Shown piece after piece: positions 1 to 64,000 of a stretch of DNA of 64,000 nucleotides. The position numbers and the translations under genes are program-made. The DNA is from Nemertoderma westbladi. Its lineage: Eukaryota > Animalia > Xenacoelomorpha. Numbering within the stretch: position 1 is the first letter of the stretch; each line of letters begins with the position of its first letter. The notes under the pieces are model-generated. The model did no database searches, was not told the DNA's origin, and saw nothing but the letters and a program-made list of their open reading frames with translations. The stretch spans positions 6,950 through 70,949 of the forward strand of contig JAUCBJ010007841.1 of NCBI GenBank assembly GCA_032718475.1. The letters run 5' to 3'.

Positions 1-807
1 ATAAATAAATATAATTATTAATTATTGGTTTTCAAGCTTCTACTTCAATAATTATTTATTCCGTTGTCATGACATTGCATCTTAGCAAACTATCCTCTTT
101 CTTAAAATGTATTGGCTGATACTAGATTAATCCTTTGCCCATCCTTGGCTGTATCTCGCATTTAGGGTGAGCTTAGCTTATCGATCTGCAACGCAACAAG
201 CCACCTTTATGGGAAGTTAAAATTCATGATGGGGGCTGCAGCGCTGATTGTCGACATTATATTCAACTTATTAACTAATTACCATATCAAAGTCAATCAA
301 AAATGGATTGACATATTATATAAATAGTAATGTGAAATTTAAATTAAAATATGTGCGCTAAAGAATAGCGTATGTAAAGGCTTTTAACAAAACAATGTTC
401 CTTTCGCATTTTCTGTGTGTTGTGTAGGCACTAAAATAATTACTAGAAACGACGTGAAATGAAACTGCCTCTTTATCATAATAACCTTGTCCATTTGTGT
501 CGGTGGTAAGATAAAACGACACGTCTGGTGGAATTCGATGTCTTAAAGAACCACAACAATAAAAATTCGCATAAGTTTTCAGCATTTCGCAGCTTTTTCG
601 CATAAGGTTCAAAGTGTACAAAGAGTTGGTGAATGCTGTGTGGGAGGATGGCCACGGTGTTTCTTTACTTCCAAATATAACGATAAATCTCTGGATATCA
701 CAAAACCAACTCGAATTAAAAGTCCGTCTCTAGCCCTGTTGGATCACATCATAAACATTATCAATATTTATTCTAGTTCTAGGACCCCCCCCCCCCCCCC
801 CCCCACC

Positions 808-2030
808 ATGTTCACGTTTGTACCCGATGTGGTACCATTTGTACTACCCGGGCGCGTGGTCACGTTTGTCCCCGATGTGGTACCATTTGTACTACCCAGG
901 CGCGTGGTCACGTTTTTACCCGATGTGGTACCATTTGTACTACCCGGGCGCGTGGTCACGTTTGTACCCGATGTGGTACCATTTGTACTACCCGGGCGCG
1001 TGGTCACGTTTGTACCCGATGTGGTACCATTTGTACTACCCGGGCGCGTGGTCACGTTTGTACCCGATGTGATACCATTTGTACTACCCGGGCGCGTGGT
1101 CACGTTTGTACCCGATGTGGTACCATTTGTACTACCCGTGCATGTGGTCACGTTTGTACCCGATGTGGTACCATTTGTACTACCCAGGCGCGTGGTCATG
1201 TTTATACACGATGTGGTACCATTTTAATACCCGGGCGCGTGTTCACGTTTGTACCCGATGTGGTACCATTTGTACTACCCGGGCGCGTGGTCACGTTTGT
1301 ACCCGATGGGGTACCATTTGTACTACCCAGGCGCGTGGTCACGTTTGTACCCGATGGGGTACCATTTGTACTACCCGGTCGCGTGGTCACTTGTACCTGA
1401 TGGGGTACCATTTGTACTACCCGGGCGCGTGTCACGTTTGTACCTCATGGGGTACCATTTGTAATACCCAGGCGCGGGTCACGTTTGTACCCCATGGGGT
1501 ACCATTTTAATACCCGGGCGCGTGTTCACGTTTGTACCCGATGTGGTACCATTTGTACTACCCGGGCGCGTGGTCATGTTTATACCCGATGGGGTACCAT
1601 TTTAATACCCGGGCGCGTGTTCACGTTTGTACCCGATGGGGTACCATTTGTACTACCCAGGCGCGTGGTCACGTTTGTACCCGATGGGGTACCATTTGTA
1701 CTACCCGGTCGCGTGGTCACTTGTACCTGATGGGGTACCCAATTTGTACTACCCGGGCGCATGTCACGTTTGTACCTCATGGGGTACCATTTGTAATACC
1801 CAGGCGCGGGTCACGTTTGTACCCCATGGGGTACCATTTTTACTACCCGGTCGCGTGGTCACTTGTACCTGATGGGGTACCATTTGTACTACCCGGGCGC
1901 GGGTCACGTTTGTACCCCATGGGGTACCATTTTTACAACCCGGGCGCGGGTCACATTTGTACCCGATGAGGTACCATTTGTACTACCCGGGCGCGGGTCA
2001 CGTTTGTATGCGATGGGTTGCCATTTTTAC
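808..2030. repeat. GC-rich minisatellite, ~48-bp unit (CACGTTTGTACCCGATGTGGTACCATTTGTACTACCCGGGCGCGTGGT), about 25 copies
   Basis: Tandem unit read directly; the 16-aa periodicity of overlapping ORFs (VTFVPDVVPFVLPGRV) matches 48 bp; begins just after a poly-C tract and degenerates toward the right end. Confidence 0.95.
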
Positions 2031-4599
2031 ATCCGAGTCGCAGTGACCTTTTTGTATCATCTGGACGCGGTGCTACGTAATTCAAATGCAGGACATAAAA
2101 ATCATAATAGTAAAATATTTTCAAATTTGGATCATTCAAACTAATAAGATTCTAATTGTCATTATCATCATCACCTCAAAAATACATGTGCCACTTAACT
2201 ATTAAAATATAAGACAAAGTCGTTCCTTACATATTCCATAATTAGCATTAATAATATACTTTGAATTATATAATAAAATTATAAGTTAAAAAAAAAATAA
2301 TAAATCACAGTCATCTTTAAATTACAATCGAATTACTACCATGTTAATACTATATAGTCTAGTTCTCCTAATCTTCCTATTCTTCTATCGGCTCCTCTTG
2401 TTCTACACATCTACAAGCACTGCTATCGGGCTGCTCTCCAATACCCAATATATTTTTATCTTACGTATAATTGTAATGAGTTTCTATTTGTAATATAATT
2501 GGTCAAAATAAACACTGAATCAAATATCCCACGCACAGGCTGAAACTGAATGGGTCTAAACGTAGAGAGCGTCAAAAAAGCAGACAATGCTTCATCGCAG
2601 TTTTACTCAACGCTCAACCAATCAGTCGGAAATAGGCAGAGAGCAGATTGATGCTGTAGAATGGCTATCAATTAATTTGCTACCCGAAGAAAAGAGACTT
2701 CAACCAACTTCAACTAAAAGTAGAAACTGTAGCTGATCGCTTGGGTGATCAGCTGGGTGATCGCCACACATAATAACCATACATATCATTACATAATATT
2801 CTGTAAGTTTTTATACGTTCTATCTAAATCAAATATTACTGTAATATAATTACTGATAAACACCACAATACAACAATACAAATGTATACGGTGGGGTGTT
2901 AAGGCTTAAAATACGTTATCTATGGCCACGCGAAGACAAAAAAGTAAACACGACATACAGTGATGTAATTAGTAATATGTGACAGCCCCTAGAGTAAATT
3001 ACGACGTTACAATAAAATCTTCAAGAAAATCTATGGGAAATCCCAGTAGGTCAATGTTATTACGTTTTATTTGTAAAATTTCAGCACAAAGACTAAACCT
3101 TCCACTCATTATAATAGTCTAATGGCACATACGACTGGCGACTTGTTATATAAATTGTCTATAATTACAAAAATTTACAATGTTCCGGAGATTAAGTCGA
3201 TTTGTGGAAGCACAACCATTAAGACAAAGATCACTAAGGAAACCAATAATACCGTGTTTCGGTGAATTAAGAGTTGAGGCAATAAAATATATAAACCGAG
3301 AAACTAACATTAACATCATATCTAAAAATGGCACTAAATGTTAAAATAATTTTCGCTTTACAAAGTGCTAAAGAGTGCTAAAGGGCGTCAGAAATTCGAG
3401 AAGAATATAACTCGAAAAGGAACATCAAAACGGGCATAGAAAATAGAAAAAGGTATGACAAGCGCAAACACTCATAATTTTCGGATTAATTATTTATTTT
3501 TTCAATTATCGTTTCGTATATGACGTTCAATATTTGTCTTGTTAAAGCAAATATCTGCTAGTAGATTGACAAGAGAGGAGGCTGGTTAATTATTAATTAC
3601 TCATTTCAGCATACAATCCAAAGGGAATAATACTGAATATTAATGAAGTTGTTTTATATGGGTGTTTGTGGTGTAATTGACTGCTACTCTATATTCACTT
3701 GCTCTATAGAGCAAAGGGGTTCTCATAATTAATTGCTATTTAAGTTTACCAATTTAATTTATAAACATTTATTTATAATAAATATTAATGAAGACCGTTT
3801 TCAACAGAATGATGTAGGCCTACCATACTAAATTTATTTCACAAAAATGGCGTGATGAGATGAGAGGGTTGAAGGAGAATTGTTCTTATGAAAGTGAGAA
3901 AGTGACATGAAGCTAAAAATCCCCAAAACGATGTGAAAACAGATTATATTTTATAATAAGATATAAAAAATAAAAAAATAAAAAAATTAACGAGTTTTAA
4001 TCCATTTTATCTGTTGGTGATACTAGCAATGCGGTCCTCAAAGTCCGTAAAAGGAAATGTTTGAAAGAAGTTTAATAAACTAAAGCTCTGCTCTGCTCTG
4101 CAAAGTAAAGCTAATATTGTGGGAAAATCTCAAGGGAACGATTATGTGTAATGAGTGGATTTACGATAAGCCCTAAGAGCTAAATAATGTTGCTAAATGT
4201 TGGTTGGTGATTGGGGGAAGGACATATTTCATGGATGCCCCAGTCTAATTAATTATGGTCAAATTGGTTGTAATCAGTTGGTTTGGGGAAGGGATGGGTG
4301 AACTAGGATGGGATCAGGTGTAATTATTAAAATTCATTTATCAGACACACCGACCAAACCAGCGTTCATATTATACTTGTTAATTTCCGTGTAAGCACCC
4401 CTCCCACCCCTACCCACCCGCATGTAATGTTCTTTTATCCCCCTTTGCTATACTAACATTTTATCTCAAAATTATTGCTTATTGATTGCCGTTTATGGTA
4501 AAAGTAATTCCGATTGTATATCTTATCTTACTAGTTTTATGGTTCTACTAGTTAATAGTTATCCGCTAACGCATTTACATGACTTAATAGTCCATCCAT

Positions 4600-5560
4600 C
4601 GATTGAATGTTGTCACGATCGATCTTCTTATTGTCTTATTGGTCCATCTTTACATTCAGACGCGTTCTGCTATTCCCCAACAATGGAAGCATCTTTCACA
4701 AAGCTGGATAACTGCTGCTAAGCTATCCCCAATGTCTCTCTTAGTAAACCACGATCATCAGCAAAGTCAAGATCTGTTAGATGTTCTGTTGGGGACCCAC
4801 AACTACGGCTACCTGAAGGTGGAGATATTTCCACCCCATCAGCATTGTGATATATCGAGATATCGAGAATGTGTCTGTGTCTCCATCGGTAGTGGATACG
4901 AAGGTTGTGGAACAGTCCGAACTGATCTGATTGCATTAATATTGCACAATTCTATTGGGTATCCCAATATTCCTTCTTATTGGGTATGCGTTAGCGTGAT
5001 ATAGAATTTAAGGCCTTGAAGAAATCCACAAATATGACAGCCAAACGTCTGTCTTTCTTTGTAGACACTTCATCAATAATCTTTCTAGCTTCTAAATGAC
5101 AGAAATGGCACAAATGTAGGCTCTAATATGGGTGATGCGCGGCTATTGGCATTCCAGATAAGAGGGTGGTTCTCTTGGCGCAATCATAATTAAACAATCT
5201 TCAGGATTAAATCAACTCCGCATAATATGTTTACTCTTATGAGTATCATGAATGCTTGTGATAGCAAAAGAATCAGCAACATGAGCTACTTGTGTTGTGT
5301 TCCTATTATCGTTACCCTCCAAAAGGCCAATGTCTCTAAGGCTGATATCGCATAGTAGGTCCCGTCCCTAATTAAAGATTGTGAACGGGCTGGTCACTGC
5401 TAAAGTAATGTCCTACAAAGCGAAGGCGGCTCAGTTAAAGTGTTAAGCATGCGACATACGGGTGAGGGAGCTAATGAAACACCTCCAATGTTGCAGTGTC
5501 TGATTTTAGATGTGTTCATTGTACTTTAGACAATGAACCCGGCGTAACATTCTTGTATAA
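4600..5560 (-). mobile_element. Degenerate RTE-like non-LTR retrotransposon RT fragment
   Basis: Minus-strand translation gives IFVDFFKALNSI and SPTEHLTDLDFADDRGLL (RT catalytic motif), homologous to the copy at 35285-35347; many stops and frameshifts. Confidence 0.8.
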
Positions 5561-6804
5561 GTGCCATGCAGAATGCGGATGGCAAACTGATGCACCGGAT
5601 AACAAACTAGAAGGTAGCCTACTGTGTGGGTTGCATCACAAACATAAATCACAGTTCAAGGTAGTATTACAACAATACAACACACGTGTATGGCTGTCCA
5701 AATCGGTTTGGGAAGCAAATCCGCTTGCTTTCATTTGCTGGATAGATAACGATTCCGAAAGATGATTGGGTGGTTTGAAGCTGAAAACAAAATGAGTGCG
5801 AGGTGTTTATATATAATATTGCGTCTATGCTGAGTCCAAATTATTTTCCTTCACAGTTTCATATTTTATAAAAATTATTTTATCAAGAATCTGAAGCAAG
5901 TGGACATTCGTGCAGGTAAGTTCTAATCGGAAACATTCTAGTAAGATCCGAATTACAGTTCAATTAATATGTTCAAATATGGTGATGACAAACTACTTCG
6001 AGTTGTTCAATCGGTACCTTATTATATAAAACATCAGATTTCAACTACTAGCTTTCAAAGTTTCAAATAACTATGACCCTCAAATCAAATTTCTCTTTCT
6101 CTCAAATAATAATGTCATAGGCATTCAGAGCATACTATATCTCCTGAGCATAGCTCCGTAGGTTTTTATAAATTCAAGTGTGTTTCTATTAATCCAATGT
6201 TGAAAGCCCTTGTGCAAGCTGCCCATCACGCTTTACAATCCTTAAAGGATTTATTTGCACATTTAGTTTGTACGATACGATATATTTTCTTGACCTTTGT
6301 TCGATTTTATGCAACACAAATTAGGATTTTAGCTTTGTTTGTTCAAGTTTGTTACATTTGTTACAATCATCTATCATCCGTTATTTATCCCATTATCCCA
6401 TTATTCCATTATCCCATTATTCCTTTATCCCATACAAAATACATGAAATTAAAGTTGGGGTTTTCTTTCTAATCGCCCAATAGCGGTTCTGGTTATTCCA
6501 ATTTATTCAATGCTGAAATTAAAACACAATTCTGGAACTCCATAACATCCACGTACTTGGTTGTCTTCACAAAATTAAAATCGCTTAGAATTTCATCTAT
6601 TCCAACGTTGGAAACACATTGGGACTCCTTATTTACTAAGTGTGAAGCATAGAAACTACCATTAATTCTTAAAAGACACCTTTCTTGAAGATGCGGATAA
6701 ATTCGATTAAATGTAATAGGGTTGTGGCAGCGCAATTTTGTTGAGACTGCGGCATAGCATTTTTGTTTATTTGTGTACTATATATATGTATCAGATAGTT
6801 ATAA

Positions 6805-7070
6805 TTTTTTGTTGGGTACAGCTTTTGCAAAGTAGGCAGGTGGGATCGAACTGGTGACCTCCGGGTTGGAAGTCTGACGCTCTAACCATTCAGCTAGCGG
6901 CTCAGGTAAAAGATAGACCTGGAAATACTATCTGATACCTTGTAGGTCCGCAATTTACCTCCTCATGGCCTCCCATCTGTCATACCATCATCTGCTGCCA
7001 ATGTGTTCAAACCAACAGTACTTGGCCGTTTTTATCCACTCGCTACAATGAAAGGGTAGTGTATATTAAC
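6805..7070 (-). mobile_element. tRNA-related SINE-like repeat, family A, copy 1
   Basis: Reverse complement of 7182-7458; contains a tRNA-like module with A box (TAGCTGAATGG) and B box (GTTCGATCC). Confidence 0.8.
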
Positions 7071-7181
7071 CATGCACCACTACGGCCACAATGATTAATT
7101 ACACACTCTAACTACAAATTTAGGTAAGACAGTTACACCCAAAGAGAATTGCGACTGGTATATTTATAATATATTATTGGT

Positions 7182-7458
7182 GTTATATACACTACCCTTT
7201 CATTGTTGCGAGTGGTTAAAGACGGCCAAGTACTGTAGGGTTGAGCACAGTGGCATCATATGATGGTATTGACAGTTGGGAGGCGATGAGGAGGTAAATT
7301 GCGGGGACCTACAAGGTATCAGATAACATTTCCAGGTCTATAATTTACCTGAGCCGCTAGCTGAATGGTTAGAGCGTCAGACTTCCAACCCGGAGGTCAC
7401 CAGTTCGATCCCACCTGGACGTCATTGCCGACTTTGCAAAAGCTGTGCCCAACAAAAA
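7182..7458 (+). mobile_element. tRNA-related SINE-like repeat, family A, copy 2 (tRNA-like module 7351-7418)
   Basis: GAGCCGCTAGCTGAATGGTTAGAGCGTCAGACTTCCAACCCGGAGGTCACCAGTTCGATCCC; four homologous copies in the window. Confidence 0.8.
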
Positions 7459-7771
7459 GTCATTATAATAGTGGCGCACATAGTGGCGCAATTGAAAAGT
7501 TTTTTTGTTTATTGTTTTGAGTATAAAATACCGACACTGTAACCGGCGCCTTTCCCTTTTTATTTTAAATTAATTCAAATTATGTTTTTATTCTCACTAA
7601 ATGCATATTTGATATATTTGTGATATTAGCGCATTAACTCATGTATTGGCCTATATATAATGCAGCTACATAGCACGGCTTGGTTTGGGGGAGGGGAGGG
7701 GGTCATTATATCTCAGCCTGGATCTTTAACAACAGTCAGGAAATTTCGATGACGAACTTGGGGAAAATTAG

Positions 7772-8725
7772 ATGCGAACTTTGTTCCAATATATGCGAAC
7801 TTTGTTCCAATAGTTGCGAACTTTGTTCCAATAGATGCGAACGTTGTTCCAATCAACTAAAATGATATTTTTAAAATTACCTTTGATATTTCAACAACAA
7901 CAAAAAATATGTATAAACCGATAAACTGGTTACGATTCGCGAATCGTTACTGCATACTATTGAGTAATTTATTGCGGTAGAGGTGTTAAATAATAAAGTT
8001 TTGGCAGTCAGAAAGCATTGGGTACTTTTAGAAAGATGAGGAACTCGTCCGTGCTAATTGGCCAGTTAAACAGACTGACAGAAATCAACCTGGGGCAATA
8101 TTAAACTGCAGCTGTCTACCACTACTGTCTCTTCTTAATTAATAAAGATGCTGTGAGGGTCTAGCAATTTACAAATAGGTACTTTCAGACTTCACCTGTG
8201 TGATAAGCCAAGATAAGATGATACGGACGGAACTTTCCAATTATATTTAATGAGCAACCGACACCGTAGTCTCTACACCATACGTCTCATCTCACACTAT
8301 AGGCCTAATCTAATAAGTTCAAAATAATAAGTTTCGATTAATAATCGTTATATCTTATTGTTATTCGGGTATTCTTATAATAGTCATTAATAACTTAGGG
8401 GTTGGGGTTCATTGGAAAAAAGTTCGCATCCTATTGGAACAAAGTTAGCAACTATTCGAACAAAGTTCACAACCATTGGAACAAAGTTCGCAACCTATTG
8501 GAACAGAGTTCGCAACCTATTGGAACAAAGTTCGCAACTATTCGAACAAAGTTCGCAACCTATTGGAACAGAGTTCGCAACCTATTGGAACAAAGTTCGC
8601 AACTATTCGAACAAAGTTCACAACCATTGGAACAAAGTTCGCAACCTATTGGAACAGAGTTCGCAACCTATTGGAACAAAGTTCGCAACTATTCGAACAA
8701 AGTTCACAACCATTGGAACAAAGTT
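7772..8725. repeat. Inverted arrays of a 21-22-bp unit (GCGAACTTTGTTCCAATAGTT): 4 copies at 7772-7853 and ~14 reverse-complement copies at 8411-8725; fold-back-like element
   Basis: Units read directly on both strands, separated by ~560 bp of unique AT-rich DNA. Confidence 0.8.
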
Positions 8726-9260
8726 CTCAAAGGTAGGTTTTGGAACAATGTACCGTACACATGGTTTGAGGTGATTTCACTGTACTTTACCCAATGAACG
8801 CGGCATATCATTTGTGTGTATGTTCCACCCATAGTTGGTTTATTCCACAGTTAGAGCCCAACATGGACCCAATTAGGGTACTGGTTCTACTGGGTCTCCT
8901 GGGATTTATTAATTTGCAATGTAATTTGGATTTTTTTTAATCACACAAACATCTCCCTTGTTACTACACCATGTCCCAGAATATAGTGTCGTAATTCAGT
9001 GAAACCCCCCCCCCCCCCCCCCCCTAATTTTTTTTACAAATCTTAATGAGATTGCATGAAATTTGAAACAGAGATAGTTTCACCTCCCGACCACTGACTG
9101 GGTGAGCCAGAATTTTTATTTTTGCTTTCAATCTTTAGCTACAAGCGTTTAAAAAAAGTGTCTCCAGCGATATTACACCAGTTACACCGCAGTTTTTTCT
9201 TTAATCTTATAGTGATTTGTTGGTACTGATAGAAAGCTGACCATGCAAGGAATCCAAATA

Positions 9261-9383
9261 TGTAACACAATTTGAATTTCGTTGAAAAATAGCGGAGATA
9301 TGGGCGTTCAAATTTTGCATGGTTATGCACCTGCGCGAGGCTATTTTATTCTATTTAATAAATGCATCATAATCTGGAATATT
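9261..9383 (+). repeat. Left arm of ~120-bp inverted repeat flanking the cold-shock-domain ORF
   Basis: TGTAACACAATTTGAATTTCGTTGAAAAATAGCGGAGATATGGGCGTTCAAAT... aligns with the reverse complement of 12111-12233 with scattered mismatches. Confidence 0.85.
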
Positions 9384-9594
9384 TTGTTTATCCAAATACG
9401 TAGCTGGGCAACAATGCATTACATCTTTAATCATACTATTTTGAGGTAACAATTTATTGACTTATAACAACTAAGGTATTACAAAGAACATCGAATTTAA
9501 TTTTAATTTTAATTTAATTTAATTTAACATTATTTTCCTTAAGAAAATTTAGATTACTCATGTCCACGTATCGTATATGACTCTGCTTTTCCAT

Positions 9595-11685
9595 TTATAT
9601 CACCCGCACCCATGTAGCTATCCTTTGTTTTTTTATTTCGTCAAATCGGAATCGAAATTGAACTGTTTTCCTTCCATTCGTTCTCTCTTCATTTTTAATT
9701 TTTTCAGTCATTTCACGACTAACTAATATTATGTAACATCGGCACAGTTCCTTCTCATCAATTTTCGGAATTATAGATGCATAATATTCTGCTTCGTAAT
9801 TGAATAAGGTACTACAGTACATGCCAGTATATGTTCTTTCCGCATACAACGTATGAGCATCTTCAATATTGTGTAGTTTGTTTTCTTCAATAACAGTTGC
9901 GTTCCTGTTTATCATCCTTGCGGCCCTGCATTTAAAGTCTCCCTCCACGGTAACCACTAAGGCTTCTGCTTCTTCTTCACTGATCTGTAATGCTAATCTG
10001 TAAGCTTCTCGGATCTGGAATCTAACGAAATCATCATTTTTCAGCTTCTTTTGGTGTCCATTAATATGCATGTTAGAAGGCACAGTAAATAAAGAATAAC
10101 AATTGCAAAGTTGCAATTCGCTTATTATCGGTACAGTAAACCAATAACTATTACTCGAAACTAATTTAACTTGTCCTGTGTGTGTTTTACCATCCTCTAT
10201 CATATCATACTTATCTGTTTGTATTTGTACACGTTTGGTTTCTCCATCTTGGTTAAGGTTAATATTTTTAGCTACCTCACATGAATCATCATCCTCTATT
10301 GTAACACATGTGGCCTTTCGACTACCTACTATATTATTATAACAATACTGGAATAGAAGCTTTCTGTCTTGAATAGACTGGATCTGGCGTCTCTTACTAA
10401 CATGGATGTTACTTTCACAAAAGGATACCTTGTGGCAATGACAAAGTTCCATGTTATTTTTTTTATCGAATGGAACTATATACCCATGTTTATATTCATC
10501 ATTATAGTATGTACAACGGCCGGTATAAGTTATGGTCTCCTCTATGTTTGGAAGTTTATATCTATTTGAGCCGCAATCAGTACATCCTGGAACACTAACC
10601 CATGTTGCTCCATAAACATTTTTGTCATTTCTATCTTTTCTAATTTCGCATTGAAATATAACAGCGTCACCCTCCTTCAGAATCTTCTTGTATCCATCAA
10701 TATGGACTTTTGACTTTAAAAAGTGTACAGATTCCTTACCGATATCCGGGCCTATGTACCCATGTTGTTCGTCAACACTAAAATAATTACACCGTCCCTG
10801 GTATGTTTTGTTCACTTCCAATATGTCTCTCTGTAGTGGACCCCATTGAATTGGTGGAACTTCTGTTTGCATAATAAGTGCGTTTGGTTGTGATTGGGTG
10901 GGGGTTTGAAGCAGTCCCGGTTGGATAGTGATAGGGTATATTGGCAACAGGGCCCTCGGTTGGAGAGTTGGAAAAACCCCTGGTGGCTTATATGAACGGG
11001 GGAGATATAATCCCTCCTGGTTGCATATAGGTAGTTGGAAGCTCCCCATGTTGCATAACTGTAGTTGGGGCTCACGAGATTGCATGAGAGGAGTGGGAGG
11101 CTCTCGTGGTTGAATAACTGGTGTTTGAAGCAATCCCGATTGCATGAAGGGAGATAGAAGCCCTCCTGGAAGTATAAAGGGAGCTGGTGGCTCTCGCTCT
11201 CTTGGTTGCATATATGGGGTTGGTAGCTCTGCTGGTTGCATATATGGGGTTGGTAGCTCTGCTGGTTGCATATATGGGGTTGGTAGCTCTGCTGGTTGCA
11301 TATATGGGGTTGGTAGCTCTGCTGGTTGCATATATGGGGTTGGTAGCTCTGCTGGTTGTATATAGGTAGTTGGACGCTCTTCCGGTTGCATAGCGGGAGT
11401 TGGAAGCCATCCAGATTGGATGAGGTGAGTTCGATGCTCTCGTGGTTGTATAAGGGGACCTGGTGGCCCTCGCTCTCTTGGTTGCATATATGGGGTTGGA
11501 AGCTCTGCTGGTTGCATATATGGGGTTGGTAGCTCTGCTTGTGGTATATAGGTAGTTGGAGGCTCTGTTGGTTGCATGAGGGGAGTTAGAATCCCTCCTC
11601 GTTGCATATAGGGAGAGGGAGTTGGATGCTCTTCCGGTTGCATAGCGGGAGCTGGTGGCTCTCGCTTTCGCTCTCTTTGTTGCAT
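9595..11685 (-). CDS. Intronless protein: N-terminal Pro/Gln-rich 10-aa repeats (MQPAELPTPY) followed by four divergent cold-shock (OB-fold)-like domains
   Basis: 712-aa open frame (first in-frame ATG at 11685). Domain 1 YQGRCNYFSVDEQHGYIGPDIGKESVHFLKSKVHIDGYKKILKEGDAVIF follows the CSD pattern; three further T-Y/H-T-G...F...A-x-x-V repeats follow. Confidence 0.75.
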   Translation of the reverse strand: MQQRERKREPPAPAMQPEEHPTPSPYMQRGGILTPLMQPTEPPTTYIPQAELPTPYMQPAELPTPYMQPRERGPPGPLIQPREHRTHLIQSGWLPTPAMQPEERPTTYIQPAELPTPYMQPAELPTPYMQPAELPTPYMQPAELPTPYMQPAELPTPYMQPREREPPAPFILPGGLLSPFMQSGLLQTPVIQPREPPTPLMQSREPQLQLCNMGSFQLPICNQEGLYLPRSYKPPGVFPTLQPRALLPIYPITIQPGLLQTPTQSQPNALIMQTEVPPIQWGPLQRDILEVNKTYQGRCNYFSVDEQHGYIGPDIGKESVHFLKSKVHIDGYKKILKEGDAVIFQCEIRKDRNDKNVYGATWVSVPGCTDCGSNRYKLPNIEETITYTGRCTYYNDEYKHGYIVPFDKKNNMELCHCHKVSFCESNIHVSKRRQIQSIQDRKLLFQYCYNNIVGSRKATCVTIEDDDSCEVAKNINLNQDGETKRVQIQTDKYDMIEDGKTHTGQVKLVSSNSYWFTVPIISELQLCNCYSLFTVPSNMHINGHQKKLKNDDFVRFQIREAYRLALQISEEEAEALVVTVEGDFKCRAARMINRNATVIEENKLHNIEDAHTLYAERTYTGMYCSTLFNYEAEYYASIIPKIDEKELCRCYIILVSREMTEKIKNEERTNGRKTVQFRFRFDEIKKQRIATWVRVI

Positions 11686-12110
11686 ATATGGGATTGGGGG
11701 GCCTCCTGGCTGCAAGAGGGGAATTTGAGGCACATCTCTTGGTATGATGACAATGTCTGGTAGGTCGTAGCACTGGCGAGTTAATGTGATTCTGTCTTAC
11801 AGATTGTGCTTCTGTGCTAAGAACGGTTGACTTTTGACAGCTTTATGAAATCAAGTAGCGCATCTTTGAAGTTTGTGTCAATTTCACAATTCCTCCAGCT
11901 GACTGACTAATTACGAGCAGTAAGTACTTAGTGAAACATAGTTCTTTAATTAATGTATTCCTTATATTTGAATGTGTTATTTATAATATTTACACTACCA
12001 TCAAATAGAAACTACCTTTTCTAAGAAAACTAAATAATTTTTAAATAATTTAGTAGCTAATAGTATAATAGTAATTAATAGTAATTAAGAAGCTATTCAT
12101 ACATTTAAAA

Positions 12111-12233
12111 AATGTTCCAGAATATGGTTTATTTATTAAATAGAATAAAATAGCCTCACGCCGGTGCAAAACCATGCAACATTTGAACGCTCATATCTCA
12201 GCTATTTTTCAACGAAAATCAAATTGTGTTACA
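12111..12233 (-). repeat. Right arm of ~120-bp inverted repeat flanking the cold-shock-domain ORF
   Basis: Reverse complement of 9261-9383; homology stops abruptly after 12233. Confidence 0.85.
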
Positions 12234-15200
12234 ACAAACTTCTCTCATTCATTTAAACTCACCATAAAACTGTTTATTAGGTGGGAATTGTTTTTTTGAT
12301 AGTAAATTCAAGAGGAATGCTTTGACACGGATATTAATGCGGATTAATTTTAGAGTCGATATGTGGTGGTCGATATTCACGATCAAAGACTAACACAGGA
12401 TCAATTATAACATATCACATTTGTATCCAAGTTGTTTTTCGCTATCTGAAATGAAAATGTTAACATTTCTTTCGTATGAGGTCGACTGGTCCGCACCAGT
12501 TTTTCACCGATAAATTGTGAAGAATTATGAGAGTCTTTTTTAGCCAAAAACTATCATTTTTCGATAACCAATCATTTTGATGATCGAAATTTACAATCGT
12601 AATTTTGACTTTGTACCTGTAATCGGATTACTCGCAAAATTGTTGATTAATTGTATTAAGCTTCTCTATTGATTCCGTCTGTCTTTGAGGCAGTTTAGTT
12701 AGGCCGCGCAGGATTTGCGACTCACACAGGGAGATCGTGTTATGCATTTGTACGTTTTTATAATTTGTTGACGAGATTTAGGATGTAATTTAATTTAATT
12801 TCACTTGAAACTGGTCGAACCGGCTTTTAATTTTATATAGAGAGAAACCATAATATAAAAAGGTTAGAGTTGGGGATCATAAAATTACAGCCACAATATG
12901 GCGGCAAATTATAATTACTTTACTGCTACAGATAACAAATAGTATACAAACGACACGACATCAATATTGCACGAAACCTATTGCAAGTTTGGCTTCATTC
13001 AACTGCAAACAAGGAAAGTGTCAAATGCGGTCATGTTTGGTAAGGTGTAAAGATCATAAGAGAGAATTTTACGAAATGTTTTGGTAACGAAGATCTTAAC
13101 AGTTTCGTAGGAGTCCTGTTTCTATGACAGTAAAAGTAACAATTGGACGAGCAATGATAGGTACTAAATGATTAGAATGCCTTATTCAATAACTTTAAAC
13201 GAACATTGCGCAGCCATTATCCGTCAGTGTACGCATTCATTCATGTGTTTTATCAACTTTTTATATGTAAAATATTATTTGTCAATCCTTACAAGGAAAG
13301 TTCTAAATGAAATGTACATGCATCTTTGCGAGCGAGAGGAATATTTTATAACTTTGTTAAAAATCGCAACTTTGGATTGACCTTTATCTTTTTGTCGGTC
13401 TTTTTGTGTTTTAAGGGGCGACTGGTTTGTGGGAGAGGCTAAGATCACAAGTCACATCCCCCCACCACCAGCCATACATAACTGAAGAAGACTCACTGAC
13501 GGATCTGGACACTCACCCGATAAATCTAAAAAAGTATCCCTTAGATTTATGGACTACTGTATGTGCCACCAAAATGTAAATTATACAGAACGAATAACAG
13601 CGAGGTGGTTACAACTTAGGAAGCAAAAATGAGGTTCCGATAGGTAGTTGCACGGCTCCCTTTATGCATATACAACTCAGAACAAATTTCAAATTACGGT
13701 GGAAGTCACTCATGCGGGAAATGTCTCAATGAGGAAGCGGATGCAATTCGATAATAAAGGAATTATTATTTAAATTATTACTTAAGCAGTCCGGATTGCT
13801 TGAATTACAGGCCGCACCCAATTTTACAGATCAATCTTGAACAACTAATTGGGAATTATTAATAGGGGAAAAGTCAAAATAACGTCATATATCATCAAGG
13901 GTGGGTGGTGAGGCTTTCTCTCTGTCAGGCATTCAAGGCAGTTTTAACGACGTATTTCCATAATATATTTATGTCTTTAGATATCAGTTTCATCAAAGTG
14001 GGCCTCACCGATACGTTGTGGTTTTTGTTTTGGTATCAAATAAGTTAATCCGTGGGTCAGGTTGAGCCTCACCACACTGCCCAGACCATATCGCGCACAT
14101 GAGGTACACCACTCACAACTTGGAAGTGAGATGATGGCCCATGTTATTCAACAATAGGCAATAAAACTAACATTAAACATATTAACGCTGGGCTCATAAT
14201 TTATATGAATTTAGCGGATAAGTTTACTTATTACTTCAAGTAATGACAGTTACCCCCACTACAACATATAAAAATAGAAAGAAAAATACTGTATAGTAAG
14301 CTACATATCACATAAACATGGTTCAGACTAAGATTACCGACACTCAGATTACATCCTCAACTTTTTCAGGAAAGGAATGATAACGGTGTTGTTATGCATC
14401 AATTTTGTCCAGAGGTGATACGGTTGTGAGTACAATTTTTAATGTGCCGCATGTGACATCAAGGAAGTTATTCACATTCAATGTGATGAGATCCCTGAAG
14501 CCTCTTATAATGGGCGGGTCATCACTGTCTGTGTAATCTTGTCATGTCCCATAGGGGCGTGCCCATGATAGAAGTGGCAACTGGTACATCATAATAAGGA
14601 AGCAAAAGTTATATTGCTGTTTTAATAATAGTTTCGTAAATAGAATTCAGCTGACCAGATTAGATGAGGCAACTACTTGTGTTTGGGGTACTTTAAATCC
14701 CTGCGGACTTCAGATCCCTCCGGACTTTATATCCCGGCAGACTTCACCCTGCGGACTTTAGGTCCTACTCGACAGCTTTCGAAGGTAATGGGAGTGGGGT
14801 TCCAAACCCTAATTAATATTATCATGTATCCATAACACTAGGTCATAATCTAAGAAATTGTGAGTAATTTAGGGCATTATTGGCACAACAAGCCCGTTTG
14901 GGATAACTTTTCTAACGGTAAATATTATTGCCCTATTGTTGTTCGCAAATACACAATAAAATAAGAATATAGTTCTGAAATAAGAACGACAAAAAGCACT
15001 GTTAATGATAACCGACACTACAACAATTCAGTGCAGTACACTCAATACACTCCATTAATCCCCCCATTCTTCATAGAGGAGGAATGTAGATTTTCAGCAT
15101 TGCGGAGGTCACACATTGCATCTTCACAGTTGCATATAAATTTATGCCTATTAGAATAGAGATTAGTCACATGATGCCCATGATTATTCTTCTTATAGTT

Positions 15201-17551
15201 TGATAAGTAGGTTTCCTTAAAATCAATCACTTTAGGAAAGTAATGAATTCCCTACTCGGTCATCATTTGACCTCTGAGAAATCCGGTGTAATTTTTTTAC
15301 AAGCTGCGACATGTTTTATAATTAAACATCCTGAAAACACTACCCTTTGCCATAATATAATTAGCATCAACTACTGTGTATTCGTTCGGAGATGGGGTTA
15401 GGGTATCTGAAATCAAAATTTCCTATTATCGTCTATTTGTATCAGCTACTCTCTATTGTACCAGCAAAACTAAAGAATGATATAGGTTCATCCAGAAATA
15501 ATCCTGGCTCATGTTATATCTGAATTATTCAGATACAACATGAGCGGACAACAGCATGCGGATCCAAAGTCACTTGAACTCTCCGCAGTGCAGACAGTTC
15601 AGAAGTAGGGACATTCAGTAGCTCGGAAGTGTGGTGTGAACATGTTTGAACGCAAGCTAAAGAACACAAAGTCTTCCAAGCGCACATGGTTGTGCTTTAG
15701 TCCATGTTATACACGACTTTGCGTCTCGCAAGGCTCGTAAAGTTGTTTTCTAAATAAAGTACTATACGTATACTGGTTAGATTCTTTTTTGTATTATTAT
15801 TCTTTGTTTTATTATAATAATCGTTTAAATCTAAATATATCTCTCTATCTCTGATCGATCAGGGGCCCCCACCAATCATGTGCACAGGGGCCCCCACCAG
15901 GCTTGATCCGGCTCTGTCTGAATATATATAAAAAATAATAGCCAAAACAATCTGAAGTCCAGGTGATCAGTGAGATCGCGAAGTAGGAAGATGGAAAGAA
16001 TATAAAGTAAGGAAATACAGGACGTTATCACTTTGAAGCAGCAATTTGCTGTCAATGCAAGGAGCACTTGTGGAATGTCGGGATTGCATGTCCTATGAAG
16101 TTGGCCAACAATAATTATAGTTTTTTGTTGAGTATGGTGAAGAGAAAAAGCTATTGATGAAATACAATACAATTAAAATGTTCACAAGTCTATTTTATAA
16201 ATCAAAATATTGTCAATTTCTAAATCATTTAATCATCAATCGCTTGTTAATTTTTTCATTGTTATCATTACATTTACATAGTAAGCAAAAACAATAATCA
16301 TGAAAGTGTTACGGTAATTTATTGATGATATATAGGCTAATATGCAGGACAATAGTAAAGCTATAGTAAAGCTAATTAAGGTAGAAAAGCCATGTGTCAC
16401 CGATACTTCTGCAGTCTGATAAAAATGAATTTAATTATTCATGTTTGTTTCCATTTATTTTATGATAGCGTTACGCGCATAGCGGCACACATCAAAGCTG
16501 AGGTTCTAAATAGTAATAGCCTTATTGTTTGCGTTATTAGGCCTATTGGGCAATGTTTATCGAGGAGTGAAAAGTAGATATGCGGATAATGGTATAATGC
16601 GGAAAATGGGAGGATTCGAGAAACGAACGCGCCAAAAGATTTTATCAGAGCTGGTAAACTGTAGTACTAAATAGTTAACGCAAGTTAGAAACTACGCGTT
16701 GCTCGGTAATTCATTACCCCAAACCAATTATGACAAGATTAATGAACTTACTGCGCATCCCTCTACCTAATCGGTATCTGATCTCACAGGATCCGAGAGA
16801 CCTACTACATTCATATATCTTGTAATTAAGTTATATGATGGCAGTGTGACGTGTGATTAATCTAAATATATAAATTACACTTACAGGAGATGAACTCTAC
16901 CTCCCTCATTCATTCATCCAATAGCAACTGCGATAATTGCGATCAATATATTGTACAGCTGTAATGTTATTAGTTTTGATGCGCATTAAATTTTTCCTAC
17001 GAATAACGGGATGTGAATGAAACGGGATTAAACGCTACACCTACGCCCTCGCATAGTTCGTTAGTTAATTTATTGACAGACAGCCAGACAAAACAAAAGC
17101 AGGTAGAAGAAGCACCATAAGGAGTGTCCATCGTATTGTCGTAGATTTAAGCATGTATTCATGCTTGTAATAAATAAACACCTATTGATTTCCGTCATAC
17201 TTTCATTCACCTTAAGACGGTTGATTGTTGATTCTCAAGCTGTTTATTCTCAATTAAATTGCTTGCAATTAAATTAAATTAGTTTGCTGGTTCTCGTTTA
17301 TTGTTTTTGTTCCTTTCAATTCAACACCCGCCTCTCCCTCTGTATTATTTACTAATATCCGTACAAGTAGGTGTAGGTGTGTATGCTTGCTTGAGCACGT
17401 GAATGACTTTTGCTACTTGGGATCATGGATCAGAAAGTCAGTTGAAGACTTTCGGATACGTAAGGGGAAGGCAAGGGCAGCGTTAAATATTTTGTCCAGG
17501 ATTTGCAGGTCCCATAGAATCCACGAAGCTAAGTTGAACGGTGAAAAGTAA

Positions 17552-18190
17552 TGAAGCACAAGTTAATAGTATTATGACTTGGGACCAACACCTACCCCTA
17601 CTATATGACTTATTCTGCGTCCGAATTTAATTGTTCTATTTTGCAGTTACCATGACAACCGCTGAAAACAGATGTTTTTACACAAAAATTACTCATTAGG
17701 ACATAGACTTCGCGATAAAATTTTACGAAACTGGGTATGTGTTATCTGGACCACTAGTTGGAACTTTTAGTGAAACTCAAATCATTCCAGAAATATATAG
17801 TTACCATGTTAACTGTAGTCTATTCAAGTCTATATTCATAACTCTATTTGTAACAGAACTGTAATATATATAAACGTGGGGTTTTGCAACACATATAAGG
17901 TCCATATCCAAGCCGTTCGAGGTTAATTATAAAATCCAGTTACCATAGCAACAAGACTAAACAGATGTTAAAATTTATAAAATGATAATTTGAAGCACAA
18001 GTTAATAGTATTATGACTTGGGACCAACACCTACCCCCACTATATGACTTATTCTGCATCCGAATTACATTGTTCTATTTTTCAGTTTCCATGACAACCA
18101 CTGCAAACAGATGCATTTTGAAAATCGGTAATTTGGACATAAACTACAATATTTTCTGAAACTCGGAAAGTGTTATCTGAACCACAATCT
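17552..18190. repeat. Direct duplication with ~440-bp period (copies start at 17552 and 17991)
   Basis: TGAAGCACAAGTTAATAGTATTATGACTTGGGACCAACACCTACCCC... occurs twice; internal GTTACCATG(A/G)CAAC motifs. Confidence 0.8.
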
Positions 18191-18379
18191 GGACTAAATC
18201 TTATATCAAAGGTTAAACCAACATTTCCAGAGAACTCTAGTTTCCATGGGAATAGAAGTTAATTATTGGCAAATGCTACTAAACTAGGCTAAGCAACAAA
18301 CCAAAGTGTGGACGTTTGTTTAATTTTCCTTAGCTTCGTGGTTGCATTTCCTTTAGGAAATGCCTTTCTAGTAAACGGA

Positions 18380-18870
18380 ACCTTAAGGTTCAATTATTTA
18401 TGACAGCAGTAGAACCAGTACTCTTATATGGGAGTCCATGCTGGGCTCTAACTACAGAGGAAACCAAAATCTGGGTTGCACTTTCACAAGAATGCTGCGC
18501 CGGGTTCATTGTGTCAAGTACAATGCACACATCTCCAATCAGACTCTATATAACATTGGAAGGGTTCCATTAATCTCGCCCAGCTTGACACTTGAACGGA
18601 ACCGCCTCCGCTTTGCAGGACATTGCTTTCGACGTGAGGACCAGCCGCCAGTGCATAATCTTGTGCTTTAGCGTCCTCATGGAGCGAATAAGCATGTTGG
18701 ACAGCTCATAAGTCGCATCTTAAAGGACACTGGCCTTGAAGATGCGGATGATCTAGCAAATGTCATGGGTGATAGGGAGTGTGGCGGCGCAATTTTGTCG
18801 ACAAGCTGGCACAGCATTCTTAATATATATATAATGCAGCTGCAATGCAGCATGCTGAACGTAGCAGTAG
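18380..18870 (+). mobile_element. 5'-truncated RTE-like LINE 3' end
   Basis: FTRMLRRVHCVKYNAHISNQTLYN...RLRFAGHCFRRE closely matches 56000-56497, including the 3' UTR ATGCAGCTGCAATGCAGCATGC and a (TAG)n-like tail. Confidence 0.9.
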
Positions 18871-20142
18871 TAGGTGTAGGCGCAGCGATTACACCGATAA
18901 ATTGAACTAATGAAAATTACTTTTACATTGGATTGTTTCTTAGACTGACCGTAAAATAATAACTATTGTTAATTATTATTAATTTACAAACACTCATCTC
19001 GCTTATGTTTTTTTTTTTACAAAGAATGTATGATTTCCTTTCATTTATAATAAATAACCTCTAGGTTGAATAGTTTTAAAAGTTAACGGTTTGAAATTAT
19101 ATTTATATTATATTTTCTTGTTTTTTTTTCCAAAATTTCGGCCGGAACTATATAACCACAATAATAATTAACATAAACCACAATCGCTATATGTTGTTAT
19201 CACGGTTTACAGATAAATAAAAAATACAAAACCATGATAATGTGATTAATATATCACATTGGTTAAATTATTATTTATTTTCGAAATAATGGAAAGTTAT
19301 TGGCGCCTCTTGTAGCATGTGCGGAAGCCGGATGCCCCGTCTTTCAAGTTGTAAGTAGCAATTAATATTAAAGATTAATGTAATAAGCTAGCTATCAGGG
19401 TCAGCAGCAGGTATTGCTTACTTGATGAAAGAAGATAAGGTGGATCGGTATAATTATAGGTCCATAACAAATCAGTGAGTTCATACAAAACTATTAATAT
19501 TTAACTGCTCCCAGGCTATTTGCGTATTATTTAATTCGAGACAGGGGAAAACTGGACGCAAATCCCATCTTGGCGAATTAATATCCGCCTCAATGGTAAA
19601 TTCTCAATTAAGGGAAAGGAGCAGGTTACAGTGGCACGTTATTTTAACCAAAACAATACACTATACACAATAGAACAGTATACAGTTTTATTTTTGAGAG
19701 TAATCAGCTGTTATTTGAGTCGAATTTCCCCTGGAGAGGGATGAATTGTTATTGCGTCCAGCCCCCCCCCCCCCCCCCTATCTGTTTAATTTACAACCTG
19801 ACTTGATTGCGGTCGGATGTGGAACACCAGAAAAAAAATATTAAGTCAAAACATGAAACGAAAATATTCATACGGATGGCAAGTTGTGTTGTATTTTTCA
19901 TTTATGAAGCCCAAAATATCCCAAACCCGTAGAAATTCTCCTCCACGGATAAATCTAAAAACTCTAAACGGATAGTCATGGTAAAGTATGTATAAACACA
20001 AAGACACTGGCTAGGCCTGATTCGGATATATCTTAGTATCTATTTGTGCACATAGAATTTAAGTTCGCATCTAGGATATCAGTTTTACGTTGGTGTTTTT
20101 GGGTGAATGAGTGGTTTCATATTTAACGATTATTATTTTCAT

Positions 20143-20323
20143 ATAGCGAGTGGTTAAAGACGGCCAAGTACTGTAGGGTTGAGCACAGTGGCAGCATATG
20201 ATGGTATGACAGATGGGAGGCCATGAGGAGGTAAATTGCGGACAAACAAGGTATCAGATAGTATTTCCAGGTCTATCTTTTACCTGAGCCGCTAGCTGAA
20301 TGGTTAGAGCGTCAGACTTCCAA
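20143..20323 (+). mobile_element. tRNA-related SINE-like repeat, family A, copy 3 (truncated in the anticodon-like loop)
   Basis: Matches 7207-7388 and ends at ...CAGACTTCCAA. Confidence 0.8.
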
Positions 20324-22012
20324 AAGTTTGTTCAGGTAGTTGTTTCATTTTGCTCTTTACTTGTTTTACTATGTACCGTAACTCGTATGAATTTGTCTCC
20401 TGTTGACCTGTTAATAAGCGATCGCATCTTACCATTATTGTGGAGAGGCGACATCCTATATAAGTCAGACATTCCTGAGTAGGAAAATTATATATCGATA
20501 AAAATGACACAAACTTGACAGCAATACGAATTCAACAAATACGAATGTATCGAATAAATGTATTAATAAATATTTCGAGTATGTCTCGCGATGAAAATAT
20601 CAATTATGTAGCTCACTTCCACAGTAAAATGCTGACAGGTAAACAAATAGAGGGTGGGTGAGCTCCTGATTGAGGTAAAGTTAAACCTTCTCAGATTTAA
20701 CATAACAACCTCATCATCATAACATGCCAATGTAACATGATACTTTCCCTAATTGATAATTAACAATTTGCATAACAACCTCCACCTGTTCTTTTTTTTA
20801 TACATACGAATACTTAACTAAAATTAATTAAGTTTGTTATTAAAGTTTTTATTATGGGAAAGGAGGGCATTATTTCTCATTAGACAAAGATACGACTTGC
20901 CACTTGTGTACTGCTTTGAAACTGCATTTAACTAACCTCTTCCTTTGCAGAAAATATATTTTTTTTAGAAGATAAACTATAAACTAACAAATATATAAAA
21001 ATAAAATGAATGAAACACTTATTGAATTTTTTTATATTTTTGGAGGCGATATTTTTTAGTGGAGCGAGGAAATTGTTAAGTATTGAATGATATATCTACA
21101 GGACTAGGGTATATCTTTAGCCAGATTATGAAATATAATTTGTTTCAAGTCGTTTTGCGTCTGCCTTTTCTTCTAGATAATACCAAGATCCTTCAAAGAG
21201 CTGTAACTGGAACTTATTTTTCGGAACCCATTTTGATTGCAACTCAGGATCCTTTCAACTGGATCCCTTGGTTCAACATTATTATATTTAATAGCTTAGC
21301 TGATAACGAGATCAGTCTCATTCAAAGGTTCACTCAATTTGTGTTGGGTTTCATTTCTTTGGGACATCAACCAACTTGTTTGTCCTTAATTCTTAATTCT
21401 TAAGGACCATTCTTACATTCATAAATAGAATTAGATTCCGTTGGGTTAGGAATCCCTTAACGTTCAGGCTCACTCAGCTCTCAATCAGGGGTCCTACTGT
21501 AGGGATAGAATCCCGGTGGAGTACCATGGAAAATAATACATTTGTTTGCGATATATTTTGGGTCTAATATACTGTAATAAGGCTATCTCAACAATGTTGG
21601 AGGATAGCATGTGACAATATAGTATAACTTATGGTGCTGAGAGAGGTGGAATTTGATGTAGTTACTCACAATAATAAATAAACAAGAAAGCACCAATACA
21701 CCAATATATGTTCTGTAATATCTGTTCGATATAACACACTATACTATGCATTGTTCATTCATACTCTGTTTGCATAATTGACACACCCTCTCTCCTTAAT
21801 CACTCACTCACGCCATATTGCCCGCCTTCAATACTCGAATATTGTATCCAAGATTATTACTCTTTTATCATATAAATATATAAATAATAATTATTGGTTT
21901 TATATTTAGATAAATCACCAACACCACAGTCTGTATTGGTATTAAATAGTAGCTGCGCATCTGCTGATAAGTATATCATAATTGTTGGTTTTTTTATTAC
22001 ATTTTTGACAGG

Positions 22013-22309
22013 ATGAAGTTATTGATGCCAATTATGATGTTGATGATATTCTCTGTGTTGTTGAGTCTCGTTATGGTTGGCGCCGACGAGGTTGATGAAG
22101 CATCGCCCGAGATTGGCGATGCAAAGCGATCCAACTGGGGCTACAAGAATTCCTGGGTTCGCCGCAGTGACGAGTCTGACGATAAGAGAAGCAACTGGGG
22201 TCGACCAGCTGATTGGACGAGAGGCGTCAGATCGAACTGGATGTCCAAGGCCCAATGGGCAGCGCTAGCTAAACGCAGCAACTGGCTCGGTAAAAGTGCC
22301 TGGCAGTGA
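22013..22309 (+). CDS. Neuropeptide precursor (98 aa) yielding four SNW-x5-W peptides
   Basis: Hydrophobic signal peptide (predicted cleavage VGA/DE), acidic spacers, KR/RR/R cleavage sites, repeated motif, locally high GC, splice acceptor TTTTTGACAG immediately before the ATG. Confidence 0.9.
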   Translation: MKLLMPIMMLMIFSVLLSLVMVGADEVDEASPEIGDAKRSNWGYKNSWVRRSDESDDKRSNWGRPADWTRGVRSNWMSKAQWAALAKRSNWLGKSAWQ

Positions 22310-23259
22310 GTGAGACATATTGCAGGCATTTGAACCTTATACAACTCACTTATCATGTGTAACACTTTACTCGGACTGTGAATACGGTTCTCATTGTTGT
22401 GGCACTAACTATCTGTTGTACCGGTTGCAGTGTAAACTAATAACAAATAATATATAAACAAAAGGTACAATATTATATTTTGTCATTATATTTAATAATA
22501 CATATGGGAAATATGTGTCTTCTAAATCTCAACTAGATATTAAGTATCTACACAATCCACAATACTCCCTTCCTATACAAACAAAGCTTGAGCTAGCAAA
22601 CCTACCATGTAGGCTGGTTAGTAAAGAAGCATGTTACAGAGGCAGGTTGAAAGGTACCATAACAACGAGAGTTAGGAATATTTTAGGGCACCAAAAATAA
22701 TTATACTACTAAAATTTAGCAATGCAGCAGTACATTTAGTTTAGTTTAATACGCCAAATGCAAATAAAAATTAATACATATACTGCACATAAAATATTAT
22801 ATAACACAATGAACTGGGAAATCTATAAGGATTCTCCTCATTTTATTAAGTACTGTAAGTAAGTTACATTCATTAAAGGTGCAAACATATAATAAACAAT
22901 AATCAGATAGTGGGGTTCAAAATTATACGACGTAGATTGTAAATAAAAACCACAATGTTGATGATTTTACTTAGTGCAATAATAAAATATAAACATTAAA
23001 TAATTATTTGGCACGTTATGATTAAAAATATTTAATTATATATAATTATGTTAAAAACGAAAAGGTAAAAACTTTGATGTGGGCAACAGTATAAAAAACA
23101 AAAAATAATAATAATAAAAATACTGGGCACTTCATTTGAAAATATTAAAAACAAAGAACCTGATATTTAATTAAGTAAAAATTGTAATTACAATGATAAA
23201 AATGTAAAATTTAATATAAGTACCGATGGTAAACTGGTTGTAAACTTGTCTAACTGGTT

Positions 23260-23680
23260 TATTACTATAAATATTCATTTTCGACTTCATGGCACAATCA
23301 AGACGATTTTTAAATAAGTTTACACAAGGAATACCATGTAAATCTAGAGCATTAACGACATTCTCATCCAACATGTTCCATAAGTTTATCACACGAGACG
23401 CAAAACTGTTAGTGTGGAACAGATGTTGATCAATGATGAACCTCTTGTCGAATATGAGTGACGCTGGCTTCTGAGTTTAAAAAAAGTTACTAAAGTCTAT
23501 GTTATCAAGTTTGTGAACAAACTTATATATTTATATCATGTCCGCTCTAACTCGTCTGTAAATCAGTGTCGGTATTTTAAGTAAACGAAGACGCTCCTCA
23601 TATGACAGATGCTGTAGTGAAGGTACCATACGGATTGCGCGGTGCTGCACTTGTCCTATGTGCTCGATATCGTTCTAGAG
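23260..23680 (-). mobile_element. Degenerate CR1/L2-like LINE ORF2 3' end
   Basis: Minus-strand translation ERLRLLKIPTLIYRRVRADMI...INLWNMLDENVVNA...VNLFKNRLD, typical of the post-RT region of this group. Confidence 0.7.
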
Positions 23681-24989
23681 ATACATTGAGATTGTAACAC
23701 TTGGGGGGTACCTATGAGAGACCTCCAATGCTGTATTGTGTCTGGTCGGAGATCTATGCATTGTACTTGACCCAGTGAACCTGAAGTAACATTATTGGGT
23801 GTGTCATCCATAGATTTGGTATCCTCAGAACTTCCAAAATCCTGCCATACAATACTGCTCTATGGCTTTCCCTTAGGTATTCTAAGGTCCTCATTTTACA
23901 TCCATGATCCATGGTAACAGAAGTCATACACACACTCAAACACGTTCGTGGGGCCTTCGCGCAGGACGAGGCCCAGTTATGAGATACAAATTAAAATTGA
24001 GCGACTGTATCACAAAATCAGTATTTGAGAAATTTAACCATACCGACAATCAATCAAAGAAAGGGGGACAGTACGTGTTCAGCCCTTTTAATCTGCACCC
24101 CCCCCCCCCCCCCCCCCCTTCCTACCAACCAATACATAACCGCGACATCTACCACCCAAGGGGCGGAAGGGTAGCACAAACTTATTTCCAATCACACGTT
24201 CAATATGCGAAGCCATGTGGTTTATAGGAAATATCGAGAATTCGAGAAAATCGAGAATACGAGAAACTTGATCGAAATACCTGCTCATCCCAGTATCCGT
24301 CCGTAGTCACCGGACAGCTGCGGTTTATTCCCGTAGAACAGTAGAATTCCCGCAGCTTCCGACCCAATTCGACAACGAATTCGCCTCACACTTTCGCGTG
24401 GCAGAGAACGTAATCCGGTACGATACACGTCTGCCCGACTTTCAACAATTTCCCCCAGGCGATCCCAGGATCCGGCTGTCCGGGCCGCCGCTAAACCCAA
24501 ATCGCAATCCTCGTCGATTCGTCCAGTCGTCGACGTAAGTCGGACTCTTCCCACCGCACTCCAAGGTGGGTGGCCTGAGTGAGGCATGAGGAACTTGGCA
24601 GTGGCCCGCATTACGATCCGACCGACCGCCGTATTCCCAGTGTAGTAAATATAATCTTACTGACAAGCAAGCAATTCCGTAGTATTTATTCCTCAGTTAA
24701 TCGCATCTTGATGCCACTCGGCTGCTCGGGTCCAGATACATCGGACTGTCGGAAGCTGTTTAGATGAAGAAGTTGTTTAGATGGCCTTGCCAACGACCAA
24801 CGACCTGAAGACGGTACCGGTAACTCTGTACCACTGTAACAGTTAACAGTACCGGTACCGTACTGTAATCCTGTAGTCTCCTAGCAACCAGCTGATGCCA
24901 AGCCTAATAATTTTTGGGTAGATTAATTTATTATAACTGTAAGACAGTTACACAGATGCTGCACGAAGACCCCACGCAAATTCAACTTG

Positions 24990-25195
24990 GAAAATTTCTA
25001 AACTTTGGCCAGACTACATGTGTACCAAGTTTGGTTAAATTTCATTAACATTTGGCTGAGTTATTAACGTTTAAAATTGGACACGACAGACGACAGAACA
25101 ACAGATCGACAGAACAACAGATCACAGAGCAACAGACACACCGATTGAGTTAGTGGTACCTGTATGCTAAGCTCGCTTACTTTCGTCGCTCGCCC
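24990..25195 (+). mobile_element. Possible Helentron/DINE-like non-autonomous element end
   Basis: TGTGTACCAAGTTTGGTT motif, ACAGA-type microsatellite and terminal GCTCGCTT...GCTCGCCC; resemblance only. Confidence 0.35.
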
Positions 25196-26764
25196 CACAC
25201 ACCATTCTTAAAGCTGATGGTTATACAATTGCACATTTCCTGAGAACTGTCGAACTACCGGTTTTAATAGCCTTAGGAGGCAGTGGGTTGTGCTCCCTCT
25301 AGTAATTCATTTACGTGCTAGGCTTGATTTCCTTGACTTGTGGTTCCAGTAGATTGTGGTACCATAACCCCATCCTCAAGTGGAAGTGTGACAGAGGATT
25401 CCCCACAAAACTTCAAATATATCTGTATAATAATCAATGGATGACATAAATGTCATCAAATCGTATAGTGAGTGATCTTTCTGAAAATAATAATAATATA
25501 TAGAGTGCCAATCATGCCATTTCAAGGAAGATTGATTAGCTCTGCTTGCATGGAGACTAAGTATTGCCTTTGCTACAAAAAGATGATGATCATTTGTGAA
25601 GGGTCGAAGAGAACAGTCCTGTACAGAGCTCCTGTATTTCTTATGGAACAGGATAACGTCGATAGAAAGATAGATTTATTTATACATTATATAAAACAAT
25701 AACACATACAGTACACCAAACAATGTACAGATATTGCCAAACATAATATATAGGATTACCCCTAAAGCTTTGCAGTTATTTCCAAGGGCGTAAATGATTG
25801 TGAAATGGAGCAAGTGGCCCTAAATGTGAAATGATATCTGTGAATGATATCAAGGGAACACAGATATCACAATCCCTCTAAAGTCGTGGTTGTCTAACAT
25901 CATATAATTACTAATTTCTTTGACAGGTTAATTGAGGGTGATGATAATTATAGATTTGCCACTGGCTTGTTATTTTATATCCTTGGAATATACCAACGAA
26001 CGATACCTTTCCACCAACTCTCCTTTGACTGTGTTTGTAAACTTAGCCACAATAGCGCAGAAAATAAGTACCACGTTCTCCACTTTACAAATGATCCTAC
26101 TCTTTCCAGTCTAGCAGCTGCATCCCATACAGTCTAACATCCCATACAGTCAAATCATACAAATCATATCAATTGCCCCACATGTGGGCGTATTTTTTAA
26201 AAAACGTTATCAATATCCAATTATATAATAATTAAATAAATCTAAAAATCGTCCTCTACTTGTAAATAAGTGAAATAATTAAAATAATTACTATAAATCC
26301 ATATCTGAAGTTATTACTGTCTATAAACTGTGCAAAATTCACATAATTTGATTTTCACCCCAGGGGCTGTAGTGGCCAATCACTATTGTTCAGGCAGTGT
26401 AGCTGTAGAGTGGGCAACTTTTTACCAACTTGACAATGCAAGGTGATGAAGCCACTGTAGTGCCAGTTGAAGTAGAGTCGGTATAACACAGTTGGTGGGA
26501 ATCACGAGTAGTGGCATCTGAGAATAAACCACCATATAGTATGTTCGCATTCGAAGAATTCATGAGGCCTCACTTCGAAGGCCGTCCAGCTATCCTCGCG
26601 CTCCTCTATTACACAGTTATCAGAAGCACATGAGTTATATCCAGAGCTGAGCATTCATGAATCCCACAAAGTAAAAAATAATCTTAAATATGTGCAAACT
26701 GGTATACAGGTGAGGATTGGAAAATAGTTGTAGGGAGTTAATTGGTAGTTCTCAATTCTCCTGA

Positions 26765-27090
26765 TTCAGAAGTTCGGTCGTCCACGGGTAGGCTTTCCAT
26801 GAGTTGGTTTCCAGAGAAGTAGATCTGGTATGACCTCGTCTTTACTTCGCCAGCAGTGCCCACTGAATCTTAATCTGCGTTCACGGAGGGTGGTTGATAC
26901 AGGTGGTATAGTACCATAAATCTCGGCGTTTGTCATGTGTTCCCTCCAGATGATGTTTAGAGGGCTGCTCTTAGTAGTCTTGTGTAGCAACCATCAATTC
27001 GTTGTTCAAGTGATTTCGTCAGTGTCCAGGTCTCACCCCCGTATAAAGTACACTTTCCACTGTGGCTCGAAAGAACTTAGTCTTCAGTTA
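26765..27090 (-). mobile_element. RTE-like LINE fragment (second subfamily)
   Basis: LNIIWREHMTNAEIYG...RERRLRFSGHCWRSKDE...LLLWKPTHG...GRP. Confidence 0.8.
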
Positions 27091-27732
27091 ATCAATACCT
27101 GTTAATGTGTGAATTTTTATTCGGGAACTGATTCATTAATGTAGTAGGCATTAAATACACTTAATACATGTTCTATATTGTTCTATTTCTTGTATAATTC
27201 ATATTTATTCTGCTATACCATAATTTGCATACGAATAAAAGTAATAAAAATAGGTGAAGGTTGACAATTAATGAAAATAATTACAATGCTAGCAAAATAT
27301 AACATGCAAAAGCCCTAATTAATATATTCTTTTGTTTAGTTTTTTTTAAAGAACTTTACAACATTAGACTGATAAAGCACTTTACAACATTAACAATATT
27401 TTACAATTCAACTCCAAAATAACCTAGATCAATGTTGCATACAATATAAACGTCACAAGAAATACCTTGTTTCAGTGTACCAGTACTAATTTATCCCATT
27501 CATTTTCAACCACAAGGAAGTCATACTAAGATATACTGGGCTATCATCCGTTTGTCATTATGTTCAAAAAGTTTGATATAGAAGAGGTCGATTTATTACC
27601 GTATTGTAATTTTACTGTGGACCAGAGAAACCCATTGTATTACTAACTAGTAACTATCGTATATTAATTACTCTGTTTTCTTTTTTTAAATATTTTTTTT
27701 ATCTCAGTGTGGTCCCGATAGGATCACTTTAA

Positions 27733-30396
27733 CCCTATCCCGGGGGGGGGGGGGGGGTATTTTTATGACGTATCCCGGGGGGGGGGGGGGTAAATTTACC
27801 TGATGCCATATAACAATGGGAAAATGTGGTAAAAAACAGGAAAAATTTATTTTCAGCCTCAAATACATGATATAAGCAAGGAAGTAACAATGTATCGCTT
27901 ATACATCAACACATTTTCCACATGTTACAACAAAATGGCCCTCATATGTTGTGCATACAAAATTGCCACATTTATCACATTTATTTCTGATTTTATTGTT
28001 CAAATTGTTTCTTTTCTTGAAGCCACGATCTACATCCTCCAAACACATGGCACACCGACCATATTCGAATTCGTCTTTCCTCTTCTTTGGAGCCACACCC
28101 TCATCACACTTCAGCACACGTTTCATTTTATTGACTACATTCGTTTGGAGTCCAATAGGGTGTTCCAGTCGCAACACAATGAAAGGTGTAACCAACTCCT
28201 TCCCCAGGAGCCAAGTGAACTCGAAATTGGAATGATTCTTCTTCTGCACTTCATTGTACAAGGTTCTTGCATTCGTCCGCACAGTGTCAAGGAGAAAGAA
28301 GTTGGCATTCAAAGTCCACCGCTTCGTCTTTGCCCTAGTAGATGCACCGATGGCAACAAGATCCACGACATCCACACCTCCTTTCATATGATCATAGTAA
28401 ACAATTGGTTCAGGTTTTAGCCTCTGGTCTCGAGACACACGCATTGTATCATACAACGTTGTGAGTGCAAGAACAATCTTGGTTCCGCTCTTCATCTCAT
28501 CTGCATAGGATATAAGCATCTTCTTTTCGTTGTAGCACCACTTCGTTGATTTTGATTCTCTTCCTGTGCTCTCCTTCGATGGAGCCTTCATCTCCTTCGG
28601 GATTCCTTTGCGATCGGACTTCAGGGTGCCTGTAACAGAGATTTTACGTTTGAGGCACCAATCGGCAATGCTCATCGATGTAAAGTACCTATCCAAAGCA
28701 ATGTTTCTCCCACTCAAACAATCCATCCCACCGACTTCAATCGCATTATTAACCAAGTACTCCGTATATTTGTCTGTTCCGGTTACGTAGTAGTTATCGG
28801 GTATGCCTGTTGGTTTCCCAGCATATGGCAGAGAGATGTAGGTGTATTGAACGGTTGAATCACAGAGGCTTCTGAAAAGCAAACCATACTTAGCAGGCTT
28901 GCTGGGATTATATTGTTTGAAGCTAATCTTTCCACGATAAGAATAAAGCGTTTCATCAATAGCCAAGTGCTGGGACGGTTTCCTGAGATGCAAGAACCGA
29001 CGATTCACACTTTCAAAAAAATTTCTGAAGGCTGCAAACCGGTCTTGACTCCACCGCTCTGCTCTTGTTTCTCCATCGTCAAACTGAACGATTCTCGTGA
29101 GGAAAGTAAACCGTTTCCGCTGCATGGTGGCAGAGAAAATGTCATTGGAACTTTCGTGGTACCACACATTGTCTATGTCTGTAGTGTTCAGCTTCAATGC
29201 TCCTCGTAGGTATAGTAAACCGAACCATGCTTTCATTTCAAGCAGTGATGCCAACTTGTATTGTGTCTTCTTATCGTTTTCCGTCAGTCGCTCGCCAAGT
29301 AATTCGTGGAGCGCTGATATTTTTCTGTTGGTGAACTCGACAATTTTCATCACTTCATCATCTGGAATCATTAGGCTCCATGTTTCAGAAGGGGAATTCG
29401 CGTTTCTCTCAGCTGTCCGAGTGGGACCACCACTGTGTGAGATGTTGATGGCAGGCACCCGTCCACGTCGCGATGCATTCTCTGCTTGCCCTGGCTTCAA
29501 TGTGCACCATTCGTACCTTTCTTTAGCTTTGTTCGTCCACACAAATGTTTCTTCGGGTTGGTCAGGAAGCCGATCATAATTACTAGAATCAATGACTTTT
29601 GTATAGTCTGAGAATTTCTGTTTCTTCTTTGGCGTTGCTGCTGGTTCATCGTTGTCCTCAGGTTCTGCATCTTGGTTTGGATCATCCTCCACGGTTACAT
29701 CATCAGTGTTGCCATCTTCGTCCAGAACTTCTTCATAATCGGAATCTCCTTCATCAGGGAATGCCGACACGCCATCATCAGCAAAGTTCCGATCTTCTTG
29801 ATAGATTTCTTCATAGAAATTAGCGATTAATTTGTCCACTTCTGCGGCAGTGAGCCGGCGACTTGTTGATGCCATGGTGTCAGATAATAAATAAACTATT
29901 TCTTGACACAGCACACAGAAATACAGAACTATGTAATAATGACAACACAGAAATAATAATAAAACTTCAGTTTATACAAAACTGCTGTATTTCTGCATTA
30001 CAGTATTTCTGCAGTTGGTACCGTAATATACAGTATGCAGTACTGGTACTGAGGATCATCTAGGCCTTTGGGATCTAAGTTGCCCCCCTGGTCCGGTAAA
30101 CCAGTGTTTTTTTTAAAAAAAAGCAGTATGGTTTGCACCGGCCTAAAATGATGAACGGGTCGAACCCTAATATGGACTACTTATAAAAAACCTCCAACCA
30201 CATCCGACAAAAGTGCCACCATTTCGTCATTTTTTGGTCAATTTTCTTGAAATTCGCAGAGAAGGTGCCTAATATATAAACAATAAAAGTCACAAAAAGC
30301 AGGAATGAAAAAATAAGTTCTTCGAGGTGAAAAAATGAATATTCTGCACCTAAGGTAAATTTACCCCACCCCCCCCCCCCCCCCCCCGGGATAGGG
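27733..30396 (-). mobile_element. Full-length piggyBac DNA transposon
   Basis: TTAA target duplications at 27729-27732 and 30397-30400; TIRs CCCTATCCCGGGG / CCCCGGGATAGGG; subterminal GGTAAATTTACC at both ends. Confidence 0.97.
27899..29875 (-). CDS. piggyBac transposase, 658 aa, uninterrupted
   Basis: Acidic N-terminus; DDD triad (AIDETL, LDRYFTS, KGGVDVVD); KQYNPSKPAKYG motif; C-terminal Cys-rich domain; ATG in ACCATGG context. Confidence 0.96.
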   Translation of the reverse strand: MASTSRRLTAAEVDKLIANFYEEIYQEDRNFADDGVSAFPDEGDSDYEEVLDEDGNTDDVTVEDDPNQDAEPEDNDEPAATPKKKQKFSDYTKVIDSSNYDRLPDQPEETFVWTNKAKERYEWCTLKPGQAENASRRGRVPAINISHSGGPTRTAERNANSPSETWSLMIPDDEVMKIVEFTNRKISALHELLGERLTENDKKTQYKLASLLEMKAWFGLLYLRGALKLNTTDIDNVWYHESSNDIFSATMQRKRFTFLTRIVQFDDGETRAERWSQDRFAAFRNFFESVNRRFLHLRKPSQHLAIDETLYSYRGKISFKQYNPSKPAKYGLLFRSLCDSTVQYTYISLPYAGKPTGIPDNYYVTGTDKYTEYLVNNAIEVGGMDCLSGRNIALDRYFTSMSIADWCLKRKISVTGTLKSDRKGIPKEMKAPSKESTGRESKSTKWCYNEKKMLISYADEMKSGTKIVLALTTLYDTMRVSRDQRLKPEPIVYYDHMKGGVDVVDLVAIGASTRAKTKRWTLNANFFLLDTVRTNARTLYNEVQKKNHSNFEFTWLLGKELVTPFIVLRLEHPIGLQTNVVNKMKRVLKCDEGVAPKKRKDEFEYGRCAMCLEDVDRGFKKRNNLNNKIRNKCDKCGNFVCTTYEGHFVVTCGKCVDV

Positions 30397-30559
30397 TTAA
30401 GCTATCTCTTCTATTATCAATAATTGTGCATTTTATATAAATTTTTACTTTTGTGGCGGCCCCTATAAGTGCCTCTGACTGAGCCTGGGTGGTTCCTCTC
30501 CGCGGTAGTCTAAATTTGTTTTGTTTTTTATGTTTTGTTTTAATTTGATTTTAAAATAA

Positions 30560-31240
30560 TAATATCGCGTACTGTAGGATAAAAACGAAATTACCGTAGG
30601 AAATAAACGTTTGCAAAAAGTTCCCTAAGGGATACAGGTCTGATATTTCCTGTGAAATATTTGACATGTAAATTTTCAAGCAACATATATTGTATAAAAA
30701 TATGGTGTTCATCATTGTTGATTTATCCGCACTTTCAATACTGCTGATGTTTAGGAACCTTCGACCACCGCATTTTTTATACAGGAAGATTATGACTCCC
30801 AACTGAAACCATCAGTAGACCATTCACCATAAAATTGGGGAGTTTCAAGACATGGATTTATAGACCTATACAAAATCAATTTAGTTGCATCTATAGGGCA
30901 TTTGTTCAACTTAAATTTATAGGTTCTAACCTTTTCGATGTGGATTGTTTTACAACCTACAAAGCGATCAATGATGGTACCATAAGAGCTTTTTGACTCC
31001 CGCGCAATCATAAGTGCCTTGTATAAAGGGATATCTGTATTTAACTTTGGGATCAACGAATTGAATAACCGTTGTTGTTTAGACTTAACTAAATATTCCA
31101 CCAGAGGTAAATTGAGTTTAATTAAGCAAGGAAGGTTGGGTGAAGAGACCCGAACAGCTATAAGTTGTTTTACAAAGGGACATGTAGACTTTATTTTCAG
31201 AGCATAGTGATGCATAGCATTACTTGATAATGCTTATCAA
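30560..31240 (-). mobile_element. Degenerate LINE ORF2 C-terminal fragment
   Basis: KLILYRSINPCLE...FQLGSHNLPV...RWSKVP resembles the RLSSHxL..ETGRW tail of L2/RTE-X-type ORF2. Confidence 0.6.
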
Positions 31241-31259
31241 CATGTTGTAATAGAAACGA

Positions 31260-31450
31260 AGTTACTGATCAAGTTACTTACTAAGAGCCACGGCGCATCT
31301 CTGTCTTGCATCCTTAAGTGGTAGCTAAATGAGTACTGGAGTTTCCTCTGGGGAGTAAAGTTATGGGGGGACCGCAATGGAAATAAGTCGTCAGACTTTG
31401 TGTGTAATCCCTGGCCTAGCGGCCGAATAAAATTTACTTTTTACTTTTTT
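31260..31450 (+). mobile_element. SINE-like fragment with Nin/Deu-domain-like core
   Basis: CTTGCATCC...GTAGCTAAATGAGTACTGG core, then AATAAA and a (TACTTT)n tail. Confidence 0.45.
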
Positions 31451-32439
31451 GATAGCGGGGTCATAGATTAGAAGGCCATTTTTGTTCATTGCATATCACT
31501 AAATTACTTACAAAATACTCAGCATTATCTCGAATACATTATCTAATTAGGAAATTAATTTTGCTATTTTGGCTTGGTTATCAAGACAGAATATTTCAGT
31601 CATAGACAACCAAGACAGGGTGGCACATTCTCGTCTTAACGTCCTTGTCATAGGGCTATCTACAACTATATGAGCTTCGGTCTGAATCCCACCACATCCA
31701 CAAACTCGATCCTCGGGTTTAACCCTCTTCCATCTCCTCTCTTCACCTGGAAGTTCTGGCTACCCACCCGAAAACGGGTCTAATGGATGGGTCACAACTC
31801 ACAACAGAGCTGGGGGGAAGTTAAGTCCGGGTTCATTACCTTGAACAGGTGGCGTATAGTACCCGTTGAAAGTGAAACCTTGTTCTTAAACGAGTTGGGA
31901 ACCTTATTCTATAACGATATGCCATTCTGAATTCAAAGAATCTATTTTCGCGGACATCGATGTTTTACCATCTGCAGAGAGAGTGCACCCGATCCATCGA
32001 GTGGTGAAGTGAGAGGGCTGGGCTATTCGACACCGCCCATTAAGGGTTGAAGTGGATTGTATGTAGGAAGATGAGAAAACTTGAGAATCTCAAGTAAACT
32101 GCCAGAACTAATAAGTACATTAAATCTATAAGAAGATAAAATATAAATAATATAAGAACCTTTACTGTTGTAATAGTCAGGGGCTTCCTCAGGCAGAGGG
32201 TAAAGATGGAAGAAGGTACCGAAAGTTACAAAACATCGCCTTTTATACCCAGACATTATGGAAATCAGGATCGAAACATATGAATGCTGATTGGCCATAG
32301 CTAGTCAATGATTTTTTTGGAGCTACTGGTTGGCCAAACAGTTACGTTTCGATCCCATTACACAAATGATCTGGTGAGAGCTGGGGTTAATAACATTGGA
32401 CGTATCTGTGTATGGCAAACCAAAACGTGACCCAACATG

Positions 32440-32760
32440 GACAAATATACACGAGATTATTCACAAATTGATGCAACACAATAGTCCAAAGCTGATAAAT
32501 ACTTTCCTTTAGGGGAAAAACTAAGACTCCCTCCCAATTGCACACCATAGGCACTCATACTTTGGTAGTATACAAATCTGCAGGACTTTTTGGCCATGGT
32601 CTGGACATTAACTACTCTATCTGGGCTACAAACATACTCAAAATCATTAAACCCATTAAAAATTATCGACATAGGGTCAGCATATCGAGAATTAAGATTC
32701 CCTGAAACATAAATGATCTGTTCAGATCTGTTACGTAATATCGAATGCAATAAAATGGTA
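32440..32760 (-). mobile_element. Degenerate LINE apurinic-endonuclease fragment
   Basis: IIYVSGNLNSR (GDxN motif), DRVVN, SLSF...SALDY motifs. Confidence 0.6.
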
Positions 32761-33081
32761 AGCTAATCGGCGGTATATACATTAGGGTGGAGTGAACAAT
32801 TTTTTTTCTTTATTTTTAAGGGAAGCACTATTTTTCTGATGCCAAATCGGTCTAAACTCACTTTGCAAAAAACAAATTTTGATTTCGAAAAATTCTAAGC
32901 GGGCCTCACGACAATGGAAAATTTCAAATTTTTGGGAAGGCAATGCCAGTTTTGAAAATTTCAGATATTTTGTATTTTTGATAAAAGTTAAGGAAGATGC
33001 AAATATATAATATCAAATAGGTTGGAAACAAACACAAAATGTGAAATTGTGATTTTCATATAAATCTACACCAGCCTCATG

Positions 33082-34869
33082 GCCTTTAAAATTTTGCAAA
33101 ATTTGCAAAATTTCACCCAAAAAATACAGCAAACCTACTTCGTATCCTCTATAGTTGAAACGATTTTCTGGGGTTTGGAGTTCTTCCTGAGTGAAAACCA
33201 AGTCCCCTGATTTGATCACAACTATATTTCAATACTAGATACCTAGCCAGCAGCCTGTGAGTTTGCCTTTTGATCAAATTCCCAATAAGTATATTATAAA
33301 CAACAGTAGGTATAGGAAGAAGGATAATTCTAAATTAGGAAAACACTAGTGAAACAGTAAAACACTAGAAAAACATATGAAAAACACTGTAAAGCACCCG
33401 GAAAACAGTCAGACAGTGGCAATATTGATCAGCAGGAAATTTAACACATGTAACACTCTGAATTTGTAATCTTAAATGTACTCCTCTCACAGCACACCTC
33501 AAGTAATCACCATAAAACATAGGGAAACACTACAGTATCAACTCTGCAGAAAACAGTATTATTATAATATTAGTATAACATTAAATAGCATTAAATTTTA
33601 CCTAGTATGCTGCTAAAAAATAAGTTGAAAGAGTCTAATACTACACAGAAACCATTGTTGCCAGGCAACCAAGGAACAGTAACCAATCAGCATGCATTTC
33701 ATCACTATCCTGTTTTACTGGTCAGCCGGTACAGGCACAGTAATGGTGGATTCTGGTAATAGTGTATTCCAATATTCAATTATTGTTAGGGTTGGATCTT
33801 GTCATCAGCTAAATGTTGAACAGTTAAAGTGCAGATGTTGCGGTAGTTAATATTAAGACAGCAAGAGGGCCACATTTAGGTCCTGCCTACAGAGATACTG
33901 TAGTGAAGTGGCAAGCTAGCAGCGCGGATGCAAGATCTAGAACCCATCACACATGATTTTCTAGTCAGTTCGGTTTTCTGGTATGAATGGTATCCTTAAT
34001 AATAAATACCACAACTTCTGCACTTAAACTGCCAACATTTAGCAGATGAATTGATCTAACACTAACAATACTGGAATACACTATGTTATACCAGAATACA
34101 GCAACACTGGTACTACTGGCTGACCAGTAAAACAAGGATAGTGCTGAACTGCATGCTGATTGATTTCTTCTTTCACCTAGTATTATTAGCAGCATATCAA
34201 GCAAACAGTTGAGGCGACCCGAAGGCTCCTCTTTCGATAGATGCTACCGAGGGTAGGGGTGGGCGCTACTATTATCCCAAGATTTGCTCCCAGTTATTTA
34301 ACTGGTACTCAATGTATCGACCCCAGTGGATGAAAGGCGGCTGAGTGGACCCTGGTGGGGCTGAACCTACAATCAATCGATAGCAGGCCCGGCGCTCAGC
34401 CAATTGAGCTACCCCGCTTTCTAGCGAAATATAGGTAAAATTTTTACTGTTGTCCAGAGGGTTTATAGGGTTTTCCCTATGTTTTTCGGAGATTACTTAA
34501 CGTGTGCTATGCGAGGAGTACATTTAAGATTATCAATTCAGTGTAATCGGTGTATTAAATTTCCTGTTGATCAATAATTTTAATGTTTTACGGGTGCTTT
34601 ACAGTGTTTTTCATGTTTTCCGGGTGCTTTACAGTGTTTTTCATATGTTTTTCTAGTGTTTTACTAGTGTTTTCCTAATATAGAATTATCCTTCTTCCTA
34701 GACCTAGCCCTACTGTTGTTTATATTATACTTATTGGGAATTTGATCCAAAGGCAAATTCACAGCCAACTAGCTGGGTTTCTAGTATTGAAATATAGTTG
34801 TGATCACATCAGGGGACTTGCTGTATTTTTCTGGCTAAATTTGGCAAATTTTGCAAAACTTTAAGGCCA
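33082..34869. mobile_element. Large fold-back/MITE-like element with ~700-bp inverted arms (33082-33772 and 34070-34869)
   Basis: For example, 33205-33405 is the reverse complement of 34615-34820; the right arm carries a SINE and is cut by a LINE fragment. Confidence 0.85.
34210..34418 (-). mobile_element. tRNA-derived SINE with Nin/Deu-like central domain (family B)
   Basis: Head GGGGTAGCTCAATTGG...GGTTCAGCCCC; core GTCCACTCAGCC...TTTCATCC...GGGGTCGATA...TGAGTACCAG; tail shared with 61337-61435. Confidence 0.8.
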
Positions 34870-35252
34870 GTGTCCTTTAAGATGCGTCTCAAGAAAGTCA
34901 TGGGCTGTCCACCATGCTTATTCACTCCATGAGGCTGCCAAAGTACAAGATTATGCACTGGATGGTCCTCACGGCGAAAGCAATGTCCTGCAAAGCGGAG
35001 GTGATTTTGTTCTAGTGTCAAGCTTGGGGGAACCAATGAGACACCTCCAATGTTATATAGTGTCTGGTTGGAGATGTGTGCATTGTATTTGACACAATGA
35101 ACCCGGGTCTCCAATGTTATATAGTGTCTGGTTGGAGATGTGTGCATTGTATTTGACACAATGAACCCGGCGTAGCATTCTTGTTAATGTGCCATCCAGA
35201 GATTTGGTGTCCTCAGCAGATAGAGCCCAGCATGGACTCCCATAGAGGAGTA
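34862..35252 (-). mobile_element. RTE-like LINE fragment, inverted relative to the adjacent copy, with a ~61-bp internal tandem duplication
   Basis: Near-identical to the reverse complement of 56040-56365. Confidence 0.9.
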
Positions 35253-35347
35253 ATCATCATAATGATGATGGGGTGATGATAACTCCACCTACTGGCTCCA
35301 GAAGTCGAGGAAGTCCTGCCAAGTACCTAACTGATCTAGACATTGAT
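35253..35347 (+). mobile_element. RTE-like LINE, portion upstream of the BEL insertion
   Basis: Translates RSRGSPAKYLTDLDID and joins in frame to DDLGVLSESLEGAQRLL at 55678 once the BEL element and one TSD are removed. Confidence 0.9.
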
Positions 35348-35857
35348 TGTTAGCTTATCCAATTCCGCTAACACAAACCCATAAAGTAAGCCGTTAAGCA
35401 ATATTGGGGGCCACGAGGTTGATTACCCAATCTCGTGTCACCCCAATAAAATGGGAAGGAGAAACACACAATAAGGGTCAGGGGCCACACCCCTGACCGG
35501 GAGAGAATAGCAGGAGTGAGGGAAACACTCCAAAGGGCGCCAACAGGGATATCAGCCAATGGGAGGGAGGCACCGGCTAGGTACAGTAACAAGGCCAACC
35601 CGTGCAATATAACCAGTTAACGGTAATCAGTTATTTCAGTTATCTCATTGTGTTGGTCGGTTTAGCTAGGATAGGACCGGAACTTTAATTACCGTTGCGT
35701 AACCACTGTGCAGACATCTTATTCTATATCTATACTATTATACCGGAGGACTTTATACAGCAATCAACAATTATCCACCTTTTACACACACACGGCGGGA
35801 ACGCGACGCGTAAATCAAAAACCGGATAAACCGGGATCCTTTGTGGATCCCGTCACA
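35348..35857 (+). repeat. 5' LTR of BEL element (510 bp)
   Basis: Differs from 55165-55674 at 2 positions by eye; TATA-like TATAAC at 35608 and Inr-like TCAGTT at 35636. Confidence 0.97.
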
Positions 35858-35927
35858 GTAATTAAAGTCAATCGTCCTTAAGTAATTAAAGCCTAGAACT
35901 CCAGCCAGCTACCGATCTAAAGAGGAG

Positions 35928-37459
35928 ATGAGTGACGTTACGCCAACGCGGACCCCGGAGGAAGACCCAACGATTCGCGAGGCCGTGACCAGACGGTATA
36001 GGCCCACGACGCCGGACCCATCGGTAACGGGTCATCCGGCACATCAGGATGAAGGGGGCCGTCTGGAGCCGGAGATCGAGCCGAGAGGAGCGGGGGCCGA
36101 GTTGAGAGAAGGAGAGGGCGAGAGGGACGGAGAAGAAGACGAGTCGACACGGAACGAGGGTCGACGTACCGATGTCGCCGGCCAGCCACAGGCCGAGGGC
36201 GACGAACGGCCCACCGAAACGGCGACGGTGGGGCCGACGGTACGACGCAGGACCCGGAGAGATGGGGGAGATGTCGGTACCGATGTCGCCGGCCAGCTAC
36301 AGGCCGAGGGCGACGGACGGCCCACCGGAACGGCGACGGTGGGGCCGCCAGTACGACGTCGGACCCGGAGAGACGGAGGAGAGGTCGGCGACGAGGACGT
36401 CGGGGTTTCTGATCGACTTCGACGGGCCTACAACGCAACCCGGAAACTACTCAAGGAGGCCAAGGAGGGGGCGAAGATAGATGAGGTACAGTTAACAACA
36501 GGACTAGGTGAGTCGGATAGACATTTTAGTTATCTAATGCGCTTCGGGCAGAGAGAACTGGCCAAGGAGAGAGTGAGAGGGGTTGCCGAGGAACTGTGTG
36601 ATTTATGGCGGTGTAGGGGTATGCAACCTAGTGTAGTGTACGTTGGGCCATACTTAGTCGATGCCCAGGGTATAAAATCAGTGGGTTGGAGGAGACCTGA
36701 GGAGGGCGAATCCGAGGTTGACCCCGAGGATTCGATCTCGTCGGTCGGAGGAAGTTCTGGGAAGAGGGGGAAAGTTAGTAGGTCGGGAAGGCGGAGGGAA
36801 TCCGTCGTAACCGATAAGTCTGCTACATCCTCCATAAAAGAAAGACGGGTGAGAGAGATAAATGCCACATACCATCTCGACCTGATAGCGCAAGGTCAGA
36901 GAGAGATAAATAGACGGTTAGAGGAGGGGAGAATGTAACTAGAGAAGGAATTGGTACTGATTAGAGAAACCGGAGAGAGGGCCGAAAGGGCCGCGAAAAG
37001 CCTTAGAGAGTGTGAGGAAATAGAGAGGAGGGAACAAGAGGAGCGCGAGGCGAGACGGGAGAGTGAACGCAGAGAGCGTGAAGCGGAACGCAAGGAGCAT
37101 GAGGCGAGAGAGGAAAATGAGCGCAAGGAACGTGAGGCGAGAGAGGAAAATGAGCGCAAGGAACATGAGGCGAGAGAGGAAAATGAGCGCAAGGAACGTG
37201 AGACGAGGGAGGAAAGTGAGCGCAAAGAGCGTGAGGCGAGGCGAAGGGAGGGAGCTAGGAGAGAGGCGGAATTGGCCGAACGGAACGCACGGGAGGGTCG
37301 GGAGATAATGGCAAGAGAGATGCGTGAGCGAAAAGAATTGGAAAGACAGCAAGGCGAGCTTATAGAGTACAAAACTAGACGTACGCGCGAATTGGAACTG
37401 GCGCGGGTGGGGGCGTCTGAGAGCGAGGCTGACTCGAAGATTTTCGAGGAGCCAAGGGC
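35928..37459 (+). pseudogene. N-terminal part of the BEL polyprotein (charged, coiled-coil E/R-rich), in-frame TAA at 36936, interrupted by Gypsy insertion
   Basis: ORFs 35928-36938 and 36951- share a frame; purine-rich composition same as BEL pol; resumes near 45014. Confidence 0.8.
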
Positions 37460-37705
37460 TGTGGATATATTTATTAATACCCCACTTACAGGGACCGCAC
37501 GATGTAAGGTTATATATTTTTATCATACAGTACATACATTTTTATTATGATATAGGGAGATGATTAGACATTCAGTTATTGCATTGTACTGACATTCAGT
37601 TATATGATACCGGATTCAGGGATTACATTATTCATACATTCAGTCATTCATTGTTATTGAGTTTTATATATATCCATTACCCTGGAAAGGGGAAGCCCAC
37701 ACAAA

Positions 37706-37723
37706 TGGTGACCCAGACGAGAT
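37706..37723 (+). promoter_or_regulatory. Primer-binding site, tRNA-Trp type
   Basis: TGGTGACCCAGACGAGAT matches 16/18 to the known tRNA-Trp PBS TGGTGACCCCGACGTGAT, directly after the LTR. Confidence 0.85.
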
Positions 37724-38188
37724 GCGACAGGATGCGAGCGATGAAATGTAGAGAAACTACTGAACAATGGTCAACACAACTAAACTTGGAAAATTGCATT
37801 CGGAACCTGTAAAACGACAATTATACATTGCTGCATTGTGTATGGTAAGACGACTGAATGCTACAGTGACGTATACCGTATAATAGCTACCCGGTATTAG
37901 GCCTACCTGCCTACTGACTCAATAAAATATCCAAACTACCGCAGTACCGGTAGGCCGTTAGAAAAAAAAAATACTCAAAAAAAAGCGAAATTTTGGTTCT
38001 AATAAGATTGTAATATTGCTGTATTGTGATATTGTAATACAGTAATAGGCCTGCTGTTGCATTATGATATATACGGACAGGGGCTGATACAACAATCTGC
38101 CTACTGCATACTGGCCTACCACCAGTTGGGAAACCTACCTTAACTGCCTACCTACTGCTCTACAACCTGACAAAGATAAAAAAAGAAA

Positions 38189-39367
38189 ATGAATTACGAT
38201 CACGTAAACAAATCAACTTTAGAAATGGCACTGGAGATTTTAAATGAAGGGGATCCAGATTACCATCCAGATAATACATCAAAGAAAACAAAAAGTGAAA
38301 TAATAGAGATATTAAAAATGGAAAACCAAAATGCTGTAAAATTGGCATTAAGTCATATCCACCAAACTCAAGTTCACATTCCTCAACCTCAGTCGAATAT
38401 ACCGTTACACAATGTTTCATCAGCACATACTGATCCAGATACAAGTAGTAGGCCTATAAAACTGCCGATTTTCTATGAGAAGGATACCCGTGTGTGGTTT
38501 GATCAAATTGAACAAATTTTGGATAACTGTAATGAAAATGTTAAAAAGGCAAGCTTACTTTCTGCAATACCTACCAATGTATTATTTGAAAGTGGTGCAT
38601 GTGTTACTGATAATTTTAACATAATCAAGGAAAGTCTAATAACCCACTTTGATGATAGTGCAGACAGGCGACTGAAACAATTACTTAAAGAACATTATTT
38701 AGGGGACACCAAACCTTCAGTTGCCCTCCGTAAACTGCAAAGGTTAGCACCCAACAATGAAAACATTGTTAAAATAAGATTTCTAGAAATTTTACCTGAA
38801 CCCATAAGGTTATCATTAGTGTCTCTAGAGGGTGTGTCATTAACTAAGTTAGCTGAAATAGCAGATAGGATGATGGAGAATATTCAACTAAGTACTCATC
38901 AAGGTGTATCAGCTGTACAGGTAGCCGCAGATAATGCAGTTACAAACCCATGGAGAGATGATATGGTAAGACAAATAAATAAGTTAACCCAAGCTGTAGA
39001 AAGTCTTCAAACACAAAATCATCGAGGCAGGTCACCTACAAGAAGTAGGAGTAACAATTATTATGGTCAACGAAGTCCATCAAATTCTTCAATCAGAAAT
39101 TATAGTAGACCACGATCAAGTTCACGTTCTTATAATCCAGCTGGAAAAGATTGTTGGTACCACTGGAGATTTGGACAAAAGGCAACTAAGTGTGCAGGTC
39201 CAGAGTATTGTTCATGGAGAATAAATCAACCAACTTATTATCGAAGTGGTGACTCTAATCATTCTAGAGAAGGTAGTGCAGGTATCCCACATCAATATAG
39301 TCGAGATAGTATACCTCATTCGGAAAACTCCCATTCTCCGACGGGAATGCGGAATCCGTCGGAGTAA
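38189..39367 (+). CDS. gag: Gypsy Gag (392 aa)
   Basis: KLPIFYEKDTRVWFDQIE, LGDTKPS, RS-rich linker and CWYHWRFGQKATKC knuckle. Confidence 0.92.
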   Translation: MNYDHVNKSTLEMALEILNEGDPDYHPDNTSKKTKSEIIEILKMENQNAVKLALSHIHQTQVHIPQPQSNIPLHNVSSAHTDPDTSSRPIKLPIFYEKDTRVWFDQIEQILDNCNENVKKASLLSAIPTNVLFESGACVTDNFNIIKESLITHFDDSADRRLKQLLKEHYLGDTKPSVALRKLQRLAPNNENIVKIRFLEILPEPIRLSLVSLEGVSLTKLAEIADRMMENIQLSTHQGVSAVQVAADNAVTNPWRDDMVRQINKLTQAVESLQTQNHRGRSPTRSRSNNYYGQRSPSNSSIRNYSRPRSSSRSYNPAGKDCWYHWRFGQKATKCAGPEYCSWRINQPTYYRSGDSNHSREGSAGIPHQYSRDSIPHSENSHSPTGMRNPSE

Positions 39368-42144
39368 ATTCAATTTATGTCACCGCACACCCAATAGGTC
39401 ATTTCTTAGCAGATAGTGGTACATGGTACAGTTGCTTACCATTAAGTTATGCCACTTCTGATTGTTATTCTCCTCCAGATTTTAATTTAAAGGCTGCTAA
39501 TGGAACTCCAATAAAAATTATAGCTAGAAAAAACCTTTCATTTACAATTCAAGAGTTTCCAAACCAAACATTTAATTGGACTTTCTTTATAGCTGAAGTG
39601 ACAGAACCATTATTGGGAAAAGATTTTATGAAACATTATAATATGCTGATTGATTGTGCAAATGATAGATTAATTCAATCGAAAGATATTATATACACTC
39701 GCCAATTTTGTACAACTCAACCTAAAACAAATTATGGTGATAACTTTTGTATAAACCATATCAAGATTGGTAATGAGTTATATTTACCACAGGTGACTAC
39801 ACTAATCTCAAACTGCAAAGATGTATTTAAACCAGTAAGTGCAGAAGAAGAAGTAAAACATAATATTAAACATCACATCATAACAAGTGGTATGCCAACA
39901 TATTGCAAACCAAGGCGATTATTTGGGGACAGATTGGAAGCTGCTAAAGAGACTTTCAATAAATGGCTCCAACAGGATATATGCTTTCGCAGTGAATCAC
40001 CATATGCATCACCATTACATGTTGCACCTCAACCCCATTCAAAAACAACACCTTACCGCAGTTGCGGTGATTATAGAGAATTAAATAAACATACAGTCCC
40101 AGACAGATATCCAATGCCAAATTTGAATGACTTACCAGCTGCTTTGCATGGATGCAATATTTTCTCTAAACTAGATTTAGCATCGGCATATATGCAAGTA
40201 CCAGTTGCGGAAGAAGACCAAATTAAAACTGCAATCTCTACCCCATTTGGTCTTTTCATTTTTCGAAGAAAGCCGTATGGGTTGCGCAATGCATCGCAAA
40301 CATTTCAGAGGATAATGGATGTAGCCCTTTATGGGTTGACTTTCATCTGGTGTTATGTAGATGATGTATTGGTAGGAAGTAAGACACCTAAGGAACACCT
40401 AGAACATTTGAAAATAATTTTCAATCGACTTGCAGAATATGGTCTACATTTGAGGATTGAAAAGTGTAAATTTTTCTATGATAAAGTGGAATTTTTGGGT
40501 GCAGAAATATCAAAAGATGGTATCAAACCATTGCCAGAAAAGTTAGAAGCGATCATAAACTACCAAAAACCAGAAAGTATCAAACAATTAAAACGACTAT
40601 TAGGTATGGCAGGATTTTACCATAAATTCATACCGAAATTCTCGGATATTGCATCACCCCTAACAGATCTCACCCGGAACTACAATAAGAAGTCAAAAAA
40701 CAATTTTCTTATATGGACAGATGTAGCTTCAGCAGCATTTGAGAAACTCAAATTTGCAATTTCGGAGAGTGTCACATTATCCTTTCCATGTAATAAGCCT
40801 GAATCAAAAATAGAACTTACTACAGATGCATCAAATACAGCAGCGGGTGCTGTGGTTCACCAAGTTATTAATGATGAACGTTTTCCATTAGCATTTTTTT
40901 CGGCTAAGTTTACACCGCGAGAACAAAAGAAATCAGTCTTTGACAGAGAGTTATTGGCAATATATTTATCCCTAAAACACTTCTCTTGGTTACTCGGTTC
41001 CAATATAATAATCAAAACAGATCACAAACCTCTAATACATATACTAAATATGAAAAATCCATCCCCACAGCAGACAAGGTGGATATCATACATTTCAGAA
41101 TTCACTACCTCAATCCAGCATATTTCTGGAAATTCAAACATAGTTGCAGATACGTTATCACGGACAACACAAACTGCAGCAATTATGGTTGACATTGATT
41201 CATCAATAGCTGATATGCAATTATCTGACCCTTCTCTAATAAGTTTTTTCGAAAAAACTACATTACCACTTCATGAATTGAAGACTGATGATAAAGTCAT
41301 TATGTGTGATAATACGAAAGGACATTTAAGACCATACATCCCATATGAAATGCGATTTAAATTATTCCAATATCATCACAATTTAGCACATTTGGGTTTC
41401 AACAAAACATACAAGCTAATTGCCGAAAGGTACATTTGGCCTAGTATGCGTAAGGATGTTCGGAAATGGTGCCGACAATGCATACGATGTCAAAAGGCTA
41501 AAGTTACACGGCACATTAAAACTGAAATTGGAAATATTGAAAACACTGATAGATTTCAGACTATTCATATTGACATTGTTGGAGAATTTATACCTTCCAA
41601 TGGTTATAATTATTTAGTGACTGTTATTGATAGATATACATGTTGGCCAGTAGCCATTCCAGTAAAAAGTATTGATGCCGAAACTGTTGTAAATGCCCTT
41701 ATTTCTGGATGGATCAGCATTTTTGGAGTACCACGTAACTTAATTTCAGACCGAGGAAGTCAGTTTGAGTCAAAGGTATGGGAAGAATTAATGAGGCAGT
41801 TGGGTATTCAACGCAAGAGAACAACAACATATCACCCACAAAGTAATGGTGCTGTTGAACGAATGCATCGCACTATGAAAAATGCTTTGCGGGCACACGC
41901 TGCAGATAAAAGTTGGTCACAGGCATTACCATTGGTGTTATTGGGTTTAAGAACTTCAATTACAAAAAAAGGTTATAGCCCTTCCAAAATGGTTTTAGGT
42001 GGAGTTGTAGATCTACCTGGACAATTTATAATCCCGGATAACCAAACAAAGACTCTCAAAGTTCCTGCATATATGGAGAAATTAATGTCTACAATAAGGT
42101 CGTTTGTAGCACCTGATCGGAAACACAATTCGACTTCAACATAT
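39310..42144 (+). CDS. pol: Gypsy Pol (PR-RT-RNase H-IN) in -1 frame to gag, interrupted by MITE after 42144
   Basis: FLADSGT protease, YVDD RT, TDAS RNase H, HHCC and DDE (IDIVG, SDRGSQF, AVER) integrase motifs. Confidence 0.95.
39322..39364 (+). promoter_or_regulatory. Putative -1 ribosomal frameshift signal
   Basis: GGAAAAC in the gag/pol overlap, followed by CTCCGACGG/CCGTCGGAG (9 bp) and CATTC/GAATG stems. Confidence 0.7.
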
Positions 42145-44019
42145 GTGGCGGTGAAAGCGAAAAGGTACCTTAAGGTGAAAATGTCGTTTTGAGAAAATCG
42201 CACTTAAAGAAAAATTAAATTTTCAAGTCAAAATTTTCAATTTTTTTATTTTCAATGTGATATATGCAGTTTTTAATGAGGAATCCAAATCTGTTAACGG
42301 TATGTTAACAGCTAGCTTAGTTTTGGAGATAATCAGCTTTGATTGAGAGTAGTCAGAAGTTTTGAAATTTAAATCTCATTCCCGATAGATATTATGTTGT
42401 TCTATGTAGATTTACTCTTATAAATTAATTTATATGCCTTATTATTCCAATAGAAAACTATCTTCCAGTTATTTTCAATATGTTTGCTTGTCAATCGGTC
42501 TGTCTGTCCGTCTGTTTGTCTGTTTATCTGTCAAGTGTTGTCAGTCATTTTATAAATTTTTAGATCTTGGCTCAGAAATTATAATTTTGATGGTATAAGG
42601 GTTTTCGAGGTCGTTAAACACGATAAAACATCTTAAAAATATTTTCGGGTAATGCAACCATCATTTTTGGTGCTATTTTGGACCCACAGAACGAAAAGTA
42701 CAAGTAAAAAAATGTCAAATTAAAAAATGTTGTGTTTCGATTGATAATTCCGAATGTATGCGGGTTTTTGAGGTCGCTGATCACGATAAAAAATGTTAAA
42801 AATATTTTTGGCAATACAACCATCATTTTTGGTGCTATTTTTGACCCCAGGACGAAAAGTACAAGTAAAAAATGTCAAATAAAAAATTGTTGTGTTTCGA
42901 TTGATAATTCTGAACGTATACGGGTTTTTGAGGTTTGTTGTTCACGTGCTGCTCGAAGTCCCAGACCAGATAGCTAGCTACCTCAGTTGTTCACGTGCTG
43001 CTCGAAGTCTCAAACAAGATAACTAGATAGCTTTGTTGTTCACGTGCTGCTCGAAGTCCCAGACTAGTCTACTATAACTAGCTACCTTTATTGTTCACGT
43101 GCTGCTCGAAGTCTCAAACTAGATAACTAGCTAGCTTTGTTGTTCACGTGCTGCTCGAAGTCCCAAACTAGATAACTAGCTACCTTAGTTGTTTACGTGC
43201 TGCTCGAAGTCCCAAATTAGACAACCATAGTTACCTTAGTTGTTCATGTGCTGCTCGAAGTCTCAAACTAGATAACTAGCTAGCTTTGTTGTTCACGTGC
43301 TGCTCGAAGTCCCAAAATAGATAATCATAGCTAGCTTACTTGTTCCCGCGCTGCTTGAAGTCCCAGACTAAGCTACCTTAGTTGTTCGCATGCTGCTCGA
43401 AGTCTCAAACTAGATAATTATCTAGCTTTGTTGTTCACGTGCTGCTCGAAGTCCCATACTAGATAACTAGCTACCTTAGTTATTCACGTACTGCTCGAAG
43501 TCTCAAACTAGATAACTAGCTACCCTAGTTGTTCATGTGCTGCTCGGAGTCCCAGACTAGATAAAAACCCAGCATAGTTGTTCACGTGCTGCTCGAAGTC
43601 CCTGCCTTAGATAACCATCCAGCTTAGTTGATCACGTGCTGCTCGAAGTTCCAGGCAGCATAGTTGTTCATTAGTTTGCTAATGTATATTCCTATTACAC
43701 ATTTTGCCCCTCAAGCCTCAACATCACAACACAACAACAGACCCACTCCGATTTAGCAAACTCACTTTCAAGATTATATTGTAAGTAATCCCTACTACTA
43801 TTAAAATACAACAAAAATTTTAAACGCGATTTACTCATAATAGTATATTTTCCATCTGGTTGTCTTGCCAATACTTAATTTCTAATAACTCTTGATGTAC
43901 TCATCCAATCAGGATGATTTATAGCTCATTAGAGAGCTGAGATGTTGGCCAATCACATGCAATATCTAACTCAAAAACCTCATTTTCACCTTAAGGTACC
44001 TTTTCGCTTTCACTGCCAC
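42145..44019. mobile_element. Non-autonomous TIR DNA transposon (1.9 kb) inserted in Gypsy integrase
   Basis: TIR GTGGCGGTGAAAGCGAAAAGGTACCTTAAGGTGAAAATG with inverse at 43981-44019; TSD ATAT (or TA, since the site is palindromic); removal restores STSTYVPKYMKDISHVWIR. Confidence 0.95.
42937..43670. repeat. ~49-bp minisatellite (GTTGTTCACGTGCTGCTCGAAGTCCCAAACTAGATAACTAGCTACCTTA), ~15 copies, preceded by a ~165-bp tandem duplication
   Basis: Read directly. Confidence 0.93.
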
Positions 44020-44662
44020 ATATGTTCCAAAATATATGAAAGACATTTCACATGTGTGGATTAGAAATGATCGTAAAAAAGGAAGTCTAGTTGATCGATA
44101 TACAGGCCCTTATGAAGTAATTGAACGGAATGATAAAACTGTCTCAATAAGCGTCAAAGGTATTTCAACGAAAATATCAATGGACCGGGTTAAACCTGCT
44201 TTCTTACAAATAGATGATAACAACAATTGGAATACCCATGAAAGTTCACAAAATTCGCAAACTGAAATAACTAACCAAAAGGTGATTGTACCGGGATCTC
44301 TATCGAAAACTGGGATCGGGACAAGTGAATCGAGAGAAACTCATACTTGCAAAAGACATGCTCCAAAGATTTTAAAACATAAGGTTGTTTGTGCACCTTT
44401 ATCCGATAGTTATTGGCCAGCGTTAATATTACCATATGATTCAGTAATTAATAAGAGACATTGTTTTCCTAATGAAGTTCCAGTCAATTACCTTGCCATA
44501 AATAAGTGTGGTTTTGTTACAAAGGATAAATGTGTAAAATATTCGGACTCATATTTTAGGGATCAGCACCAAACACGTAAATTAACACATGCTACAGAAT
44601 TAGCTCGAAACTTCTTGTCCCACAAACCGTCAGTTGTAAAACGCAGAGTCAAGTTTGTTTAA
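44020..44662 (+). CDS. Gypsy integrase C-terminus: GPY/F module plus PWWP-like domain
   Basis: RYTGPYEV...SMDRVKPAF, then KVVCAPLSDSYWPALI...VPVNYLA...GFV...KLTHATELA. Confidence 0.8.
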
Positions 44663-45013
44663 ATTATCAATGCAATTTATTCATTGAACATTTATTGATA
44701 TTGAAATTAATGTATATTTTTGTTTACTATTATATAAGTGTGAAACTATTTTTCTTGAAAGATTTTAAAAAAATAAATGTTCTATATTATTTTTTCACAT
44801 ATTGTATGTACAAATAGTATTTGTCTGCAAGAATTATATTTACAATGTTACTGTGAAATGAATGTATTAATTAATAATCTATAATGTTCGCAAGATCGCA
44901 ACATTAATGATGGTATCTCTAAGCTTATATATATTGCTTACACATTATTTTATGGTAATCTCCCATTTACTTATATATAAATATTTAATTTAATTGTAAA
45001 AAAAGAGTAATAG

Positions 45014-48000
45014 GAGAGTAATAGGGGGATTGCGAGTATCCCCAGTGGCGTGCGATCGAACAGAGAGAGGCAGGTTGACGTCGCGAGAGGGCGGACGAAG
45101 CGCCGAGCCCGATCAGAAGAGGGAAGAAGAACAGTGGAGTTTAACCGGGAGGTCGATGAGAGATCTCACGAGCCGGAATACTGCACTGAAAGGAGAAGAA
45201 GAGAAGACAGCAGAAGAAGTATCGCCGCGAACGACAGGAGAGCGAGGACGGATAGCGAGCCGTCGGTAGTTGAGATGGAAAGAGAAAGTCGGTGGGGTCG
45301 AACTTCGGGAGATTGCCGTCGTCCCGGAGAGACACGACCTGATGAGACGCGTTACGCGTCGAGAGAGGGGTACACAATGTACCGGCACGAAGACGAGAGT
45401 AGTAGGGGGGGTCAAAGAGGAACTTTCCGACGGGATATACCTACAGATCGAGAGTACGGTAGCCGCGGGGAGGATTATTCGAGAAGAATAAACTTCGATC
45501 CCTAGCAACACATACAGACTGTAGGACATACTGTAGGCCTTACTGCACATACCATAGGCCATGCTGACAGGAATAACGTAGACGATAGGATAGTGCGGAT
45601 GACGGAATTAAACCCGGAAGTCGCGGAGTACATACCGGCAGGTAGGCCAGAAGTTGATAGGCCTATACCGGTACCAGTACAGCAGTATGACTACAGCATG
45701 CAAGGACATAACATATACCCAGGGGAGGGGGGAATTATTGCGGATAGATGCATGGGCCCCAATATATTAACATCAACCCCAGTACCAAACATACCGGTGG
45801 GGGGGGGGGGGACAGGGTGACATTCCCCCATCGCAATATCAACAATATACCCCGATAGGAGCAAGAACAACGAGACCCTTGGATGGAAATAGGTCATGTG
45901 ACACAGAAATATGGAGGGGGCCGCTACCCCCAATGATATACCCAAGCCAAAGAAAGGCAGAAAATAGGACGGGCGGACCACACCCAACAGGAGAAACTAT
46001 ACAACATCCATCGAATCCATTGGAAGCGCAGGCGATGGGGATGGCCACGTTGATCGATGCATTAAAAACAAGGATCGAATTACCACCCGTGGAACCATTC
46101 AAATTCGATGGGAGTAGGCCGGAAGAATATCTCCAGTTTCGGCGTATGTATAGTAACGAAATACTAACAAAGAACTTGACGCAGGCGGAGTGCCTAAAGT
46201 ATCTGCAAGTATACACAGGAGGCCCAGCATACGACATCGTGAGGCAATATCAGGGCATAGAGGGCGGCTTCACGACGGCATGGCGGGCACTGGACAGGGA
46301 ATACGGGCACCCGGCCAAGATCATCAGGCAGACCCTGAGAGGCATAACATCGGGTGGCCTACAGGATAATCCCGTTAGCATTAAGACATTCGCGAACAAG
46401 GTCGAGAAGGCGCTAATCGTGTTAAAGACGCTAGACGCGCCATACGAACTCAACGCGTCCAACAACATCACCACGATAGCGCAGGCACTACCGATGTGGT
46501 TGCGCAACAAGTGGAGGAAAATCGCTTTCTCCACTCGAGATAGGAAGGGTGCGGAACCGGGTTTAGAAGAAATGTCAAGCTTCTTAAACTACGAAGCTGA
46601 ACTAATAACCGACCCAGTCTATAGCGAAGATAGCCTGGGAAAGGGACCGAAGACGGATTACCATAGACCGAAACCAGAGCACAATACGTCAAACGCATTA
46701 CCGAAGCTCAGGCAATCACTGCCATATGCAGCGACGCAGGGGACTGCAAGTCCACAGGTAGCCGAAGGTAAGACCACACCATGGAACGGACAGGGGAACA
46801 ATAACAACACGAATAAATATAACCCCAGTACGTCCAGTAGGCCGAACCCAAACAATAAGAATAGTAGGGACTTTGGTACAAACGCAGCTGCGATACGCAA
46901 TGCACTGTATAAGGAGGGCTACGACCCAAAGAGCAAATGCCAGCTACATACAAATGCGCTTCATCAAACCATGAACTGCAGGTACTGGCAAGCGCTACCC
47001 AGGGAAGATCAGGTAGAATATGCGGCGAGGAATGAGATCTGCTCGCGATGTGTGATGAGTGGACATAGAGCTAGGCAATGCAAGGAGACGCCGGTCAAGT
47101 TCGGTCAAAGGAAAGGCCAAACGATGGCAACGAGCACAGTAGGGACGAAGAAGAGAGGAACGGTGCTACTTGGGGTAGTACCTGTGCGAGTGATTGGAGA
47201 AGGCAATCGATCAGTAACAACACTAATGCTGGTTGATAGTGGAGCTGCCTTCACATTAGTCGAGGATTGGGTGGCCGAAGAAATAGGATTGAGAACGAGG
47301 CCAAGTAGAATGGCGGTAACAACCATCTCCAGCAAAGATGAGGTCCTGGAGATGAGAACCGGACGGTGCACCATCGCAGCAATAGCACCAGGATGCGACT
47401 ATGGGGCGAGCATCGACCCCATCCAAGTGATAGAGTCAATAAACATCAATGCCAGACGGCCAACCAACATCGAGGTCGAACAATATAAATTTCTGGATGA
47501 TATCGACTTCTCAATCCCAGAGGTGGACGTTAGGAAGGTATCCATCATAGTAGGAATGGACTGCCCAACGGCCCACGAAAGAATGCAAACGGTCTTCGGC
47601 GAAGACAAGCAGTGTGACCCGGTGGCGATACTGACACCATTCGGGTGGACGCTGAGTGGCCCAATCAAGAGCAAGATACCATTTAGGATGTCGGAGACAT
47701 CAGGATGCATGTTCGCGGGAACTATGCAGGAAATGAGTGATGAGAGAGCAGAGGAGCAGCTTAAAAGACTGCTCAGACAGGATTTTGAAGGATTAAAGGA
47801 GACCGGGGTCGGGACCTCGGTGGAAGACAAACAGGCTCAGCAGAGCGTAGAGGAGTCTATGAAATGCGACGAGGGGCGGTACACCATAGGAATGGTATGG
47901 AAGCTACCGAAGCTACCACTGCCCGATAATAGAGGGATGGTACTCACGAGGCTCCGCAAGCTGAAGCAGACACTAAAACGGAGCCCCGAGAAGAATGAGT

Positions 48001-51000
48001 ACATCCACAGAACGATTAAGAAGTACGTCGAGAAAGGATGGGCCGTGGAGTTACCGGTCGACGAACCAAACACGGACAGGACATATTACCTGCCACTCCA
48101 CGTGGCTTTAGACCCAAAGAAAGGTAAACTGCGGATGGTAGTTGACGCATCGGCAAAGACCAACGGAAAATGCTTAAACGACTATCTACTAGAAGGTCCG
48201 AACATATACAACTCAGGGATAGAGGTCCTACTTAGATTTAGAAATGGGAAACACGCCTTCACGTGTGACATAGAAGGCATGTTCAACCAAGTCCGTGTAA
48301 CGGAGGAAGATAGCGACAGTCAACGCTTCTTATGGTACAACGGTGACGAAGAACCGTCGATAATACCGACGTACAAGATGGTAGTACAGAACATGGGAGC
48401 CAAGTCGTCTTCATTTACGACGACTATGGCAGTAAGAGATACAGTGAAGGGGAAGGAGGATAGATACAGCACTAGGGCCGTCGATATGATTCGACGCGGC
48501 TTCTACGTAGACGACGGAATGGAGTCTGGAAATACGGTTAAGGAGATACTGGACACAGGGCGCGAGGTTCGCGACATCCTAAAAGGATCCGGCTTTAACC
48601 TGACCAAATTCCAATCCAGTTCGGAGGAATTTATCAAGGCGATAGGGGACGAGAGACCAGAATCGACTATGGATAATCCCACAACGGCCAAAGGGCAGGA
48701 CATGGCGAACAAGAGGACAGAATCTCAACAGAAGGCACTGGGAATCGTGTGGAACAGAGAGACAGATGAACTGAAGTACCAGCTGAGCCAGGAGGGCGCA
48801 GACATCCACACAAAGAGAGGCTATGTGTCATACATAGCAAGAATATACGATCCCCTAGGTCTAGCATCCCCACTATTAGTCACGGGGAAGCAGATACTCA
48901 AGAGAGTATACAAACTGAAGGATGAGTGGGATGTAGAGGTACCAGAGGAGATCAAGAAACAGTGGTGTAAGTGGACAGAAGGTTTGGAGAAGATGGGAAC
49001 ATACAACATGCCGCGAGTGTATTTCCCGGATGGGAACATGACGAATCTGGACTTACACATGTTCTCCGATGCGTCGTTGGAGGCGTACGGAGCGGCACTC
49101 TATTTAGTACAACGAGAGGGGGCTCACAAGCCCAGACTGGCCTTTAGCAAAGCTAAGTCAACGCCGCCAGATTCAGCATCAGTTCCCAAACTAGAATTGA
49201 CAGCTGCCAGACTAGGAGTTAGGGCCACAGCCTACCTAGTGGATACTATTCCCAACATAGTGGAGACACACTACTGGACGGATTCCATGGTAGTGCTTGG
49301 TTGGCTACATAACGAAAGGACGAGATACCCTATATTCGTCGCGAATAGGGTGGACGAGATAAGGGCGACCACAGAATTGGAAAGGTGGCACTACTGCCCA
49401 ACGGACGAGAACCCAGCGGACTTGTTATCAAGGGGCGTGGCACGCCACACTTTCTTAAAAAAGGAAGGATTGTGGCAACACGGGCCGCAGTTTCTGAGCG
49501 ACAAGGAGGCCTGGCCGCCGATGAGAAAGGTGGACCCGGGCTCAGGAGAGGTAGTGTCAGAAGGAGAAGAGGGAGATTCAGAGGGAGAAGAGATATACTC
49601 CCAGATGGTGAGGGAGATAAGGGACGTGCAACCTAAACCAGAAGAACTGTGCGATAACCCGACGGATAAACTCCTCAGCTACAGCTCTAGTTGGTATAAG
49701 ACCAAGAAATTAGTGGCGTACTGGAGAGCCTTCGGGAATTTCCTCGCGGGAGTTGGCAAAGGCAAGAAGATCAGGACAACCATAGATCTGGAAGGAGCGG
49801 CCAAAGCAGTCATCCGCTATGAACAACGGAAGAGCTATGGCGACGAGGTGGAACGCGTCGGTAAACAACAGCACCTTCGACGGGACAGCGAGCTGATCAC
49901 GCTGTCGCCACAACTTAATGACGACGGGATTCTAGTAATGAATTCCAGGGTGGGATACAACAACAGCATAGTCGTACCACCGAAACCCATCATCATTCCC
50001 ACAGGATCGCCAATAGTCCACCAGATTATCTGGGACTCCCACAAGTCGATATTGCACGGGGGCACCAACCGAACCCTTACGGAGATACGGAGGACCTTTT
50101 GGGTCAAGCAGTTGAGGAAGAAGGTAAAAGCGGTAGTGGGGCAGTGCCAGACCTGCCGACGAGCGAAGAAGGAGCGAGCCATACAAGAGATGGCACCACT
50201 ACCAGCGAGTAGAGTAAGACAGCACGACCCTCCATTTACACATTGCGGTGTGGACATGTTCGGGCCGATAAAGATCAAGGTGATGCGGCACACGGAGAAA
50301 CGCTACGGTATTATCTTCGTATGTAACAACACGCGGGCGGTAGGGATAGAACTCGCCCAAGATGCAACCGCATCAGCATTTATTAATGCATTAGAAAGGT
50401 TCAGAGACCGCAAAGGTGGGACGATCGCAGTAATGTACTCCGACAGCGGAACCAACTTTGTGGGAGCAGAGAACGAGATGGCAGAGGCCTTGGACATCTT
50501 GGAAGGGGAGGAAGTCAGGGCGGCCATGAGACGACGACAAGTAAAGTGGGAGAGAAGGACGCCGTATGCACCACATACACTAGGATGCGTCGAGAGACTG
50601 GTGGGCAGTTCGAAGCGTCTCATGACGAAGTTAATGAACACCCACATGGTCACCGAGGACGTCTTGAGAACAGTGCTTGCGAAGTGCGAGGGTATCATTA
50701 ATAGCAGACCGCTATATCCGGAGAATGATGACCCTGAGTCATTAGATGTGCTGACGACCAGCCATTTTCTAATGGAAAGGCCAGCGACCATCGATATGCG
50801 GGGTGTAGACCCAGATGACATTCACTCCCGCCAGAGTTGGAAGGTCGCTAAAGCGATAAGCGCAGAATACTGGAGAAGGTGGGTTGAGGAATACCTACCC
50901 CGCTTCACAAAAGAAGCAAGTGGAGGAAGTCGAATAGGGAGTTAAGAGAGGGCGATCTCGTAATCGTCACGGATAATACCATCATCAACAACCAGTGGCG

Positions 51001-51148
51001 GTTGGCGAGAGTTGTAGGCACTTACTCCGATGAGGACGGAAGAGTCCGATCGGTAGAAGTGCGGATAGGGGGCAAGATAGGTGCGAAAGACAGAAAAACC
51101 TACAGGAGAGCTGTAGGGAAATGCTGTCTATTAGAAGGGGCACCTTAG
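45014..51148 (+). pseudogene. BEL/Pao Gag-Pol (capsid-like, Zn knuckle, protease, RT, RNase H, integrase); 1688-aa open segment 45879-50945
   Basis: FKFDGSRPEEY gag, CSRC...H...C, LVDSGA, FYVDDG, FSDAS, NPADLLSRG, GVDMFGP, SDSGTNF; TAG at 45503; frameshifts at G-run ~45800 and ~50905; terminal KW...GDLV...WRLARV domain ends at 51148. Confidence 0.95.
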
Positions 51149-51259
51149 ATCGTTTGTTAGAAAGGAGTTTAGTCGTCCAAGTTTTGGACTGAGGGGGGTG
51201 GGATAGAGGGCGAGACGCCCTTCCCACACATAAAATAAAAATAAAATAAATAAAAATTA

Positions 51260-51900
51260 GAGTTAGTTAGTTAGTTAGGAGTTAGCTACAAGGTACGTAG
51301 TACCTAGAGCTAGTTAGTTAGTTAAGAGTCAGTTAGAAGGTACGTAGTACCTAGAGCTAGTTAGTTAGTTAGGAGTTAGTTAGAAGGTACGTAGTACCTA
51401 GAGTTAGTTAGTTAGTTAGATAGGAGGTACGTAGTACCGAGAGTTAGGAGTCAGTTAGTTAGAGGTGTTAGAGAAGTAGTAAGAGGGTACGTAGTACCGG
51501 TGGTTAGTAGAGTTAGAGGTTAGTAAGAGGGTACGTAGTACCGGTTAGTAAGAGTAGAGTTAGAGTAGTTAGTTAGAGGGTACGTAGTACCGGTGGTTAG
51601 TAGAGTTAGAGGTTAGTAAGAGGGTACATAGTACCGGTTAGTAAGAGTAGAGTTAGAGTAGTTAGTTAGAGGGTACGTAGTACCGTTGGTTAGTAGAGAA
51701 GGTTAGTGGAGTTAGAGGTTAGTAAGAGGGTACGTAGTACCAGTTAGTAAGAGTAGAGTTGGAAGTTAGTAAGAGGGTACGTAGTACCGATAGTTAGTGG
51801 AGTCAGAGAGTAGTAAGAGGGTACGTAGTACCGCTAGTTAGTTAGAGGTTAGTAAGAGGGTACGTAGTACCAATTAGTAAGAGATAGAGGTAGAAGGGTA
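51260..51900 (+). repeat. Internal tandem array in BEL: ~13 GGTACGTAGTACC cores separated by GTTAG/GAGTT-rich spacers
   Basis: Read directly. Confidence 0.9.
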
Positions 51901-52354
51901 TACATAGTATAGATATTAGTCAGTAGTTAGTAGCGAGAGGGGGGCATATGAGTACAGTTGGATAGATCGTGTAGGCCACGCGACATATACTGCTGTACTG
52001 CACAGGCCCATAGAGTAGGTCAGAATGTGGATTATGAAATAGAATAATCCATAAACAGTAAAGTAGTAGAATTAAGTTAAATCAAAATAAATAGAATAAA
52101 TAGGGCTAAAAATTACAAATTATGGTAACAACAGGGAAGTTGTTCTGGAACATAATTAAAGCAACGGACAGAAATTGCAAATAGGGTACATTTGTTAGCT
52201 ACAAAATTAAGTAATAGAAATTTAGGCTAAAAGGCGTAGTTAGATAGGAAATAGGCCATTCTCGAACTGTGCAGACCATCAGAAACTTATCACTCATCTG
52301 TATTGCGCCTTGGTAAGGCACCACCTTACAGGTGAGCGAGTGAGAGTGTTTGGA

Positions 52355-54912
52355 ATGGCGGGAAAACTGATCAGAAAGAGAAAGGCGGAACAAGGAGGAA
52401 AGGAGATACTGGTGGATTTCACCAAGAGGCATCCGGAAGTGAAGACGAGAGGATACTACGAGAGGTTGGGAAAGGGTCACGCGGCACGGGCGCTGCAGGA
52501 CCACTTCCGGGAGATGCACGAACAGCGGCTGGTCGGGACCTACGGGACGCCGTCGCTGGACAACGCGATCTTCCAACACTTCCACTACGTGGTGAAGGGG
52601 GACGAGGCGAAGTTCGGGATTCCGAAGTACCCGAGGGAGTCGCCGAAGAAGGATTGGAAGAGGTTTATAGAGTCCGTCAACAGGGGAGGATATATGATCC
52701 TAGACGACGAGGGAACCGTGGAAGACGAGGAGGGTTCGAGACGAGGATCAGCGGGGTCGGCCAGGACCATACTCCTACATTTGGCCGCGCCAAATGGGGA
52801 CATTTTCTTATTCAACCTAGGAACGTACGGGAGAAAGGACGGGCCAAAATTAAACCGGTTGCCGAAAGCGTGCAAGTCCTGGTAAGAGAGAAGTCGACGA
52901 CGAAAGTGGGATCGGCGATTCGCAAGGACGCGGAGAGAATCATCGGTCCGGACGCCACCAACCTCCTGGATATGCAGAAGGTCTTCATGGCTATGACAGC
53001 ACCAGATGGGTTGGGAGTAGTCGGGAACACAGGCCAATGCGGGCCGGTGGCAATGGGCCAGCTATTGGGGCTCGTATGCCACAAACCGATGGACTAGGGG
53101 AAGTTCAGGGAGGAATACGGTGCAGAACTAGCGAACTCGCTAAAGTGGGGAGCGAGACCGGGAAAGCAAGAGGTGTATCAATTCCGAAGAGAAGCGATAA
53201 AGGTATATCAGAAGCGATATATCCTGCAGGAAGATTGGATAATGATAAGTTTGCTTAACTTATTCATGACCGTGGTTATCGAGAGGGAACCAGCGGCATT
53301 TCTGTTATCGGGATCACCCCTAAGCTACAGGAGAGCCTTTAAGACGGCCTTCGACGGTCTGGTAGACCACCCGGGGCTGAAGGGCGAGTCGGTGTACTAC
53401 AACAGCCGACATCTGATAGACGGGGAGATAGATACGCCGTATCAGAGATGGGAGCAGCTAGAGACAGATAGACGAGAGGCAAAGCGACTGGAAGAAGTCG
53501 CGAGACGGAAAAGGATAGAAGCAGAGGAGAGGGAGGAGGAGGCCAGGACGCAGAGTTACGGCTTCGAGGAACAGGCAGGCTTAGACGAACTTCGTTGGAC
53601 TTCATCAGGGAGTTCGGGGGAGTCTCTAGGGCGAGAACTGGGATGGACGGTGGGATCGCCGAAACAGTCGACGTCGGGGTTGCAAGCGATGCCCATACCA
53701 GCGGGCGCCGAAGGCGACCAACCGCTAAGGAAGTTTGGGGAGCTAGAGGGATGGAGAGCTACGGGCGAGAGCCAAGGCGGGAAGGGACATAGTGGATCCA
53801 TCGGGATACCGGGGTTGGAGCCACTGCCAGAGGAGGACGAAGACGACGACGAGTTCGGAGAGATACCGCCCATCGAGAGGATTGGCCACTCGGACACGGA
53901 CTGGGTTGGCGGGAGGGTGGTGACGGCCAGTGGGGCGAGGGCCTTCTGGGATAGACCAGGCAAGCGGGCCTGGGTGCACGAGGAGCCGGCAATGGATTTC
54001 GCGGGGAGCACTATCAGGTTGGGCGAGCAACCGGGGACGGCACCACGGGTAGTATTCGGGGAGACGATGCCCGAGAGGGGCGAGGAGATCGACGTAGACA
54101 GGGACACTAACGTGGAGAAGTTCGCCTACCAGCGACTCCACAGACCGCGGAGATCGCTTGGGACGAAAGACGACGTGGGCGGGAGACATTGGTACTCGGT
54201 TGCGATGGATTACTGTGGGAGACAGACCCACCAGGAAAGGAGGTGTTTGTACCGATTCCAAAAGGGGACCTTTTGTCTCTACTGCCGCGAGTCGAGCCAC
54301 AGGATGGGGGCGTGTCCACAGTTGCATAACCGATGTCCGAAGTGTAACTTCCAGGGACACTACGGACGCCAGTGCGACTGGATGGACGATGAAGAGAAGT
54401 TCAGAATCTTCGAGGAGTGAGCCGACGTCGGGGCCATGACGCGGCAACGCATGAAGGCTCAGGAGTTCAAGAGGGGTTTCTTCCTTATCAATCAGGAGGC
54501 TCACTTGGAAATCATAAAGCGGAGGTTACCGTTTACCTATCAAGAGGTAGCAACGGCGGCGTCGTATGCCGGGGTGATAAATACACAGAGGTATTTGGAC
54601 AGGTGGACGCCACAGAACCGAGGGGAGTTTAGGGATTTCTTGGCGGAGCACGTGCCGCGAGCAATGAAGATGATCTTATGGGACGCCACCAGGGGGAGAC
54701 AACAGGGCCACTCGGAGGGGCCACCCGCGAAGCGATATCGGGAGCTGATAACACCAGCACCCAAGGAGCCAACGACCGGGATCAGTAAGGAGGTGGCGGC
54801 GAGGGTCCGAAGACAGAAAGCGGATCCCAGAGGAGCGGTAGTGACCAGGAAACGACCCAGGGAGGAGGACGGCAAAGGGAAAGACTTGAGGTGGTTCCCA
54901 AAGTCAGGGTGA
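52355..54912 (+). pseudogene. Extra BEL ORF (~850 aa reconstructed): DEDDy 3'-5' exonuclease-like domain, acidic linker and CCHC zinc knuckles; one frameshift (~52865) and two in-frame stops (53095, 54418)
   Basis: ILDDEG (Exo I), LLHLAAPNGDIFLFNL, KVGSAIRKD (Exo II), LLDM, LLG...K, QKRYILQED (Exo III); CLYCRESSHRMGAC and CPKCNFQGHYGRQC. Confidence 0.72.
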
Positions 54913-55126
54913 GAACAGAGTGGGGCTAAAGTGGCGAAAGTGTTGGGGAAACAAAAGTCGTGTGAGAGGAGCGCACGATCGGCCCGACATGGGACGCCAG
55001 GTGAACCGGGTAGCATTATCATACCCATAGTGAGCGGCCTGGAAAGCTGGCTCCGAGAGAAAATAGTTCCACCCCACACCCGATGCTAGATCGGGATCCA
55101 GCGGAATTGTAGCGCACTTTAGGAGG

Positions 55127-55164
55127 ATGCTATCTTCTCACCGGGAAGATAGCATGGGGGGGAG
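55127..55164 (+). promoter_or_regulatory. 11-bp hairpin immediately followed by the polypurine tract
   Basis: ATGCTATCTTC / GAAGATAGCAT stem, then GGGGGGGAG abutting the 3' LTR. Confidence 0.85.
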
Positions 55165-55674
55165 TGTTAGCTTATCCAATTCCGCTAACACAAACCCATA
55201 AAGTAAGCCGTTAAGCAATATTGGGGGCCACGAGGTTGATTACCCAATCTCGTGCCACCCCAATAAAATGGGAAGGAGAAACACACAATAAGGGTCAGGG
55301 GCCACACCCCTGACCGGGAGAGAATAGCAGGAGTGAGGGAAACACTCCAAAGGGCGCCAACAGGGATATCAGCCAATGGGAGGGAGGCACCGGCTAGGTA
55401 CAGTAACAAGGCCAACCCGTGCAATATAACCAGTTAACGGTAATCAGTTATTTCAGTTATCTCATTGTGTTGGTCGGTTTAGCTAGGATAGGACCGGAAC
55501 TTTAATTACCGTTGCGTAACCACTGTGCAGACATCTTATTCTATATCTATACTATTATACCGGAGGACTTTATACAGCAATCAACAATTATCCACCTTTT
55601 ACACACACACAGCGGGAACGCGACGCGTAAATCAAAAACCGGATAAACCGGGATCCTTTGTGGATCCCGTCACA
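55165..55674 (+). repeat. 3' LTR of BEL element (510 bp)
   Basis: Near-identical to 35348-35857; followed by TSD TTGAT. Confidence 0.97.
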
Positions 55675-56497
55675 TTGATGATGACTTAGGAGTACTCTCA
55701 GAATCACTAGAGGGAGCCCAACGGCTCCTCAGCTCATTAGAACATGCTGCTTCTAGTGTTGGTCTTTTTATTAACTCCAGAAAGACCAAAATTTTGACAG
55801 TTAACTTTGAAAGTCCTCAGCAAGTCTCTGATCGGATGAGCATAAGCTCAAAAGATGGTATGCTTGAACATGTGGATGACTTCTGTTACCTGGGATCATG
55901 GATCCGGAAGTCAGGTGAGGACCTTCGAATACGTAAGGGAAAGGCATGGGCAGCCTTGAATAGGCTTTCCAGGATTTGGAAGTCACCGAGAATTAATCGG
56001 AAACTTAAGGTCCGATTATTTAGAGCAGCAGTAGTTCCAGTACTCCTCTATGGGAGTCCATGCTGGGCTCTAACTGCTGAGGACACAAAATCTCTGGATG
56101 GCACATTCACAAGAATGCTACGCCGGGTTCATTGTGTCAAGTACAATTCACACATCTCCAACCAGACACTATATAACATTGGAGGTGTCTCATTGGTTCC
56201 CCCAAACTTGACACTAGAACAAAATCGCCTCCGCTTTGCAGGACATTACTTTCGCCGTGAGGACCAGCCAGTACATAATCTTGTACTTTGGCAGCCTCAT
56301 GGAGTGAATAAGCATGGTGGACAGCCCATGACTTTCTTGAGACGCATCTTAAAGAACGCTGGCCTTGGAGATGCGGATGATCTAGCAAATGTCATGGGTG
56401 ATGGGGAGTTGTGGCGGTGCAATTTTGTCGATAAGCCGGCACAGCATTCTTAAAAATGCAGCTGCAATGCAGCATGCCGATCCTAATAGTAGTAGTA
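55675..56497 (+). mobile_element. RTE-like LINE, RT C-terminal half and 3' tail (host of the BEL insertion)
   Basis: GLFINSRKTK, FCYLGS, KAWAALNRL, VLLYGS, RLRFAGH; stop at 56453; (TAG)n tail. Confidence 0.93.
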
Positions 56498-56619
56498 CTT
56501 TTCGCAGAACCCCCTTTTCGAAGAATCCCTGGTGGAATGTCCTTTCTGATATAAATAAATGAATTGGAGTTGAGCTGTTAATGCAACTGTAATTAAAGGT
56601 GTTATATTATGGTTTTGTT

Positions 56620-57190
56620 CAGAAATGGAAAAAATGAGAAAGAGCGTCACCGGGGATTGAACCAGCGCTATACGTACGTTTCACCCTATCAGGCCTCTTC
56701 AGTAGCGCTAACCAGTTCAGCCACTTGTCCCTGACATTCACTTTGTGACGCGCTTTCTCATTTTTTCCATTTCTGAACAAAACCATAATATTACATACAC
56801 CTTTCTGATATAAACGGTCTGGAAGTTTGTTCCCATAGACTTCAACTTTGGACCTTTCTTTAGATACGATTCGATTCCGCTTTTCTTTGTCCCCTAGAGT
56901 GACAATAATTGGATTAGTCGTGAAACCACCAGGGTTCGCTGTACCAGTTTTTTTTAACCACACAACTCTATATCTTCGTCAGTGACATCTAATTTATTTA
57001 ATAAATCTACAACTATCGCATTATCATCCACTGACCCGGATCCATCAGGTGGAAGTCCTGTGATAATTCGGTTTAATTCCAGTTTGTTATACTCTATACC
57101 TTCGAGATAATCCGTAAACCTTTGATAGTGACCGACAAAGAAATATGTTGTACTTTGCTGCACACTTTGCACACTTTGCATACTTGGCAA
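56620..57190 (-). mobile_element. Degenerate LINE ORF1-like fragment
   Basis: IITGLP...DDNAIVVDLLNKL...PIIVTL..KEKRNRIV resembles the RRM of CR1/L2-type ORF1; frameshifted. Confidence 0.5.
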
Positions 57191-57350
57191 TGTAAAATCA
57201 ATTTAATATATATACTGCAGCTGCAATGCAGCATGCCGACAGTAAGTAGTAATCTCAGCAGAATAATTTGGTTTATGGAATTGGTATTCTCTCAGTACTG
57301 AAAGGAAGGCAACGCGAATATTGTCTATTGGTCTGTACGCATATTACCAT

Positions 57351-57592
57351 TTGGGGTGCCGTTTCAGCCTATTTTAACATATTCACTTAATTTCGCGAAT
57401 ATTTAATTTCTATATTTACCATTTAAAGTACCTTTTAAAGGAAAGTAGCATTTTATAATGGCAGGCATTTCTAACCAAATCAATAAACTAAATTTAGGAA
57501 CACAGTTTACAGTAAAAGTTTTACTTCTAGGAACTAATTTTTCAATATTAATTTAACATTAACCCTATGAGAAGGCTGAAACGACACCCCAA
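57351..57592. mobile_element. Small MITE-like element (242 bp)
   Basis: TTGGGGTGCCGTTTCAGCCT / AGGCTGAAACGACACCCCAA, 19/20 inverted match around an AT-rich core. Confidence 0.65.
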
Positions 57593-58084
57593 TTGGCTTT
57601 TTGCCTCCAGTACTGGATAAGTAGAGTTGTAGAGTTAGAATGTATCTTTTTCTCGAAAGCGGATATTTGGTGTGGTCGTAGAACGCACCCAGGAGAAGAA
57701 TACCAGGATTTCACTTTTCGGTCGTAATTCACATAGTGTATGGAGGTGCAGGTTCATTTCACGCAAACCCAGCGGTACAATGGAAACCTGGCTTCTGGTA
57801 GGGGAATTAAGCAAGGGTTGGTTAGTTATGGAGTGTCCAACCTTTGGAGTTATTGTGGCGTCCTCCTTACCTTATAGAGAACAGCCGAGAGTGAGGAGCC
57901 TTCGAGTTGCCTCTCGTCTTTCGTGTCTCACACGTTCACCGATCACTTTACTTTGTGTTGTTTAGCCCTTATTTCTATCCTATAACCTATCCACTGTGAA
58001 TACACATACTAATTCGATTATGTTTTGGTTAGATTCAGCCCTTCTGTAATCTGGGTTTTTAGTGAAAATCTGATATTCTTCAGA

Positions 58085-58815
58085 TGGGGGTAAACGGCAA
58101 AGTGAAATATAACCGCAGAAAGTCTGGTATACTTCACATCGAGGTAAACTGTAAAGTGAAATATAACAGCAGAAAGTCTGGTATACCTCACATTAGGGTA
58201 AACTGCAAAGTGAAATATAACAGCAGTAAGTCTGGTATACTTCACATGGGGGTAACTGCAAAGTGAAATATAACAGCGGAAAGTCTGGTATACTTCACAT
58301 CGAGGTAAACTGTAAAGTGAAATATAACAGCAGAAAGTCTGGTATACTTCACATCGAGGTAAACTGTAAAGTGAAATATAACCGCAGAAAGTCTGGTATA
58401 CTTCACATCCAGGTAAATTACAATGTGAAATAGAAAGTCTGGTAAAATACTTCACATCGAGGTAAACTGTAAAGTGAAATATAACAGCAGAAAGTCTGGT
58501 ATACTTCACATCGAGGTAAACTGTAAAGTGAAATATAACCGCAGAAAGTCTGGTATACTTCACATCCAGGTAAATTACAATGTGAAATAGAAAGTCTGGT
58601 AAAATACTTCACATCGAGGTAAACTGTAAAGTGAAATATAACAGCAGAAAGTCTGGTATACTTCACATCCAGGTAAATTACAATGTAAAATAGAAAGTCT
58701 GGTAAAATACTTCACATCGAGGTAAACTGTAAAGTGAAATATAACCGCAGAAAGTCTGGTATACTTCACATCCAGGTAAATTACAATGTGAAATAGAAAG
58801 TCTGGTAAAATACTT
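58085..58815. repeat. 54-bp minisatellite with interspersed shorter variant units
   Basis: AGAAAGTCTGGTATACTTCACATCGAGGTAAACTGTAAAGTGAAATATAACAGC; 18-aa periodicity in overlapping ORFs. Confidence 0.93.
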
Positions 58816-59547
58816 CCCATGGGCCGTAGAACGAAGAAGACAGATTATAATATACAACGAAGGAAATTTCCCTGGAGCTTTGAAAGTTTCCCGATCCTCA
58901 GGGCGGAGCGAATATGGATGTAGGAAGATGTATGGATGGCAGCCACTCAACGCTCCCAAACTTCTCCATACACTTCAAACTAATGCAATTACACCTGAAA
59001 ACTCTCAACAACTAGGTGACGACCGCCCTGGAGACATCATAAATAATTGCATTTACTTATTGGAGCGCGATATCGTCTTTCTTATGCATAACAGAACTGC
59101 ATCAGAGCGTGTCTGCCACGGACTCAATTAATGATAGATACAGTAGCTCGCCCCTATGGTATCGTATTTAATGTTATCTACTTCTCCAGTAGAGCATACA
59201 ATAAATAATTAACATAACAGTGAAACTTTTTAACAATTCAGTGAATTTGTAATGTTTTTTAATTAAGGTAGTTAGTTAGAAACGCATTAAACCTGTTACT
59301 TTGTGAATTTGGATAAATTTCCAAACAGATTGAATCCTTCACTGATGCCGAACATACACTGCAAACAACGAATTTCTAGTTAAGGGATACAACAGATTCC
59401 TTAATTACCTTTGATCTGAATTGCTTATTCACTTTATCTTTGGTAATGAGATTATCGTATGTGGTGACTTTTCTGTACCTGAGAGAACCCATCACAATGG
59501 CGGAATCCAATACTTAGTCAATTATTTAGTGGTCTCCAGTATAATGT

Positions 59548-59807
59548 TATTATAACTTCATGTTAGCGTTAGGCACAGCTTTTGCAAAGTCGGCAATGAC
59601 GTACAGGTGGGATCGTACTGGTGACATCCGGGTTGGAAGTCTGACGCTCAAACCATTCAGCTCGCTGATCAAGTAAAAGATAGACCTGGAAAAATACTAC
59701 ATGATACCTTGTATGTCCGCAATTTACCTCCTCGTGGCCTCCCATCTGTCATACCATCATATGCTGCCACTGTGCTCAACCCTACGGTACTTGGCCGTCT
59801 TTTACCA
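59548..59807 (-). mobile_element. tRNA-related SINE-like repeat, family A, copy 4, with flanking direct repeats
   Basis: Homologous to 6805-7040; CCAGTATAATGT at 59536-59547 and 59805-59816. Confidence 0.8.
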
Positions 59808-61336
59808 GTATAATGTAGCTTAATGTTGATGTTTATTTGATCAATTTACCTAGTGTTAAAGTGAGAGTTTTGAAATAATTACCAAGTGACAAGCATTTCC
59901 TGTTGGATAAAGTATGAGCTGTGTCCTACTGAGAAGGCAATTCAAGACGTAAAGAGTTAGTTTACTGGACGGTTGGACTCGGTTGCACTTTCTACATTAA
60001 CAGTATATGACATTGCGCTGACATGCGGAGGAAGTGCAAAGGCATTTTTAATTAATCTGTCTCCATGGAGCCCCTAAAGAGAATGTTAATTTTTCATCTT
60101 GAACATTCAAGGCACAAGTACCCTAACAATATCATGGAATAGTGTCTTAATTCAGGTAGGTGTGGCTGCCGATCAGACGAGATACTGCCAATACAGTGTG
60201 ACGAGGACACGATTATCCTCAGCAATGCAATGTGCATAGCACACAATGTATATTATTAATATCAGGACGTAAAGTGATGTTGTGCTGGTTAATAATTGTT
60301 TATCTCATTTATATACAATCTAACTTTATGTCAATAAACTAACTAACTAACTACTGGGCAGTAGACCTCTGTAATTAAGATATTTGGGCAGTAGACCTCT
60401 CTCTGTAATTACGATATTTTAAATTGGTCTTTACATAACTTGCATACATTCACATTTAAATTTCAAGGTATAAAGGAGGTTTTGAGTAAATATATAAATG
60501 AAATTAGGCGTAGGCTAATTAATAGAAATTAGGTATTGCATTTTTGCACAGCTAGTTATCAAATTAATAAAATATTCCAGAATTATCTAAATTTACCAAA
60601 AAGAATTATTATCATACGTTTTCACTTTGTACATTGATTAACAGTTACATTTCATGGTTGCTCGTGATTTAACAGAGATTGTACTTATACTGCCTTATAA
60701 TTAAATGAATGTGTTGGTGTAAAGTAAAGAATCCAACGCAGCCCTTTCCGAACCCTTCGCAGTGGCGAAATAATGTCCGGTTTTCCAGTCCAATTAATTA
60801 TAATTTCATTCATTTGTTCCTGTTATATCCTTGTATTGGAGGAAGTTTGGAAATTTCTAAAGTTTCCTGTATTTTTACTAACAACCTCCGGTACAACAAA
60901 TATTACTCCATAATTCTTCAGTATGTATTTTAAATAAAGAAAAGGTGTGGGGGAGGGTATCCTCACAAAGAAAAACCAACCATCTCCCTCCATATCAAAC
61001 TCAAATTCCAGATGGAGATTGACGGGTAATAAAGGGTTGTATAATATCAGAAGCTCATATGTTATTAAATTTTTTTTATTTCATATCCGGACTCTTTAGG
61101 CCTCTGGCTGCAATATTAAAAATGGTCTGGCGAATATATTTAAAATGTCAGATCAATATTTGAATAGATCATTATGTAAGAAACAATATGTTCGAGAAAA
61201 TAGTAACATACCATGATAGCAAAATAAATATCATTGACGATTACTGACGTACGTTGGTAACCCATATTGCCATATGATTATGCACCAAAAAATGTAATGT
61301 TGTGTTTTTACTGGCATTTTATAACTTCACCAAGTC

Positions 61337-61435
61337 AAGTACCAGTTAAATTACTGAGAGCAAAACAAGGGATAGGGAGTAGCGCCGTCCCTTACCTTAG
61401 GGTAGCAGCTATCGAAAGAGGAGCCTTCGGGTCTA
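61337..61435 (+). mobile_element. SINE family B 3' fragment next to the ACTMAP-like stop codon
   Basis: AGTACCAGTTAAATTACTG...GTAGCAGCTATCGAAAGAGGAGCCTTCGGGTC matches the reverse complement of 34216-34310. Confidence 0.75.
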
Positions 61436-61439
61436 GGCT

Positions 61440-62217
61440 TTATATTAGTAATTTCATTTGACTTCTTGCTATGACAATCATTTTCCTGGAAAGTTCACTT
61501 TCCAATCCCAGATCCGGAATTTTGTAAACCCGATTACCCGAGTGTTCTTTGTGGGCGACCAATTGGAAGTTACTTGTCATAAGATCCAAAGCATCCCATA
61601 GGTGAAGACGCTTGCTCTTACCATGTCTGGCAAATAGTTTAATATTTTGAATGGTTCGATCGTTTTTCTGATTTTGATCATAGTTTAAGACATCAATAAT
61701 ACTTGAAAAATCCCTCGGAATGCCAAAATTGTATTCAGTTGGTGTTTTTTCGTCATCTTCGCTGTTTTCATCTGAAAGTAAATAAGTGAAATGGTTTATA
61801 GATTTTCGGTTTATCGAATCTGTCACATCACTATTGCATTGAGTTTGTGTCTCCATTAGTGGAATCACACAACCAGTAATTAGCGCCCAGTGTGCCCTGC
61901 TACCATAACAACAAGCCGGGCTGTGGTTGACGCGATTGGAATCATATGGGACGAGAACACCGTTTCCTGCCAACAAATTGCGAACTATATCGAATACACC
62001 CCGCTCTTTAGTGCCAAGTAATATAGATGACGCCCTGCAACCATTTTGACAGCGATTTGCTACTTCAGCCAACCAGTTTGTAGACATAACCTCGCCGTGG
62101 TTTGTGTATCCTAACTTATGTCCCATCGCGTACATTGAATCGGTCGAAGGAATATCGGTAGTAGTTGAACCGTCACTCATCATTTGAAACGCCATCTTGA
62201 GAGCAACAAATCCGCAA
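61440..62217 (-). CDS. ACTMAP: Last coding exon of actin maturation protease-like gene (UPF0692/C19orf54 family)
   Basis: Acceptor TTTCATTGCAG, then CGFVALKMA, GYTNHGE, VLVPYD, NHSP...GSRAHWALITG, ARHGKSKRLHLW, SNFQL; upstream exon(s) not identified. Confidence 0.85.
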
Positions 62218-63799
62218 CTGCAATGAAAGGAAAAAAAGTATGTCTATAAACTTTTGTAAAGGAAGAATATTGCAAGGAACTTGACCTTTCTGGTCGATAT
62301 ATAAAGAGTAATGATTTGTTGCTTATTCAAAATTAACTTTATCTCAGTTAATGAGCATCTGAAACTCCCGTAATTGGGTCTTTTGGGAATTCGGGATCGG
62401 TTGTTTTTAGGACAAAAATATCTCGCGTATTAAATTGCGTGTTATTTCAGGAAATATAGTTTTATTGATTGAACGCTGCCCACCCCCACCTCAGGATACA
62501 ATTAGAAGCGCAAAATCGAATCATTCCCTTCAAGTAATGTAATAATACTATTATTATATTATAAGTAATAAGTGGTACTATTTGCAGCATATTTGGGGGG
62601 GAGGGGGGGACTTGACGAAATACATTCAATAAAAAAGTTAAAAAATTGTATTTTTAATGTTTTGCTGCATTGGTGTAAGCAAAGGGGGAATGAAACAAAG
62701 ATCGCATCTATTGGCGCCTGTTTCTCTATTTAAACATTTCATTTGCTACACAATTATTACATAATATATATTTATAATTAAATTATTCCTCAACAAACCT
62801 GAAGATATACTACAGGTTGGTGTAGCAACTGACAACTGGAGGGCTTATCGCGACCAGAAGGTCATTAGGGGGAGGGGTGCTGGCGGCTGGGCTGGATGTG
62901 GTATTAAGTAAATAATTATATGTTAATTATTAATTTATATTCGGAAATATATACAAAAAAACTACGAATAGACCACAAATAGAAGCAAAAGAATTCTGTA
63001 GCGAAACAGAAATGGGATAATTACACCTACACACATGCACAGACACACTCACATCCCAACTACAGTACAGTAGAAGGACATTTACGTAAACATAAGAACT
63101 ACACCCACAATTCACAAAAAAAGAACCAGGAGACCGATTGTCCGGGAGACCGATAAGATTGTCACAGGCAACCCCTAGGACCAACCTGGAGGCACTAACC
63201 AGCCTCTGGTTGGATGGATATACATACAAGGGCCCGCGTCCGGGTATTTACAAATTGGATCAAAGATAGTTCGCAACAATGAAAAATTACACGATCAAAG
63301 TTGACAAAATTAAAATGTGATAAAGTTGACATTTTTTGAATAAAGGGACCACCCACTGGAAGGTTACTACCAAATTGAAGCTGATTTTGGAACAAGGTAA
63401 CGTGCGCGCTCACTTTGTGGTTCGCTTCGTATTGTTAAGTAGGCCTTACATAGTAATGGAAATTAACTGTTTGCGAGTAATATTGAAAACAAAATTGTTT
63501 ATTCATTTGAATTCCAAGCGTGCGCTTAGCATCTAAAAAAGAGATTCATTCGTCTAGAATAAAGTAATGGATTTTCATACAATATACACTATGGCGTCAT
63601 TGAAATTCAAGAGACACTCAAATTCCCTTAGTGTAAACGGATTTATCTGCTTATCCGAAATCTTAATAGTATCAACTCTGTATCCTGAGAGCGATAATTG
63701 TTAATCTTTTGTGTTAAATCTTAAACCTCGTCTCGTGATCAGATTATCCGAATTCGCTAGCGGAAGGTTAGATCAACCCAGTGTATGGTGCCTTGCCCC

Positions 63800-63960
63800 C
63801 ATAGGCGTAGGAGGCAGGGGGGGGGGGGGCTGCAGCACCCCCAGTGAACCAAAAGTGGGGGCGACAAATCAGAAAAGGGGGAGATCCGACGAGGGAGAAT
63901 GTGGCGAAAAATACAATCAATGGGGAAGAAAGGGAAGAGAGTCGAAAAGAAAAGCAATAG
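63800..63960 (+). mobile_element. Possible terminus of a non-autonomous hAT-like element
   Basis: CATAGGCGTAGGAGG...G-run...CTGCAGCACCCCC resembles common hAT-MITE ends; partner end not seen. Confidence 0.35.
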
Positions 63961-64000
63961 TTTATAGAACGCGAATATGCCATTAAGGTCTATTAATAGT

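Follow-up and report, generated by a model that had tools for sequence, protein, structure and literature searches.

A BEL/Pao retrotransposon in the analysed DNA, a stretch of 64,000 nucleotides referred to below as the window, has no tRNA-type primer-binding site (PBS) after its 5′ LTR and probably primes its minus-strand DNA from a segment of its own LTR. The best explanation of the whole, in which we place the same high confidence, is that the element belongs, without an intron of its own, to a wide group of BEL elements whose primer is predicted to be built by splicing. A self-priming BEL lineage had been proposed in the preliminary description of this DNA, and this proposal was strengthened by the non-TGG site in other copies and by complementarity kept in distant families.

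The element and its boundaries

Self-comparison revealed one LTR pair in the window, which together with the target-site duplication and the polypurine tract (Table 1) fixes the 5′ LTR boundary independently of the PBS. The copy is judged from its sequence to be young, because its LTRs differ at only 2 of 510 sites; as evidenced by the target duplication and the near-identical LTRs, the element has transposed in its contiguous-primer form. Pfam analysis of the 1724-aa frame (45771-50945) identified Peptidase_A17 (E 2.7e-40) and DUF1759, as well as a protease and an integrase zinc finger, in agreement with the BEL/Pao identity given in the preliminary description, and PF05380 was found in 120/120 homologues among the matches listed. 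On the basis of its BEL-type Pol, with the order PR-RT-RH-IN, the element is assigned to BEL/Pao, and its direct TG..CA LTRs, target duplication and polypurine tract are structural traits of this group. A tRNA 3′-end PBS, as in the ICTV description, is not present in the window element; this is a described trait, and membership rests on Pol.

The extra coding region between pol and the 3′ LTR (52336-54912) matched no Pfam family at E 1, and its only Atlas leads were below 0.9, to clusters with some zf-CCHC members. Purine-rich tandem repeats lie at 51260-51930 (+), between pol and this region. The nested Ty3/Gypsy element has a purine tract near 45020, and an insert that carries terminal inverted repeats and a 49-bp tandem array interrupts it near 42150-44010; a second LTR copy of the Ty3/Gypsy element was looked for in the window and not found. 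The BEL insertion itself is hosted by a high-copy LINE reverse transcriptase (RT) sequence (35300-35347 and 55675-56450, +), and empty-site LINE sequence was seen in the host contigs as loose ends at 35345.

Table 1. Features of the BEL/Pao element and its nested insertion (positions in the window).
Feature	Position	Strand	Remarks
5′ LTR	35348..35857	+	510 bp, TG..CA
3′ LTR	55165..55674	+	510 bp, TG..CA; second copy of the 11-mer at 55499-55509
Target-site duplication, TTGAT	35343..35347 (left), 55675-55679 (right)	.	5 bp
Polypurine tract	55152..55164	+	adjoins the 3′ LTR
PBS, non-TGG	35858..35868	+	GTAATTAAAGT; adjoins the LTR end
Predicted self-primer	35682..35692	+	contiguous 11 nt, no intron
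Second copy of the first 10 PBS bases	35882..35891	+	24 nt downstream; no LTR end before it
TATA-like (35608) and initiator-like TCAGT (35627, 35636) motifs	35608..35641	+	start near 35638 predicted
Segment able to pair with 35688-35696	35619..35627	+	possible primer mask in the 3′ LTR RNA copy; weak
Predicted helix with 35801-35808	35693..35700	+	stacks on the primer duplex directly after the predicted cut; prediction only
Predicted terminal U5 hairpin	35832..35852	+	
5′ coding region of the BEL element	35928..37541	+	no Pfam hit; frame interrupted by a stop (36936-36938) and the nested insertion
Nested Ty3/Gypsy element	37502..45030	+	approximate ends; ordinary TGG PBS at 37706
BEL/Pao gag-pol frame	45771..50945	+	1724 aa; DUF1759, protease, RT, Peptidase_A17/RNase H region, integrase zinc finger
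Extra broken coding region, pol to 3′ LTR	52336..54912	+	two CCHC-like knuckles

A self-complementary primer-binding site

The bases adjoining the LTR end at 35858-35868 (GTAATTAAAGT) are the exact reverse complement of 35682-35692. With the LTR ends fixed, both this 11-nt complementarity and the non-TGG start, as claimed in the preliminary description, were reproduced, and the geometry suggested there for the primer was found as well, with pairing that begins immediately behind the terminal CA and extends over 11 bases. No TGG occurs within 100 nt after the 5′ LTR of the window element.

The duplication of the first 10 PBS bases at 35882 would suit a decayed tRNA-primed copy, in which a TGG site was replaced by local duplication and the 11-nt match is due to chance or is a by-product. 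However, a match of at least 11 at offset 0 arose in just 8/20,000 dinucleotide shuffles of the LTR (7/20,000 with offsets 0-3) and the copy is young, and we regard such decay as most improbable. In the predicted folds, the second PBS copy competes little for the primer (pairing probability 0.00-0.15).

A host tRNA half or another small RNA might instead bind the PBS and make the LTR match secondary, since half-tRNA priming is documented in Ty1/copia lineages (available text of PMC6317226). ARAGORN detected 0 tRNAs in the window and in the relative loci. Rfam gave 0 hits on 35348-36000, which argues against a small-RNA primer, as does the variation of the site itself: the PBS differs between close sisters and tracks the LTR rather than a fixed RNA, and in the host, sister copies diverge once past GT or GTAATTA. 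We therefore consider priming by a tRNA half or another small RNA to be very improbable, and self-priming from the LTR the preferred reading.

Predicted folding of the LTR transcript

The minimum-energy fold of 35638-35910 (z -3.0; 1/200 shuffles as stable) contains the 11-bp duplex plus both flanking helices, AGGAC/GTCCT and CTAGG/CCTAG, that the preliminary description had pointed out, and the duplex has a predicted probability of 0.82-0.97 for 7/7 assumed RNA starts. The helix 3′ of the primer was not consistent among nine folds. An alternative pairing with 35619-35627 had also been proposed; it exists as a 9-bp helix of -9.2 kcal/mol, but was formed in only one of three folds of the 3′ LTR RNA. 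The start near 35638 is predicted solely from TATAA at 35608 and TCAGT at 35627 and 35636, which we take to be TATA and initiator motifs. As no AATAAA was found downstream of the primer in the window LTR, the R region for strand transfer was not located.

Other copies in the host

Copies in the host were followed in contigs from the DNA runs X1-X5 of one organism, which represent three samples (sets X1, X2, X3, X5 and X1-X4). In X1-X4 the contig pieces listed extend past the LTR end as far as 35864-35866, with joints at 35866 in X5. Since contigs of three samples cross the LTR end into the same start, the non-TGG PBS start is, on the contig sequences, not peculiar to the window copy, a comparison of the kind advised in the preliminary description. 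One X1 contig is identical to 35840-35910, and the window itself may come from it. In sister contigs the PBS starts differently, and 35894 follows directly on the LTR end. The summed contig depth over the primer segment is ~10x that of the 30 bases that follow; this is not a copy number and is to be taken as a hint only.

One X2 contig (depth 21.5) carries TGGTCT directly after GTCA at the LTR end and joins at 35894, as might be expected if the window copy were a decayed relative of a tRNA-primed element. However, in an X3 contig (depth 124) these downstream letters follow a CA that is intact, so the X2 contig may instead represent a mutated LTR end, and GT-starting sites dominate the host contigs in the three samples, both of which speak for a genuine non-TGG site. 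A variant inside the 11-mer, 35686 T>C, accounts in three runs for 11-24% of the contig depth; by depth arithmetic it probably lies on X3 contig 17, which aligns through 35864, and because no partner change is listed for this contig, one abundant host sister copy appears to be uncompensated and mismatched at pair 7.

Putative primers split by an intron-like segment in related elements

Homologue searches gave a best identity of 39% to the window RT, so no close sister family with readable DNA was among the matches. Alignment of 49 proteins led to 79 metagenome loci (479 confirmed of 602 scanned; taken from the best 80 of 479), and 19 further BEL/Pao loci from genome contigs brought the total to 98 loci at ~30% protein identity. 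These 19 loci (L080-L098) lie in contigs filed as bacterial genomes or MAGs, which are likely to be host contamination. Viral contigs yielded no relatives, with 0/1 candidates confirmed in the single-protein scan, 0/94 in the alignment scan and 0 matches to an exact 20-nt pattern. A readable 5′ LTR end and enough LTR were available in 29/98 loci, the remaining 69 being outside the main test mostly for want of one or the other. The LTR ends were taken from LTR-pair divergence in 13 of the 29 (that of L025 adjusted by eye) and picked by eye with the pattern in mind in the other 16; L042 and L044 were dropped, as the limits of their repeat pairs did not coincide with a clear LTR terminus.

Three of the 29 loci are TGG-type, with a best contiguous match of 4-5 nt and no split match (0/3). 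Three others have a contiguous self-match, namely the 3′ copy of L072 (11 nt), L045 (12 nt, offset 6) and L037 (11 nt). In the other 23 the contiguous match is just 5-9 nt, typically right after a T-rich tract and AG, and an upstream GT donor is preceded by the bases that complete the match. A two-piece match search run without a motif filter, in which ties were broken by donor quality (affecting ~2-3 loci), identified a GT..AG-bounded split match of 10-13 nt in 22/23 loci, with 0.55 expected when the PBS was shuffled; L084, the locus without one, has a single mismatch. When only loci with pair-defined LTR ends were considered, the split match was present in 8/9 compared to 0.31 expected. Complementarity with primer geometry, contiguous or split, was thus found in 25/26 non-TGG relatives, a recurrence that again argues against decay of a tRNA-primed copy.

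The GT..AG segment divides the primer into 3-8 and 4-8 nt in the 22 relatives, among which 18 distinct primers occur; the primer is 11 nt long in 18/22, and the offsets from the LTR end are 0-5, with offset 0 in 12/22. Donors match GTRAGT at at least 5/6 positions in 21/22 loci versus 164/1213 background GTs, a comparison to be read with the tie-breaking by donor quality in mind. Non-cognate pairings of PBS and LTR gave a match in 30/494 cases (42/506 when loci with the same PBS were included). A blind scan without chosen LTR ends, which added L039 and L058, was positive in 29/65 loci versus 57/325 shuffles, an enriched but noisy result in which several matches are plainly due to chance. A stricter pipeline with a pyrimidine filter, which missed L010 and L014 and gave other junctions in L089 and L085, was superseded.

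Compensatory changes between PBS and LTR, suggested as a check in the preliminary description, were observed between sister families as well as among distant relatives. The exon end CAC or TAA in L081 and L082 goes with PBS GTG or TTA, and AAAAT or AGATT in L002 and L058 with ATTTT or AATCT; both pairs are starred sisters in the tree. The expectation that complementarity is conserved among relatives thus holds for distant families with different sequences, but meets one apparent mismatch within the host. L037 and L038, which are 91% identical over 6 kb, have 3′ LTRs that differ by exactly a 168-nt GT..AG segment, and in L072 the 5′ end carries the acceptor form and the 3′ end, which has genomic flank, the contiguous one. 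Taken at the level of sequence, a splice-built primer in these relatives is strongly indicated. TCAGT before the primer in the relatives was also considered as an initiator, in the Tf1 geometry, and this was ruled out by the upstream GT donors that complete the match and by the exact segment that separates L037 from L038.

Folding of the predicted spliced RNAs gave a duplex probability of at least 0.7 in 11/21 relatives and of at most 0.06 in eight, compared to at least 0.7 in 1/21 for the unspliced RNAs. This uneven support, together with the apparently mismatched sister that is abundant in the host and the fact that all the evidence comes from DNA, would also be consistent with a duplex that is real and selected but serves a structural or regulatory role (in translation, packaging or dimerisation, and switched by splicing), another RNA priming at the same site. 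However, the duplex starts 0-5 nt from the LTR end, where a minus-strand primer is needed, and most often at offset 0, its length is largely constant at 11, the TGG-type loci are without it, and no single host RNA could match all 18 different sequences. A structural or regulatory role is accordingly considered improbable, and the duplex is best read as that of a primer and its binding site.

The window element lacks a split primer, with the 11-mer contiguous in both LTRs, and the only GT..AG split match that it offers, of 10, is at offset 5 with a poor donor. Among the loose ends listed in the host contigs, no intron-bearing sister of the window was seen. A FastTree tree of 92 rows, from which the classified loci L083, L084 and L089 are absent, has loci with split primers on most of its branches and groups four TGG loci on a single starred branch; for L078, TGG was assigned by motif alone. 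The window forms a long branch, with a long-branch warning, and is not placeable, and its descent from an intron-bearing ancestor is thus without support from the tree. L045 (97-108 with its PBS) is a further intron-less self-primer candidate.

A proposed route from LTR transcript to primer

In the proposed pathway, the transcript of the window element would fold such that 35682-35692 pairs with 35858-35868. By analogy with Tf1, the RNase H of the element would cut 3′ of 35692, and RT would extend the primer straight into the terminal CA of the LTR; given a start near 35638, the primer would be ~55 nt long. In the relatives, host splicing of the 5′ copy would complete the primer. Strong-stop DNA is expected to copy only up to the cut, and exon 1 and the intron would consequently be inherited from the 3′ LTR RNA copy. 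Cap-proximal introns are spliced preferentially. The intron would persist while the 3′ LTR RNA copy stays unspliced, which would also leave the 3′ end without a complete primer; if the 3′ copy were spliced, the intron would be lost precisely, giving LTRs like those of L037, the 3′ copy of L072 and probably the window element.

Taken jointly, we think it likely that much of BEL/Pao in aquatic animals does without tRNA priming: the spliceosome would join two LTR exons into an 11-nt self-primer, replication would depend on splicing of the 5′ LTR, the unspliced 3′ copy would pass on the intron, its precise loss would give ready-made primers, and the high-copy intron-less lineage of the window would keep spreading.

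Comparison with known systems

Self-priming has been reported for Tf1/sushi, Tj1, Tcn1 and the plant TAR copia elements (available text of PMC6317226, PMC4600332, PMC7175516, PMC6934838 and PMC3601003). Like the window element, Tf1 and Tf2 of S. pombe, Tj1 and the Tf1/sushi chromoviruses have no tRNA site and a PBS complementary to their own 5′ LTR transcript, with an 11-nt duplex and a 3′ end that RNase H cleavage is predicted to release (available text of PMC7175516 and PMC4600332). In Tf1, the first 11 bases pair with the PBS and the cut falls between bases 11 and 12 (same text, PMC7175516). The primer length in 18/22 split loci is the same as in Tf1. However, Tf1/sushi elements have a Ty3/Gypsy chromovirus Pol, whereas the window element belongs to BEL/Pao, a different superfamily; judged by its Pol sequence, it works like Tf1 at most and is not a Tf1/sushi member. 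The BEL/Pao element Cer7 of C. elegans reportedly encodes its own tRNA-like primer and would thus also supply its own primer, but from a tRNA-like gene elsewhere in the element rather than from an LTR transcript segment.

For plant Tcn1-clade chromoviruses and TAR (Houba, Osr-1) Ty1/copia elements, self-priming has been predicted from an LTR complement of at least 10 nt located 0-5 nt after the 5′ LTR, to which the 11 nt at offset 0 in the window correspond (available text of PMC6317226). Unlike the split primers of BEL, those of the Tcn1 and TAR elements, which belong to Gypsy and Copia, are contiguous, and a search of the design outlined in that text would miss split primers. The ICTV 2021 profile of Belpaoviridae, which lists BEL/Pao from animals alone, describes a PBS of 18 nt for tRNA-Arg or tRNA-Gly of the host (PMC8742986). 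The window element shares with this family the gag-pol order PR-RT-RH-IN, LTRs within 0.2-1.2 kb and the polypurine tract (PMC8742986), and differs in having no tRNA PBS, a length of >10 kb even without the nested Gypsy element, and an extra 3′ coding region.

A word look-up in the available text of four BEL surveys (PMC3118150, PMC6238403, PMC8556966 and PMC554778) returned no mention of PBS, priming or LTR introns. No report of BEL/Pao self-priming or of a splice-built primer was found in the literature covered, to which most subscription journals, Repbase Reports and GyDB did not belong, and a prior mention there is possible. If the proposed pathway is true, self-priming arose in a third superfamily, after Gypsy and Copia, and is common there, which would explain BEL elements without a recognisable PBS. 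An RT primer assembled by splicing would then connect pre-mRNA processing with retroelement replication in a way that we have not found in print, and an intron inside an LTR would gain a self-preserving role. The window element would provide a natural intron-less comparison for such splice-built primers.

Other features of the window

Three further frames were observed outside the BEL element, all on the minus strand. These are a piggyBac-like DDE transposase frame at 27899-29971 (-), a frame with a weak cold-shock domain match at 9595-11796 (-), and an ACTMAP-like exon at 61440-62243 (-).

Follow-up and report, generated by a model that had tools for sequence, protein, structure and literature searches.

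The window, i.e. the whole 64,000-nucleotide stretch of Nemertoderma westbladi DNA that was analysed, contains two nested LTR retrotransposons. The outer one belongs to the BEL/Pao group; the inner one is a Ty3/Gypsy (CsRn1-like) element whose integrase ends in a PWWP-fold domain, encoded at 44372-44620 on the forward strand. The features of the locus are:

35348..55674, forward strand: BEL/Pao LTR retrotransposon hosting the nested Gypsy element
37460..37703, forward strand: 5' LTR of the Gypsy element, with TGT...ACA ends read from the sequence
37706..37717, forward strand: primer-binding site of tRNA-Trp type, 11 of 12 bases agreeing with the CsRn1-clade motif in PMC2582038
38189..39367, forward strand: gag, with DUF7041 and a CHCC knuckle (the knuckle at about 39152-39211)
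39310..42138, forward strand: 5' piece of pol, with protease, RT, RNase H, integrase zinc finger and DD(35)E core
42139..44025, no strand assigned: inserted DNA transposon with its target duplication (the transposon itself at 42147-44017)
44036..44203, forward strand: GPY/F (SH3-like) module of the integrase, from a weak Pfam SH3_Tf2-1 match (E 0.037) and the structural model
44213..44365, forward strand: linker of about 50 residues, of low confidence by pLDDT and probably disordered
44372..44620, forward strand: PWWP-fold domain, from Pfam, ESM Atlas, AlphaFold, Foldseek, VIA-align, shuffled controls and cage mapping
44414-44416, forward strand: tryptophan of the methyl-lysine cage
44489-44491, forward strand: equivalent of LEDGF F44, a tyrosine here
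44576-44620, forward strand: C-terminal helix of the PWWP domain
44639..44662, forward strand: RVxF-like basic C-terminal motif and stop codon
44663..45004, forward strand: 3' untranslated region, AT-rich, with a purine run at its end

The pol of the Gypsy element follows the Ty3/Gypsy order protease-RT-RNase H-integrase, with HHCC and DD(35)E motifs; it starts at 39310 and overlaps gag in the -1 frame. The DUF7041 match of gag is below the Pfam cut-off (E 3.5e-5), and the left edge of the 5' LTR was placed by the TGT and by the end of a flanking GC-rich frame. No second LTR copy, i.e. no 3' LTR of the Gypsy element, was found within the window. The integrase is interrupted by a non-coding DNA transposon of 1,871 bases, bracketed by an 8-base target duplication (42139-42146 and 44018-44025); 36 of its first 37 bases form an inverted repeat, and it carries an internal 49-base tandem array. 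The pol frame of this copy enters the insertion and meets a stop at 42192, so that the frame 43970-44662 beyond it is a severed tail. The first-pass annotation had taken an ORF at 44036-44662 as the unit; that ORF has no start of its own, and the quoted residues lie in the forward frame 43970-44662. A separate gene starting at 44036 was likewise rejected, the frame being the tail of pol cut off by the element at 42147-44017. Split within its integrase by the 1.9-kb DNA transposon and lacking a 3' LTR, two defects that the first-pass annotation does not mention, the window copy is dead; the fusion protein can no longer be made from it.

Several other features of the window are recorded here in their own right. 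The DNA transposon at 42147-44017 is high-copy, its 37-base inverted repeats begin with GGC, and it is perhaps a Merlin- or Mutator-like element. The BEL/Pao element at 35348-55674 is young and has very high contig depth; its LTRs (35348-35857 and 55165-55674) are 99.4% identical and it is flanked by a 5-base target duplication. It has a long region after pol, with tandem arrays at 51258-51930 and frames at 52244-54912 that have no Pfam match and are possibly an env-like or accessory gene. Ahead of its gag-pol lie long charged coiled-coil-like frames (35886-37550 and 45014-45505), split by the Gypsy insertion, the left part of which (35886-37550) had no Pfam match. On the reverse strand, 27899-29971 is an open frame of 690 residues for a piggyBac-type transposase (DDE_Tnp_1_7, E 7e-47), low-copy by contig depth; 9595-11796 is an open frame of 733 residues that matches a cold-shock domain weakly (E 7.8e-5) and has 30-base repeats at 11009-11745; and 61440-62243 encodes an actin maturation protease-like C-terminal domain (E 2.5e-26), probably an exon of a host gene. 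The Rfam scan of 35000-57000 gave no match, and ARAGORN found no tRNA gene.

The tail of the integrase is modelled as two folded domains separated by about 50 low-confidence residues, with pLDDT below 50 at residues 66-85, 93-112 and 114-116 of the tail. The first is the GPY/F module, a five-strand domain with 44-56% identity to three relatives. The second had been described from the letters alone as PWWP-like, with five strands and a C-terminal helix. Searched directly, the segment 44372-44659 matches PWWP_KDM3B at E 2e-4 and PWWP (PF00855) at E 8.3e-4 in Pfam; the family is thus named, but the PF00855 score of 20.2 bits lies below the gathering cut-off of 25.6. PWWP clusters rank on top for the window segment in the ESM Atlas (0.91, 192 of 256 features). 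The segment alone has no match among PDB sequences at E<=10, and a word-based search of longer proteins with it returned eight candidates, none at E<=1. The case for a PWWP domain therefore rests on the relatives and on the fold.

Structure searches agree on that fold. The AlphaFold model, for which only the nine element-borne domains were aligned (mean pLDDT 76.5, pTM 0.63), has four strands of three or more residues, a short fifth strand and the C-terminal helix, which bears out the architecture first proposed. Every one of the Foldseek matches listed for this model is a PWWP-containing entry; the top match is 2daq, the second PWWP of NSD3 (E 2e-4, TM 0.65). In VIA-align the best 12 are PWWP entries throughout (best Z 10.2, rmsd 3.3 over 92 residues), while Tudor and chromo domains reach a Z of 6.6 at most and the best chromodomain among the matches listed 5.6. 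A profile of the element family, searched against the PDB, retrieves 51 sequences at E<=0.001, all of them PWWP proteins by name or domain. Pfam, the Atlas, the PDB profile search, Foldseek and VIA-align thus all assign the PWWP fold, and the claim of such a domain at the end of a Gypsy integrase is borne out. The source of the domain is less sharply marked. The best single-domain profile match is the NSD second PWWP (45.6 and 44.5 bits in two profile searches), LEDGF/HDGF reach 42.2 bits against 44.5 for NSD3-PWWP2 with the tighter profile, and DNMT3B and MSH6 top the VIA-align ranking, unlike the profile and Foldseek rankings, which are led by NSD PWWP2. With only about 2 bits between NSD PWWP2 and LEDGF/HDGF, the ranking of matches singles out no donor.

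The same fusion is found outside the window. A search with the integrase core returned 113 proteins, of which the two best, P0001 and P0002, are the sole carriers of a precomputed PWWP; they score 47.2 and 53.6 bits against Pfam PWWP and were retrieved without the PWWP segment. PWWP is absent from the other 111. A tail search of 1.84 billion representatives added at least six further relatives among the 150 matches listed: P0118, P0122, P0142 and P0194 exceed the Pfam PWWP cut-off, P0128 scores 22.6 bits, and P0117 was recovered by a profile built in the analysis. In whole-protein scans 6 of the 8 relatives pass the Pfam PWWP cut-off; scanned alone, all nine domains, that of the window included, match Pfam PWWP at E<=0.1 and none is named as a Chromo family. 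The order integrase-GPY/F-linker-PWWP is common to at least eight relatives, so the segment is not private to the window. Neither of the outcomes named in the first-pass annotation as refuting it, i.e. no PWWP/Tudor-like fold or no conservation in other copies, was thus obtained. The relatives are single-member clusters from three collections (JGI, NCBI and Logan), and their fusions are open and in frame.

Since the six later relatives were found through the window tail, P0001 and P0002 alone were obtained independently of it, and the chance control used a profile of these two, both retrieved through the integrase core alone. This profile scores the window segment at 13.3 bits, against a maximum of 8.7 for shuffled segments (943 of 1000 shuffles reported); the profile of all eight relatives scores it at 27.9 bits, against a maximum of 6.0 (984 of 1000 reported). 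A screen of all 275 collected proteins revealed no additional PWWP-bearing member, and a homolog search among proteins of 1,977-5,000 residues gave ten matches, none with PWWP. No relative was seen in the viral contigs or the prokaryote genomes scanned, no match in BFVD at E<=0.001, and no cluster joining integrase and PWWP in the ESM Atlas (clusters of 50 or more) queried with P0118, where the best score was 0.84. The metagenome scan gave two loci from 144 candidates, which were set aside as host-type PWWP genes without integrase. Both (L001 504-650 and L002 3721-3867) are GC-rich eukaryotic loci with a host-type PWWP after a short helical domain, and no integrase frame was seen in either.

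Four DNA runs were compared with the window: X1 and X3 come from one sample, possibly the one from which the window derives, X2 from a different sample and study, and X5 is the fourth. At the insertion, exactly 1,879 bases are absent from single contigs of X1, X2 and X3; in X5 the coding region of the element is not covered. A single X1 contig spans, uninterrupted, the stretch from the integrase core to the PWWP region and shows 7 differences from the window over 2,789 bases; a single X2 contig shows 9 over 3,303 bases. Contigs of both runs link 45004 back to 37502 in the LTR, as a 3' LTR would. Contig depth is about 80-104 over the Gypsy element and about 10-25 for short contigs in its flanks; read loosely, as depth is not copy number, this would point to a small, recently active family with a few near-identical copies.

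These data bear on the view that the domain is a neutral passenger, a decaying relic or an artefact of assembly or read-through. The window copy would fit such a view, being dead and having the most diverged domain, one that falls under the Pfam cut-off. Against it stand the open, in-frame fusions in eight relatives from three source collections and the single contigs, from two samples and two studies, that run from core to domain. This explanation is largely refuted, and very little credence is left to it.

In phylogenetic trees the PWWP-bearing elements keep together. In the RT-RNase H tree they make up a single branch (4 of 47 rows, SH-aLRT 99), as they do in the tree of integrases (8 of 129 rows, SH-aLRT 80), and the window element branches first within it in both. 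The trees are quick searches without bootstrap, rooted at the midpoint; the RT-RNase H tree holds 47 chosen sequences, from which P0008 was dropped for its short overlap, and P0128, which has no integrase core, was omitted from the integrase tree. Under this midpoint root, and in trees without a named CsRn1 reference, the PWWP branch adjoins the bulk of the related pols. The window element shares 56-57% identity with three full-length relatives over RT-RNase H and 48-50% over integrase. PWWP identity is lower, 18-24% between the window and its relatives and 21-46% among the relatives themselves; the fold is thus kept at 18-46% pairwise identity, with the window domain the most diverged. As the PWWP bearers occupy one branch in two trees, one capture is likely, and the domain was likely taken from a host chromatin protein. 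On these sequence comparisons, the simplest reading would be that the domain was captured once, long ago, and has since changed faster in the window's family.

The PWWP domain sits between GPY/F and a terminal RVxF-like motif. The RVxF-like, basic end of the protein (44639-44659) that the first-pass annotation had pointed out is real and is seen in the sequence. A strict RVxF lies near the C-terminus in five of the nine PWWP-bearing proteins, and 14 of the 32 relatives that have a recognisable tail but no PWWP carry it too, within their final 40 residues. The motif is therefore an older, clade-wide trait, and the idea that it came with the PWWP capture was rejected on the same count. Across the pols, 30 of 113 have RVxF within the last 40 residues, against 102 of 2,869 internal windows (3.6%). 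Motifs of the RVxF type are PP1-docking motifs; the enrichment at CsRn1-like integrase ends may mark a clade-wide link between integrase and phosphatase.

The methyl-lysine cage gives a more divided picture. In LEDGF the cage consists of M15, Y18, W21 and F44, and the Y18A change lowers methyl specificity more than nucleosome affinity (PMC3663649). In the window the tryptophan is kept, the F44 equivalent is a tyrosine and the Y18 equivalent is missing (a one-residue gap or an aspartate), so that its family has two of the three aromatics when LEDGF Y18/W21/F44 is taken as reference. An X3 contig is identical to the window over 44380-44619, which makes the unusual cage a trait of the family rather than decay of this copy. 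The full three-aromatic cage is present in P0002, P0118, P0122, P0142 and P0194, i.e. in five of the eight relatives and five of the nine domains, and is incomplete in the other four. Net charge is positive in eight of the nine domains and is +8 in the window. The earlier description of a degenerate cage thus holds for the window's family but not for the lineage. With a full cage in five of eight relatives, the lineage as a whole looks, by its residues, like a methyl-lysine reader; in the window's family, nucleosome binding likely goes with a weak or altered preference for marks, if its cage is a guide.

An in-frame order of integrase core, GPY/F, linker and PWWP is conserved, with the PWWP fold, in nine diverged families on a single branch. 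The slot is the one in which chromoviruses carry their chromodomain (PMC5053271). The mechanism that we favour, with reasonable though far from full confidence, is that the PWWP domain tethers the integration complex to nucleosomes, in cage-intact members presumably to H3K36-methylated ones. The domain would stay on the mature integrase; its basic face would grip nucleosomal DNA and its cage methyl-lysine; and the tether would bias the landing sites of new copies, as chromodomains and LEDGF do. Counted against this explanation are the one visible insertion site, which lies in another retrotransposon, the incomplete cage of four of the nine domains, the divergence of the window domain and its score under the Pfam cut-off, the support of only 80 in the integrase tree, and solved PWWP domains that bind H4K20me (2l89) or an H3K79me3 peptide (3qj6).

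The domain might instead bind chromatin without choosing sites, either in general retention of the pre-integration complex or, after cleavage by the protease, in a role on the element's own chromatin. Cleavage could take place in the low-confidence linker of about 50 residues, the nucleosome affinity of PWWP domains comes mostly from DNA (PMC3663649), and a fold kept while four of nine cages are incomplete fits binding that is independent of the mark. Plain DNA binding, however, would not need the full cage found in five of nine diverged families, and in MAGGY the equivalent slot holds a site-selecting chromodomain (PMC3350952); we regard this alternative as unlikely.

A further possibility concerns where a site-selecting domain would lead. 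The visible insertion site of the window copy is inside a BEL retrotransposon and not in a gene body, as might be expected if the domain were, in the manner of the chromodomain, a safe-harbour device that sends insertions to repeat-rich or intergenic chromatin by way of extragenic H3K36me2, of H4K20me or of some other mark, rather than tethering them to gene bodies as LEDGF does. By sequence and in Foldseek alike, the top match is the second PWWP of NSD proteins, whose function is called "underexplored" (PMC10955146), and the PWWP of Pdp1 binds H4K20me. Yet a single insertion that has survived tells of selection no less than of targeting, LEDGF/HDGF come almost level with NSD3-PWWP2 (42.2 against 44.5 bits), and H3K36me binding is described for most of the solved structures among the matches listed. 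This explanation appears improbable. Returning to the tether, its furthest-reaching form would make this the first retroelement lineage to encode its own H3K36-methyl reader on the integrase and to aim insertions at active chromatin, the strategy of HIV and LEDGF within one element, with a mark preference retuned or dropped in the window's family; this is put forward tentatively, as somewhat less likely than not.

PWWP domains mostly read H3K36 methylation, the mark by which HIV reaches active genes. The integrase-borne readers described in the literature considered here are chromodomains (PMC5053271), which send elements to silent chromatin, and PWWP tethering is known as a service of the host to lentiviruses (PMC5053271, PMC8149907). 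One survey suggests that fusions of active-chromatin readers (bromodomains) to transposons are rare owing to the harm that such targeting does to the host (bioRxiv 10.1101/2021.11.30.470311). In the fly, LTR elements favour H3K36me3 regions; a host PWWP tether has been proposed there without data, and the main text of that report names no PWWP-integrase fusion (PMC10018349). No earlier report of such a fusion was found among the matches listed in the openly accessible literature pairing PWWP with retroelements. The conserved fusion is a real and apparently undescribed variant of the chromovirus design. With a built-in reader and with intact and altered cages side by side, it poses the question of whether a PWWP can set insertion preference alone, and a PWWP-bearing lineage makes the evolutionary persistence of active-chromatin targeting directly testable. 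If the proposed targeting is true, the lineage would offer a natural series of cage-intact and cage-altered integrases for asking whether a transposon gains from active-chromatin targeting.

Among known systems, the CsRn1 clade is the closest in backbone. CsRn1, PwRn1 and the AgCR elements share with the window element the tRNA-Trp primer site, the CHCC gag, GPY/F and the -1 gag/pol overlap; the primer site, CHCC knuckle and GPY/F are described as clade features (PMC2582038, PMC3630058). A 4-base target-site duplication is a further mark of the clade; the 3' end at which it would be read is lost from the window copy. For clade members the account in PMC2582038 reports no chromodomain and mentions no reader, whereas the window element has a PWWP. 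Capture of host chromatin modules as such has parallels in the Chromo, PHD, SET and SNF2 fusions of transposons (bioRxiv 10.1101/2021.11.30.470311) and in the DNMT-, MBD- and DAM-bearing retrotransposons (bioRxiv 10.64898/2026.05.21.726589). The main text of the former names no PWWP fusion (it has two unrelated mentions of PWWP; its figure and supplementary table of 823 fusions may hold one), and that of the latter does not mention PWWP. The host domains themselves, i.e. NSD2/NSD3 PWWP2 (4rxj, 2daq), LEDGF/HDGF and DNMT3B, are alike in fold and cage motif, at about 11-23% identity to the window domain.

Chromoviruses (e.g. MAGGY and the plant group II) likewise fuse a Royal-family reader after the GPY/F of a Gypsy integrase, and in group II chromodomains the first aromatic is absent, as is usually the third (PMC3350952), which parallels the cage loss in the window's family. 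The differences lie in the reader, which here has a PWWP fold and is no chromodomain (Z 10.2 against 5.6); in the backbone, which is CsRn1-like (CHCC gag, tRNA-Trp primer site); and in the expected mark, predicted to be H3K36me and not H3K9me. LEDGF/p75 and HIV-1 likewise link a PWWP to a retroelement integrase, and the cage aligns with LEDGF M15/Y18/W21/F44. The PWWP that serves HIV is part of a host protein, which is bound through an integrase-binding domain (PMC5053271, PMC8149907); here the element itself encodes the PWWP, on one polypeptide with the integrase that it would guide.

Follow-up and report, generated by a model that had tools for sequence, protein, structure and literature searches.

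What is a nuclease-like gene doing in the env position of a BEL/Pao retrotransposon, and does it take part in priming that element's reverse transcription? The question is raised by ORF3, which lies behind pol in the window, the whole 64,000-nucleotide stretch of DNA analysed here. The host element belongs to BEL/Pao on its LTRs, target duplication, Pao-type gag-pol order and polypurine tract (Table 1). TTGAT target duplications flank both of its ends, the domains of pol follow the PR-RT-RH-IN order, the match to the Pao RNase H family reaches an E-value of 2.7e-40, and the DUF5641 tail of pol starts from 50888 in a different frame. The upstream coding stretch contains a donor-like AG/GTGAGT at 36508, and the nested Gypsy-like element that disrupts it is in turn split by an inverted-repeat element (42138-44026).

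Table 1. Features of the BEL/Pao element and its ORF3 (window coordinates)
Feature	Position	Strand	Remarks
BEL/Pao LTR retrotransposon	35348-55674	+	~12.8 kb without nested insert
5' LTR	35348..35857	+	510 bp, TG..CA ends; TATAA (TATA-like) at 35608, TCAGT (Inr-like) at 35636
LTR segment complementary to PBS, candidate self-primer	35682..35692	+	3' LTR copy at 55499-55509
Terminal LTR hairpin, 8 bp, in predicted fold	35833-35852 (approx.)	+	just before LTR end
PBS without TGG, immediately adjoining LTR	35858..35868	+	sister contigs agree
Low-complexity upstream coding stretch	35929..37460	+	disrupted by stop 36936-36938 and nested insertion
Nested Gypsy-like element, foreign to BEL element	37460..44997	+	ends approximate
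BEL/Pao gag-pol	45771..51148	+	DUF1759, aspartic protease, RT, Pao RNase H (PF05380), integrase
Tandem array, 44-49 nt units	51258..51900	+	separates pol from ORF3
Candidate splice acceptor, weak	52324..52332	+	CCTTACAG/G at 52331
ORF3 (third gene, env position)	52355-54912	+	852 codons, interrupted by one frameshift and two stops
ORF3 N-terminal 112 residues	52355..52690	+	no family match
ORF3 DEDDy 3'-5' exonuclease-like domain	52691..53270	+	contains frameshift and stop 53095-53097; fold via homologues
ORF3 linker, charged, low-complexity	53271..54200	+	sequence not kept among homologues
ORF3 zinc module	54205..54610	+	prob 98.9, E 2e-17; stop 54418-54420 inside
3' UTR, structured	54913..55164	+	polypurine tract at its end; fold z -3.3
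3' LTR	55165..55674	+	paired with 5' LTR, TG..CA ends

ORF3 had been predicted to join four pieces into about 850 codons, and reading through with an X at each break gave 852 residues. The pieces occupy 52355-52885 in one frame and 52336-53097, 53098-54420 and 54421-54912 in a second. The frameshift falls near 52868-52870, and stop codons interrupt the reading at 53095-53097 and 54418-54420. As ORF3 of the window copy is dead while the two LTRs are 99.6% alike (2 differences in 509 positions compared), the copy was probably mobilised by sister-copy proteins. The predicted lack of a signal peptide or transmembrane segment was borne out by a simple hydropathy test (peak 19-residue hydropathy 1.44, basic N-terminus); an env-like role is ruled out by the absent transmembrane segment together with the predicted nuclease fold. 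The splice acceptor proposed before the ATG is present as CCTTACAG/G but is weak, having 8 pyrimidines in 15 positions, and 19 of the 194 YAG sites inside gag-pol have at least 9. ORF3 would be expressed from a spliced RNA in the manner of env.

With at least three breaks in the window copy, ORF3 might be taken for a captured host gene fragment carried without benefit. The sister copies, in which the original prediction expected the gene to be kept, argue otherwise: 18 of the 27 differences shown are synonymous, against 6.7 expected and a level reached in none of 5000 simulations, and the stop at 53095-53097 is missing from nearly all sister depth. The gene also extends beyond the family, since three distant BEL families have an intact ORF3 downstream of a pol that shares no more than 27-29% identity, relatedness here being measured by pairwise pol identities. 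ORF3 is thus a standard, conserved gene of its family, and the passenger reading, already largely refuted, is extremely improbable.

In some of these relatives the ORF3 nuclease is catalytically dead within an open frame of 865-890 residues, placed behind pol in L003 and L006 and in-frame with pol in L004. Because these frames stay open, selection must act on something besides catalysis. Genomic context comes from five related families at six loci, and 25 protein matches come without context. The loci were drawn with one narrow pattern (57 stretches, six confirmed) and are biased towards it, as four broader alignments yielded no usable pattern. Word-index searches for homologues added nothing new (0 of 528 candidates in one case, 0 of 4438 in another and P0011 alone among 7988); no confirmed relative came from scans of metagenomes with the N-terminal piece (0 of 330), of viral contigs (0 of 17) or of prokaryote genomes (0 of 35).

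Every motif named in the original prediction for a WRN/EXD/RNase D-type DEDDy domain was located, in the order claimed: ILDDEG (D 52703, E 52709), KVGSAIRKD (D 52927), LLDMQ (52969) and RYILQED (Y 53218, E 53230). The ExoI residues D 52703 and E 52709 and the ExoII residue D 52927 align with the homologues' columns. ExoIII reads Y-x3-E in the window and in P0011, where Asp is usual, and in the window an Asp comes next. Pfam gave no significant family for the four window pieces, PF01612 touched 3 of 28 homologue matches, each below the cut-off, and phmmer against the PDB returned only weak knuckle matches for the window pieces. A best ESM Atlas match of 0.82 for the N-terminal piece was dismissed as noise.

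An HMM built from the N-terminal parts of nine homologues, themselves recruited through the C-terminal module, gave 35.3 bits (E 4.5e-13) for the first 330 residues of the window's ORF3, compared with -2.0 for the reversed sequence and 8.9 bits for the top of 1000 shuffles. Homologues recruited through the zinc module independently have an N-terminal DEDDy domain. The family profile matches EXD2 (E 5e-6) and trypanosome RNase D (TbRND), and the latter also ranks among the best hits of the exonuclease model, with 16-20% identity in structural rows. The fold was modelled on the homologue P0022, to which the window's broken copy is joined by the profile; the model has a mean pLDDT of 52.6, with about 60-84 across the N-terminal half of the domain. 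It matched Nibbler (Z 15.7, rmsd 3.2, 188 aligned), RNase D (Z 15.0) and WRN (Z 13.8), and P0006 likewise supports a DnaQ/RNase D fold. The N-terminal domain of ORF3 is accordingly a predicted RNase D-type DEDDy domain. Of the 11 sequences covering the domain, 4 (window, P0006, P0011 and P0022) keep all four acidic positions.

These structural neighbours bring in two other possible roles. The inactive RNA-binding proteins EXD1 and Egalitarian match the P0022 model at Z of about 12, below the active enzymes, and Egalitarian (Z 12.0) also matches the exonuclease model at E 1.3e-6. ORF3 might then be a transport adaptor, an Egalitarian-like (pseudo)nuclease holding on to structured RNA signals and taking the element RNA to the germ line. 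Many ORF3 members are catalytically dead and the window's 3' UTR is strongly structured (none of 200 shuffles equals its fold), as such an adaptor might have it, but active RNase D-type enzymes outrank Egalitarian and the acids are kept in the window lineage, and we consider this role very unlikely. The other possibility is counter-silencing, in which ORF3 would, by analogy with its neighbours, bind or degrade host small RNAs or tailed 3' ends, the dead versions serving as decoys. Nibbler, EXD1 and trypanosome RNase D are among the best structural neighbours, and all three, as well as mut-7, act on small RNAs. The window family is moreover very abundant in its host, with 9208, 5200 and 5641 contigs in three runs, and a silencing role is considered in the available text of PMC5408684, which also remarks on a possibly higher copy number of the rotifer elements Juno1/2. 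Counter-silencing leaves the primer-related RNA features described below unexplained, however, and we judge it unlikely.

The C-terminal part of ORF3 was predicted to carry two complete and one degenerate knuckles. The complete knuckles, of the form C-x2-C-x4-H-x4-C, begin at 54274 and 54334, and the degenerate one is the first of the three, its first Cys being absent; a conserved F-E-x2-A-x2-G-x2-T-x2-R tail follows. This zinc module is common to 25 of 28 phmmer matches, the other three having been excluded as generic or repeat, and its Cys/His, Gly and Thr columns are unchanged in all 28 aligned sequences. In these alignments the zinc module is the part of ORF3 that does not vary, and the active site is not. 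The top PDB match of the module's profile is an RNase D zinc-finger domain (E 1.9e-5), and the TbRND fingers bind single-stranded RNA according to the available text of PMC7797062. A model of the module from P0023 (pLDDT 86, pTM 0.81) matched 0 of 48161 chains at Z of at least 2, and gave no match in the PDB or viral library at E 0.001, which shows neither a new fold nor a departure from RNase D fingers.

We tentatively favour, at somewhat under an even chance, the reading that the window holds a decayed copy of a conserved BEL/Pao third gene, whose predicted RNase D-type domain and zinc module would make its product an RNA-binding accessory for which trimming is optional. On the model of trypanosome RNase D and of nucleocapsid, the protein would bind the element's own RNA through the zinc module and would likely help to prepare RNA ends for packaging and reverse transcription, 3'-end trimming being restricted to lineages in which the catalytic acids are kept. 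Since all four are kept in the window family, catalysis may be the main job in this lineage.

The PBS of the element had been described as tRNA-less and self-complementary, and this held. Positions 35858-35868 pair with 35682-35692 over 11 nt (chance about 1.3e-4, pair probabilities 0.75-1.0), and the PBS begins with GTA rather than TGG, as it does in sister contigs. The Tf1 primer is also 11 nt long. The window element does not show the 18-nt site, matching the 3' end of a host tRNA, that the ICTV profile describes. Contigs from two studies cross the LTR end into the PBS, reaching 35863-35866, and depth in run X1 is 5200-6200 across 35660-35695 and 470-1000 immediately downstream. The fold of the whole leader is unexceptional (z -1.3, equalled by 14 of 200 shuffles); what is unlikely by chance in the leader is the 11-nt duplex alone, not the overall fold. 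Sister copies carry a difference at 35686 (12% of X1 depth, two contigs) and two X5 contigs diverge at the partner, these observations being unphased and from different runs. The window element thus likely starts copying without a host tRNA primer, although an internal tRNA fragment may serve as an alternative primer for a GTA-type PBS. Priming in the window family would take place by a Tf1-like cut at 35692/35693, for which RNase H is a likelier cutter than ORF3.

L003 and L005/L006, the two related families with a visible 5' end, have a TGG PBS of the tRNA-Lys type, and their ORF3s lack the catalytic acids. The proposed link between the nuclease and loss of the tRNA PBS therefore meets the counter-evidence named in the original prediction, DEDDy-bearing families with a tRNA-type PBS, but the test is not clean because these nucleases have lost their acids. 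A tRNA-Lys 3'-end mimic lies in the 3' UTR at all six loci (L001-L006), so that every family examined has an unusual primer-related RNA feature, either the self-complement (window) or the mimic (loci). Rfam gave nothing credible in L001-L006 or the window's 3' end, and ARAGORN found no whole tRNA in the window or L001-L006. The BEL-type element Cer7 of C. elegans reportedly carries an extra ORF encoding a tRNA-like complement of its own PBS; this would parallel the mimic of L001-L006.

These RNA features bear directly on primer maturation, in which the exonuclease would trim an LTR-derived RNA until the edge of the 11-bp duplex is reached and so create the primer 3'-OH, lineages that went back to tRNA-type priming having lost the active site. 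The simplest substrate would be the genomic RNA at its 3' end, where the R region would contain 55499-55509. The duplex edge coincides with the LTR boundary, and sister copies conserve the pairing segment better than the LTR just downstream. A predicted start near 35638, based on the TATA-like and Inr-like motifs, places the segment at +45 to +55, whereas in Tf1 it forms the 5' end. On the other hand, an exonuclease needs an RNA that ends shortly past the pairing segment, and a canonical poly(A) signal is missing from the sequence after the predicted start. Structured RNA 3' ends are trimmed by RNase D-type enzymes in the available text of PMC7797062, in which mRNA pairing nevertheless failed to block trimming by trypanosome RNase D. 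The Tf1 primer needs RNase H cleavage (available text of PMC4600332), and the RNase H motifs of the window's pol are in place. A live nuclease accompanies the tRNA-less PBS in one family and a dead nuclease the tRNA-type PBS in two, a weak fit given a comparison of one family with two, and ORF3 is retained even where the nuclease is dead. Primer maturation by ORF3 is thus conceivable, if on the unlikely side. Distinctly doubtful is the wider proposal that this BEL branch supplies its own primers, the window family self-priming with its own RNase D-like enzyme, which trims the RNA 3' end to the LTR:PBS duplex edge, and sister lineages using the tRNA-Lys 3'-end mimic with a dead-nuclease ORF3 as primer chaperone. 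Because the natural live and dead versions of ORF3 track different primer sites, its function can be tested by comparison and assay.

Neither a nuclease ORF3 nor a tRNA-less self-complementary PBS was reported for BEL/Pao in the literature searched, which left out most subscription papers and Repbase notes. The available parts of PMC11662393, PMC3601003 and PMC6431247 contain nothing on BEL exonucleases, and the word 'exonuclease' occurs 0 times in the available main text of PMC3118150, whose supplements contain BEL sequences, possibly with such ORFs among them. As the original prediction noted, DEDDy third ORFs of unresolved function are already known from rotifers, in the bdelloid LTR elements Juno/Vesta and in the Penelope-like Athena Terminons (available text of PMC5408684, Rodriguez et al. 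2017). Like ORF3 of the window, these occupy the env position and have no transmembrane segment; they are carried by Penelope-like elements and by LTR clades confined to rotifers, show a DEED motif and, in that text, come with no described knuckle module. Going by these descriptions, the window family is set apart by its BEL/Pao membership, its 850-890 residues, its zinc module and its live and dead sites, and represents a separate and wide family with a trypanosome RNase D-like architecture that escapes Pfam.

The closest solved architecture is indeed trypanosome RNase D, which likewise has an RNase D-type exonuclease followed by CCHC fingers; in the available text of PMC7797062 it is a cellular enzyme of the mitochondrion, trims the U-tails of guide RNAs and has a short linker, whereas in ORF3 the linker is long and charged and the knuckles are followed by a conserved helical tail. 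EXD2, Nibbler/mut-7, the WRN exonuclease, EXD1 and Egalitarian share the fold and motif order, and also comprise active and inactive members, but they are host genes without the ORF3-type zinc module, at about 12-21% identity, and the window's ExoIII differs as Y-x3-E. For priming, the nearest systems are Tf1, Tj1 and sushi, in which, again, the PBS has no TGG and is complementary to part of the 5' LTR, and a hairpin sits where the LTR ends; self-priming is predicted for copia TAR elements as well (available texts of PMC4600332 and PMC6317226). Those three are Ty3/gypsy chromoviruses, whereas the window pol is Pao-type; their primer is the 5' mRNA segment, while that of the window is predicted about 45 nt inside, and no exonuclease ORF is described for them in the same texts. 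With the Belpaoviridae profile (PMC8742986) the window element shares LTRs, gag-pol domain order, polypurine tract and an optional third gene. In that profile priming is by host tRNA at an 18-nt tRNA-Arg/Gly PBS, the elements measure 4.2-10 kb and the third gene is env-like; the window element combines a PBS that is not of tRNA type with a nuclease-like third gene and a length of about 12.8 kb once the nested insert is left out, and a BEL/Pao family with a tRNA-less self-complementary PBS by itself deviates from the ICTV description of host tRNA priming.

The third gene of the BEL/Pao element (ORF3) lies in four pieces in the window copy, broken by a frameshift near 52868-52870 and by two stops, at 53095-53097 and at 54418-54420, and joined with X at each break it yields 852 residues, as the original prediction of about 850 codons had it. 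Every DEDDy exonuclease motif that it named was found, in the order given, together with both complete zinc knuckles (starting at 54274 and 54334), and the expected lack of a transmembrane segment agrees with a peak hydropathy of 1.44. The element is bounded by LTRs of 510 bp each (2 differences in 509 compared positions), with a TTGAT target duplication on both sides. Its Pao RNase H family domain scores E 2.7e-40, and the DUF5641 end of gag-pol is in a different frame. Given where BEL/Pao elements are known to occur, the host is presumably an animal (PMC8742986).

Features of the window and of metagenome loci with a related ORF3
Feature	Sequence	Position	Remark
Repeat fragments, non-LTR retroelement-like	window	34863-35252, 55647-56453	flank BEL element; several copies in window
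BEL/Pao LTR retrotransposon	window	35348-55674	contains ORF3
Nested Gypsy-like element	window	~37460-44997	inside BEL element; no matching second LTR
Element interrupting Gypsy-like integrase	window	42138-44026	53-nt inverted repeats; 49-nt tandem array inside
gag-pol frame	window	45771-50945	DUF1759, protease, RT, PF05380, integrase
Gag knuckles	window	46940-47080	one full CCHC, one variant; three in L003 and L006 Gag
Tandem array	window	51258-51900	between pol and ORF3
ORF3	window	52355-54912	
tRNA-like 3' UTR motif	L001	938	
tRNA-like 3' UTR motif	L002	1093	
tRNA-like 3' UTR motif	L003	9930	
tRNA-like 3' UTR motif	L004	6030	
tRNA-like 3' UTR motif	L005	4222	
tRNA-like 3' UTR motif	L006	10104	
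Acceptor-like tract	L001	845-875	
Acceptor-like tract	L002	990-1008	
Acceptor-like tract	L003	9900-9922	
Acceptor-like tract	L004	5925-5946	

No window piece of ORF3 has a Pfam match. A HMMER scan of 1.84 billion representatives returned 28 matches at E 0.001 or better, of which 25 have the knuckle region and tail and three, generic or repeat proteins, were excluded; the N-terminal region of nine long matches carries the motif order of the window. When eight of these nine were made into a profile without the window sequence, its PDB matches included EXD2 (E 5e-6) and the RNase D of trypanosomes, and for the domain of homologue P0006 in the ESM Atlas (score 0.95) 25 of 30 matches fall in PF01612 clusters. 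The predicted structure of homologue P0022, with a mean pLDDT of 52.6, gave 63 Foldseek matches at E 0.001 or better, EXD2 at the top, and the model aligns with Nibbler (Z 15.7, rmsd 3.2, 188 aligned), RNase D (Z 15.0) and WRN (Z 13.8). The suspected DnaQ-like fold is thus found in a homologue model, to which the window is linked by its N-terminus: an HMM made from the N-terminal regions of the nine long matches scores it at 35.3 bits (best of 1000 shuffles, 8.9); window piece A on its own scores weakly. The zinc modules of the window and of the family align with a probability of 98.9, the module of one homologue has a predicted fold of pLDDT 86, and the module profile finds its best PDB sequence match in the finger domain of the trypanosome enzyme RNase D (E 1.9e-5). 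We are highly confident that this is a DEDDy plus zinc-module ORF3 of BEL/Pao, and hold this far more firmly than any account of its mechanism.

Sister contigs from publicly available DNA runs of this organism (9208, 5200, 5641 and 131 per run) were aligned to 51950-55700; in three runs all 30 bins had depth, and in the fourth 28 did. The first stop is private to the window copy, since a different reading is given there by 27453 of the 27523 depth of run X1 and by the full depth of the other runs. Five contigs of run X2 diverge at the frameshift site; at the second stop, across which homologues align straight, there is no difference among the best 40 of 665. Within these 40, 28 differences fall inside ORF3 and, with that at the stop excluded, 18 of 27 are synonymous where 6.7 would be expected (0 of 5000 simulations), a count of best-supported differences and hence not a dN/dS. 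ORF3 is real, conserved among sister copies and standard within its element family; that it is a mere passenger is hardly credible. Since the LTRs are 99.6% alike and 2.5 kb holds three or more breaks, the breaks probably predate insertion, and the window copy was likely mobilised with trans-acting help. Most sister depth has small insertions or deletions at 54176-54207, just upstream of the degenerate first knuckle, which is therefore likely a decay of the window copy. Single contigs of run X5 skip 52661-54520 and 52434-54081. Depth rises about five-fold at 55100-55225, over a hairpin before the polypurine tract, a cis element in common with far more copies, which may be non-autonomous.

One narrow pattern found six loci with a related ORF3 (L001-L006, five families; L005 and L006 are 99% identical) among 57 metagenome stretches. 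In the four that extend far enough (L003-L006), a Pao-type pol is followed directly by an open ORF3, and as their pol is only 27-29% identical to that of the window, ORF3 is common to distant BEL lineages. In L004 (2-5857) one open frame holds pol and ORF3, and a single in-frame stop lies between them in L003 and L006, making read-through an alternative to splicing. The possible splice acceptor proposed for the window is present at 52331 but weak, with 8 of 15 pyrimidines, against at least 9 at 19 of 194 YAG sites in gag-pol; a good candidate donor lies at 36508. L005 (1-10456) is a circularly permuted assembly from a GC-rich BEL family, with a 111-nt end overlap and one LTR, PBS, gag-pol and ORF3.

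In the three families represented by L003-L006 the catalytic acids are gone. Of 11 sequences spanning the domain (P0008 excluded; P0017 begins after ExoI), 5 keep ExoI D-x-E and 4 keep the complete set of four acidic positions, namely the window, P0006, P0011 and P0022, with Glu at the ExoIII position in the window and P0011. The zinc ligands are invariant in all 28 aligned sequences. What the family has conserved at its core is therefore the zinc module together with the fold, rather than catalysis. P0003 has the entire zinc module twice, behind a dead exonuclease domain. We tentatively favour, short of calling it probable, an RNA-binding accessory: the zinc module would bind the element's own RNA, ORF3 would assist in arranging the ends of the RNA to be packaged and reverse-transcribed, and trimming would occur only in versions that keep the acids. 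A transport adaptor is improbable.

The predicted tRNA-less, self-complementary PBS is indeed present: 35858-35868 lacks TGG, adjoins the LTR and complements 35682-35692 exactly (chance ~1.3e-4). Contigs of two studies run on from the LTR end into the PBS, depth over the pairing segment is several-fold that over the adjacent downstream part of the LTR, and the LTR end is closed by a predicted 8-bp hairpin. The first 10 nt of the PBS recur 24 nt further downstream (35882-35891). TATA-like and Inr-like motifs in the LTR suggest an RNA start near 35638, which would place the pairing segment inside R and also near the RNA 3' end; no canonical poly(A) signal fixes that end. No other arrangement would allow the primer to be produced by a 3'-5' exonuclease. 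In both related families whose 5' end is visible, the PBS is of the tRNA-Lys type with TGG; this speaks against priming as a general role, and primer maturation by the ORF3 nuclease is doubtful. Both have a dead nuclease, and the proposed link between nuclease and priming is neither proved nor refuted by one live family with a tRNA-less PBS against two dead ones with a tRNA-type PBS. Counter-silencing is likewise unlikely.

All six loci carry CCCAC(G/A)TTGGGC, a 12-nt motif, in the 3' UTR, 70-91 nt upstream of the inferred LTR start; it is absent from the window. The motif matches the tRNA-Lys(CTT) 3' end without CCA, and the same stretch lies inside tRNA-Lys(ctt) genes at 14 of 16 pattern loci tested (22 in all). 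The motif can pair with 8 PBS nucleotides, also forms a small hairpin, and is possibly an element-encoded primer, an end-bridging or a dimer signal. C. elegans Cer7 may be a precedent for an element-encoded primer. Upstream of the motif, four families have a strong, splice-acceptor-like pyrimidine tract with CAG/G, from which a short spliced RNA carrying the motif could arise. Seven tRNA-Lys(ctt) pattern matches (L010-L012, L021-L024) share a single 13-kb contig that is labelled as part of a bacterial MAG but is probably a eukaryotic contaminant.

In the literature searched, with most subscription papers outside it, we found no BEL/Pao exonuclease ORF and no BEL/Pao self-priming. According to the ICTV profile, BEL/Pao elements are primed by host tRNA (PMC8742986), whereas the window PBS has no TGG; its layout with LTR and hairpin is that of Tf1-type self-priming (PMC4600332, PMC6317226). 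Tf1, by the reference titles in PMC4600332, uses RNase H cleavage, and RNase H motifs are present in the window. DEDDy ORF3s are already described for the bdelloid Juno/Vesta and Athena elements (PMC5408684). The fingers of trypanosome RNase D bind single-stranded RNA for its exonuclease (PMC7797062), and it resembles ORF3 in that both the exonuclease and the zinc-module profiles match it.
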